Origin: Candidatus Heimdallarchaeota archaeon
Lineage (GTDB): Archaea; Asgardarchaeota; Heimdallarchaeia; Heimdallarchaeales; Heimdallarchaeaceae
Assembly (NCBI GenBank): GCA_016839945.1
Contig: JAEOTE010000056.1
Location: 1 to 40,165 of the forward strand
DNA: 40,165 bases
Direction of reading: 5' to 3'
In this document: positions 1-40,165 of the stretch, piece by piece
Layout of the letters: every line of letters begins with the position of its first letter
Position numbering within the stretch: the first letter of the stretch is position 1
Notes under the pieces: generated by a model
What the model was told of the DNA's origin: nothing
Databases searched by the model: none
What the model saw: the letters and a program-made list of their open reading frames with translations, nothing else
Position numbers and translations under genes: made by a program

Positions 1-277
1 GTCACCTAGGAAGAGCTTTTTGCACTAGAGTGGAAAAAACAGCGTTTGTTAACTGCAATACTCTTTCCTCACAAAAAACATCTTCAATAGAAAACAGTTT
101 TAATTTAATTGATATTTCTACAGAAAGAGCAATCGTTGTTTCAGAAATTAATGTACCTTCGGGTTTCAGAAGAATTTTGGGAATTTTTCCAGGAATATAA
201 TAGTAGTTTCTTTATTAATTAATCAATTTTAGCATAAGCCTTTGTCGAAGAATATTTAAGACTCTAATGTACGTGTT

Positions 278-3200
278 ATGATAATGAAGCTCCCACCAAT
301 TATTCGTAAATATAAAAATGTAAGTGTATATTTGTTATCCTACAGCGTTTTATTTCTAGTAATGTTATCGCCAGTTCCTCTAATTTATTCAATAGCAAGT
401 CCAAATATGTTTGATAATTCGTCTAATAATATTATTGACTCTAAAATAACATTAGATGGTGAAAAAGGTATAACAATTGAAACATTCATAAAACAAGATA
501 TCCGTCCAGATGAAATTGGTTTTCCCTATACTCCAGTCGATGATTTTAGTGATACTGGTAGTAGTTTTACAGCTGCAGATAATCTTGCAGTCGACCATCA
601 ATTTGAATTAAATCTAACAGAGAATGGTGGGGAAATAAATAACTCATATAGTCTAGATGCCATATCTGATTATTCTTCAACAAATTTACAATATAATATA
701 ACAGATATAACTTCAATCAAAGATTATTATCCAGTTGAAAGCACAGCAACTGCAGGGCAATTTGAAAATCTACAATGGTTCAATTATGTTGGTTGGGCTC
801 AGCAATTCGAAGTTGAATGGGATTATGCTAAATTTTATGGTGCAAAAATATTAGTTAATTATATCAACCTATTCAATCCTGGAACCTATGAATTGGAGTT
901 AATACTTGTGAGTGCAAACACTACGACTCCTTTTGCTCCAAATTCAACTGATATAATTTCCACAGAATTAAGTGGTCCTTATGACTCTGTAAATTTATTA
1001 CCAACCAGCACTATTAACAATATAAATTATTATGATTTTACAGATGTTGTTTTAGAAAAAGGAAGTTATTATATTATCGCTAATCTTAGTATTATAGATT
1101 TTAGTGATATTGGAACTAAAGATTATTTTGTGTGGGCTAAGAATGTATTAGCTCCTTATGAGGGAAAAACATTTTCAATGGATAATAACACTAGATCTTG
1201 GTCAGAGCAGTCTAATAGGGATTTAACTCTTATACCCGAGCTTCTACCATCTGATGTAAGTGGATTACCTATAACTTTTACAAATCCAGATGAAGTAGAT
1301 ATGCAAGATAATAGTGTTTCAATTACATCCACAACTCAATCAATATCAGGTGTTGGAACACATGCTTTAACAAGTAACACTTCAGTTAACATTGATTTTA
1401 ATAACAATTATGAATTCGCTAAAAATTATAATGCCGCTTCAATTATTTACGCAACCAATTCATCTTTTTGGGATTATGGAATTGAGTGGAATTTAACTTG
1501 GTCTACACCATATCTTGATTTAGGGGACTACATAAACCTTGATAGATATCAGGTAATATATGCTCCTTCTGATTGGCATGATACGGTTTTTGCAATTTAT
1601 TATAATGATACCAATACAATGACTAGTTCCCGGGTTGCAGATGGTTATAGACTAACACTTAATGCAAATAATAATTCTGCAGGATTGTGGATTTTACAAA
1701 CTACGAGTCCAAATTATGTTAATCAATTAGAATTATATGAGGGAGCTATAGAAACGGAGCGATTCTTCCTTGGTTTCTGGACTGCTAATAGTACTCATTC
1801 AGTAGGACATGTAGGTTCGAATGTTACTGCTGAAACACTTGTAAAAGGTGGGGGTGGTACTCCATATGATGAAACAACAGGAAGCTTAAATTATACTCTT
1901 TATGATATTAATGGTCAAATTATTCCAAATAAAGGCACTCTGGCAGGTAGTACAATATACACTGATTTGACATCATATACATTAGCAGGAATAACAAACA
2001 CCTCAGCAGGTTATTTTGATCCAACTATAACTTTAGATCCTTCAAACAGTGGAACAGATTTACCTGGTTTCTGGACTGCATCAGTTTTCTGGAAGAATGG
2101 AACTGAAGCAGGATTTTACTCATTAAGACTAGTAGTTCAAACCCAAACTGTTTTTGACACAGAATGGGAGGAAATGCCTGGAAATAATAATTGGATAACA
2201 AGTGATATTACAAGGAAAGGGCTAGATTCAATAGATATAAGGACATATTATTACAATGTTTCTGAACCTTATACTACAGGAACACGTCATATTATTCCTG
2301 ATGCAACTGTTTCATATGATTTTCACAATGGTAGCTGGTCAGACATTGGTAGTTTGAATGATTATGCTCCATTATACAACTTGTCTTATAATTTAGCCGC
2401 TAATGTAGCTGTTGGAGTCTATACTTTCGATCTTTTAGCTACAGGTGCTTTTCTTGAGAATTTAACAGCAAGTTTTGATGTTACAGTTTTTTATGAATTG
2501 TCTATTAATCCTCAATATAGTAGCTACCAAACAAATTATACAAATAATGCAATTTATCTTCTGGCATTATTTGATGAAACAGCTTCTGTCAACCTTTCAA
2601 CGTCTCCAAATGACATGATTGTTGAAGTAACAAATGTAACAGATAGCTTTGTTTTAACCTCTCCTGCTGATTATACGTTTACATATCAAGCAAGTACAGA
2701 ACAATGGGAGCTAGATATAAGTACAACCACAAATAGTCTGTTTATTGGTACTTACACTGTAAATGTGTCTGTTCAAATTAATGATTATAGAACAGATTAT
2801 TTACAAGAATATGCAAACGAAATACTCTCTTTACAAATAGAAGCTCCAAAAACAGCAGTTGTTAGTGAAGTTCCTGCAACAGAGATTTACACATATCATA
2901 GTGCAGTATTCTCTTTTGAATATGAAGATACAAATCATTCAGTATCTTTGACTGGAGCACAAGTTATAGCTACTTTCAGTGGAGCATCAGGAGTTACTTA
3001 TAATGTATACACAATTGGGAATGCATATTATGTGAATGTAACTAGTACTAATCCTCTTCTAGTTACTATTTCAGTATATGTTACAATTTTAAAGACTAAT
3101 TATGAAACCATATCAAATTACCATTTAGGTGATCTATCAGTTTTACAAATTGAAACAAGTTTAAGTGAAGTCGCAATTTACACTCCTTCAGAAATTTATT

Positions 3201-4189
3201 CGGGATATAACACTTCAGTAGTTGTACAATATACAGATACAACACATGGCGAAAATATAGCTGATGCAATATTAGTGAACCTGGTCATTAACGCTACTTA
3301 TGTAAACTATACTATGGCTTACCTAGGAAATGGAATGTATAATATAACATTCAAAATTACGGATTTTGCTCTTCCTAATGGCTCATATATTAATATTGTA
3401 ATTACTTTGAATAAAGAAGGTTACGATTCTGCTTTTACTTCATATGATATAATCCTGATTTTTATTGAAACTTCAGCAGAAACAACTTCATCTGATAGTG
3501 TTGTAATATACTTCGAACAAGGAACCTCATTCGACGTGATATACACAGATGTTTTAGGTGCTACAAATCTAACAGGATTAGATATTTTTATTGAAGGGAA
3601 TATTTCTATTACCTTTGGATCAGTAGTCAATGGAGATATTACTACAATAAACATAAACGCTATAGATACCTTAGGATTTTTCTATCTTAACATAACTTTA
3701 TCAAAACCTGGATATGGTCCTCAGCTTGTTGTAGTTTATATTACAGTTATAGAACGTACAACAGAACTGGATACAACTACGGGTGATTACGATTTTACTC
3801 TATATGGAGATGAAACTATTGAGGTTGGTTTTAACTTTACAGATGTAATAGGGAGCTCAATTATTTATTCTTCTAATATATCGATAGAATTTGCTTCACA
3901 GAACTCTACATTGGATATAAATGATTATTTCGCTTCAATTGCAAACACTACCTTTGGTTCTTATTATCTGATAGATTTTGATGCGATAGATTCAGCTGTT
4001 GTAGGAAGCGAATTTTACATAATTATTGTATTTTCAAAATATGGTTACGCGTCCCAGAATATTACAGTTCGACTAATCTTCAGACCTGCAATAACGTATG
4101 ATATTTCTGTAGATATTGTGGGAACAGTTCAACAACTAGAAACATTTCAAATTATTATTACGTTTGAGAACTTCTCTATTGATATGTGA
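278..4189 (+). CDS. Large secreted/surface glycoprotein with Ig-like beta-sandwich repeats (N-terminal part of a probable 278..5278 receptor-like gene)
   Basis: 1303-aa ORF; N-terminal basic + hydrophobic signal segment; T/S/N/Y-rich with many NxS/T sequons; recurring K-x-G/N-Y repeat ends (LKTNYE, NKEGYD, SKPGYG, SKYGYA); no C-terminal anchor; ends at TGA 4187-4189, in frame with the next ORF. Confidence 0.8.
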   Translation: MIMKLPPIIRKYKNVSVYLLSYSVLFLVMLSPVPLIYSIASPNMFDNSSNNIIDSKITLDGEKGITIETFIKQDIRPDEIGFPYTPVDDFSDTGSSFTAADNLAVDHQFELNLTENGGEINNSYSLDAISDYSSTNLQYNITDITSIKDYYPVESTATAGQFENLQWFNYVGWAQQFEVEWDYAKFYGAKILVNYINLFNPGTYELELILVSANTTTPFAPNSTDIISTELSGPYDSVNLLPTSTINNINYYDFTDVVLEKGSYYIIANLSIIDFSDIGTKDYFVWAKNVLAPYEGKTFSMDNNTRSWSEQSNRDLTLIPELLPSDVSGLPITFTNPDEVDMQDNSVSITSTTQSISGVGTHALTSNTSVNIDFNNNYEFAKNYNAASIIYATNSSFWDYGIEWNLTWSTPYLDLGDYINLDRYQVIYAPSDWHDTVFAIYYNDTNTMTSSRVADGYRLTLNANNNSAGLWILQTTSPNYVNQLELYEGAIETERFFLGFWTANSTHSVGHVGSNVTAETLVKGGGGTPYDETTGSLNYTLYDINGQIIPNKGTLAGSTIYTDLTSYTLAGITNTSAGYFDPTITLDPSNSGTDLPGFWTASVFWKNGTEAGFYSLRLVVQTQTVFDTEWEEMPGNNNWITSDITRKGLDSIDIRTYYYNVSEPYTTGTRHIIPDATVSYDFHNGSWSDIGSLNDYAPLYNLSYNLAANVAVGVYTFDLLATGAFLENLTASFDVTVFYELSINPQYSSYQTNYTNNAIYLLALFDETASVNLSTSPNDMIVEVTNVTDSFVLTSPADYTFTYQASTEQWELDISTTTNSLFIGTYTVNVSVQINDYRTDYLQEYANEILSLQIEAPKTAVVSEVPATEIYTYHSAVFSFEYEDTNHSVSLTGAQVIATFSGASGVTYNVYTIGNAYYVNVTSTNPLLVTISVYVTILKTNYETISNYHLGDLSVLQIETSLSEVAIYTPSEIYSGYNTSVVVQYTDTTHGENIADAILVNLVINATYVNYTMAYLGNGMYNITFKITDFALPNGSYINIVITLNKEGYDSAFTSYDIILIFIETSAETTSSDSVVIYFEQGTSFDVIYTDVLGATNLTGLDIFIEGNISITFGSVVNGDITTININAIDTLGFFYLNITLSKPGYGPQLVVVYITVIERTTELDTTTGDYDFTLYGDETIEVGFNFTDVIGSSIIYSSNISIEFASQNSTLDINDYFASIANTTFGSYYLIDFDAIDSAVVGSEFYIIIVFSKYGYASQNITVRLIFRPAITYDISVDIVGTVQQLETFQIIITFENFSIDM

Positions 4190-4195
4190 GCAGCT

Positions 4196-5278
4196 ATGTC
4201 TGAATATGGAATAAATTTAGTTCCTACACTATTGGGTGATTATGTTAATATCACATACACATTTACATTTGCTAATGGCTCTGTTATCACGTATTGGACT
4301 TTAGCAGAAATTCGTGACACTGCAAATGGAATTATTGCAATTTCAGAAGAGATCACAGTACCTTGGAGAGTAACAACTGTCGAGTATTCAGTAAGATACG
4401 TGCCTACTTCTGAATCTGTGATTATATCAAAGTCAACAACATTGTCAGAAGTTACAGCACTTGCTCCTGCATTCATGAAACTCTTATCTTACTTATTTTC
4501 GGAATACAGAATTTACATGATTGCTGGATTAGCAGTCTTAGCAGTTATCTTCATATCACTTACTATCTACTTCGCAGCTATAAGACCAAAGAAGCAAGCT
4601 AGAAGAGCTAAGAAAAGGAGATACTTAGACAAGATATCAAAGATTCTGACCAGCGTTATATCGATGAGAAAAGTGATAGTTGTTCACAACGACAGTGGAT
4701 TACCTGTATTTGAATGGGATTTAGGTGGAGAAATAACAGTAGATTCTTCACTAGTTTCAGGTTTTCTACAAGCTGTTTCTGGAATGGGAGGAGAAATTAG
4801 TGGAGGAGAAGCTGGAGCAGTAAGAAAAATAGATTATGGACAATTCTGTGTTTCAAGTGCTGGAACAGACTGTATAACCACATATCTCTTTAGCACTGGA
4901 GATATCTCTGTAGATGTTGAAACTGGAATATCTAATTTTGTTGATTGGTTTGAGAAAAGATTTCACGCAATAATTAGTGGAACTTGGGATGGAATAACTG
5001 ATGAATTTACTCAAAATGCAAGACAAATAGTTGATACTCTCTCTGAAGAACTATTTATTTGGACTTTGCATCCACTAACTGTAAATGTATCTAAAGAGAA
5101 AGATGTTGCAAAACTGGATAGTTTCAGCCAAAGGATTTTCAAGTTTATAAAGGATTACAAAGAAGTAACAATAAGCGTGTCACTTGAGTACTTCAACAAA
5201 TCTCCTATGGAAGAAACTCTTTCTAAGATATTCGAATTAGTTGATAATACTTTCTTGTTAAGGAAAAGATTAAGGTGA
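4196..5278 (+). CDS. Single-pass membrane protein with cytoplasmic longin-like domain and C-terminal winged-helix-like segment (C-terminal part of the split gene)
   Basis: TM IYMIAGLAVLAVIFISLTIYFAAI followed by basic RPKKQARRAKKRR; then VIVVHNDSGLPVF...SLVSGFLQAVSGMGGE...FEKRF...WDG, the Asgard longin-like pattern; no signal peptide of its own. Confidence 0.75.
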   Translation: MSEYGINLVPTLLGDYVNITYTFTFANGSVITYWTLAEIRDTANGIIAISEEITVPWRVTTVEYSVRYVPTSESVIISKSTTLSEVTALAPAFMKLLSYLFSEYRIYMIAGLAVLAVIFISLTIYFAAIRPKKQARRAKKRRYLDKISKILTSVISMRKVIVVHNDSGLPVFEWDLGGEITVDSSLVSGFLQAVSGMGGEISGGEAGAVRKIDYGQFCVSSAGTDCITTYLFSTGDISVDVETGISNFVDWFEKRFHAIISGTWDGITDEFTQNARQIVDTLSEELFIWTLHPLTVNVSKEKDVAKLDSFSQRIFKFIKDYKEVTISVSLEYFNKSPMEETLSKIFELVDNTFLLRKRLR

Positions 5279-5322
5279 TAATAAACAAAATATAAAAATC
5301 CCTCAATCTACCTTTTTTTACT

Positions 5323-6051
5323 ATGTATCAATCCTCTTGGAAGAGTTATGCTTTGCTTTTTGATATGGACGGAGTATTAATTAGTCTAAAATCAAGATGG
5401 ATTGATCCAATTGAAGAAGTAATTTCAAAGGTTAAACCAAATTATGATTTAGACACAATCACAAGAGAAAGTCCTTCATTAGCACTAGTAACTGGTGGAA
5501 GATCAAGCTTACTTATGCTTCAAGGAATTCTCCAGGTTTGTAAAGTTGCTGGATTAAACAATTTCCAAACTTTCAGAGTTATAATTAGATTATCATCAAT
5601 GCTTATCACAAGGAAGAAATTCAAGATTGTTCCCTTTGAAGGAGTTACTAATATCTTGAAAAACCTAGGAGGAATGGGTTTTAAATTGGCTTTAGTAACA
5701 TCAGCATCAAAATATACAGTAAGACATTTGAAAAAACAATTTCCTGATCTTTACAATAAATTTGATTGTGTTGTTACCAGAAATGATGTTAAACTAACAA
5801 AACCATTTCCTGATCAAATTCACAAAGCTTTGAAGAAATTACAGATAAACAAAGAAAAAGCTGTAATAATTGGTGATTTTGCTTCAGATATAAAAGCTGG
5901 AAAAAATGCAGGAATTAGAACAGTTGCTGTTTTGAGTGAATATCCTCAGATAAACAAAAAAATCCTAGAAAAAGCAAACCCTGATTTTATCGTGGACAAC
6001 ATATCAGAAATACCTGAAATGCTATCTGATATTTTTGTGGTTAATAAATAA
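5323..6051 (+). CDS. HAD-superfamily hydrolase (phosphoglycolate phosphatase-like)
   Basis: Motif I FDMDGVL, II VTSA, III KPFPD, IV IGDFASD. Confidence 0.9.
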   Translation: MYQSSWKSYALLFDMDGVLISLKSRWIDPIEEVISKVKPNYDLDTITRESPSLALVTGGRSSLLMLQGILQVCKVAGLNNFQTFRVIIRLSSMLITRKKFKIVPFEGVTNILKNLGGMGFKLALVTSASKYTVRHLKKQFPDLYNKFDCVVTRNDVKLTKPFPDQIHKALKKLQINKEKAVIIGDFASDIKAGKNAGIRTVAVLSEYPQINKKILEKANPDFIVDNISEIPEMLSDIFVVNK

Positions 6052-6118
6052 TGATTTCCGGAAAAAGATAAATAAGGAAAACTTCAAAAATAGAGTAGAA
6101 ACGATTGATTAGACTGAC

Positions 6119-6601
6119 ATGAAAAAACAATTTAAATTTCCCGAAAATTTGCTCTACCAATCTACCTATGTGTGGGTAGAAGATGATGGTAGAGGTATTT
6201 TTCGTATAGGCATTACAGACTATGCTCAATACATTCTTGATGACATTATATCTGTCAGTTTTCCTGAAAAGGGTATTTATGTTGAAAAAGATGATGAAAT
6301 AGTCACAATAGACTCTATAGAAGCGACATTTGTTATTCAAGCTCCTTTTAGTGGAACAATTGATGAAATCAATGAAGAACTACGTCAATCTCCTGAACTA
6401 CTTAATGAGAACCCTTTTTCAGAGGGTTGGATTTTAGAAGTAGAACTAGGTTCTGATGATGACATAGATTTACTCATGGACTCAAATGAAGTTCTGGATA
6501 AATATCATGAGGAAATGGAAGAAGATTCTGAAAATGATTTTGAAGAAGAAGGGTTTGAAGAAGAAGACTTCGAAAAATATGACTATGAAAAAGACTTCTA
6601 A
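6119..6601 (+). CDS. Glycine cleavage H-protein homolog lacking the lipoyl-lysine, with acidic C-terminal tail
   Basis: RIGITDYAQ, APFSGTIDEINEEL, PELLNENPFSEGWI match GcvH; the ESVKA site reads DSIEA. Confidence 0.8.
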   Translation: MKKQFKFPENLLYQSTYVWVEDDGRGIFRIGITDYAQYILDDIISVSFPEKGIYVEKDDEIVTIDSIEATFVIQAPFSGTIDEINEELRQSPELLNENPFSEGWILEVELGSDDDIDLLMDSNEVLDKYHEEMEEDSENDFEEEGFEEEDFEKYDYEKDF

Positions 6602-6783
6602 TCTGGTCTGGTTTCTTCTGCTCCTATAAGTTAGAAACTTTTAAATAACTTATAACAAATTTAAAATCAATATTATTGGGGCGTAACGTGACTTGGAATT
6701 TCATTAACCTATTCTGAATCCCCCGGAAGCAATGTGTTAGTTGTAACTATTTTTTTATACTATAGAAAAAGGAGAGATATGTA

Positions 6784-8274
6784 ATGAGTAATTTAGAAAA
6801 GAAAATATCCTTACCTTCTGAAGCAATTGAAATCTATAAGGAAATTTGTTTAAGAAAGAAAATTTCAGTCAAAGAACTGGAAAAAATGATAAAGCTAGAT
6901 AGAGGAAAACTAGAGTATTTCCTTGGATATCTAATATCAAATGAACTAGTAGAACGTATCACAGTTGTCCAGAAAAAGCCGATTTTAACAGAAGCAGGAC
7001 AATATGCTGCATTGAATCAATTAATTGAGAGAAGAATCGTGGATTTACTAAAGGAGAAAAAGTCAACTGATTTTGATTCTCTTTCTGAGAAAATTAAAGG
7101 TGATAATAGAGAGATGAATGCAGGTGTAGGATTCCTAAAAAAGCAAGGAATTTTACAAATAAATCAAGGTGAAATATCATTAATTGATCCCAAGGTTTCA
7201 GTGAGTAATGATTTACAAAAGATTTTAGAGAATCTTTCTTCAGGAAAAGAAATCGAAATAAAAGATCATGAGAAAACTCTAGTTCAAAGGAATTTAATTT
7301 CATTAGAAGAAAGAAAAGAATCTTTTGTTGAAATGAAAATTGCTTATGGTGATATAAGCGAAAAAATTGTTGTATCATCAGAAATAAGTCGATTATCTCC
7401 TGAAATGATCAGAAATGGCTCATGGAAAAAAGCAAAACTAAGAGAATATAACCTAAATGTTTCTCCACCTGATTTCTATGCAGGTAGAAAACAACCTTAT
7501 GCAAGATTTTTAGATGATGTAAAACGGAAATTAGTTAGTTATGGATTTCTAGAGATGAGAGGTCCTATAGTCGAGCTTGAATATTGGAATTTTGATGCAC
7601 TGTTTCAAGCTCAAGATCATCCGGCAAGGGAATGGTCAGATGTGTATAGGGTTGCTAATCCTAGTAAAGGAAACTTACCAAAGGAAGATCATGTTAAACT
7701 TGTTCAAAAAGCTCATGAAAACGGTTATGATACAGGAAGCAAAGGTTGGAGATATAAGTGGGATCCAATGAAGAGTGCACGTTTGGTCCTTAGAGCTCAA
7801 GGAACTTCTGTAAGTGCAAGAACACTTGTGGATTTACCTATTCCTTCAAAATATTTTAGTATATCTCGCTGCTTCAGACCAGATCCTACAGATGCAACAC
7901 ATCTATCAGAATTTAATCAAGCAGAAGGAATAGTTTGTGATCCATCAATTACATTTCGAGATTTGTTAGGGATACTTGAAACATTTGCTGTTGAGATATC
8001 TGAAGCTCCAAATTATTTATTCAAACCTGATTACTATCCATTCACAGAACCTTCTGTTGAATTGAGTGTTAAAGATCCTAAAATTGGTCATATAGAATAT
8101 GGTGGAGCAGGTATATTCCGACCTGAAGTAACACGACCCTTTGGCATAAAAGATCCTGTAATTGCTTGGGGTTTAGGTGTAGACAGACTATTCATGGTTA
8201 AGTATGGAATAACTGACATTAGAGAACTTTATAGTTACAAATTGGATTGGCTGCGATCAGCTAGGATGTCGTGA
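6784..8274 (+). CDS. pheS: Phenylalanine--tRNA ligase alpha subunit (archaeal/eukaryotic type with N-terminal winged-helix domains)
   Basis: WNFDALFQAQDHPARE, FRPDPTDATHLSEFNQAEG, YYPFTEPS, AWGLGVDRL; RBS-like GGAG upstream. Confidence 0.97.
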   Translation: MSNLEKKISLPSEAIEIYKEICLRKKISVKELEKMIKLDRGKLEYFLGYLISNELVERITVVQKKPILTEAGQYAALNQLIERRIVDLLKEKKSTDFDSLSEKIKGDNREMNAGVGFLKKQGILQINQGEISLIDPKVSVSNDLQKILENLSSGKEIEIKDHEKTLVQRNLISLEERKESFVEMKIAYGDISEKIVVSSEISRLSPEMIRNGSWKKAKLREYNLNVSPPDFYAGRKQPYARFLDDVKRKLVSYGFLEMRGPIVELEYWNFDALFQAQDHPAREWSDVYRVANPSKGNLPKEDHVKLVQKAHENGYDTGSKGWRYKWDPMKSARLVLRAQGTSVSARTLVDLPIPSKYFSISRCFRPDPTDATHLSEFNQAEGIVCDPSITFRDLLGILETFAVEISEAPNYLFKPDYYPFTEPSVELSVKDPKIGHIEYGGAGIFRPEVTRPFGIKDPVIAWGLGVDRLFMVKYGITDIRELYSYKLDWLRSARMS

Positions 8275-8283
8275 GGTGGAAAA

Positions 8284-9978
8284 ATGGTATCAATAAAAGC
8301 AAGTTACACAAAAATGCAAGAATTCTTGGGTAAAGAGTTGTCACTAGATGAATTGGAAGATTTATTGATGTTCGCAAAAACAGAGATTGACGATTATGTC
8401 AAAGAGGAAGATATGCTTGTTCTAGATATTAAAACAAGCAATCGTCCTGATCTCTGGTGTGCTGAAGGTATGATTAGAGAAATAAAAGGAATTCTAGAAA
8501 TGGAAAAAGGAATTCCCACCTATGAAGTGAAAGAAAGTGGCTTCACTGTTAAAGTAGATTCAGCTTTAGCTTCAACTCGACCATACATTGCTTGTGCAAT
8601 AGCTAAAAAAATCAACTTAGATGATTTCTACATCAAACAATTAATGCAACATTCAGAAAAAATAGATAATTCTTATGGTAGAAAAAGAAAAAGATCATCT
8701 ATTGGAATGTATAATCTTTCAATGTTACAAAGTCCAGTATTATACCAAACAGCTGAAAGGTCGCATAAATTCATACCTCTCGGTTATGAAAAAGAAATGA
8801 CTTTAGATAAGATACTTAATGAGCATGAGAAAGGATTGGAGTTTGGTCAAATTGTCAAAGATTATGGTATCTATCCCATTCTCTTGTCTGCAGATGGAAT
8901 GACACTATCATTGCCACCAGTAATTAACAGCAATGATGTAGGAAGAATTACAGAAGATACAACTGAATGTTTAATTGAAGTTACAGGCACTAATTTTGAA
9001 ACAGTTAATGTAGTTCTAAACATCTTATGTCAAACAATGGCTGATCATGGCGCAGATATCTATAGTGTTGCAATTGAATACCCTCCAGAAATTCATAAAA
9101 AACATGTTATAACTCCTTTGTTAGAACTTGAGAGTATAACTGTTGATCTTGATATAATTGAGAAATATCTAGATGTAGAACTCACTGTAAAGAAAGCAAT
9201 AGAACTGATGCAAAAAAGAAGATTTGAATGTGAGGAATTAGAGAATAATAAAGTCAAAGCAATAATTCCCCCCTATCGAAAAGATATTCTGCATTGGGTA
9301 GATATAGCAGAAGAAATAGTAATAGCATTAGATTATAATAAAATAGGGCCTACAAAATGGACCGTGTTAACAACTGGAGGACTTCTTCCAGAGACTGAAA
9401 GTGAGAATATAGTACGAGATATTTTAGTAGGGGCATACGGTATTGAGTTGGTTACTAATATACTTACAGACCCTGATAATCTCACAGTTAAAGTTAATTT
9501 AGATAAGCAAGAACTAGTAAAAATACAAAATCCCGTTAGTCAAACATATAGTGCTCTTCGAAATCAGATTTTTCCCAATCTGATTAATGTAATCTCAAAA
9601 AACACTCATGAACCATATCCTCAGATGATCTTTGAAGTAGGTGAAGTAGTTAAGATGGATAAAAATGATGTTTGGACTCAAACCAACGCTGCTTTTTGTA
9701 TAGCTGATGCTGATGCTAGTTTTGAAGATGCTCATAAAAGAATACATCAATTAATGAAACTTCTAAACACTGATTACAAAATAGAAAGCTTAGGACACCC
9801 ATCATTTACAAAAGGAAGAAGCGGTAAAATCATAGTGAATAGTAAAGATTGTGGAATTATCGGAGAAATTCACCCAAATGTTTTGGAAAAAAACCAAATA
9901 TGGGTATCAGTTGTGTGTTTTGAAATAGAATTACCCTATATCCCAACACTTGAATGCAAAATAAAACATACATCCTAA
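8284..9978 (+). CDS. pheT: Phenylalanine--tRNA ligase beta subunit
   Basis: NRPDLWCAEG, RPYIACA, LSLPPVINS, PPYRKDILHWVDIAEE, GEIHP; GAGGTGG RBS; follows pheS. Confidence 0.97.
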   Translation: MVSIKASYTKMQEFLGKELSLDELEDLLMFAKTEIDDYVKEEDMLVLDIKTSNRPDLWCAEGMIREIKGILEMEKGIPTYEVKESGFTVKVDSALASTRPYIACAIAKKINLDDFYIKQLMQHSEKIDNSYGRKRKRSSIGMYNLSMLQSPVLYQTAERSHKFIPLGYEKEMTLDKILNEHEKGLEFGQIVKDYGIYPILLSADGMTLSLPPVINSNDVGRITEDTTECLIEVTGTNFETVNVVLNILCQTMADHGADIYSVAIEYPPEIHKKHVITPLLELESITVDLDIIEKYLDVELTVKKAIELMQKRRFECEELENNKVKAIIPPYRKDILHWVDIAEEIVIALDYNKIGPTKWTVLTTGGLLPETESENIVRDILVGAYGIELVTNILTDPDNLTVKVNLDKQELVKIQNPVSQTYSALRNQIFPNLINVISKNTHEPYPQMIFEVGEVVKMDKNDVWTQTNAAFCIADADASFEDAHKRIHQLMKLLNTDYKIESLGHPSFTKGRSGKIIVNSKDCGIIGEIHPNVLEKNQIWVSVVCFEIELPYIPTLECKIKHTS

Positions 9979-9984
9979 GAAAAA

Positions 9985-10911
9985 CTAATTTTTTGTTTTT
10001 TCTTTTTTTTCTAAATCCAGAATTCTATCCCAAGTTAAATCCATTAGTTTATTGATTGCGTTTTTACTTTCGGATGTTTCAATTATAGGTATATTGGCTT
10101 TAGTAGCTTCTTCCACTAAGTATGTTTGTATATTCCTAATTTCATCAAAAGCATCGATATATCTATCTGCTCTACGATATTCAACGGCTGTTCCTCTAGC
10201 TTGAATTCGTTGTAAATGCTCATCCTTTTCTTCAAGGTAAAGAAGAAACATTATTACATGAGATTCATTTAAAATTGATGGTTGAAGCATGTTTGGCGCT
10301 AGATGTACTCCTTCAATTAGTGTGTTCTCTCTTGAATATAATGCGGACTTTATAGTTGCTTCTACTCCTACAATAACATGTCTACTCTGTTCTTCATAAC
10401 CTATTATTGATTGCCTAAGAATAGGATTAATTTTAGGCTTTAGATACTTGAATGCTTCATAACTACTACAATGTAATTCTGGAACTAGATTAGGTGCTAT
10501 GGTTTGCCTTAGAATCTCACGAATCATATCAGTTCCTATTATATTAGTTATATCAAGTCTTTGAGAAAGAAGAGAAGAAATAGTACTCTTACCTATTCCC
10601 GGCACACCAGATAGTAGAACAATGATCGGCTTGTAATTCCCCTCTCCTTCATAAACTTTGTAACGTTCAGCTAAACGTTTATCTATTTTCTCAATTTCCT
10701 CTGTTATGATTCTGATCAATTTCTTTTTGTTTATGGGTTTTGGAAGTTCACTCATCACATCTTCTACATGAGTAGCTACTTCGAGAGCTTGGTTAGCATC
10801 CATACCAACGGAATATAGAGATGAAGACAGAATTCCCTTTGAGAAATATTCATATCTATCTCTTCTTATGCTAATTTTGAGGAATTCGTTAGGATTCTCT
10901 ATATTCATCAT
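9985..10911 (-). CDS. 2-phosphoglycerate kinase-like P-loop kinase with ATP-cone (copy A, motifs intact)
   Basis: FSKGIL ATP-cone; GVPGIGKST; GTDMIREILR; PELHCSSY; IEGVHL; start moved from 11040 to ATG 10911 (or 10908), which follows a GGGAG RBS. Confidence 0.85.
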   Translation of the reverse strand: MMNIENPNEFLKISIRRDRYEYFSKGILSSSLYSVGMDANQALEVATHVEDVMSELPKPINKKKLIRIITEEIEKIDKRLAERYKVYEGEGNYKPIIVLLSGVPGIGKSTISSLLSQRLDITNIIGTDMIREILRQTIAPNLVPELHCSSYEAFKYLKPKINPILRQSIIGYEEQSRHVIVGVEATIKSALYSRENTLIEGVHLAPNMLQPSILNESHVIMFLLYLEEKDEHLQRIQARGTAVEYRRADRYIDAFDEIRNIQTYLVEEATKANIPIIETSESKNAINKLMDLTWDRILDLEKKEKTKN

Positions 10912-11098
10912 GAAATAATATTTCTCCCTATCTAAAAATTTAACTTTAGGACAGATACAAAAAAGAGATACTAAGGGATATAATGTTTTGAATGTGGTTT
11001 CGTAGCGTTTAAATATAATTTTAAACTCTGTAAATAACATATCAGTTAATTCACACAGAAAACTTTCGAATATCAGTAATTATCCAAGGGATATTGTT

Positions 11099-11992
11099 AT
11101 GGAATCAGAACCTCAAATCGTAGTTAAAGGAAAACCTGAACGAATGTTCTCTAGAGGAATTTTAGCTAAAAAACTAGAACTGATAGGTTTCACTCTTTCA
11201 GAGGGGTATGAATTTTCTATACAGGTTTATAATGAACTTATTCAGAAAGATGAAAAGGTTATAGAAAAAAATGAATTAGATGATATTGTTGCTGAACAGC
11301 TGCAACAAAGCTATAATAAAACCATGTCAGAACAATATTTAAGGATTGAAGAGTGGCGTGATTCCAAAACTCCTTTGTGGATATTAATTGCTGGTGCAAT
11401 TGGATCAGGAAAGAGTACACTTTCTCGAAAATTAGCTGGTGATTTAGGAATCCAACATGTTGTTGGAACAAGTGTTGTGAGAGATGTTTTAAGGAAAGTT
11501 TTGTCTGCAGAAGTAATGCCAGAACTACATTCTTCTTCTTATAATGCATATAAAACACTCAGGCCTATTTATAGTAGTAGATTTGAAGATGTTATCTTAG
11601 GTTTTGAGAATCATTCAAAATTAGTTAATACAGGAATTGATGCGGTTCTATCACGTGCTAACACTGAATCTGTTTCAATCATTGTTGAAGGTGAGCATCT
11701 TCTTCCTGCCTTCTTTGATGAAACAATATCAACTAAAGACAATGTGCTTTATATGACCATATCTGTTCCAGATCCAACTCTACATAGAGAAAATCTGAGC
11801 TCCCAATACACAAAAGAAAAGGAAGTTTTGCTTGAACATTTTGAAGATATAAGAAAGATTCACGAACATCTAGTAAATGAAACAAGAATTCGCAAACTAC
11901 CTCTAGTTCTATCAGAAAGAGGAAATCCACCTTTGACAGTAGCAAGAAAATTAATTGTTGAAAAAATAGTATCTTTAGTTTCTTCTCGATAG
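11099..11992 (+). CDS. 2-phosphoglycerate kinase-like P-loop kinase with ATP-cone (copy B, partly degenerate)
   Basis: FSRGIL; GAIGSGKST; GTSVVRDVLR; PELHSSSY; VEGEHL; divergent from copy A. Confidence 0.85.
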   Translation: MESEPQIVVKGKPERMFSRGILAKKLELIGFTLSEGYEFSIQVYNELIQKDEKVIEKNELDDIVAEQLQQSYNKTMSEQYLRIEEWRDSKTPLWILIAGAIGSGKSTLSRKLAGDLGIQHVVGTSVVRDVLRKVLSAEVMPELHSSSYNAYKTLRPIYSSRFEDVILGFENHSKLVNTGIDAVLSRANTESVSIIVEGEHLLPAFFDETISTKDNVLYMTISVPDPTLHRENLSSQYTKEKEVLLEHFEDIRKIHEHLVNETRIRKLPLVLSERGNPPLTVARKLIVEKIVSLVSSR

Positions 11993-12026
11993 TAATTCTT
12001 TAAAACTACAGAACAATATATTTACA

Positions 12027-12081
12027 GCCAATGATGTAGTTGCAACGATCTGATTGTTGATGATCGACTTTTAGCTGAGGC
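12027..12081 (+). ncRNA. Archaeal box C/D guide sRNA
   Basis: Terminal stem GCC(12027-29)/GGC(12079-81); C box ATGATGT 12031-37; 12-nt guide; D' CTGA 12050-53; C' TTGATGA 12057-63; 11-nt guide; D CTGA 12075-78; TTTAAAA TATA-like element about 25 nt upstream. Confidence 0.85.
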
Positions 12082-12090
12082 ATCATATTA

Positions 12091-12372
12091 GTGATTCTTA
12101 TGACTAAATATTGCTATATTCACATTAAAAAAGAATCATTCAAAGAATGTGATCGTTGTGGTCTCTCTATCTGCTTTGATTGTTCTAATTCCTACTGGCA
12201 CACAAATGCTATCTCTTCTATGTTTCTACCGCAAAGAAGTAAAGAGCAAGAGATGATTTTATGTTCTAAATGCTTAAAAAATACAAGATTAAAGAATGCA
12301 TTTATATCTGGTTTTCTACTAATTATGATTCTAGGACTTATTGCAGCAACAATAATATTTTCTATTGGTTAA
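12091..12372 (+). CDS. Small B-box-type zinc-finger protein with C-terminal TM helix
   Basis: CYIH-x8-CDRC-x4-CFDC and LCSKC; hydrophobic C-terminus; start could be ATG 12100. Confidence 0.7.
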   Translation: MILMTKYCYIHIKKESFKECDRCGLSICFDCSNSYWHTNAISSMFLPQRSKEQEMILCSKCLKNTRLKNAFISGFLLIMILGLIAATIIFSIG

Positions 12373-13297
12373 TTTCTTCATCGTTTGATTTTTCGTCTGA
12401 TGTTTTTTTTGTAGATGCATCTTCTTCATTTTCAGTATTATATTCAGTATCAATCTCTTCGAGTTCTTTTATTAGATCTGCATTGCATATAGGACATTCT
12501 GTCAAATTACTCGATATTACAGAGCCACATGAAAAACAAGTAAGTGGTATAAATTCTTCTTCTTCCCAATCAAAAGAATAAGGCTTTCTTCCCCATGTTC
12601 TGGCTCTCCACTTCTCTAAATCCACCTCTCCATCTTCTTTAAGAAAGTCCTTCAGTTCAATAGAAGAAGTTTTTATCATTTTTTTTCGTAAGAAATATTG
12701 GTATATTAGCATAAAAAGTGGAAATACAACTATGTGTGCGATTAAAATTAATAGGTATACCTGACCTAGAGTATTACTTGTAAGATTGAATATTATTAGT
12801 AGTACGAAGATGAAAAATATTGAGCTAATAGCCATTGTAATTATTTCAAAAACAATAAAGATAGGTAATGCATATACGAAAAGCATTACAACCTCAGAAA
12901 TAACTTGTTTTATTGTTTCCTTTTTTGTATATTTTTTAGTATCTATCTTAAAATATTCAATATAGGTACGAAGAACAGTAAATGATGTTTTTGTAAAAAG
13001 CATAGATAAACCAAGAGTAAGAATGAGAGCTAAAAGAAATAAAATAATAATTAGCCACCATCTGTTAGCAATAAAACCAAGGGAATTAACTATATTACTT
13101 ACGTAACCTAACCAATACAAATCCGCTTCTCTAAGTATTGGGTATACAGCACCAGATACTCCAAATACAAATAACAGATAATAAAAAAATACAAAAACAC
13201 ACGAAATTAAATTGCTTAAATCTTGATTTCTTTTGACTAAAATTTTTTCTTGAGAATCCCAAAAATATGTTGCTTGCAAAAGCCGAATTCTAGGCAT
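12362..13297 (-). CDS. Multi-pass membrane protein with C-terminal Zn-ribbon and acidic tail
   Basis: About 4-5 hydrophobic segments; CFSC-x10-CPIC; D/E-rich C-terminus. Confidence 0.75.
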   Translation of the reverse strand: MPRIRLLQATYFWDSQEKILVKRNQDLSNLISCVFVFFYYLLFVFGVSGAVYPILREADLYWLGYVSNIVNSLGFIANRWWLIIILFLLALILTLGLSMLFTKTSFTVLRTYIEYFKIDTKKYTKKETIKQVISEVVMLFVYALPIFIVFEIITMAISSIFFIFVLLIIFNLTSNTLGQVYLLILIAHIVVFPLFMLIYQYFLRKKMIKTSSIELKDFLKEDGEVDLEKWRARTWGRKPYSFDWEEEEFIPLTCFSCGSVISSNLTECPICNADLIKELEEIDTEYNTENEEDASTKKTSDEKSNDEEINQ

Positions 13298-13377
13298 TAA
13301 TGAACTATTGTATCAAACTTTTTTAAAAGTTCTCTAATAGTTTTTGAAAAATATGTTTTTAAACATTATAAACAAGT

Positions 13378-14388
13378 TTGACTAACAAAATGATCTCTCT
13401 AGGAATAGAATGCTCTGCTGATAAACTAGGAATTGGAATAATAACTAGTGAAGGAAAGATATTATCTAATATAAGAAAAACCTACAAACCTCCTTTTGGA
13501 AGTGGTATTCATCCTAGAGAAGCTTCTGAATTTCACGCAACAAATATGGCTGGAGCAATTGAAGAAGCTTTCAAAGAAGCATCAATGAAACCTGATGAAA
13601 TTGATTTAGTTTCTTTTACAAAAGGTCCAGGTTTAGGTCCATGTTTACGTATTGGAGCTGTTACAGCTAGAACACTTTCGCTAACTCTTAACAAACCAAT
13701 GGTGGCTGTTAACCACCCAATTGCACATGTTGAAATAGGAAGGTTGGTTGGGAAACTTGATGATCCTGTAGTATTATATGTTTCTGGAGGTAATACTCAA
13801 GTTATAGCATATTCAGAAGGTAGATATAGAGTATTTGGAGAAACTTTAGACATTCCTGTAGGAAACTGCCTTGATGTTTTTGGAAGAAACGCTGGCTTGA
13901 GTGATAAAAAAATGCCTATGGGGAGAGTAATTGAGCTTGAAGCGTTAAAAGGTAAAAATTACATATCAATTCCTTATGTGATTAAAGGAATGGATGTTTC
14001 ATTTTCTGGTATATTAACCCATGTAACAAAATTACTAGAGAATCAAAGTTACAACTTGCAGGATTTGTCTTATAGTCTACAAGAGACAATCTTTGCAATG
14101 TTAGTAGAGGTTACAGAAAGAGCTCTAGCTCATACAAAAAAATCTGCAGTTTTAGTTACTGGAGGAGTGGCTTCAAACAAGAGATTGAAACAAATGCTAG
14201 AAGAGATGGCTAAATCTCATAGTGCAGAATTCAGAGGACTAGATGCAGCATTAGCTCTAGACAATGGGGTGATGATTGCGTGGTTAGGGATTCTAATGAA
14301 AAATTCTGGAATTGAAACAAAAATTGAAGACACTACAATAGATCAGCATTTTCGACCTGAAGATGTAGAAGTAACATGGAGATTGTAA
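13378..14388 (+). CDS. kae1: KEOPS tRNA N6-threonylcarbamoyltransferase Kae1
   Basis: GIECSADKLGIG, GIHPREA, GPGLGPCL, VNHPIAHVEIG, YVSGGNTQ, GETLDI, DNGVMIAW. Confidence 0.97.
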   Translation: MTNKMISLGIECSADKLGIGIITSEGKILSNIRKTYKPPFGSGIHPREASEFHATNMAGAIEEAFKEASMKPDEIDLVSFTKGPGLGPCLRIGAVTARTLSLTLNKPMVAVNHPIAHVEIGRLVGKLDDPVVLYVSGGNTQVIAYSEGRYRVFGETLDIPVGNCLDVFGRNAGLSDKKMPMGRVIELEALKGKNYISIPYVIKGMDVSFSGILTHVTKLLENQSYNLQDLSYSLQETIFAMLVEVTERALAHTKKSAVLVTGGVASNKRLKQMLEEMAKSHSAEFRGLDAALALDNGVMIAWLGILMKNSGIETKIEDTTIDQHFRPEDVEVTWRL

Positions 14389-15710
14389 TGGTAAAAAATA
14401 ATTCTACAGCAATAGTATTTGAAATGCAAAAGAAAAACTTCTACAGTATTATACCCTTAGTTGCTACTATAGATGAAGATACGGATTTGGATGAACTAGA
14501 TGTGCTGTTACTAGAAAATGTTGATCCTGAAGAAATCAAAACACTCCTAAAGAAATATTCCAAAATAATTATTGCTTTCTCTTTTAGAACAGCACAACTA
14601 GAGAAGATTTATCAGAAAATGAAGCTTCTGCATTCTTCTTTGAAACAAGAATATTTAGAAAGAGTAACTTTTATCGCAGGAGGAAGTCATTCATCTGGAG
14701 ATCCTTATACAACTTTAAAGATTGGTTTTGATTTTGCATTTATTGGTGAAGCAGAATTTTCTTTACCTTTTTTCCTTAGGCAGTATATGATGAGAAATGA
14801 TATCTATTCTACACCAGGTGTTGCATTTTTAGATGATAACTATCTTGATTTTACTTCTACATCAAAACCTCCAGAAATAAATCTTGATGATTATCCATTT
14901 GTTTCTAAGAAAAGAGGTTTATTTTCTCCCTTAGAAATATCGCGAGGGTGTGCATTTGGGTGCACATATTGTCAAGTCCCAACACTTTACCAGCACAGAG
15001 TAAGACACAGATCTCCAGAGATTATAGTTGATACAGCTAAATGGATGGTTCAACAAAATTTAACGGATATTCGTTTTATTACACCAAATTCCTTTGGGTA
15101 TATGTCAACAAAGCCAAGGGAAGTAAACAAAGAAGCTATACTATATTTACTTCAATCGCTAAAATCAATTCCTGGAATAAGGGATGTTTATTTTGGTACT
15201 TTCCCTGGTGAAGTTAGACCTGAAACAGTATCTGAGGATTTAGTTAATGAAATAAAAAAATATATTTCCAACAATCGAATTTCAATAGGTCTTCAATCAG
15301 GAAGTAATGAAGTATTAAGAAGAATAAGAAGAGGTCATACAGTTGAGGAAGGAGTCGAAGCTATTAACATACTAATAAAATCTGGTTTTGATCCAGTTGT
15401 AGATATAATTATAGGAATGCCTGATTCAACTGAACAAGATGAATTGAGAACAATTGATTTAATAGATGATTTAACAAAGAAAGGGTCAACTATAAGAGCA
15501 CATGTTTTTATGCCACTGCCTGGAACAGCACTAGAAAACACAAAATATGTTCCTGTTTCTCAAAAAGTTAGGAAAAGATTAGGTTCTTTAAGTTCAAGTG
15601 GTAAAATAGAAGGAAATTGGTCAGAACAAGAGAGGTATGCAAAGGAAGCTTGGAATGTAATTGAAGAAATATCGAATCTTCCACCTCTTAGGAAAGTAAA
15701 TAATCGCTGA
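14388..15710 (+). CDS. B12-binding-domain radical SAM protein (MJ1487/TIGR04013-like family)
   Basis: IAGGSHSSG...GEAE B12-binding-type N-domain; EISRGCAFGCTYC (CxxxCxxC); FGTFPGEVRPE; ATG 14388 overlaps the kae1 TAA (TAATG). Confidence 0.85.
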   Translation: MVKNNSTAIVFEMQKKNFYSIIPLVATIDEDTDLDELDVLLLENVDPEEIKTLLKKYSKIIIAFSFRTAQLEKIYQKMKLLHSSLKQEYLERVTFIAGGSHSSGDPYTTLKIGFDFAFIGEAEFSLPFFLRQYMMRNDIYSTPGVAFLDDNYLDFTSTSKPPEINLDDYPFVSKKRGLFSPLEISRGCAFGCTYCQVPTLYQHRVRHRSPEIIVDTAKWMVQQNLTDIRFITPNSFGYMSTKPREVNKEAILYLLQSLKSIPGIRDVYFGTFPGEVRPETVSEDLVNEIKKYISNNRISIGLQSGSNEVLRRIRRGHTVEEGVEAINILIKSGFDPVVDIIIGMPDSTEQDELRTIDLIDDLTKKGSTIRAHVFMPLPGTALENTKYVPVSQKVRKRLGSLSSSGKIEGNWSEQERYAKEAWNVIEEISNLPPLRKVNNR

Positions 15711-16380
15711 TTACTTGATCTTCTCTTAAATGTCGTCCCCTTGCTTCTACTTTTATTGCTCTTTTTAGAACGCTTCTTGCACTTTTCACACTTTGATAAT
15801 ATCCTTCTTGAAAAGAGAAAAACAACTCTTTCCAAATTTGAGTATGAGTGCTGATAAAACATTTTTTTATCAATAGAATATCTACAGCTTTATCTTCAAC
15901 TGCCTTTGAAAATTTACCTAGACCAAAATCAATGAAAACTAGTTTATCTCCTGATTTTACGATGTTACTGGAGGTAAGATCCCCATGTATTATGTCATTT
16001 GAATGAAGAATTCCCACTAATCTTCCCAATTCCCTAACTAATTCTACTTTATCCTTTTTAGATCCATCTGCTTTTAGTATGTCTTTAGCCAGTTTTCCTT
16101 CAATAAATTCCATTACAATTGTAGCCTTATTCATGTCAATTTCAAAAATGAAGGGTGTTTGAACACCTATTTTCTTTGCAGCAATTAATAATCGAGATTC
16201 TATAATGGTTCTGCTGTTTCGTAATTCATCATCTATTTGACTTATTCTGTATTTCTTAGGGATTCGTATTTTTCTCATTACATCAAAATCAAACCATTTA
16301 TCTTTAACCAAAATTGCTTCTGCCCCCCATCTATCAGCAGAATCGTCACTTGCTTCTTTGAAATTAGATTTAGTTATCAT
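15688..16380 (-). CDS. bud32: KEOPS kinase/ATPase Bud32
   Basis: GAEA, KIRIPKKYR, RTIIESRLL, IIHGDLTSSN, FIDFGL, VEDKAVD, VEARGR. Confidence 0.95.
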   Translation of the reverse strand: MITKSNFKEASDDSADRWGAEAILVKDKWFDFDVMRKIRIPKKYRISQIDDELRNSRTIIESRLLIAAKKIGVQTPFIFEIDMNKATIVMEFIEGKLAKDILKADGSKKDKVELVRELGRLVGILHSNDIIHGDLTSSNIVKSGDKLVFIDFGLGKFSKAVEDKAVDILLIKKCFISTHTQIWKELFFSFQEGYYQSVKSARSVLKRAIKVEARGRHLREDQVISDYLLS

Positions 16381-17413
16381 TCTTCATCCTCTCTAGGTTT
16401 TTTAAAGCAGTAATTATTTCGTCTCCTATAACTTGCGGAAGTACTTTATCTTCTAGGATTATTTTACCTTTACTTCTGATTACTTCACCAATTATTGAAA
16501 CAGGAATGCGTTGCTTTTCTAAATAATTTACTATTTTGTTAGCTTTCTCTTTTTCTGCTCCTACAATTAGGAGACCAGAAGAGATTAATCGATAAGGATC
16601 GAATTTTAACCAATTAGCTAATTTTTGAATAATGGGAGAAATTACTGGTTTTGTTTTTATATCTATACCAATTTCTCTATATGCAACTATTTCAGTTAGT
16701 GCTCCAAATATTCCCCCTTCAGTAGCATCATGTATTAATGAAGGTTTGAAAATTCTGTTCAAATCTAAAGCTAAATCAACAATTCCTATTTGAGAGCCTA
16801 TTCTCTTCCCCTTTTCGATTTCGCTTTTGCTTAATATAGCTTTAATAAAATCTTCTGCTTCTTCAATGATTATCCCTATTCCTTCTGCTCCTATATATCC
16901 AACAGCTAACACTAAATCTTCATGTGAAAGTTCATTAGGAACAGAATAATCAGAAGGAACAAATCCTATCATATGTCCAGAGACTATGATTGAATTGACT
17001 GATTTTGATATTTCTGTATGACCTCCCAATATCGTAATTCCATAAGATAAGCATTGTTCATGTATTTGCTCCTGTATTTTTGATATCTCTTGAAAGGAAG
17101 TTCCATATGGTGCAATAATAGTTGGTAGAAATCCAAATGGGAGAGCTCCGGAACATGCTAAATCATTTGAGTTAACAATAACAGCATATTGGCCTGGTTC
17201 GGGTGTAGGAAATGTTATTGGATCAGATTTTACAACAACAAGTACTTCTGAAGTATTATTATAGAATTCTTGAGCTTTAACTTTCCCTTTTTCTATATCT
17301 ATAATAGCTACATCTCCCCCTATTCTTCCTGCTTCTAACACTCCATTATTTTCATACCCTCTAAGATTAATAATATCTTTCAGCTGAGAAAGTGGGAGTT
17401 TTCCTTCATCCAT
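16370..17413 (-). CDS. AIR synthase-related (PurM/HypE-fold) protein
   Basis: GKLP, DPITF, NDLACSGA, GGHTE, HDATEGG, DPYRLISSG; 3' end overlaps the bud32 start. Confidence 0.85.
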   Translation of the reverse strand: MDEGKLPLSQLKDIINLRGYENNGVLEAGRIGGDVAIIDIEKGKVKAQEFYNNTSEVLVVVKSDPITFPTPEPGQYAVIVNSNDLACSGALPFGFLPTIIAPYGTSFQEISKIQEQIHEQCLSYGITILGGHTEISKSVNSIIVSGHMIGFVPSDYSVPNELSHEDLVLAVGYIGAEGIGIIIEEAEDFIKAILSKSEIEKGKRIGSQIGIVDLALDLNRIFKPSLIHDATEGGIFGALTEIVAYREIGIDIKTKPVISPIIQKLANWLKFDPYRLISSGLLIVGAEKEKANKIVNYLEKQRIPVSIIGEVIRSKGKIILEDKVLPQVIGDEIITALKNLERMKNDN

Positions 17414-17490
17414 TAAAAAACGTTAGATATAACGTTTCTAAAAGTTTTCTTATAAGATAAAAATCAATTTAGAGCGAAAAGAAAATAAAG

Positions 17491-18444
17491 TTAGAAACCC
17501 ATTGTGTGAAGTATGTGTTTAACAATTTTAAATTTGTAACCAACATTAATAACATCATTAACATCAGTTGTCATACCAACTAACAATTTTCCATCTGTAC
17601 AATCTTCAACAATTATTTGAACAACTTCTGCATTCAAAGCTTTAATTTCATTCTCTGACTTAATCATTTCATAGATTACTCGTGGATATTTTGTTAGAGT
17701 CTCTAATACGTAGACTATTTTTCTTTCCTCAAGATTACCAGCATACAACTCGCCCATAGTACCCCCCTCCTTGGGAAAGATATAAGCTGAAGCAGCAGGA
17801 GAATCGCAACTTCTTATAGATGAGAATAATAGAGATGTAATTGCTCTTTTATTAGCTTCATTGAGAATTTCTTGTGTCATTTCACTTGTATCGATCTTAG
17901 GAACTGTTTCAAATGGTTTTATTTCCTCGTAAGTTTCAATTTTTTCATCAATTTGTTCTTTGTGGATTGTACGTTCCATTGGTGCAATTATTTCAGGTTT
18001 CTCAATTCCTAGTCTGGAAAATATCCTGTCTATTTCATTGTCTATTCTAGGAGGTGTTCGATCCATTAGTGATTTACATACAATATCTAACAACTCATAG
18101 TTAGTGTTATTGTGCCAACCAAAGAGAATACTGCTTCCAAGATTCTTTATATATTCCAAGATGTTTGGACGTATCTCTGCACTTATATTTTCTACTCTAG
18201 AGACGAACAACAATGTTATATCAATGAAGGTGATATATGTAGCTCTATAACGACCTCTAAAAATAGTAATTTCGAAATATCTTCTTACCCACTGATAAAA
18301 TTCAATAGGTTGAATAAAATACTTGTAGACTTCTTCTCTTTCATACTCGTCTCTAATACATTCTACTTCGTATATATTCTGTCCTTTGTTATCATAAACA
18401 ATAACTGCAACTAAAGGATTTATGTCAATCTTTGGAAATGGCAT
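17491..18444 (-). CDS. Hypothetical longin-like + roadblock-like two-domain protein (paralog 1)
   Basis: N-domain VAVIVYDNKGQNIY...RYRATYITFIDITLLFV; C-domain EILNEANKRAI...LTKYPRVI...KALNAE...IIVED...LLVGM; GAGGT RBS. Confidence 0.7.
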   Translation of the reverse strand: MPFPKIDINPLVAVIVYDNKGQNIYEVECIRDEYEREEVYKYFIQPIEFYQWVRRYFEITIFRGRYRATYITFIDITLLFVSRVENISAEIRPNILEYIKNLGSSILFGWHNNTNYELLDIVCKSLMDRTPPRIDNEIDRIFSRLGIEKPEIIAPMERTIHKEQIDEKIETYEEIKPFETVPKIDTSEMTQEILNEANKRAITSLLFSSIRSCDSPAASAYIFPKEGGTMGELYAGNLEERKIVYVLETLTKYPRVIYEMIKSENEIKALNAEVVQIIVEDCTDGKLLVGMTTDVNDVINVGYKFKIVKHILHTMGF

Positions 18445-18608
18445 AAGACCTCAACTAGTTTCTACTATGTTGTTTTTTGCTAATAAACTTTATTGGAAGA
18501 GGAAATTTTTATTATTTTTCTCAAAGAATCTAAAAAATATCGATTTTTCAATGGAGAGTAAAGAAATATTTTTAGATTTTAGTGATATATTCATATTGAG
18601 GACAAGCA

Positions 18609-19193
18609 ATGAGTCAAGAAAAAGAAACTAATGATACTCCCCAAGGAAGAATAATTTCTCAAAAAAGAAAGCCTGTAAAAAAAGATATCTTTGTAGAAAT
18701 GGAAGAAACAGCTTATGAAACATTAAACATACCGAAGAAAAAGATAAAATCGGGACAATATCTACGTGACTTTTTAAGAGAAACATCAACGGCGGAAGCA
18801 GTAAATGAAGCTATACGAGTAACAATTGATGCTTTACTTGATAGTATAGCTGGGGAGATGAAATCTTTGTCAGCAGCTTCTCTTGTACCGCATCCTGAGA
18901 GTCAAGAGACAAAAGCTATAGTTAGGGGGCCTCTAAACAGAGATATAGTAAAACGAATTTTAGCTATATTCAGGAAGTATCCTCCTGTCATTAATGATTT
19001 ACTTGGATCTGATGAAGAGATAAAAGTACTTGATACAGGAATTGGATATGTTGTCCTAGAAAATTGTCAGAAGGATAACTATCTAGTAGGGATTGTACAA
19101 AGACAAAAAGATGTTGATGAATTATCAAGAAGATTACGTCATGTTCAGAATGTTGTTGTAGATAATACTCTACTCCTAGACGAGATTCAATAA
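18609..19193 (+). CDS. Hypothetical roadblock-like domain protein (paralog 2)
   Basis: EAVNEAIRVTI...FRKYPPVI...KVLDTG...VVLEN...YLVGI, alignable by eye to paralogs 1 and 3. Confidence 0.7.
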   Translation: MSQEKETNDTPQGRIISQKRKPVKKDIFVEMEETAYETLNIPKKKIKSGQYLRDFLRETSTAEAVNEAIRVTIDALLDSIAGEMKSLSAASLVPHPESQETKAIVRGPLNRDIVKRILAIFRKYPPVINDLLGSDEEIKVLDTGIGYVVLENCQKDNYLVGIVQRQKDVDELSRRLRHVQNVVVDNTLLLDEIQ

Positions 19194-19202
19194 TACTTGT
19201 GT

Positions 19203-19850
19203 TTATTGTTCCAAATCAGCTTTGCATTTAGGACATTTATTTTCAATCTTCTTTATTTCATGAAAGCAATTCCAGCATATTTTGCTAGAAGGTTTCTCAA
19301 GAGAATAAACTGATACTTTCTCTTTAAATCCTTTTATAAACAGTATAGCTTGACTCTTTCTAGTTTTCCTTTCTCTTGTCACTATTATGTTAAGAATAAA
19401 ATACAAAACAATTGCAGCAGAACCTATACCTAGTAAAACAAAACCTGGAATTCTTAAAGAAATTGAACTAAAGAAACTTAAAACAATGAATGGAACTAGA
19501 ACTAGTGTTAAAAGTAACAGAATAATCCATAAACTGTACCTCAAACCTAAGAATTCTTTCTTCATCCAATTGTTCAACGAGCTAGGAACCAAGGTTTGAC
19601 TGTAACTTGATTCTATATTTAGGATATTATTTTCCTCCAAGTCTTCCACTAATACAGTGATTCGACCAAATCCACTTCTAAAATATATTTTTAATTGTTT
19701 AGGGTTAGATTGATCTACTTTGTAACCTTGTTTCTCATATTCTTCATTCAAATAATCAAACAACATAGAGATATCTTTGATATTACATCTCAACTCATCA
19801 GATTCAAGAATATCTCTTATCTCATCTTGATTTATAATGGCTTTCACCAA
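19203..19850 (-). CDS. Two-TM membrane protein with C-terminal Zn-ribbon
   Basis: Hydrophobic hairpin at about aa 107-158; CWNC-x10-CPKC. Confidence 0.75.
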   Translation of the reverse strand: MVKAIINQDEIRDILESDELRCNIKDISMLFDYLNEEYEKQGYKVDQSNPKQLKIYFRSGFGRITVLVEDLEENNILNIESSYSQTLVPSSLNNWMKKEFLGLRYSLWIILLLLTLVLVPFIVLSFFSSISLRIPGFVLLGIGSAAIVLYFILNIIVTRERKTRKSQAILFIKGFKEKVSVYSLEKPSSKICWNCFHEIKKIENKCPKCKADLEQ

Positions 19851-19908
19851 CTAATTAAGTTAAGAATAACCTAATTAAGGTTACCTAATAAAAAATTGAT
19901 TAATGATT

Positions 19909-20982
19909 CTAGAATGAAGTTTTTAAGAACTCATCAATCATTGTTTTAACAACGGCTAATCTTTTAGCAATAATAGGAATTTCTTCTTTATTTTTCGTGA
20001 TGCCTACCAGCATTCCACTCTCCGTTTCTTCAAGAATAACTACTCCATCACCTGCATCTAAGGTCTTTTCTTGTGTTCCACTATCTAATGTTTGTTTAAT
20101 AACTTCAGGATATTTTGAGAGAATTCCTAAAACAAAATCTGCGTGTTTATCAGACATTCCATAAGTAAGTGTTTCAAGTTTTCCTGTAGCTCCTGTAGCA
20201 ACAAAACAAACACCTGACTTTGTTGATAATCCCTTAATAACAGATGATAACACTCTTTCAATAGACTGCCTTTTTGTTTCTTCTAAAAGCTGTTGTGTTA
20301 ATTGTACTTTTTTATCATCTTTCACCTCTACAGGTGCATCTGCTTTTACACCTACAAACTCTAGTAGATTTTCTACTTTTCCTGATTCTGAAGGAGTTGA
20401 TGGTGCATGGGTGGGTTGCGTTGCAGGTTGAGTTGTAGGTTGAGTTGGTCTTGAAGGTGGAGTGTGACTCTCAGTTTGAGCTTGTTCTCTAAGCTCTTGT
20501 ACAGTAGGAGTATGTGGTTCTGAAACAACAACTTGTTGAGGTTTTTTAGTTGGAAAATAATCATATTTTATTTGACTTGATGCTCTTTCTGAAATTAGAT
20601 CACCCAACTTCTTTATTAAAGCAGTTTGGGATTTTGGTTCCATTTTATCAATAGAACCATAATCTTTGAGCTGATCTACTAATTTCTCTTTGATTAATCC
20701 GATAATTTTTGCAGCTGCATCATCTGGTATATCTGGCATAAACATACTTGCTAATACTATATTATAGAATATGTGATAATCAACTCGAAAAACATCATTA
20801 ATAAGAGAAATAGTGCTTGATTTCTTGAGCTCCTCCCTTGTTTTAGTACTTGTATCAATTACTTGAAAAACTGTTGAAAAAGGTGTTTTTTGATTTATAA
20901 CTTTATCAAAAATCATATCCTCTTCTAAAGTAAAAAGACTAAAACCAACGAATTTTTCCCAAGGTAAATCAAAGTCACTCAT
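19909..20982 (-). CDS. Hypothetical longin-like + P/T-rich linker + roadblock-like protein (paralog 3)
   Basis: N-domain FVGFSLFTLEEDMIF...VFRVDYHIFYNIVLASM; linker PTQPTTQPATQPT; C-domain QLLEETKRQSI...LSKYPEVI...KTLDAG...VILEE...MLVGI; GGAG RBS. Confidence 0.72.
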   Translation of the reverse strand: MSDFDLPWEKFVGFSLFTLEEDMIFDKVINQKTPFSTVFQVIDTSTKTREELKKSSTISLINDVFRVDYHIFYNIVLASMFMPDIPDDAAAKIIGLIKEKLVDQLKDYGSIDKMEPKSQTALIKKLGDLISERASSQIKYDYFPTKKPQQVVVSEPHTPTVQELREQAQTESHTPPSRPTQPTTQPATQPTHAPSTPSESGKVENLLEFVGVKADAPVEVKDDKKVQLTQQLLEETKRQSIERVLSSVIKGLSTKSGVCFVATGATGKLETLTYGMSDKHADFVLGILSKYPEVIKQTLDSGTQEKTLDAGDGVVILEETESGMLVGITKNKEEIPIIAKRLAVVKTMIDEFLKTSF

Positions 20983-21047
20983 TTTTTACTCCTAATCAAT
21001 TAATAATAATTGTATAACATATTTAAGACTTTATTGAAGATTAATAA

Positions 21048-22235
21048 TTACTTCTTCTTCTTTTCCTCTTTCTTTTTCGATTTTTTCTCTCTTCTTTCTT
21101 TGGATTTCTCCCATTTCTTCCATTTTTTCACATTTTTAGTAGACTCTTGACCAAAAATAACTGCTGAATAAGCTCTTCCTTCTGTTTGACCAAGATCTCG
21201 TACTTGAAATTCTTCTTCTTCTCGTTTTTTTGTTTCCGCTAGCATTTGTTGAATTATTTCTTCCCTTCTTTGCGTTAATTCATCATCTATTTCTGGCATA
21301 ACAACTTCTGGTTCAACTGCTAGTTCTTGTTCTACCACTACTTCTGGTTCTTGTTCTACCACTACTTCTGGTTCTTGTTCTACCACTACTTCTGGTTCTT
21401 GTTCTACCACTACTTCTGGTTCTTGTTCTACCACTACTTCTGGTTCAGGTTCAATTACTTGTTCTATAATTGGCTCTATAATAGTTTTTTCTAATTCTAA
21501 GGGTATAACGTCTTCTTGAGTAATAGGAACACTAGTAGTTTCATTTATGAAGATCATTTCATGCACGTCTTCTGGGATATTCTCAGGTTGAATCTGAACA
21601 TTTTCATTTATAATAGGATTAGTGACTATAGGTTGAGATAAATCAACAGGTTCCAATTCTTTTAGTTGTTCTTCCAAGAAAGGTTCTTCTACAGAAACAA
21701 CTTCTTTTTCTATTTCTTCTTTAATTTCAACAATTTCTGCAGGTTCTATTTCTGCTTCTACTTCTAGTGGTTCTGCATCTACTATTTCATCTATTTCTTC
21801 TACTTGTATCTCTGTATCTATCTCTTCATCAACAGGTTCGTCAAGATCTACATCTGCTAGATCTATCTCAGAAACTAAGGATTCTGTTTCTTTTATCGCA
21901 GCTTCTTCTGATGGGAGAGGAATTTGTTCTTGCTCTATTATTTCCTGTATTTCTTCTTGTTCTAATTCTGTTTTGACTTCTTCTAAATCCTCACCAGAAA
22001 CAGCTTTTGCTAAACCAATAGTTGCTTCTTCCAAAGCTATCGATCTTTCTATTTTTTTCTCTTCAGCTATATCAGGGGATTCAACAACTGGTTTTTCTAA
22101 GATTACCTCATCTACAGATTTTTCTTTCTCTCTAAGCGTTTTTTCTTTTGCTAAATTGTATAAGTATTGGGCAAATCGAGTAATATTCTTTTTATCCCAA
22201 TCTAGTTTTTCTTTGTCTTCGTTGTTTGAAACCAT
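21048..22235 (-). CDS. Highly acidic, predicted disordered protein with PEVVVEQE repeats and Lys-rich C-terminus
   Basis: E/V/I/P-rich; short amphipathic N-helix (ITRFAQYLYNLAK); C-terminal KKWKKWEKSKERREKKSKKKEEKKKK. Confidence 0.8.
   Translation of the reverse strand: MVSNNEDKEKLDWDKKNITRFAQYLYNLAKEKTLREKEKSVDEVILEKPVVESPDIAEEKKIERSIALEEATIGLAKAVSGEDLEEVKTELEQEEIQEIIEQEQIPLPSEEAAIKETESLVSEIDLADVDLDEPVDEEIDTEIQVEEIDEIVDAEPLEVEAEIEPAEIVEIKEEIEKEVVSVEEPFLEEQLKELEPVDLSQPIVTNPIINENVQIQPENIPEDVHEMIFINETTSVPITQEDVIPLELEKTIIEPIIEQVIEPEPEVVVEQEPEVVVEQEPEVVVEQEPEVVVEQEPEVVVEQELAVEPEVVMPEIDDELTQRREEIIQQMLAETKKREEEEFQVRDLGQTEGRAYSAVIFGQESTKNVKKWKKWEKSKERREKKSKKKEEKKKK
21324..21443. repeat. Perfect 24-bp tandem repeat x5 (TTCTTGTTCTACCACTACTTCTGG) encoding PEVVVEQE x5
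   Basis: Identical units begin at 21324, 21348, 21372, 21396 and 21420. Confidence 0.97.
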
Positions 22236-22444
22236 GAGATAATCACTTATCTGTGACAGTTAGAATCTTTAGTCACACTACTTTTTTTGTCTTATTAATC
22301 TTTCTTAACTTCTTAGATACTTAAATTCATTCCGCGATTAAGTTCTTTAATTTAGGTTTCTTTGTTGTTCTTACTATAATTATTTTGCTTTAGTACTAGC
22401 ATAATAGAAAACTAAAATTTAATAACTATACAATTTAATATTAG

Positions 22445-23494
22445 TTGATGAGTGAATCACTAAAACCTTCTTTGATGCAGTTGTTAAGCTCTTTTTCCTA
22501 TTATTTTGTAGATGAAGCTCGAAAGGCAACAGGTAATGATATTCAAGAAGTAAAAATAAATGATCTTGAATACTCTAAAGCTAGTGGTCGTTTTGGTGAT
22601 GTATACGTTGTAGATGTTTTCTATTCATCAAATTTTGGGGAACACAAAAGCAAGCTAGCTATTAAATTTATCGAAGACGTTAGTGATGTAATAACTGAAA
22701 TCAAAAATTCATCATTTCTAGAAAAGAAGTTTTCAACACGTTCTTTTGTAAAAATTCCACGCTATATTTTTGTTAATTTAAAAACTCCCACATTTATAGC
22801 TTATGAAGGAATAACAGGTATTAATTATGAAGACGCCTTAAATGTTGAAAATAAAAGCTTCTGGGCAGGATATGTGCTCTCTATAATTCATGAAGGTAAA
22901 CCTAAACCTGTAATAATCGACATCTATGAAGAGCTGTATAGAAGATTAATTTTAGCTATATTTGGTGGAGATGATGAAGAACAAGAGATTATGGAGAAAT
23001 CAAAAGCATTGATTGAAATGGTAGCTTCATCACAAGGAGGAAGTGATGCTTTTGGAGATTTTCACCAAAGTAATTTAATGATTAGAGCTAGCCCTCAAAA
23101 TGAAATTGTTAGTATAGCATTAATTGATCCAACATTCTGGATGCAAGGATCTTTTGACAGGTTTGAAGATATTGGGACATTTTTTGGAAGACAAGTATTT
23201 CTAGAGTACAGGGAAACTAAATCACTTGAGAAAACAATTGAAGAGGTTGAAAAATTTATTGAAGGATATAATGTGCATCTAAAAGAGATATATGGTGTTC
23301 TCTTGGAAGAGATGTATCCTAAAGGATATCCTCTAGATTTATTTTTGTCAACTTGGGCAATGATGGATATTATTGATAAAACAAACAACTTGAATGTTTC
23401 TCATGACCATCCAGATGTTCTTCTACTAAAAGAACTTGCATATACTTTCTTAACTGATCAACCAGTTGGTAGAGTTATTAATTCATTTATATGA
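22445..23494 (+). CDS. Protein-kinase-like (APH/phosphotransferase fold) enzyme
   Basis: ASGRFGDVY Gly-loop, LAIKF, helix-C E (ITEIKN), FGDFHQSNLMI catalytic loop, LIDP metal-binding motif. Confidence 0.8.
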   Translation: MMSESLKPSLMQLLSSFSYYFVDEARKATGNDIQEVKINDLEYSKASGRFGDVYVVDVFYSSNFGEHKSKLAIKFIEDVSDVITEIKNSSFLEKKFSTRSFVKIPRYIFVNLKTPTFIAYEGITGINYEDALNVENKSFWAGYVLSIIHEGKPKPVIIDIYEELYRRLILAIFGGDDEEQEIMEKSKALIEMVASSQGGSDAFGDFHQSNLMIRASPQNEIVSIALIDPTFWMQGSFDRFEDIGTFFGRQVFLEYRETKSLEKTIEEVEKFIEGYNVHLKEIYGVLLEEMYPKGYPLDLFLSTWAMMDIIDKTNNLNVSHDHPDVLLLKELAYTFLTDQPVGRVINSFI

Positions 23495-23543
23495 ATTTAA
23501 AGAGTAACAAATTTAAAGAACGAATGTTAATATTATCTGTAAG

Positions 23544-24386
23544 ATGACCCACTCCAGCAAAGATATCATGATATCTGCATTTGCTTTAGCTAAGATATTA
23601 TCAGTTGATGCTTTGGATACTTCAAAGGAATCTGCTGGAGTCTTAATTGGTTATTTTGATGAGAGTAGAAAACAACTAGTAATTACAGACTTTGATACTG
23701 GAAAGCAAAAACAAACCTCAACTTTTGTAGTATTAGATGATGAAGCTCTTGTTCAGATTGTTGAAGATCTACAGAATAGAGAAAGAAATGAATCGATCGT
23801 GGGTTGGGCGCACACCCATCCTTCTTATGGATGTTTCCTTTCTGGAACAGACAAAAGCACTCAAAGAACATATCAAAATTTATTCTCACAAGCTGTTGCA
23901 CTTGTAATCGATCCTTCAAAGTACTATGAAACTTCGCAGCAGAAAGATTTAGAGATTAAATTTTTTAGGCTAATAGATGACTTTGATTATCGTGCAATTC
24001 CTTTTGGAATATATTTTGATGACATAACTAAACATCTTTCCAATTTAGCAGAAATTGATTTGAAGTGGGAACTTCCCCAATTAGCTGAAAGTGAAGTTAG
24101 GGCTCTACATCAAAAATTAGAATCTGTTGTTTCTCCATCTTTGTTAGAAAGTGATAAACAACTTCTACATGGTTTTGTTGATGTTCTAAGTGAAACTAAG
24201 GAACAATTTGTTGATAGTGGAGAAGGGAAAGAGATACTTGAATCAATTGATGAAAAACTAAGTGACATATCGACGAATGTAACGCAGATATATAATGAGG
24301 AAACGTTTAATCTTTATGCTGCTTTAAACATTGTAGCAGTTGTAATAATTGCAATAGCTTGGTTTTTAATAGCATACTTCACATAA
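23544..24386 (+). CDS. JAMM/MPN+ metalloprotease (Rpn11-like) with helical linker and C-terminal TM anchor
   Basis: KESAGVLIG (catalytic E); VGWAHTHPSYGCFLSGTD (HxH-x7-S-x2-D); AVALVIDP; terminal TM LYAALNIVAVVIIAIAWFLIAYFT. Confidence 0.88.
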   Translation: MTHSSKDIMISAFALAKILSVDALDTSKESAGVLIGYFDESRKQLVITDFDTGKQKQTSTFVVLDDEALVQIVEDLQNRERNESIVGWAHTHPSYGCFLSGTDKSTQRTYQNLFSQAVALVIDPSKYYETSQQKDLEIKFFRLIDDFDYRAIPFGIYFDDITKHLSNLAEIDLKWELPQLAESEVRALHQKLESVVSPSLLESDKQLLHGFVDVLSETKEQFVDSGEGKEILESIDEKLSDISTNVTQIYNEETFNLYAALNIVAVVIIAIAWFLIAYFT

Positions 24387-24449
24387 CCAAACAATCATGA
24401 ACATTTTACATTATTAGAAGAGTTTTTCAAATGATAATATTCTTAATAT

Positions 24450-25268
24450 TTGATGTCTATCGTTCAGATAATACCAATACCTTCAAACAAAATAATTGAA
24501 GAAGAAGATGATTTAGTATCTGTAGTTTTGAAATCAATAGAAGACCAAGGTCATGCTCTTCAGAATGATGATATTCTCGTGATTGCTAGTAAAGTAGTTT
24601 CTGTTGTGGAAAAACGAATTAGAAAGTATGAAGATATTTCCCCAACAAAAGAAGCTAAAGTTATCGGTAAGAGAGCTCGCATTTCACCAGAGTTTGCTCA
24701 GATTATTTTAGATGAAACCAATAACAAATATATTGGCACTGTTCCTGGTGCAGTTACAACTCTAAATAAATATGGACTGATGGCAAATGCAGGAGCAGAT
24801 CAATCAAATGTGGGAGATGAAAAAATAATCCTTCTCCCAGAAGACTGTAAAATTTCAGCTCAGAAAATACATCAGAAGTTTTTAGATCAGATTAATTCAT
24901 ACATTGGTATTATTATAGCTGATTCACGAACAATGCCACTGCGATTAGGGACAGTAGGTGGAGCATTAGCTACATATGGATTCCAATCTGTCATAGATGA
25001 AAGAGGTAAGAATGATTTATTTGGAAAACCAATGCACATAACAACTAGAGCAGTAGGAGATCAGCTTGCAACTGCTGCAGAGCTTCTAATGGGTGAGACT
25101 GACGAACGAATCCCTTTTGTTATCGTTAGGGGGTATCCTATCAGAAGAATCACAAACAAAGAAGAGCAAGACATTAATTTACTTATAACAGAGGAAAATT
25201 GTATGTTCATTGGACCTCTGCTTCCTTGCTTAGAGGAAAAAATGAAAAGAGCTATTGAAAATGATTAA
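24450..25268 (+). CDS. cofE: CofE-family gamma-glutamyl ligase (F420-0 ligase / FolC2-like)
   Basis: DILVIASKVVS, ANAGADQSN, IIADSRTMPLRLG, DLFG, LLMGETDE. Confidence 0.85.
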   Translation: MMSIVQIIPIPSNKIIEEEDDLVSVVLKSIEDQGHALQNDDILVIASKVVSVVEKRIRKYEDISPTKEAKVIGKRARISPEFAQIILDETNNKYIGTVPGAVTTLNKYGLMANAGADQSNVGDEKIILLPEDCKISAQKIHQKFLDQINSYIGIIIADSRTMPLRLGTVGGALATYGFQSVIDERGKNDLFGKPMHITTRAVGDQLATAAELLMGETDERIPFVIVRGYPIRRITNKEEQDINLLITEENCMFIGPLLPCLEEKMKRAIEND

Positions 25269-26142
25269 AGGTAATCTAGGAAAGATACAAGTAGGAGATG
25301 AATTTCCAACTCCCATTGTAGGTGTAGTTAATCTTTCTCCTGCTTCATTTTACAAAGGTTCTATTGCATCAACAAATCAAGATCTCGAAAAAGTAGTGTT
25401 AAAGATGATTGATGAGGGAGTAAATTGCTTAGATATAGGGGCTCAATCTACTAGACCAATTCAAATTTATGGTGGAGAAGGAAGAGTTAATGAGATACAA
25501 GAAAAAGAAATAGTTGGTAAATCATTAGAAGTGGTTCTAGACATTATGAAAAGTTATGAGGGTGTAGAAATATCTGTAGACACTACAAGGGGTTCAGTAG
25601 CAGAATCTGCTCTGAAGAAAGATATACGGATTATAAATGATATATCCGGTTTTAAAAAAGATGAAAAAATGGCTAGTCTAATTGCAGACTATGATGCACA
25701 TGCTATTGTTATGGCGGCAAAAAAAGAACCAGGGGACGTTTATACTATAGACGAAGTATTACATGAACTCAAACTAAGTGTTAATATTGGATTGAATAGT
25801 GGAATCAAAAAAGATAGGATGATAATTGATCCTGGGATAGGTAGTTGGGAAGCAAGAGACTATTATCATGATTATTCATTGATTAGAAATTTAGAAGAAT
25901 TTAGGGTATTAAACAAACCTATTTACATAGGTATCAGTAGAAAGACCTCAATTGGTAAAATTCTAAATGATGCACCTCCAGAAGAGAGACTGTTTGGATC
26001 AATAGGGGCTACAATTGTTGCTATACTAAATGGTGCTCATATTGTGAGAACACATGATGTTAAACCTACATTAGAAGCAATAAGAGTTGCAGAAACGATT
26101 CTTAATTTTGACAAATACTTCTCAAAGAATCTCTCTAAATAG
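25261..26142 (+). CDS. folP: Dihydropteroate synthase
   Basis: VGVVNLSPASF, DIGAQSTRP, SVDT, INDISG, IDPGIG, GISRK, IVRTHDV; overlaps the cofE-like stop; start at ATG 25261 preferred (ORF track start 25255). Confidence 0.93.
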   Translation: MIKGNLGKIQVGDEFPTPIVGVVNLSPASFYKGSIASTNQDLEKVVLKMIDEGVNCLDIGAQSTRPIQIYGGEGRVNEIQEKEIVGKSLEVVLDIMKSYEGVEISVDTTRGSVAESALKKDIRIINDISGFKKDEKMASLIADYDAHAIVMAAKKEPGDVYTIDEVLHELKLSVNIGLNSGIKKDRMIIDPGIGSWEARDYYHDYSLIRNLEEFRVLNKPIYIGISRKTSIGKILNDAPPEERLFGSIGATIVAILNGAHIVRTHDVKPTLEAIRVAETILNFDKYFSKNLSK

Positions 26143-26144
26143 TT

Positions 26145-27218
26145 TTAACTAGTGAATATTGCTCCTTCATCAATTTCTACGGACCATATAGGAAGTTTGA
26201 AGTTGGTTTTTAATGAATCAACTATTGAATCGTTTTCTTTATCTGTTAAAAGAACAACACTACCTCCTAATCCGGCACCTGTTAGTTTTCCCCCCAATGC
26301 TCCATTAATAATAGCTGAATCAATTATCTTGTCTAGAATGGGTGTTGAGACTTCAAGATTTTCTCTCAGAGAAATCTGTTGTGAAGTTAATAAATCTCCT
26401 AGTATGTTAATATTGGGATCTGATTTTAACATCACTTTTTCAGCTTCTTCAGTATCTTGTTTAATTGAGATAACTCCAGTCAATATTTTCTTTTCTTTTT
26501 TATTGAAACTTTTACTATATTTCTCTAAGATACTAATGGAGCTGTCACGAAGAGGAATACTAGATTCAGTCTCAAATACTCTGATCGCTTTTTTTATTTC
26601 TTTTACTTTTGACCCATGAACCTGGCTAGTGAGCTTAGGTGTTTGACTATTTACAACAATCAATCGAAAATCAGGTTTAGGGAGTATTCTGATTTCAGGT
26701 GGTTCGGTACATTTAAGACTTATAATCCCTCCAATAGATGAAGAATATTGATCCATTCTCCCACAAGGAATACCCAGTAGGTTGTGTTCTGCATTGTAGG
26801 CTAGTTCAGCTAGCTCTTCTTTTTCGATCTCGATTTCACTCACTCCACATAAATGCTTTATCCATGCAACTAATAGAGCTGCTGAACTAGAAAGTCCACT
26901 AGCTATAGGAATATCACTTTGAATTGTTACTTCTAAAGAAGGTATTTCTATATTGGAACTAAAATCCTTTAAGGCAAGGATACCTGATTCCATAAAAGAT
27001 TTGAAGTCTAAATTATTACTGCTTATTTTTTGTAATTTAATTGGTATTTTTACTATTTGATTCAAATCCTTGCTAAATACAGATATCATATTTTTTTTTC
27101 CTTCATAAGATGAAATATTTACTCTTAAATTGATAGCAGCAGGAATGACTCTTAACTCTAAATAATCTTGATGTTCTCCATATAGACATACTCTAGCTGG
27201 TGCTGAAGAAAAATACAT
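26145..27218 (-). CDS. GHMP-family sugar kinase (galactokinase-like)
   Basis: APARVCLYGEHQDY, IPIASGLSSSAA, CGRMDQY, GKLTGAGLGG. Confidence 0.9.
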   Translation of the reverse strand: MYFSSAPARVCLYGEHQDYLELRVIPAAINLRVNISSYEGKKNMISVFSKDLNQIVKIPIKLQKISSNNLDFKSFMESGILALKDFSSNIEIPSLEVTIQSDIPIASGLSSSAALLVAWIKHLCGVSEIEIEKEELAELAYNAEHNLLGIPCGRMDQYSSSIGGIISLKCTEPPEIRILPKPDFRLIVVNSQTPKLTSQVHGSKVKEIKKAIRVFETESSIPLRDSSISILEKYSKSFNKKEKKILTGVISIKQDTEEAEKVMLKSDPNINILGDLLTSQQISLRENLEVSTPILDKIIDSAIINGALGGKLTGAGLGGSVVLLTDKENDSIVDSLKTNFKLPIWSVEIDEGAIFTS

Positions 27219-27226
27219 TAAATCAA

Positions 27227-27261
27227 CAAAAAGTATCTTTTTCTCTTAATAATACTTTTTG
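27227..27261. promoter_or_regulatory. 10-bp perfect inverted repeat in divergent promoter region
   Basis: CAAAAAGTAT (27227-36), 15-nt spacer, ATACTTTTTG (27252-61). Confidence 0.4.
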
Positions 27262-27346
27262 GTAAAAATGAAATCTCTCACCTTTTTGGATTTCCTTCTT
27301 AATAAAGTATATAAGTAAAAATTCCTTTAAAAGATGTGGGGATATA

Positions 27347-28594
27347 TTGCCAGACAATCTTCTTGATAGAGTATTTAATTTGTCAACCTATCTAAGAGAT
27401 GAAAATCTCGACGTTCAAAATCAAGAACTGAGACTTGATCCTTGGACAATGAAGTATATCCCTGAACTCTATATTGCTTCTGAGAAACTAAATAGTCAAA
27501 TTGCACGCTTATTACAGATTATTAAAGATGGCAAAGCAATTTGTTCAATTATAGGCGATATAAAATCAGGCAAATCATATCTATTAAATCTATTAAGAGA
27601 TGGATTTAAGGAATCATTGTGGAAATATTCAACATACAAGAAGATACACATCTTATTCTTTGATTCTGAAGAAATGAAAGACTATTCCTTAACAATCTTC
27701 TTACAAAAAATAGCAGAACAAATCTTCGGTAAAACAAATCACTCAAGAGAACAGATAATTGTTGAACTAAAGAATTATACTACAACTAATAACGCATTGT
27801 TAGTTTTGTTATTAGATAATTTTCGTGGTAATCTACTCTCATCTGTTTCAAGTGATTCAGCTAAATTACTGAAATTACTAAAAGAACACTTTTCTTGTAT
27901 AATAACTTGCAATTTGAGTGAAATGATGATTTTAAGAAATGGACTAAAAGAAGGGGGTGCTGATCATCTGTCATATTCAATTCATCTCCCAGAGTTATCC
28001 ATGGCAGAAGCAAAAGAACTTGTTACAAGAAGAATGAGTTATGCTTTGAATCAATCAAATGTTCAAATTGGAGAGATATTCTCTGAAAGAGCTTTGGAAG
28101 CAGCTTGGGTAGAATCCAAAGGAAATCCCTGGGTTTTTATTTCAACTCTTTCTGATGCATATTCATATTCAAAAAAGAAAGGATCGAGAATAGTATCTCA
28201 TGATGCAGTAAATTCTGTAATAGATATGTTTTCTAGAACTCCAGTACAAGGAACATTTGAGGATCATGATAAATTCATAATTCAACAAGCACTGAATAAT
28301 TTTCCTTATAGAGAAAGACAAGTATGTGAATATTTAATCCATAAGGATGCGACTGCAAAGGAAATAACTTTGTATCTTTATGGAGAACTTCCTTCATCTG
28401 AATATAGAAGTAAATATATGGGAACAAAGAGTTTTTTGAAGAGATTAAAAGATAAAAATGTAGTTGTAACTAAAGGACAAGAAGGACGCTCTCTTCTATT
28501 TGGATTAAATCCAAAAATGAGAGAAAGATTAACACAAAGTAGTGACAAAAGCGAACCATCGATAACAAGTGAAAACAAAATTTATGTTTCATAA
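27347..28594 (+). CDS. AAA+/P-loop NTPase (Cdc6/ExeA-like) with C-terminal winged helix
   Basis: Walker A GDIKSGKS; Walker B LLLDN; lid motifs LPELS, SKGNPW; C-terminal wH RERQVCEYL...TAKEI...LKRLKDKNVV. Confidence 0.75.
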   Translation: MPDNLLDRVFNLSTYLRDENLDVQNQELRLDPWTMKYIPELYIASEKLNSQIARLLQIIKDGKAICSIIGDIKSGKSYLLNLLRDGFKESLWKYSTYKKIHILFFDSEEMKDYSLTIFLQKIAEQIFGKTNHSREQIIVELKNYTTTNNALLVLLLDNFRGNLLSSVSSDSAKLLKLLKEHFSCIITCNLSEMMILRNGLKEGGADHLSYSIHLPELSMAEAKELVTRRMSYALNQSNVQIGEIFSERALEAAWVESKGNPWVFISTLSDAYSYSKKKGSRIVSHDAVNSVIDMFSRTPVQGTFEDHDKFIIQQALNNFPYRERQVCEYLIHKDATAKEITLYLYGELPSSEYRSKYMGTKSFLKRLKDKNVVVTKGQEGRSLLFGLNPKMRERLTQSSDKSEPSITSENKIYVS

Positions 28595-28616
28595 AAAGAA
28601 AGAAAAAAGGAAATTG

Positions 28617-29756
28617 TTATTTTTTAGCTATGTTTCGTATTATTGATACGATTAAGAATACTATGTATGCTACTAGGAAATTAATCAGAAGTAGATTAGT
28701 AAATTCTGTAAATAATGTAAACCAAGTTGAAGTTCTGATATAGAAAAAGTCTGCAGAACCAATAGCATTCTGAAAGATGTAACTATATGCACAAATAGTC
28801 AAGAATGGTGCAATATTCAAAGTTAAATAAGCTCCTTCATAATTTAGTCTCATAAAGTTAGTTGTTCCTGATGCTCTTTGATATATAATAAGTGCTATAC
28901 CAATACCAATGACAAATCCAACAATTGGTAGGATGTAAAATACATTCAGAAGTTGAACTGCCATAAATCCTCCTGCAGTGGTTTTTGCAAAGATTGAATT
29001 TAGGAACTGAGTATTAGTATCCCCAAATATTGAAACCGCAGTAGATTGGTTAAAGTTTACATGTGATAGAATTATGAACAAGAGAGCACCTACAATGCTT
29101 AAGAAAATTAATAACTGACCAAAAATCTCCTTTTTCTTACCTGTTTGTTCAGCTGAAATTTTCCTTCTTGACAGAATAAAGAAAACTACTATGTAAATTG
29201 CTGAAAAAACTGCAACTATCAAGTCATAAACTGGAAATCCACCAATTGTCTCTCCGAAAGCAATCCCTACAGAATTTTGATGGAAATTATTTTGTGCTTG
29301 TTCTAGACTTGCAACCATACTTACACCAGCTCCAATCACACCTTGCAGACCTATAACAATTCCAGTTACAAGAAGTGCTGTTCTTCCAGTTATACGCATT
29401 GTTGCAAACCATCCAGCGAAAAATGCTGTTATCATGTAAATAATTACCACAGCTATGAAACCCTTTAATGCAACTGTAGAATAGGGATCGTAGAAAGATA
29501 AAATTGCTGCTGTACTAATAAAAATAGATGATACAAGGTTTTTAGCTATAGCACAAGAAACCAGAATAATGGCTATTGTGAAGGTTATTGTTGCAGGAGA
29601 TATCCATTCCCAAAGCGTTTCAATTTGCAGTATTCCTAACCATGGTAATACAAATTCAGTGAGTGCTACTAAAGCAATCCCAAAGAATGTTGCTATCAAT
29701 GCTCTTTTTGTGAAAAACTGCCCAAGATGAAAGTATTTAATGTCTGACATATACAT
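28617..29756 (-). CDS. Polytopic membrane protein (about 9-10 TM), unknown function
   Basis: Alternating long hydrophobic segments throughout. Confidence 0.75.
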   Translation of the reverse strand: MYMSDIKYFHLGQFFTKRALIATFFGIALVALTEFVLPWLGILQIETLWEWISPATITFTIAIILVSCAIAKNLVSSIFISTAAILSFYDPYSTVALKGFIAVVIIYMITAFFAGWFATMRITGRTALLVTGIVIGLQGVIGAGVSMVASLEQAQNNFHQNSVGIAFGETIGGFPVYDLIVAVFSAIYIVVFFILSRRKISAEQTGKKKEIFGQLLIFLSIVGALLFIILSHVNFNQSTAVSIFGDTNTQFLNSIFAKTTAGGFMAVQLLNVFYILPIVGFVIGIGIALIIYQRASGTTNFMRLNYEGAYLTLNIAPFLTICAYSYIFQNAIGSADFFYIRTSTWFTLFTEFTNLLLINFLVAYIVFLIVSIIRNIAKK

Positions 29757-29837
29757 CGTTTCTCTTTTGTTGTTTTAACTGATTAAGAAATAATATGTAC
29801 TATGGTAAAAAAAAGATTTTGGGTGTAGGAAGAGTGT

Positions 29838-30215
29838 TTACCTTCTAGGTTTTATTGACATCATTGTTGTTCCAATGAAGGTAATTAATCCTGAAGCTGC
29901 TGCAATCATAATAACAGCAATGCCACTTAAGACAGTGTTGAGTGCTTCATAATCTCTTTGCCAGATTGCTAGATAGATTGTAAGTAGAATTAAAGCAGCT
30001 AGCATAAAACCTGTTAAAACCAAATAAGCATTCTTCTCTTCTGTTCTAAAAACAGCTGATACAGATCCTAAAGCGAATCCACCAATGATTCCTATTCCTA
30101 GGTAAAAAAGGAACCACCAAAACTGATCAGTTAATTGAACTACTGTAATAATTACACCAAAGATTCCAACAGCTGTTAAAGCTCCTCCAATAAAAGACGC
30201 AGGTCTTGCAGCCAT
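29838..30215 (-). CDS. Small 4-TM membrane protein
   Basis: Four hydrophobic helices; GAGGT RBS. Confidence 0.75.
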   Translation of the reverse strand: MAARPASFIGGALTAVGIFGVIITVVQLTDQFWWFLFYLGIGIIGGFALGSVSAVFRTEEKNAYLVLTGFMLAALILLTIYLAIWQRDYEALNTVLSGIAVIMIAAASGLITFIGTTMMSIKPRR

Positions 30216-30461
30216 AATAAATACCTCAATATTCCTAACTAACAGCTTTGTATATTAATATTTCTAAATACTTTACTTGAAGTTTTAAGACAACATCGCA
30301 GATTTACAAGAAGACTGAATGTCTTAGGGAAGCATATTATCTCATAAGATACTTTACAATAAGATGGGTATTGAATGCTAAAGATGCAGGTGTTCAAGAA
30401 TATTATCTTCTAATAAAGTGGACCTTTTAAAAAGAAAGTGGGCTTTGCAACACTATGAAAA

Positions 30462-31367
30462 TCAAGATTTTGTGTTTTGTTTCTTCTTCTTTTTAATTTT
30501 GAATCTATCAAAGACAATTGATAAAGCTAAATCCAAGTTCCTAATCACATGAAAGATACGTCCAAGTCTAACATACATCCTCCTTATAGCCTTAATAATG
30601 CTATTTTGTTCAACTATTCCTATTTCATAGTAGAGGTATTGTTCTTTTTCCTTGCCACTAATACAAATCTTTCCAAGAGGATTAGTTATTGTTAACCAAC
30701 CATTCCAATAATGACCACCTTCCTCACCAAACCGATTTGCATTAATTAACCACGCATCATAACTTCGAGAAAGAAACCCAATTCCAAACCACCTTGGATC
30801 TTTATCATCTGCTAGGCTATGAATAATCAGTTCAAGTTTACTTTTTCTCAAAGTTTTGTTAACTTCTTTACTTTGAACATCATAGCAAATAACTATGCCT
30901 GTCTTAATATCTTTAATTTGAATAACTGTTACAGGTTTTTCTCCTGGAGTAAAAAATGATTCTCTCATTGCTCTTTTACGGTGAACTGCAGTAATATTAC
31001 CTAAAGGATCAATCAAAACTTGAGAGTTGTAAAAATCTTCCTTCTCCTTTTCATTGATTCCAAAACTAATGTATACATTGTATTGTGCTGCAAGTTTAGA
31101 CATTATATCTGTAGTTTTACCAGGTATAGTTTCAGCAATTTTGTGATGATATTCAGCTGTTTTTTTGAAATTAAAAAACCAACCATGAATAGTTTCTCCA
31201 AACACTATTAATTCAACATGTGGGTGATTCTGCTTTATCTCTTCTATGAAATTAGTCATTTTTTGTAAATTCTTTTCTGGATTTTCATCACAAATCATAG
31301 CAGTAGTTGCAATTTTGAGATGTTTATTAGCTTTTGAAATATTGTATAGCTTTTTCATTAGAACCAT
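30462..31367 (-). CDS. Carbon-nitrogen hydrolase (nitrilase superfamily)
   Basis: Catalytic triad E (VFGET), K (HRKR), C (ICYD). Confidence 0.9.
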   Translation of the reverse strand: MVLMKKLYNISKANKHLKIATTAMICDENPEKNLQKMTNFIEEIKQNHPHVELIVFGETIHGWFFNFKKTAEYHHKIAETIPGKTTDIMSKLAAQYNVYISFGINEKEKEDFYNSQVLIDPLGNITAVHRKRAMRESFFTPGEKPVTVIQIKDIKTGIVICYDVQSKEVNKTLRKSKLELIIHSLADDKDPRWFGIGFLSRSYDAWLINANRFGEEGGHYWNGWLTITNPLGKICISGKEKEQYLYYEIGIVEQNSIIKAIRRMYVRLGRIFHVIRNLDLALSIVFDRFKIKKKKKQNTKS

Positions 31368-31528
31368 CTGGTAAAGTTCCTATTAAAGTACTAATAAGCA
31401 TTATCAAATATATGTATCCATTCAGTTGATTTGTGATTGAAAACATTTTTTATTCTCTTTTTCTGTTCAATCGAAGTCTTTTAAAACACTAGTCCTCAAT
31501 CTTTTTTGTAGTTGAGGAAGATTAGAAA

Positions 31529-31578
31529 TAAGTAATTATTTTGTTTAAGTTTTTTTCAACACCCTAAATAATTGCTTA
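31529..31578 (+). promoter_or_regulatory. Structured 5' leader hairpin of the DEAD-box helicase gene
   Basis: TAAGTAATTATTT (31529-41) pairs with AAATAATTGCTTA (31566-78): 13 bp including one G-U. Confidence 0.5.
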
Positions 31579-31629
31579 GAATCATACCTCAAGAGAATTG
31601 ATACTTGATTTTAGGTTAGACTATAAAAA

Positions 31630-32874
31630 GTGATATCAATGAAATTTCAAGATTATAATTTAAACAGTCAGTTAAAACGAGCTTTAGAAGATATGGGGAT
31701 TCATACTCCAACCAAAATACAGAGAAGATCGATTCCTCAACTCCTTGATGGGGGTAGAACACATGTCCTAGCTCAAGCTAAGACTGGAACTGGAAAAACA
31801 CTAGCATTCTCCATTCCTATTGCTAACCAGATTAGTCTTAAACAACGCTCAGTTCAGGCAGTCGTACTAGTACCAACTAGAGAATTATGTAAGCAAGTAC
31901 ACAGTGTTGTTAATAGATTGACGATGTACAGAAAATTAAAAACTGTAGAGGTTTATGGTGGAGTCTCCATCGACAGGCAAAAAAAAGAGATTAAAGCTGG
32001 TGCTCAAATTGTTATAGCTACTCCTGGAAGACTTATGGATCTTTACAGAAGAAGAGTTATTTCCTTCAGTAACGTAAAATTTGTTGTTTTAGATGAAGCT
32101 GATAGAATGCTTGATATGGGATTCTTACCTGATATAAAGTACATCCTGTTTGATGCAATGAAAGGTGTCTCACCTCGCTTATTATTGTTCTCAGCAACAA
32201 TGCTTAAACAAATAACAAAGATTGCTCGTCAGTTTACCAATGGTGAAAAGTTGGTTGAAATAAATGTGAGTAAAGATGATATAACAGTTGCAAACTGTAA
32301 GCAGTATTATTACAAAATCAAAGATTCCAAGCAGAAATATTCTACTTTTGTTTCAATTCTTAAGGAGGAAAAACCCAAATCTTCAATTGTTTTTGTTAAC
32401 ACTAGACGATGGGCAGACAAACTAAGAAAACGCTTATCGCAGGAAAAAGGTCTCAATATGAGATTCAACACATTACATGGAGACAAAACTCAAAGACAAA
32501 GAGAACTTGTTTTGAAAGATTTCAGAAAAGAAAGATTTGATTGTTTGGTAGCTACAAATGTTGCAGCAAGAGGTTTAGATCTCCCGAAAGTAACACACGT
32601 TTTCAATTTTGATTTGCCAAAGGAAGGACCGGAAATATATGTTCATCGAATAGGAAGAACCTCCCGAATGGAAAATGAAGGAAAAGCAATTTCATTTGCT
32701 ATTAATGACCAAATGAAAATGCTTCGTAAAATAGAAACTTTCATGAAAAAACCAATACAGAGGCTTTATTTCAACGTTAGAACTGAAAAAAACAAACGTC
32801 CCAAATCATATCAATCCACAAGTTTTAGCGAAGACAGAAAGAATAGTCAACTTGCTCTACACGCAAGTGATTAA
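31630..32874 (+). CDS. DEAD-box ATP-dependent RNA helicase (DeaD/CshA-like)
   Basis: Q motif PTKIQ, AKTGTGKT, PTREL, TPGR, DEAD, SAT, ARGLD, HRIGRT. Confidence 0.96.
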   Translation: MISMKFQDYNLNSQLKRALEDMGIHTPTKIQRRSIPQLLDGGRTHVLAQAKTGTGKTLAFSIPIANQISLKQRSVQAVVLVPTRELCKQVHSVVNRLTMYRKLKTVEVYGGVSIDRQKKEIKAGAQIVIATPGRLMDLYRRRVISFSNVKFVVLDEADRMLDMGFLPDIKYILFDAMKGVSPRLLLFSATMLKQITKIARQFTNGEKLVEINVSKDDITVANCKQYYYKIKDSKQKYSTFVSILKEEKPKSSIVFVNTRRWADKLRKRLSQEKGLNMRFNTLHGDKTQRQRELVLKDFRKERFDCLVATNVAARGLDLPKVTHVFNFDLPKEGPEIYVHRIGRTSRMENEGKAISFAINDQMKMLRKIETFMKKPIQRLYFNVRTEKNKRPKSYQSTSFSEDRKNSQLALHASD

Positions 32875-32876
32875 AC

Positions 32877-32902
32877 TGAGAGATATATTTCTATATTTCT
32901 CA
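32877..32902 (+). terminator. Hairpin directly after the helicase stop (terminator or stability element)
   Basis: TGAGAGATATA-TTTC-TATATTTCTCA, 11-bp stem with one G-U. Confidence 0.5.
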
Positions 32903-32986
32903 CAAAATTACATTCTAATCTGTAAAACTTCACTTATTTCTGAAATCTATTCTGCTGATTCTCATTTGAAAAAAGTCTTCATACTC

Positions 32987-33721
32987 TTATTTTGCTGAAA
33001 AATCTTTTACAATTTGACCATCACTCATGTATAATTGCCTATCAGCTAGGATTGCCAATTCATTGTCGTGAGTCACAAAGACTAAAGTCTTTTTCTTTTC
33101 CTTACTTAGTTCTAAAAGAAGATTGATTATCTTATCTCCAGTATCAGAATCTAGATTTCCTGTTAGCTCATCAGCTAAAATCAATTCAGGATCATTTGCT
33201 AAAGCTCTGGCTATTGCTGTTCGTTGTTGCTCCCCACCGGAAAGTTGATCTGGTTTATGATTCTTTCTGTCATACAATCCTACTGCTTTAAGTAATTCCT
33301 CAGTTTTCTGTTTTCTTTCTTCTTTTGGTCTCTTTGCTAATATCATTGGCATTTCAATATTCTTTTCAGCATTTATCTCCTCTAGTAGATTGAAATTTTG
33401 AAAAACATAGCCTATAATTTCCCTTCTTAAATAGCTTAGTTCTTTTTCTGATAATGTGCTTAACTTCTGACCATCTATTGAGATGTTTCCTTTGTCTACA
33501 TAGTCTAATGCACCAATAACATTGAGTAAAGTGGTCTTACCACTACCTGATGGACCTACTATTGAAATTATCCCTCCTTTCTTTATAGATATAGAAACCT
33601 CATCAAGAGCTTTTACTTCTACTTCTCCCATTTTATAAGATTTTGAAACTTTCTCCACCTTAATGAATGTCTTATCTCGTTTTCTTTTTGAGCTTCTAGT
33701 TTTTTTCTTCTCAGGTGGCAT
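32987..33721 (-). CDS. ABC transporter ATP-binding protein (LolD/MacB-type)
   Basis: GPSGSGKTT, GYVFQ, LSGGEQQR, ILADELTGNLD, VTHD. Confidence 0.93.
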   Translation of the reverse strand: MPPEKKKTRSSKRKRDKTFIKVEKVSKSYKMGEVEVKALDEVSISIKKGGIISIVGPSGSGKTTLLNVIGALDYVDKGNISIDGQKLSTLSEKELSYLRREIIGYVFQNFNLLEEINAEKNIEMPMILAKRPKEERKQKTEELLKAVGLYDRKNHKPDQLSGGEQQRTAIARALANDPELILADELTGNLDSDTGDKIINLLLELSKEKKKTLVFVTHDNELAILADRQLYMSDGQIVKDFSAK

Positions 33722-33743
33722 CTTTGCTTATGTCTCCAAACAA

Positions 33744-34067
33744 TTATATTTGTTTATTGTTTGTAGGAAATCTTTCTCTCATAATATTTATTTCCTTTCT
33801 CCAAGATTCTTCTAAATCTATATCAAGAAGAATGCACAATTGCAAGAACAAAGAAAAAGCTTGAGCAAACTCTCTAGTCATGTCCTCTTTAGGTGGTTCC
33901 TTATGTCCTTGTTCCTCTTTTTTATATTCTGAAAGAAATAATAGATACTTTCCTATTTCTCCTAATTCTTCAATCAAATGAATGAAAACATCATTTGGTG
34001 AATACTTTAACCAGTCCCTCTCTTGTAGAAAATAACGAACTTCTTCAACTATTTCGCTTAATTCCAT
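33744..34067 (-). CDS. MazG-like nucleotide pyrophosphohydrolase
   Basis: FLQERDW, LIEELGEI (EExxE), EFAQ; AGGTGA RBS. Confidence 0.8.
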   Translation of the reverse strand: MELSEIVEEVRYFLQERDWLKYSPNDVFIHLIEELGEIGKYLLFLSEYKKEEQGHKEPPKEDMTREFAQAFSLFLQLCILLDIDLEESWRKEINIMRERFPTNNKQI

Positions 34068-34079
34068 ATTGTCACCTTT

Positions 34080-36146
34080 CTATGTTGCATACGCTTTCAG
34101 TGTTTGCATTGTAACCTTAGATTTACATATTGGACATTCTTCTTTTATTTTTAACCACTGAAACATATGATCATTATGTGCTAGATTTGAACATTGAGGA
34201 CATTCAAGAACTGTATCTCCGTGTTTAATAAGTCCTTGACAAACTGAGCATTTTTCTGGTATTTGATTACAATTGCTACAAGGTTCATAAGCTGACTTGA
34301 TTAAATTGCCACAGCTTAAACAATGCATTTTACGTGATGGTAAAACTAGTTTTCCTATTTTCTCAAAATAAGTAGAGGTTATAATTCCTTTATAATATCC
34401 ATGAGCAGCTAATTGTGTGACTATTCTGAATATATCTCTTTCAGCTAACGATGATTTAGTTGCGAGAGTACTTATTTTCACTCTCTTTCTTCTTGATTTT
34501 TCTATTTCATTCACAATTTGAACATATTGTTCCCCTAATTCTTCTAGATCTCGAGTAGGGAGAAATTTCTGAAAAGATATAACATAGAAGGAATTTCCGC
34601 TTAGTTTCATATTTAATAATCCAGAGCCTGTTATCTCAAAAACTATGTTTTTAACTGCTACTGATGATTTACTCCAAAGTTTCTGAAGATTACTTAGTGT
34701 AACTCTTTTATTAGAAATTATATATCCAAATATCTCTTGATAATGAATTGGTAGATCATCCAACTGAACCAAAGGTGGAAAGATTGGTATCTCATCAGGT
34801 TCGAGTTTGTTTCCTGAAATATTCCCTTTAATTAATCCCTTGCCGTAAAATGCATAGAGTTTTTCCAATGCAAAATATTTGTCAACTCCTAAAGCTAATG
34901 CAATGTCTTTAACACTTATACTTGATTTAGCAACAACCATTCCTAATACAATCTTTTCCCATCTCTCCAAAGTTCCCTCTTGAGCTCTGCTATATCTTCT
35001 AATGACATCAATGTAAAGGGTGTTACCTTTCAATGTGCAAGATATAAATCCTTCAAGTGATAAAGTAATGACTCCTTCTAGAATTTCACCAACTGATCTG
35101 TTCATGAGTGACATAAGTTTTTTCAATGGAATTTTATCTTGAGTTGAAATTAATCCAAAAAGAGCTTCATAATTAAAGAAAGATAAAGTTGCCATCTCTT
35201 CAATAGTTCTCTTTGGTCTTAGATCTGGAATAACTACAGGTGTAATATAGTTTGCTTCAGTAAAAATGAATTGAAATGTTCCTCTAGCAGTAAGGAGTGC
35301 TAGGACTTTGCTTGCTTCTAAAGGTTCCATATCCATAAATTTCGCTAAATCTTGAATGGATGTTTTCTTCTTTAGAATTACATAACCAACAGCTTCTTTT
35401 TCCTTACCTTGTAGAGCTTCTAAAGGAAGAATTCGAGGTGAAATATGGTACTTGTTTACCGTAATTACAACTTTTGGAAAACCAATAAGTTGCGATTCAA
35501 TATCAAATTTTGCATCTAATTTTCTGTACAACATCAATCTTGCAATTCTTTCAATAACTTCTTCTTTTGAAAAATTAGTACGCTTTGCTACTTTACTTAT
35601 TTCTGCATTACGTAACATCATACATATTCCTACAATGAAAGTGTCCTCTGTTGCAATTGTTGCCTTTTCTGGAGGTTTCCAAATCCAATCAGGTATTATC
35701 TCGTTATCTTTAATTCTCCCTATGAATAATCCTCTACTGATTAGAAATTTTAGATTTTCTTCCATTTCTTCGGTTGAGATCTCAACTATTTTAGATATCT
35801 CACTAATCTTTACTTTTTTATTATAAACCAATAATCCAAGAATGTTTTTTCTAACAGCACTAAGTCTACCGGGTTTTATTTCAGGATGTTTAAAAACGGC
35901 TGAAACATTGAATTTGTTTTTTCGGTAGTAACCTCTAATTACAAGTAATTGAATTAAGTGTTGAACAAAAACTTTGATTGAAGAAATTTCAATTTCATGA
36001 TCTTCTGCATACTTTGATAATACAACTCCTCTATATAATAAGAGATGAGTGAGAAGGTGAGTCTGTTTTGCTTTGGATAGAGTTATTTCAGGAAGATCAA
36101 GTTTTGAGAAATTTAAATTATAAACATCTTCTCTTTCATAACTCAG
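34080..36146 (-). CDS. Tandem PCI-like winged-helix repeat protein (8 repeats) with C-terminal Zn-ribbon and RING finger; putative E3 ligase
   Basis: Frame stays open upstream of the called TTG (35831) to TAG at 36171-73; proposed CTG start 36146 (688 aa) behind GAGCTGAT; RING C-x2-C-x12-C-x2-C-x4-H-x2-H-x10(W)-C-x2-C. Confidence 0.78.
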   Translation of the reverse strand: MSYEREDVYNLNFSKLDLPEITLSKAKQTHLLTHLLLYRGVVLSKYAEDHEIEISSIKVFVQHLIQLLVIRGYYRKNKFNVSAVFKHPEIKPGRLSAVRKNILGLLVYNKKVKISEISKIVEISTEEMEENLKFLISRGLFIGRIKDNEIIPDWIWKPPEKATIATEDTFIVGICMMLRNAEISKVAKRTNFSKEEVIERIARLMLYRKLDAKFDIESQLIGFPKVVITVNKYHISPRILPLEALQGKEKEAVGYVILKKKTSIQDLAKFMDMEPLEASKVLALLTARGTFQFIFTEANYITPVVIPDLRPKRTIEEMATLSFFNYEALFGLISTQDKIPLKKLMSLMNRSVGEILEGVITLSLEGFISCTLKGNTLYIDVIRRYSRAQEGTLERWEKIVLGMVVAKSSISVKDIALALGVDKYFALEKLYAFYGKGLIKGNISGNKLEPDEIPIFPPLVQLDDLPIHYQEIFGYIISNKRVTLSNLQKLWSKSSVAVKNIVFEITGSGLLNMKLSGNSFYVISFQKFLPTRDLEELGEQYVQIVNEIEKSRRKRVKISTLATKSSLAERDIFRIVTQLAAHGYYKGIITSTYFEKIGKLVLPSRKMHCLSCGNLIKSAYEPCSNCNQIPEKCSVCQGLIKHGDTVLECPQCSNLAHNDHMFQWLKIKEECPICKSKVTMQTLKAYAT

Positions 36147-36259
36147 TTTTATCAGCTCTAAAATGTTACTCTAATATTGATAATCATGACTTATTAACCT
36201 TACTTTATTAATTAATGATGTTAAACAAAAGAAAAATGAAAAGAAGAGAATCCAACAAA

Positions 36260-38146
36260 CTAAATTTTATTCATTCTTCTTTTTTTTCTAGAAAAATAGC
36301 TACTTAAAGCAATTGTAGCTATTATTGTAGCTGTTATGCCAAAGGGTGAAAGTTGCGGAGTCGTTTGTGTTGGTAATTCTATAATAAAAACAACAGAAGT
36401 ATTGAATTGATTTCCTGCTTTATCCACAGCCATAACAATCACACTATACTCGCCACTTAAAACATAATTGTGGTAAGCATAGTTTTCATCTGTGACATTA
36501 GACACTGTTCCATCATCCCAATCTATGTAGACATACCATACTCCAGAATAATCATCACTGTAGTTGAAATATAACTCCACATATCCATCTGTTATATTTA
36601 CAGAGTTATCAGTATGAGATAATATATTAGCATCTGGACCATCAAAATCCAAGATGATATGAGTAGAAATGTTATTTGATGTTCCCAATGAATTATTCAC
36701 ATAGAGTGTTGTAGTGTATCTATTAGTAACAACTGCATATGTATAATTGAATGAGTGAGTTTCATCAAGAGGTAGTATATCCAATGGGGAACCATCATCA
36801 TAGTCAAAGAGAACACCTGTGATATTTCCTCTAGCTAATTCAATTTCATAAGAAAATGTAATCTTTTCATCATTGAAGTATGTTTCATTCAAAGGTCTAA
36901 GTGTTAGTTGAGGACGCGAATCATAGATATTTAAGAAATATAACGCACCCGTTGTTTCGTTGTAAATCTCCCCATAATAAATATTGTATGCTTGATAATA
37001 AAGTCTGTTTCCAACATCATACGGTCCCAGTAAAAGAGAATATTCTCTTACAGTATCATTGTTACCATTGCCTTTTGTCACATTATATTCTGTCTCAAAA
37101 ATGGCTTCTTCCATGGTCCAAGAAACAATTTCTGTATCATTTGTCGAACTTTCTACAACATAATACCCAATTCCAAAAGTTTCAGAATCGGTGGCGTTGT
37201 ATGATGTAATAGTAATATTAACTTGATCAACTTCAGTGTGAGGTTCTGATAGAAATGTTTTGGATTCAAAGTGAAACCCATTGTTTATTTTGTAAACATT
37301 CAATGTTTCTTCTAGCAACCCCGTATCTCCCCATGTATCCCATCCATATGAGTTGTTAGCACTGAAATAAATCGTTCTTTCTGATAGAGTCAATGTTGTA
37401 TTGAATACTTCATATGTAGATGTTGATATATTTGCCCAAACCATAGGTATGAATACAATCTCACTATCAAATATGTCTAAAGAAGCGTTTGTAATTTTAT
37501 CACGATAAACAGATAATGCAAGAGTCACAGAATCATTTTCTGTAGCTCCATATACTCTGTATGAGATAACTATTGTATGATTTGTTTTGTTTGCGGGTGA
37601 ATAATATACATAAGGAACTCCTGTTGTTGTTGCGTTTATAATAGAATGGAAATCAGGGGGAGTACCTTCTTCATTTACATAGAGATAATGCCATGGACCT
37701 AGATGATTGAAATTCTCCAACTGTTCATAGGTGCCATTTGTGATATCTCCTATCCATCCATATGCTTTGAAGTAAGCGTTTTCTGTAAGCTTAAAAGTAC
37801 CTGTGTAATATGAACGCTCTTTGATTGATTCTGAGAAATTCAAAGCTAAACCATTACTTGGATCTAGCTCAAAATCAGAACCATTTCCAACTAAAACAAT
37901 TCCACTTAAATCACCAGAATAAAGACGACTAATTGAGTACTCTACGGTTATTAGCGTACCATTTGGGAAATTAATTTGTTCTTCACTTTGAGCACCTTCT
38001 CCAATTAGGTTTTCAAGAATCGGTTCAGAACTTACAATGTATGCTGTTGTATGTAGTGTTTGATTTACCACAATACTAAACAGAAATGTGGTTATTATTA
38101 GTAATGCAAGTGCTTTGTTTTTCTGCAATCTCTTCACTTCAACCAT
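36260..38146 (-). CDS. Secreted surface glycoprotein with PKD domain(s) and C-terminal sorting/anchor signal
   Basis: Signal peptide after MVEVKRLQKNK (start moved to ATG 38146); IDWDDG...HNY...GEY...AVDKAGN PKD; tail TTPQLSPFG + TM + RKKRR. Confidence 0.8.
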   Translation of the reverse strand: MVEVKRLQKNKALALLIITTFLFSIVVNQTLHTTAYIVSSEPILENLIGEGAQSEEQINFPNGTLITVEYSISRLYSGDLSGIVLVGNGSDFELDPSNGLALNFSESIKERSYYTGTFKLTENAYFKAYGWIGDITNGTYEQLENFNHLGPWHYLYVNEEGTPPDFHSIINATTTGVPYVYYSPANKTNHTIVISYRVYGATENDSVTLALSVYRDKITNASLDIFDSEIVFIPMVWANISTSTYEVFNTTLTLSERTIYFSANNSYGWDTWGDTGLLEETLNVYKINNGFHFESKTFLSEPHTEVDQVNITITSYNATDSETFGIGYYVVESSTNDTEIVSWTMEEAIFETEYNVTKGNGNNDTVREYSLLLGPYDVGNRLYYQAYNIYYGEIYNETTGALYFLNIYDSRPQLTLRPLNETYFNDEKITFSYEIELARGNITGVLFDYDDGSPLDILPLDETHSFNYTYAVVTNRYTTTLYVNNSLGTSNNISTHIILDFDGPDANILSHTDNSVNITDGYVELYFNYSDDYSGVWYVYIDWDDGTVSNVTDENYAYHNYVLSGEYSVIVMAVDKAGNQFNTSVVFIIELPTQTTPQLSPFGITATIIATIALSSYFSRKKRRMNKI

Positions 38147-38207
38147 GCTTTGTAGATGGTATTTAAAACTATTTTTATTTTTAGCAACTTTAGCATCTTT
38201 CGAATTA

Positions 38208-38762
38208 TTAAGATTGATAAGTGAAAGAATCAAAAACAACAAATGCTACGGAGCATCCATATTTTTTCTTAACTTTTAAGAAAGAACTAATTAGTTTGAA
38301 ACCAGCTTCACCCCAACTCTCATCAATAACACCTTGACGATGTTTAATCATAGCTCTCACTCCTTGAATAGCTAGTTGTTCTGTCTGATTTAGGTCACTC
38401 CCTATTTCTTCATATGCAAGCATACATTTTTCTGTGACACTATTAATTTCAACATTTATTTTTGCTAAAGCAACGCAACTTGCTAAATTCTCTCCTGTTT
38501 TTCCTGTATTCATTGCTCGAACAACATGAATAACCGAACTAAGAGGTAATAGTTTCCATTCATTATTGCAAAGAACATGAGTTGTTCCTTTATGAGAATC
38601 AATTTTAGGTGATATCTCATTAATGGGTGGAATAGAAGAAACTACAACAAGGTTTTGATATCCTAATCCAGAATTATGAAAAGCTGAATCGATAGCTTCT
38701 AGTTTTGATCTGTCTGATTCTCCAATACCTGCAGTTAGCCAGAATCTAGTAGGTGTTGACAT
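38208..38762 (-). CDS. pdaD: Pyruvoyl-dependent arginine decarboxylase-like proenzyme
   Basis: FWLTAGIGE, AIDSAF...GLGYQNLVVVSSIPP (S-S cleavage site), C-terminal YGCSVAFVV. Confidence 0.8.
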   Translation of the reverse strand: MSTPTRFWLTAGIGESDRSKLEAIDSAFHNSGLGYQNLVVVSSIPPINEISPKIDSHKGTTHVLCNNEWKLLPLSSVIHVVRAMNTGKTGENLASCVALAKINVEINSVTEKCMLAYEEIGSDLNQTEQLAIQGVRAMIKHRQGVIDESWGEAGFKLISSFLKVKKKYGCSVAFVVFDSFTYQS

Positions 38763-38858
38763 TTTCTCTTGTTTTACAAACTATAACGAATTTAAAAAAT
38801 TGTTGAAAAAAGTTATATATTTCATAATGTTATTTTTCGAAAACAAAAAACGTTTAGG

Positions 38859-40163
38859 ATGAACAAAATGGAAAACTTAGAGAGTTTCTTCAAAGAAAAG
38901 AACATTGATTTTATTCAGTATCACTTCACAACTATTTTTGGGGAATTAAAAAGTGTTGAATTTCCAGTTAATATCTGGGATGAAATGAAAAATGGAACTG
39001 GAGTTGATGGTTCCTCATTAGGTTTTCTAGAAACAGAGCAAAGTGATATGCAAGTTATACCTGATTATTCAACTGTTGCGATTATACCTTGGGAACCAAA
39101 CATTGCCCGTTTTATCTGTGATATATGTGGTAATGATGGTAAACCTCATCCTACAGACCCAAGAAGCATGTTGAAAAAGACAATAAAGAATGCAAATGAT
39201 CAAGGTTATGAATATAAAACTCGTCCTGAATTGGAATGGTTCTTTTTAGATCTTGATTTAGAACCTGCAGAATTAGGTGCTTACATGGATACACTTCCCT
39301 TTGATACTATGGGCTCTTTACGAAGAACGATAGCTAATGATATGCTCTCAATGAATATACCTGTTAAAACAATACATCATGAATGTGCTTTTGGGCAACA
39401 AGAAATAGAATTCAAAGCTTTTAATGCACTAAAACAAGCAGACAATACTCAAACTGCAAAATTAATTATTAAAGCTGAAGCAACATTTGAAGAATTAATT
39501 AGCACCTTTATGCCCAAGCCTTTTCCTGAACAAGCAGGAAGTGGACTACATATTCATCAATATCTAACGAGAGATGATATGAACATTTTTTCTGATGAAG
39601 AAAAAGGAATAAGCGATACCTTACGTCATTTTGTTGGAGGTATTTTAGAGCATGTTGATGCAATGACTGCTATTTTCAATCCTACAACAAACTCGTATAA
39701 AAGATTGGTACCAGGACATGAAGCACCTGTGTTCAAATCATGGGGAGTAGCAAATCGTACAGCTTTAATCCGAGTTCCAGGTTATGAGAAGAAAGCTAGA
39801 ATTGAATATAGAGCAACTGATGGTGCCACTAATATCTATTTAGCTTCTGCTTTATTATTAGCTGCAGGTTTAGAAGGTGTGAAAAAAAAGATAGAACCAA
39901 TCCCATCTACAACTAAAAATATTGAAAAACTTTCTAATCAAGAAATAAAAGAAATGGGAATAACTAGACTTCCTTCATCTCTAGATGAAGCATTAGATAA
40001 TCTTGAACAAAGTGATTTTGTTAAAGAAGTAGTAGGAAAAGATATACTAGAAATATTCCTTGAAGTAAAACGTGCTGAATGCAAAGGTTATCAAGAAGCT
40101 AAAGCTTCAGGTAAAGATGACGAATGGACATGGGAATATGAGAAGTACTTAGAAAGGTCATAG
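38859..40163 (+). CDS. glnA: Glutamine synthetase family protein (type I)
   Basis: DGSSL, SDM, PELEWF, HHECAFGQQEI, FMPKP, GSGLHIHQ, NSYKRLVPGHEAP, NRTALIRVP, RIEYR. Confidence 0.9.
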   Translation: MNKMENLESFFKEKNIDFIQYHFTTIFGELKSVEFPVNIWDEMKNGTGVDGSSLGFLETEQSDMQVIPDYSTVAIIPWEPNIARFICDICGNDGKPHPTDPRSMLKKTIKNANDQGYEYKTRPELEWFFLDLDLEPAELGAYMDTLPFDTMGSLRRTIANDMLSMNIPVKTIHHECAFGQQEIEFKAFNALKQADNTQTAKLIIKAEATFEELISTFMPKPFPEQAGSGLHIHQYLTRDDMNIFSDEEKGISDTLRHFVGGILEHVDAMTAIFNPTTNSYKRLVPGHEAPVFKSWGVANRTALIRVPGYEKKARIEYRATDGATNIYLASALLLAAGLEGVKKKIEPIPSTTKNIEKLSNQEIKEMGITRLPSSLDEALDNLEQSDFVKEVVGKDILEIFLEVKRAECKGYQEAKASGKDDEWTWEYEKYLERS

Positions 40164-40165
40164 AA

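Follow-up and report, generated by a model that had tools for sequence, protein, structure and literature searches.

Three neighbouring paralogs of Heimdallarchaeaceae with a predicted roadblock-fold domain, two of them carrying it behind a longin domain

In eukaryotes, small GTPase switches dock on platforms built from the roadblock and longin folds, and both folds are common parts of eukaryotic GTPase regulators, including Ragulator, the Rag C-terminal domains (CTDs), Mon1-Ccz1, TRAPP, and GATOR1. In Ragulator/EGO, roadblock heterodimers of LAMTOR2-5 are wrapped and anchored by the disordered protein LAMTOR1/Ego1. Asgard archaea are known to carry many longin and roadblock domains. Among them, longin-GTPase-roadblock fusion proteins exist in Prometheoarchaeum MK-D1 (PMC10933270).

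A 40-kb window, the whole stretch of DNA that was analysed (40,165 nucleotides), contains three neighbouring and unannotated genes that are old copies of one gene (Table 1). Like the MK-D1 fusions, paralogs 1 and 3 are predicted to hold a longin and a roadblock domain in one Asgard chain and in the same order, but they have a helical or disordered linker of 75–80 residues in place of the GTPase domain. A canonical longin followed by a roadblock-type domain is also the order in the tri-longin RabGEFs (Mon1-Ccz1, HPS1-HPS4/BLOC-3, and Inturned-Fuzzy/CPLANE), which likewise comprise two similar chains; in the trio both chains are encoded in one cluster. In contrast to these RabGEFs, paralogs 1 and 3 have two domains and end at the roadblock C-terminal helix (residue 315 of 317 and 352 of 357), with no lamtor-type LD3. 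The trio also differs from them in having no sequence similarity to Mon1, Ccz1, HPS1/4, Fuzzy, or Inturned, in its confinement to one archaeal family, and in an extra stand-alone roadblock paralog, and it may lack their alphaX-betaX linker. As in Ragulator/EGO, several diverged roadblock-fold subunits are co-encoded with a protein that is disordered over most of its length and contains a conserved short helical module as well as a putative membrane-binding end, and LAMTOR2 was among the best structural matches. However, the putative anchor is polybasic and not lipidated, longin domains are present, and no Rag-type GTPase is linked.

Table 1 Coordinates of the paralogs, their domains, and the neighbouring features in the window
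Feature	Position	Strand	Description	Basis
Paralog 1 gene (P0001)	17491..18444	(-)	317 aa; longin domain + helical linker + roadblock domain	ORF
Paralog 1 N-terminal longin domain	18109..18408	(-)	residues 13-112	DSSP order, Foldseek, VIA
Paralog 1 C-terminal roadblock-fold domain (predicted)	17500..17874	(-)	residues 191-315; KYP 17683-17691	DSSP, VIA
Paralog 2 gene (P0002)	18609..19193	(+)	194 aa; basic N-terminal extension + roadblock-type domain only	ORF
Paralog 2 roadblock-type domain	18792..19166	(+)	residues 62-186; KYP 18975-18983	BLASTP + hhalign vs paralog 1
Two-TM Zn-ribbon protein between paralogs 2 and 3	19203..19850	(-)	weak zf-RING_4 match	
Paralog 3 gene (P0003)	19909..20982	(-)	357 aa; longin domain + disordered Pro/Thr-rich linker + roadblock domain	ORF
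Paralog 3 N-terminal longin domain	20557..20952	(-)	residues 11-142	VIA
Paralog 3 C-terminal roadblock-fold domain (predicted)	19927..20316	(-)	residues 223-352; KYP 20107-20115	DSSP, VIA, Foldseek
Conserved C-terminal module of acidic repeat protein	21051..21287	(-)	residues 317-395 of 395	cross-genus conservation

The limits of the paralog 2 domain were set by its gap-free alignment to residues 191–315 of paralog 1, and the N-terminal extension before it (residues 1–60) is basic and conserved. No tRNA genes were found in the 40-kb window.

A C-terminal domain of ~125 aa was common to the three ORFs (317, 194, and 357 aa). Pairwise BLASTP alignments over ~123 residues had 26–27% identity, with E values of 2e-12 for paralogs 1 and 2 (without gaps) and of 2e-12 and 2e-11 for the other two pairs. 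Profile alignments of the three ortholog families with hhalign were confined to this domain and yielded E values of 2.7e-26 (paralog 2 family vs paralog 1 family), 4.5e-14, and 9.7e-12. Judged by these alignments, the similarity of the C-terminal domains is far above chance, and the low pairwise identity indicates that the trio diverged long ago. The sequence-only reading of this DNA had described the three ORFs and proposed the homology of their C-terminal domains; its coordinates and quoted peptide strings were recovered, the KYP codons matched by coordinate arithmetic, and pairwise profile alignment, whose non-significance it had named as a refutation, was significant for all three pairs. 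Its trio of copies stood, but its count was incomplete: a more divergent paralog 4, which lacks the Pro of the KYP motif, lies on a different contig (G000:C151:10235-11230). In hhalign comparisons of the N-terminal longin domains, the paralog 1 family had no profile-level similarity to the paralog 3 family, and paralog 4 likewise had none to either of them.

Pfam and NCBIfam scans with each of the trio returned only noise, with no match to Robl_LC7 (PF03259) even at an E value of 10. The Robl_LC7 profile matched seven other genes in the same genome and none of the trio. An hhalign comparison of the 44-sequence domain profile with six of these seven canonical roadblocks was non-significant (E 0.05, probability 1%), and nothing relevant was found when the complete family profiles were run against all PDB sequences. 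These negative results support the earlier proposal of a distinct subfamily. A profile search of 1.84 billion representatives recruited ten proteins, all belonging to the trio families except one weak match, a 1268-aa protein with an E value of 1e-4. Because there is no sequence link to characterised roadblock or longin families, any function of the trio is carried over from the fold alone. A search of the available literature found no description of the trio or of Asgard Mon1/Ccz1-like proteins.

The structures used for comparison were AF2 models of paralogs 1 and 3. Their mean pLDDT values were 80.9 and 74, respectively, with 80–94 across the domains, block values of 77–94 in the C-terminal domains, and less than 50 in the paralog 3 linker (residues 146–222). 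The DSSP order of both C-terminal domains (residues 191–315 and 223–352) was helix-strand-strand-helix-strand-strand-strand-helix, which is the roadblock order and the roadblock/LAMTOR topology expected from the sequence-only reading. In VIA searches, the paralog 1 domain matched MglC (Z 10.1, 112 aligned, rmsd 3.1), MglB (10.0), the LokiRagO CTD (9.5), and LAMTOR2 (9.3). The paralog 3 domain matched the Streptomyces Roadblock/LC7 protein 3leq (10.1), LAMTOR2 (9.9), MglB (9.8), and MK-D1 Roadblock3 (9.6), and Foldseek also matched paralog 3 to LAMTOR2 (E 1.5e-3). The MglC/MglB superpositions extended over the whole domain (Z 10.0–10.1, rmsd 3.0–3.1, 112–114 residues), and the Z ranges across both paralogs were 9.5–9.7 for the LokiRagO CTD, 9.3–9.9 for LAMTOR2, and 9.3–10.1 for 3leq. 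MglB, LAMTOR2, and the Rag CTDs, suggested earlier as comparisons, superposed at Z 9–10, as did Asgard roadblocks. The roadblock and longin matches covered whole domains and came up again when 48,161 chains were searched independently of Foldseek. GAF/IclR-type domains also reached Z 8.6–9.2 with partial coverage, which is at most 1 Z unit from the roadblock matches, so the fold assignment leans on topology, size, and coverage besides Z. For paralogs 1 and 3 the predicted fold of the C-terminal domain is roadblock, and the domain of paralog 2 would share it through its gap-free homology to paralog 1.

The predicted topology and size are those of the Roadblock/LC7/MglB superfamily members with a C-terminal helix (MglB, MglC, LAMTOR2/3, Rag/Gtr CTDs, and Asgard roadblocks), and the dimer interface of the superfamily, helix 2/strand 3, is the most conserved segment in the trio. 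The trio differs from the superfamily in the missing sequence relation (Pfam Robl_LC7 and hhalign both negative), in the fusion of two copies behind a longin domain, in not lying beside a GTPase gene, and in a conserved Pro midway along helix 2, which the six aligned canonical roadblocks of this genome lack.

This Pro belongs to a motif with the consensus K-[YF]-P-x-[VI]-[IV] and was kept in 47/49 paralog 1, 50/51 paralog 2, and 52/52 paralog 3 orthologs, while Y was replaced by F in 28/49 paralog 1 orthologs. In both AF2 models, DSSP broke helix 2 at the residue preceding the Pro, giving the segments H240-252/H254-262 in paralog 1 and H278-290/H292-300 in paralog 3. The sequence-only reading had taken a Pro-kinked helix 2, kept in three copies, as the mark of the subfamily. 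The Pro holds for the trio and the broken helix for the models of paralogs 1 and 3; as a marker of the whole family the motif fails, because paralog 4 lacks the Pro. Nine of the 20 trio-invariant residues fell within a 24-residue helix 2/strand 3 segment (P about 0.002, for a segment chosen post hoc). In roadblock proteins, the central-helix region mediates dimerisation (PMC10933270). What speaks for a shared interface is this cross-paralog conservation of helix 2/strand 3 together with the conserved clustering of the genes.

In the AF2 models, the N-terminal domains of paralogs 1 and 3 have the longin fold, judging from the DSSP order together with the structural matches. The paralog 1 domain ran strand-strand-helix-strand-strand-strand-helix, followed by further helices; its Foldseek matches were zeta-COP and AP sigma, and VIA matched it to AP-3 sigma (Z 8.3) and the VAMP7 longin domain (7.7). 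For paralog 3, VIA yielded delta-COP (Z 10.9, rmsd 3.0, 117 aligned), the AP2 mu N-terminal domain and VAMP7 longin (both 10.5), and Sec22b (9.7). When the linkers were inspected for the alphaX-betaX motif, that of paralog 1 had predicted helices, with a pLDDT of 43–51 at residues 150–190, and that of paralog 3 was disordered. The strand 1-strand 2 loops read YDNKGQN in paralog 1 and TLEEDM in paralog 3, and by direct inspection they contained neither the GP nor the Arg of the FLCN/SMCR8/NPRL2-type GAP longin signature.

The trio was found only in Heimdallarchaeaceae. Paralog 1 had 47 orthologs (45–95% identity) and paralog 2 had 74 relatives, in both cases from Heimdallarchaeaceae wherever classified, and paralog 3 had 66 orthologs. 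The domain was present in 28 of 30 other Heimdallarchaeaceae genomes, 24 of these 28 having at least three copies, and the cluster was present in both single-contig genomes. In four of five genera, paralogs 3, 2, and 1 lay side by side although the flanks were rearranged, and one genus (genome G013, 91% complete) had the locus without paralog 1. Just upstream of paralog 3, the gene of the acidic-tail protein adjoined it in all five genera. The only part of this 395-aa protein conserved over the five genera was residues 317–395, a module with a predicted helix, a strand-like YSAVI[IF]G segment, and a polybasic tail, and one genus had the protein cut down to this module, 98 aa long. The module may represent a fourth component or a membrane anchor. 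The gene for the two-TM Zn-ribbon protein was found in genera g1 and g2 and was missing from g3, g4, and g5; it is probably a variable neighbour and not a core part. The genome has about 35 Ras-superfamily and about four Rag/Gtr-like GTPase genes. Neither the 40-kb window nor the conserved portion of the cluster contained a small GTPase gene. In the same genome, the canonical roadblock gene C151:33822 directly adjoins the GTPase gene C151:33207; the canonical roadblock C43:24927 is ~2 kb from the GTPase gene C43:22480.

On balance, we favour the reading that the trio forms the subunits of a hetero-oligomeric longin/roadblock platform specific to Heimdallarchaeaceae that serves a small GTPase. 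Paralogs 1 and 3 would contribute a longin, a linker, and a roadblock domain, and paralog 2 only a roadblock domain, preceded by a short basic extension. By analogy with other roadblock and longin proteins, they would pair into hetero-oligomers via helix 2 and edge strand 3, the site of K[YF]PxV[IV]. The acidic protein may wrap or anchor the assembly via its conserved helix, strand, and polybasic tail, and the assembly could serve, close to the membrane, to dock or regulate one of the ~35 small GTPases of this genome as a GEF, a GAP, or a scaffold. Both hetero-oligomerisation and GTPase regulation by the trio are what we infer from these comparisons. A complex prediction with full-length paralogs 1, 2, and 3, run without controls and with paralog 3 as the scored partner, gave 0.28 against a mark of 0.32 and weighs on neither side of the question of binding. 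Several observations count against the platform: no GTPase gene is linked, whereas some canonical roadblock genes do sit beside or near one; the trio has no sequence link to a characterised roadblock or longin family; there are three roadblock domains, an odd number if they form plain pairwise dimers; paralog 1 is missing from the G013 locus; and GAF/IclR ligand-binding domains lie within 1 Z unit.

Alternatively, the cluster may be a trace of tandem duplication, with each paralog forming its own homodimer, as MglB and Asgard roadblocks do, and serving a different partner, and with no hetero-complex. The solved Asgard roadblock proteins are homodimers according to their titles (9jue, 9jq8), the identity of 26–27% reflects long-ago divergence, paralog 1 is absent from the locus in one genus, and paralog 4 lies elsewhere in the genome. 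However, adjacency over five genera despite rearranged flanks is unusual for old duplicates that are functionally unrelated, and the residues conserved across the paralogs cluster at the canonical interface segment; we consider independent paralogs unlikely. The trio could also be specific relatives or precursors of tri-longin RabGEF subunits, with paralogs 1 and 3 forming a Mon1-Ccz1-like heterodimer via their longins that acts as a GEF, and paralog 2 supplying the missing third, longin-type domain in trans. In line with this relationship, Mon1 and Ccz1 have a canonical longin as LD1 and a roadblock-type domain as LD2 (PMC8833172). The best Foldseek matches of paralog 1 were BLOC-3 (E 8.5e-6), MON1A-CCZ1 (1.1e-5), Mon1-Ccz1, and CPLANE, with both domains aligned, and VIA paired its residues 9–317 with Mon1 220–519 (LD1 + LD2). 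Any longin-then-roadblock protein would match those chains, though, and the two-domain superpositions had rmsd values of 15–19 A, so that the agreement is in domain order and fold types only. The Mon1 matches of paralog 3 were weak (E 6.5e-3 and worse), neither chain has a third domain, Pfam/PDB profile searches gave no sequence signal to Mon1, Ccz1, HPS, or Fuzzy, and confinement to one archaeal family argues for a lineage-specific invention. Kinship with the RabGEFs is thus improbable.

Two further alternatives concern the C-terminal domain itself. It could be a small-molecule sensor of the GAF/IclR-effector type, not a protein-docking roadblock; such effector domains scored Z 8.6–9.2, within 1 unit of the roadblock matches. 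Those targets have ~150–250 residues and were partly covered, whereas the roadblock chains (102–134 residues) were covered almost fully; moreover, in its five-strand topology, its helix order, and its size (~125 aa) the domain agrees with roadblock, and the partner domain at the N-terminus is a longin. A sensor domain therefore seems highly improbable. The other alternative, a degenerate CBS pair (Bateman module), is almost certainly wrong. This lead came from the OpuCA CBS pair 5ks7_A, found at E 0.004 with a 3-sequence profile, and from a CBS-like '...LVGI...' strand motif. It was dropped when the 44-sequence profile gave E 0.41, no better in effect than the 0.49 of a roadblock protein, and the AF2 topology was not two beta-alpha-beta-beta-alpha units; no CBS chain was among the structural-search matches listed.

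The trio represents a family that current domain libraries do not detect and that joins both folds in the order of the tri-longin RabGEFs. Its genes stay clustered together with the gene of a candidate partner, which is disordered and has a polybasic tail. More speculatively, and with little likelihood in our view, the trio and the acidic protein would be a minimal archaeal "multi-longin" GTPase regulator, in which a paralog 1/3 heterodimer with two longin and two roadblock domains, completed by paralog 2, has the six-domain arrangement of Mon1-Ccz1-type RabGEFs or makes up a Ragulator-like membrane platform. They would then be a living model of the forerunner of eukaryotic endolysosomal GTPase regulators, or related to it. 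Because four members are unannotated, sequence-based counts underestimate the Asgard longin/roadblock inventory. Should assembly and action on a GTPase be borne out, the proteins would provide a small, tractable archaeal system for the origin of multi-subunit longin/roadblock platforms; if not, they still add four members to that inventory.

The peptide strings quoted in a sequence-only reading were found in the translations of all three open reading frames of the trio, with the KYP codons exactly where it had placed them. Pairwise BLASTP aligned the C-terminal ~125 residues nearly gap-free at 26–27% identity (E = 2e-12, 2e-12, and 2e-11). Family alignments were built for each paralog from collected orthologs, and profile-profile comparison gave E-values of 2.7e-26 (paralogs 1 vs 2), 4.5e-14 (1 vs 3), and 9.7e-12 (2 vs 3), the matches always being restricted to the C-terminal domain. 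The profile alignments were significant in every pair, contrary to the outcome that the sequence-only reading had named as refuting it, and by these comparisons the homology of the C-terminal ~125 residues is beyond doubt.

Coordinates of the features discussed (window positions unless a genome, contig, or locus is named)
Feature	Position	Strand	Remarks
Paralog 1 (P0001)	17491-18444	-	ORF, 317 aa; KYP codons 17683-91
Paralog 2 (P0002)	18609-19193	+	ORF, 194 aa; KYP codons 18975-83
Paralog 3 (P0003)	19909-20982	-	ORF, 357 aa; KYP codons 20107-15
Two-TM protein with C-terminal Zn ribbon	19203-19850	-	Between paralogs 2 and 3; in 2 of 5 genera
Acidic repeat protein	21048-22235	-	Conserved part 21051-21287
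Kinase-like 349-aa gene, then JAB/MPN gene	22445-24386	+	
583-aa protein	34080-35831	-	Weak PCI and C-terminal RING-finger matches
kae1, B12/radical-SAM gene, bud32, AIR-synthase-like gene	13378-17413		Ends overlapping
Paralog 2 locus lacking paralog 1	L041 (G013:C80) 4018-5819		
Fourth paralog (P0200)	G000:C151:10235-11230 = L026:1396-2394	+	332 aa, TTG start, other contig
Fourth-paralog orthologs with in-frame stop	G037:C15:7167-8177; G039:C48:16075-17064; G030:C21:1540-2538; G040:C60:13141-14151		
Stand-alone ORF, family f20 (example)	G161:C92:55686-55964		

No Pfam, NCBIfam, or PDB sequence model recognized paralogs 1–3, and at the sequence level their domains could not be assigned to any curated family. 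AlphaFold2 models of paralogs 1 and 3, made with mixed ortholog and paralog alignments, had mean pLDDT values of 80.9 and 74.1, respectively, with a disordered linker at residues 146–222 of paralog 3. In both models the C-terminal domain was arranged as helix-strand-strand-helix-strand-strand-strand-helix. Three comparisons with solved structures (Foldseek, a VIA alignment as a second look, and a search of 48,161 chains by VIA that did not depend on Foldseek) each retrieved roadblock proteins spanning this whole domain: MglC (Z 10.1, 112 aligned, rmsd 3.1), MglB (Z 10.0), a Streptomyces Roadblock/LC7 protein (3leq, Z 9.3–10.1), LAMTOR2 (Z 9.3–9.9), a Lokiarchaeal Rag-like GTPase (C-terminal domain, Z 9.5–9.7), and MK-D1 and Thorarchaeal roadblock proteins (Z 8–9.6). 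GAF and IclR effector domains scored within one Z unit of these matches; however, they are larger and were covered only in part, and a domain of the GAF/IclR-effector type has a low probability compared with a roadblock domain.

The N-terminal domains of paralogs 1 and 3 followed the longin order (strand-strand-helix-strand-strand-strand-helix-helix). That of paralog 3 matched delta-COP (Z 10.9) and AP2 mu and VAMP7 (Z 10.5), and also superposed on Sec22b, zeta-COP, AP sigma, and TRAPP longins, while paralog 1 scored lower against solved longin domains (Z 7.7–8.3). A longin followed by a roadblock domain is also the LD1-LD2 order of Mon1, Ccz1, and other tri-longin RabGEF subunits (PMC8833172), and the best Foldseek matches of the paralog 1 model were tri-longin chains (BLOC-3, 8.5e-6; MON1A-CCZ1, 1.1e-5). 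However, the third domain is absent from paralogs 1 and 3, no sequence link was found, two-domain superpositions had rmsd values of 15–19 Å, paralog 3 matched tri-longin chains weakly, and the trio is limited to one family, so a specific kinship with these GEFs is quite improbable. The GP/arginine-finger signature of FLCN/SMCR8/NPRL2-type GAP longins (PMC12290439) was not seen on inspection of the strand 1–strand 2 loops of paralogs 1 and 3. Asgard longin-GTPase-roadblock fusions are known (PMC10933270), but the trio differs from them in being GTPase-less, and no account of a longin-roadblock trio lacking a GTPase turned up in the literature searched. At fold level, the models define a roadblock domain with a C-terminal helix, preceded in paralogs 1 and 3 by a longin domain. 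Since the two models shared domain orders and matches, their predicted folds agree, as the earlier reading had anticipated for the C-terminal domains; paralog 2 would have the same type of fold, judging from its gap-free homology to paralog 1. We regard the paralogy and folds of the trio as highly probable.

The proposal that these domains form a distinct subfamily was borne out. In this genome of 3.0 Mb (88% complete), Pfam Robl_LC7 detected seven other genes and none of the trio, and a profile built from 44 sequences of the new domain showed no significant match to six of those canonical roadblocks (E = 0.05, probability 1%). Searching 1.84 billion representative proteins by profile returned only ten matches, nine of them trio families or P0196, a distant relative from the sister family; the tenth was weak (E = 1e-4) and lay within a 1268-aa protein. 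The domain profile was run against 400 genomes of the phylum and matched 28 of the 30 other Heimdallarchaeaceae genomes (at least three copies in 24 of these) and, once, the sister family's single genome, with no match at E = 0.001 or better in the 369 other Asgard genomes.

Part of the proposed KYPxVI motif held: its proline was near-invariant (47/49, 50/51, and 52/52 orthologs of paralogs 1, 2, and 3), while the actual form is K-[YF]-P-x-[VI]-[IV]. DSSP placed a break in helix 2 one residue before this proline in both models (240–252 and 254–262; 278–290 and 292–300), and none of the six canonical roadblocks aligned from this genome had a proline in helix 2. Nine of the 20 residues invariant across the three window proteins fell within 24 residues from mid-helix 2 to strand 3 (paralog 1 residues 247–270; hypergeometric P ~0.002, which is optimistic as the segment was picked post hoc). 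The central-helix region is the dimerization surface of roadblock proteins (PMC10933270), and the clustering fits, without proving, a common interface with each other or with one shared partner.

Across five genera of the family, paralogs 3, 2, and 1 were adjacent in four despite differing flanks, and one genus had no paralog 1 at the locus. There (L041), paralog 2 directly followed an AIR-synthase-like gene, and the domain profile found only two copies in the genome (G013, 91% complete). In three genera (window, L038, L041), one flank carried KEOPS genes (kae1, radical-SAM, bud32) and the AIR-synthase-like gene; a further genus had ABC/PCI-RING genes there. The 583-aa PCI/RING gene of the window, with adjacent 107-aa and ABC ATPase genes, formed a block that in another genus (L040/L005) immediately adjoins paralog 1. 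A kinase-like gene without a Pfam match neighboured the cluster in four genera; in three of these a tail-anchored JAB/MPN gene (C-terminal TM segment) came next. A divergent intergenic region of 209 bp separated the kinase-like gene from the acidic-protein/paralog 3 operon. The Zn-ribbon membrane protein is probably not a core component because of its restricted occurrence. The sole invariant neighbour was the acidic repeat protein (395 aa), immediately upstream of paralog 3. The repeats of this protein varied freely and only the last ~80 residues (predicted helix, YSAVI[IF]GQES segment, polybasic tail) were kept in all five genera; in one genus the protein had shrunk to 98 aa, the tail module alone. 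With this conservation, position, and minimal form, the tail module is a candidate for a fourth component, and by analogy with LAMTOR1/Ego1 it may serve as a wrap or a membrane anchor.

Weak extra matches in three genomes of the genus led to a fourth paralog, which 29 of 30 family genomes carry and which appears from its sequence to share the longin-linker-roadblock layout of paralogs 1 and 3. The profile of its orthologs matched the trio domain (hhalign probability 96.7%, E = 3.5e-10). It is transcribed divergently with respect to a GAF/PAS-like sensor gene, and its position corresponds to that of P0196; a radical-SAM gene adjoins both, and a TGT/PUA gene is also adjacent to P0196. Its helix 2 (QKFLDEI) lacks the proline, so the K[YF]P motif marks the clustered trio, not the whole family. 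Several orthologs had one in-frame TAA or TAG inside the matched stretch; problems with the start codon or the annotation, or genuine disruption, could account for this. In Asgard family f20, 23 of 135 genomes carry stand-alone ORFs of ~140 aa that weakly match the N-terminal domain of the fourth paralog (E = 1e-4 to 7e-6) and are probably single longin-domain proteins.

No small GTPase gene was found in the 40-kb window. The genome has ~35 Ras-superfamily and ~4 Rag/Gtr-like GTPase genes, and one canonical roadblock gene directly adjoins a GTPase gene while another lies ~2 kb from one. In the reading that we favour, the trio and the fourth paralog are subunits of lineage-specific longin/roadblock platforms. 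The clustered trio would probably assemble by helix 2/strand 3 pairing, possibly joined by the acidic tail module; hetero-assembly, as the sequence-only reading had proposed, is slightly favoured. Such an assembly may dock or regulate a small GTPase near the membrane, regulation of GTPases by the trio being somewhat less likely than not.

Follow-up and report, generated by a model that had tools for sequence, protein, structure and literature searches.

Among known prokaryotes, the Asgard archaea are most closely related to eukaryotes, and to our knowledge the RING proteins described to date for their ubiquitin systems are mainly small and stand-alone. A cascade of archaeal E1, E2 and RING proteins has been reconstituted (PMC5654768), and UFL1 and DDRGK1 are said to have arisen in Asgard archaea before UFM1 existed, a published statement that has been left without an explanation (PMC10183829). 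In the UFL1-DDRGK1 structures (PDB 8b9x, 8c0d, 8ohd and 8qfc), a long tandem array of winged helices (wH) serves as the scaffold of an E3, the ligase of UFM1, and consists of two chains with a composite wH; UFL1 lacks a RING, and UFC1 is recruited by the N-terminal part of UFL1 itself. In the window, that is, the whole stretch of 40,165 nucleotides from a Heimdall-group Asgard archaeon analysed here, we identified a gene (the wH-RING gene) whose product carries a similar array on one chain, continued by a zinc ribbon and a RING. In the literature searched, we found no description of an architecture of eight wH, zinc ribbon and RING. We consider it rather likely that this protein works in the cytosol as a single-chain E3 of the RING type that conjugates ubiquitin or a close ubiquitin-like protein, with the wH array acting as a docking scaffold.

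The gene occupies positions 34080..36155 of the minus strand, stop codon included, and encodes about 691 residues, over which 691-aa homologues align end to end. Its frame is open from 36170 to 34083 (696 codons), and the called ORF of 583 aa, which starts at a TTG (35831), is truncated compared to its 691-aa relatives. Upstream of 35831, the frame contains no ATG, GTG or TTG. Alignment of the start regions of 9 loci points to a probable non-canonical start region at 36144..36155 (minus strand), in which the CTG at 36155-36153 falls at the position where the 691-aa homologues begin with ATG or GTG. An independent genome with 92% identity (L002) has this CTG as well, and on these alignments the CTG is probably the start codon of the wH-RING gene. 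A second CTG (36146-36144) corresponds to an ATG in one 90%-identical relative, and 36146 is the end coordinate adopted in the preliminary description of this locus. The gene is present in all 28 genomes of the same family (28/28), and sister families have a full-length homologue with 22-28% identity.

The AlphaFold2 model of the protein, built from an alignment of 58 family sequences, has a pLDDT of 89.8 and a pTM of 0.75, the latter showing that the modelled domains have a defined mutual arrangement, and only that. The model contains eight winged-helix units of the order H-H-H-beta-beta, each a bare wH of 65-75 aa with three helices and a two-strand wing. All lie on the minus strand and were delimited by AlphaFold2 and hhalign (residues numbered from the CTG start): wH1 at 35880..36092 (residues 28-87; hhalign to the other repeats, E 1e-8 to 1e-11), wH2 at 35670..35873 (residues 100-158; the best stretch of the Pfam PCI match), wH3 at 35436..35663 (residues 169-236; with a long wing), wH4 at 35226..35423 (residues 250-306), wH5 at 34989..35192 (residues 318-385; matched by the family profile to the CSN2 wH, E 0.0018), wH6 at 34785..34976 (residues 398-453), wH7 at 34560..34763 (residues 470-528), and wH8 at 34347..34547 (residues 542-599; matched by the family profile to the DDRGK1 wH). 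Since hhalign aligned 28 of the 28 possible pairs of the eight units with probabilities of 94.7-98.6% (E 6e-8 to 7e-16), the repeats are homologous rather than alike by chance. The most conserved part of the array is formed by wH5 and wH6, at whose junction lies the loop Y-S-R-A-Q-E-G (34974..34994, minus strand). With the exception of the Ala, its residues do not vary in a 16-sequence alignment (Y393, S394, R395, Q397, E398 and G399), and its model confidence is low (pLDDT <50 at model residues 391-394).

The array is followed by a C4 zinc ribbon (34266..34346, minus strand) of the pattern C-x2-C-x10-C-x2-C and by a RING finger (34083..34265, minus strand), a C4H2C2 cross-brace of eukaryotic type identified from sequence matches, fold matches and hallmark residues. 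Numbered in the 696-codon frame, the ribbon ligands of CLSC-x10-CSNC are C617, C620, C631 and C634, and the RING reads C641-x2-C644-x12-C657-x2-C660-x4-H665-x2-H668-x3-W672-x6-C679-P-I-C682, with the spacing of an eight-ligand cross-brace (C-x2-C-x12-C-x2-C-x4-H-x2-H-x10-C-x2-C). All 12 zinc ligands, including the four Cys of the ribbon, are invariant across the 58 family members. The C4H2C2 pattern is a variant of the canonical C3H2C3 in which ligand 4 is a Cys within a C-x2-C, the canonical His position being occupied by Asn in 40 of 58 members. Four hallmark positions of E2 contact, with which RING E3s bind and activate a charged E2, are conserved: V or I two residues after Cys1 (58/58 members), Pro after Cys7 (58/58), Trp (56/58), and Lys or Arg after Cys8 (55/58); these are the equivalents of c-Cbl I383, W408 and P417 and of the RNF4-type linchpin. 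The single chain of eight tandem wH with zinc ribbon and RING, proposed in the preliminary description from the sequence, is thus borne out by the agreement of AlphaFold2 units, hhalign and zinc motifs. The additional repeat that it placed upstream of the called ORF is real, with wH1 wholly upstream of the TTG at 35831 and wH2 cut by that start, and the ribbon and the RING with its Trp and CPIC, which it had listed, were recovered, together with the E3 hallmarks of the RING.

Pfam zf-RING_2 matches 54 of the 58 members, and PDB sequence matches of the RING are to the catalytic RING-H2 domains of ARK2C/RNF165/Arkadia (E 4e-7 to 1e-5). For the ribbon and RING modelled in isolation (pLDDT 86.4), RING/U-box E3 domains (Z 5.5-7.9), many of them solved with E2s, make up nearly all of the top 50 rows of VIA-align, and Foldseek gives a probability of 1.00 to Rad18, RNF165 and Ring1b. 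The cross-brace fold, a hydrophobic residue after Cys1, W-L after ligand 6 and the ending C-P-x-C-[KR] are common to this RING and to the group formed by catalytic RING-H2 domains (ARK2C/RNF165, Arkadia/RNF111, RNF24, RNF126 and EL5) and the small archaeal RING protein of Caldiarchaeum. It differs from this group in the C4H2C2 pattern, with C-x2-C at ligands 3-4, and in the C4 zinc ribbon ahead of the RING, and it is joined to a wH array of 600 residues rather than being a small protein of its own.

Candidate partners of such a ligase are encoded in the same genome, in which we identified 4 UQ_con matches, canonical UBC-type E2s among them, 2 ubiquitin-fold genes and 3 ThiF/E1 genes. The ubiquitin, E1-like and E2 genes are all on contigs other than that of the wH-RING gene, which is unlinked to either ubiquitin gene cluster (contigs C129 and C69). 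E1s are encoded on contigs C129 and C69, and E2s at 10306-10668 of contig C4 and at 24268-24744 of contig C69. The best E2 of the genome is 37-41% identical to eukaryotic UBE2D/E, and its co-fold with residues 537-691 gave a verdict of weak support (0.55 vs. 0.00 for the best control), a pass that may reflect only likeness to solved RING-E2 complexes, because many of these have been solved. Among 80 solved complexes the mark applied is reached 58 times, and among 110 mismatched pairs twice; scores of 0.60 or below that reach it account for only 7 of the 80 solved complexes, yet for both passing mismatches. The RING-E2 runs agreed in at least 89% of contacts, with a partner pLDDT of at least 87.

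The ribbon-RING tail has a second set of relatives, the tails of coat-like proteins (IFT-A WDR19/IFT144, GATOR2 MIOS/WDR24/WDR59 and yeast SEA), in which, as here, a zinc ribbon is followed at once by a RING; the GATOR2 tails are assembly elements and are not known to act as ligases. The family profile matches WDR19/IFT144 (E 1.8e-5), MIOS (1.5e-4) and WDR24 (6e-4) over ribbon and RING together, and in Foldseek searches with the module alone the highest ranks go to the tails of GATOR2, IFT-A and SEA (TM 0.62, rmsd 3.1 over 82 columns for IFT-A WDR19), the likeness being to coat-like tails in general and not to any one complex. Many other Asgard proteins, differing in their N-terminal parts, have this cassette at their C-terminus, one of them at contig C149 of this genome, so that partners with like tails exist. 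The protein could on this evidence be a non-catalytic scaffold whose tail pairs with other tails, as in GATOR2/SEA and IFT-A, within a larger and possibly membrane-associated complex. We consider this unlikely, as the catalytic RING-H2 domains are the better match by sequence (4e-7 vs. 1.8e-5), only catalytic RING/U-box domains come out on top in VIA-align, a search independent of Foldseek, where the GATOR2 match has an rmsd of 10, and the four E2-contact positions are, unlike in the coat-like tails, kept in 55-58 of the 58 members. The remainder of the chain differs as well: coat-like proteins have a body of beta-propeller and alpha-solenoid, whereas the wH-RING protein has neither, but eight wH instead.

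Comparison of the pooled repeat profile to the PDB gave the DDRGK1 wH as the best match (E 1e-9 to 2e-7), five orders of magnitude ahead of any DNA-binding wH (Lrp/AsnC, 2e-4). UFL1/DDRGK1 are also among the top whole-chain Foldseek matches, and Pfam DDRGK and E3_UFM1_ligase match 5 and 2 of the 58 family members, respectively, the protein of this genome itself falling below the Pfam DDRGK and UFL1 thresholds. In domain-to-domain geometry, the two arrays fail to superpose (rmsd 13.9 over 125 residues), and fold searches of the whole model gave no rigid-body superposition on any solved tandem-wH protein. The wH-array profile retrieved only family members from an index of 5.8 billion proteins, of which a word prefilter kept the 8000 closest candidates, a search that is uninformative on eukaryotic UFL1. 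Searches of this genome (88% complete) gave neither UFC1 nor Ufm1, and the one for UFC1 matched nowhere, controls included. The order wH-wH-RING recurs in Nse1 of SMC5/6, which has two wH compared to eight here (Z 6.3 for the RING-matching chain of the holocomplex entry 7qcd); ScpB-type matches to the protein are weak (rmsd 12), and the window contains no SMC or kleisin context. Among the matches listed from Pfam, PDB-sequence and fold searches, there was no entry for ESCRT-II (EAP30/Vps25), and none among the matches listed was to cullin or APC2.

Arrays of wH can also be read as nucleic-acid binders, contacting DNA or RNA like those of TFIIIC, RPC82/RPC34 or SelB, in which case the protein would be a regulator or a chromatin or ribosome factor and any ligase activity would be secondary. 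Whole-chain Foldseek indeed lists TFIIIC, SelB and RPC82/62, single domains match MarR/ArsR regulators at Z 8.3-9.2, homologues are annotated at source as 'transcriptional regulator' or 'TFIIE alpha', and the protein has a net charge of +23, with every wH neutral to positive. Positive charge is, however, expected in a Lys-rich proteome of 32% G+C, and the whole-model matches are mostly to single domains, with a TM of only 0.07-0.25 and an rmsd of 15-38 to tandem-wH nucleic-acid binders. This reading also leaves the invariant RING unexplained. The preliminary description had named repeats that match DNA-binding HTH families rather than PCI/ESCRT-II, along with a RING that does not bind E2, as the outcome that would refute it; by sequence, DNA-binding HTH families do not surpass the eukaryotic scaffold-type wH, the repeats being far nearer to the protein-scaffold wH of DDRGK1 (1e-9) than to Lrp/AsnC (2e-4). 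We regard nucleic-acid binding as the main function as quite improbable.

The repeats had been called PCI-like, which is only partly right, because DDRGK1 is closer by profile and because PCI wH are structurally tied with MarR/ArsR wH (and with DDRGK1) at Z 8-9.5, single domains scoring 8.8-9.3 against lid and CSN wH. What stands is that Pfam PCI is the most frequent family match after zf-RING_2 (39/58 members, best E 2.7e-14). In the protein of this genome it scores 27.1 bits vs. a cut-off of 22, a sum of weak partial matches, and the same model also matches in 4 of 14 control prokaryote genomes. Sequence profiles reach the PCI wH of Rpn6 (E 3e-3) and CSN2 (E 2e-3 to 6e-3) at E values in the range of only about 1e-2 to 1e-3. 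Compared to the PCI domains of the proteasome lid, CSN and eIF3, the wH half is alike, whereas the helical-repeat N-terminal half is absent from every unit of the AlphaFold2 model; further, PCI assemblies have one wH per subunit, as opposed to eight on one chain, and the wH-RING protein has no C-terminal helix bundle.

The preliminary description had also suggested that the protein could partner the product of a JAB/MPN (JAMM) gene with a C-terminal TM (23544-24386). In most genomes of the same family the two genes are 6-13 kb apart, but the distance is 37 kb in one genus, and they are on different contigs in 8 of the 8 sister-family genomes compared; the linkage is inherited family-level synteny and not conserved pairing. 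A single-chain PCI horseshoe working with this tail-anchored, Rpn11-like JAMM 10 kb away, as a PCI-MPN assembly of the lid/CSN type, has in its favour that PCI is the top Pfam wH family of the repeats, that Rpn6 and CSN2 wH appear in both the sequence and the fold lists, and the linkage itself, yet it is very improbable given the missing helical half, the PCI matches in control prokaryotes, the dispersed orthologues, the unrelated functions of the intervening genes in the window (cofE, folP, GHMP kinase, STAND-like ATPase, nitrilase-family hydrolase, DEAD helicase and an ABC module), and a second JAMM that is encoded next to an E2 in another part of the genome, within a ubiquitin cluster. The scaffold probably most resembles the human UFM1 ligase rather than a proteasome-lid-like horseshoe with a JAMM.

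A different neighbour is conserved more widely. A surface glycoprotein with PKD domains (36260..38242, minus strand; a neighbour at 15 of 20 loci) stays beside the wH-RING gene across the order, with an ABC-type membrane module nearby; genomes have one or two copies of it, the best of which is always within ~2 kb of the wH-RING gene, and in sister families the glycoprotein gene is directly downstream. It carries a signal peptide and 25-34 N-glycosylation sequons, and its C-terminus, composed of a Thr/Pro-rich stalk, PF[GA], a TM and a polybasic end, presumably resembles an archaeosortase-type sorting signal and would be removed. The short Lys-rich tail of this glycoprotein was considered as a substrate of the ligase and set aside, since the C-terminus looks like such a removable signal.

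In the ligase reading that we prefer, the C-terminal zinc-ribbon-RING cassette would recruit E2~Ub, and the wH array would dock substrates or partners, as its counterpart does in the UFL1-DDRGK1 UFM1 ligase. By conservation, the docking site would likely be the surface from wH5 to wH7 with the YSR.QEG loop, which is the most conserved one, and the linkage to the glycoprotein and the ABC-type membrane module may point, loosely, to a function at the membrane. The ligase claim is directly testable in vitro, because the protein is soluble in design and confidently modelled, and has its own E1, E2 and ubiquitin genes.

On a bolder view, which we hold to be a long shot, the family would be the surviving archaeal form of the ancestor of UFL1-DDRGK1, a RING-dependent ubiquitin ligase whose array docked on a large target, for instance a ribosome or membrane complex, and which, in the eukaryotic stem, lost its RING, was divided into two chains and was re-wired to UFM1/UFC1, and the cassette would be the prokaryotic source of the GATOR2, IFT-A and SEA tails. 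A wH-RING ligase would give an experimental handle on the statement that UFL1 and DDRGK1 preceded UFM1 (PMC10183829), and for the tails of GATOR2, SEA and IFT-A subunits the zinc-ribbon-RING cassette is a candidate source in prokaryotes. If the ligase reading is true, a conserved 691-residue ligase with an eight-domain docking scaffold would mean that substrate-specific scaffold-type E3s predate eukaryotes.

The ligase frame is open on the minus strand from 36170 to 34083 (696 codons), and the mechanical ORF list contained only a 583-aa ORF starting with TTG at 35831, because no ATG, GTG or TTG occurs upstream of that position. A search of 5.8 billion proteins identified 42 relatives with coverage of 97-99% of the open frame; the majority have exactly 691 aa and stem from Heimdallarchaeaceae and other bins labelled "Heimdallarchaeota" or "Asgard group". 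The Met of these relatives aligns, at the protein level, with Leu6 of the open frame, a CTG at 36155-36153; comparison of the DNA of nine loci shows that this position is ATG or GTG in other species, and an independent, 92%-identical genome carries the identical CTG. Taken together, these matches indicate that the upstream 105 codons are part of the ligase gene. Judged from the aligned sequences, the start is non-canonical, not a sequencing error, and appears to be CTG or the adjacent ATA (36144-36155, minus strand); a second CTG, at 36146-36144, is ATG in a 90%-identical genome. A TTAATAA box lies ~35 nt upstream of this region.

An AlphaFold2 model built on an alignment of 58 family sequences is confident (mean pLDDT 89.8, pTM 0.75) and consists of eight helix-helix-helix-strand-strand units, after which come a short zinc ribbon and then the RING. 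When the alignment was split into the eight units and all 28 pairs were compared profile to profile, every pair scored highly (probability 94.7-98.6%, E = 6e-8 to 7e-16), so that the eight winged-helix (wH) domains are homologous. The model and the pairwise comparisons thus bear out the eight tandem repeats of the preliminary description, as well as its placing of repeat sequence outside the called ORF: the called start cuts one wH and leaves another entirely on its upstream side. The loop Y-S-R-A-Q-E-G between wH5 and wH6 (34974-34994, minus strand), with 6 of 7 residues invariant in a 16-sequence alignment, falls below pLDDT 50, as no other internal part of the model does, and may serve as a functional or docking motif.

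PCI is the only Pfam wH family above the cut-off for the ligase (27.1 bits vs. 22) and is matched by 39 of the 58 family members, the most of any wH family (best E = 2.7e-14); each score, however, adds up weak partial matches to the wH half of the PCI model, and that model also finds matches in 4 of the 14 prokaryote genomes used as controls. Searched against PDB sequences, a profile pooled from 144 repeat copies ranked the DDRGK1 wH first (E = 1e-9 to 2e-7), followed by Lrp/AsnC regulators (2e-4), Rpn6 (3e-3) and CSN2 (6e-3); the whole-family profile gave CSN2 (0.0018) and DDRGK1 (0.002). Structurally, the single domains are tied between the wH domains of the proteasome lid and CSN, MarR/ArsR regulators and DDRGK1 (all Z = 8-9.5), and whole-chain Foldseek returned other tandem-wH proteins (TFIIIC, UFL1/DDRGK1, SelB and RPC82) with very low TM-scores. 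In our reading the repeats are bare wH domains of the kind found in eukaryotic scaffolds, nearest to DDRGK1/UFL1; since they lack the helical-repeat half of PCI, they do not qualify as PCI domains proper. The earlier term "PCI-like" therefore holds only loosely, for a wH half that matches Pfam PCI, Rpn6 and CSN2, whereas DDRGK1 scores better with the pooled repeat profile.

In the UFM1 ligase, DDRGK1 pairs with UFL1. Some ligase-family members match the Pfam DDRGK and UFL1 models, and this family may therefore be what was detected as UFL1/DDRGK1 in a study placing their origin in Asgard archaea before UFM1 (PMC10183829). Neither UFC1 nor Ufm1 was found in the ligase's own genome (88% complete). 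Within the genome, Pfam PCI scores best (26.9 bits) in an 860-codon frame on another contig (C177, 52467-52658, minus strand; locus L037), which may encode another wH-containing scaffold protein.

All twelve zinc ligands of the ligase are invariant in the 58 members, and the RING spacing is C-x2-C-x12-C-x2-C-x4-H-x2-H-x10-C-x2-C (C4H2C2). Its sequence matches are the catalytic RING-H2 domains of ARK2C/RNF165 and Arkadia (E = 4e-7 to 1e-5), and the ribbon and RING modelled alone (pLDDT 86.4) retrieved RING and U-box E3 domains throughout in a Foldseek-independent search (Z = 5.5-7.9). The RING retains the four positions known to engage E2~Ub and to activate it: V or I following Cys1 (58/58), Trp (56/58), Pro following Cys7 (58/58), and Lys or Arg following Cys8 (55/58). 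The genome encodes four UBC-fold proteins, two ubiquitin-fold genes and three ThiF/E1 genes; its ubiquitin-system genes form two clusters, neither of them near the ligase gene, on other contigs: one of ubiquitin, E1 and an E2-like gene, the other of E2, a second JAMM/MPN protease, a ubiquitin-fold gene and E1 (C129 7-1810 and C69 24268-29710; loci L014 and L015). Co-folding of ligase residues 537-691 with the genome's best E2 lent weak support, scoring 0.55 vs. 0.00 for the best control (contact agreement between runs at least 89%, partner pLDDT at least 87); this may show likeness more than binding, because RING-E2 complexes are plentiful among solved structures. Of 80 solved complexes, 58 passed the co-folding mark, as did 2 of 110 mismatches; among these passes, scores of 0.60 or less account for just 7 of the solved complexes and for both mismatches. 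The kept E2-contact positions and the RING matches make the protein likely to be a scaffold-plus-RING E3, and to that extent support the earlier E3 interpretation.

Neither the PCI-like horseshoe nor its partnering of the Rpn11-like JAMM encoded 10 kb away is supported. The JAB/MPN gene, with a C-terminal TM segment, is real (23544-24386), and in most own-family genomes 6-13 kb separate its orthologue from the ligase gene (37 kb in one genus), but the intervening genes have unrelated functions and the two are on separate contigs in all 8 sister-family genomes compared; a conserved PCI-MPN-like pairing finds no support. The JAMM gene group includes a 215-aa protein (19203-19850, minus strand) with three predicted TM segments and a C-terminal C-x2-C...C-x2-C finger weakly matching Pfam zf-RING_4 (E = 4e-4).

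With the own-genome protein as query, a full-length copy was found in all 28 genomes of its family, in nearly all of three sister families of the order (22-28% identity, frames of 685-700 aa) and in a few genomes of other classes; in most other Asgard genomes the match is confined to the RING cassette. ORFs were clustered in 20 loci of ~20 kb. The own-family order is glnA, ligase, and a conserved membrane module (28617-34067, minus strand) of a 107-aa all-helical protein with no Pfam match, a MacB/LolD-like ABC ATPase, a 125-aa 4-TM protein and a 379-aa protein with about nine predicted TM segments. A DEAD-box helicase (31630-32874, plus strand) and a nitrilase-family CN-hydrolase (30462-31367, minus strand) are inserted into this row in the window; relatives have the four genes side by side, and the ABC module is also within a few kb of the ligase in several sister-family loci.

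Sister families carry pdxS-pdxT, the ligase, directly thereafter the orthologue of the gene at 36260-38242 (minus strand), and then an S8 subtilase; in one of their genomes (L034), three genes upstream of the ligase and before pdxS-pdxT, a 234-aa protein (6128-6832, plus strand) has a weak Longin match (E = 7e-4). The 36260-38242 gene encodes a 660-aa surface glycoprotein with a signal peptide, a PKD domain, 29 N-x-S/T sequons, a Thr/Pro stalk and a PF[GA]-TM-polybasic C-terminus, presumably akin to an archaeosortase sorting signal. It is present in one or two copies per genome, the distance between the best copy and the ligase gene being roughly 100 nt to about 2 kb (five genomes), and keeps beside it across the whole order, flipping from upstream to downstream. 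That linkage outlasts rearrangement at ~25% ligase identity suggests that the ligase and its conserved neighbours are functionally tied; a physical tie is not implied.

The ligase tail also resembles those of coat-like proteins, in that the family profile spans the ribbon and RING of WDR19/IFT144 (1.8e-5), MIOS (1.5e-4) and WDR24 (6e-4), and, with the isolated module as query, the tails of GATOR2, IFT-A and SEA head the Foldseek ranking. The alternative that the tail is an assembly element is sustained, as numerous further Asgard proteins also terminate in this cassette (P0093, P0096, P0098, P0101 [~1000 aa], P0134, P0146 and P0155; in the own genome, contig C149, 48837-49094). Among their N-terminal parts are beta-propeller/FG-GAP/TSP3, NosD-type beta-helix and unknown bodies of ~1000 aa; these bodies are mutually unrelated, and the PQQ/FG-GAP propellers among them carry TSP3 repeats and in one case a pilin-like N-terminus. 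The eight-wH ligase itself is probably a RING E3 in kind and a new variant in architecture, no description of eight wH domains with zinc ribbon and RING having been found in the literature searched. The occurrence of the cassette on such varied bodies speaks for a modular logic of "recognition domain plus RING", and suggests that the cassette-ended Asgard proteins may constitute a family of receptor-like RING proteins.
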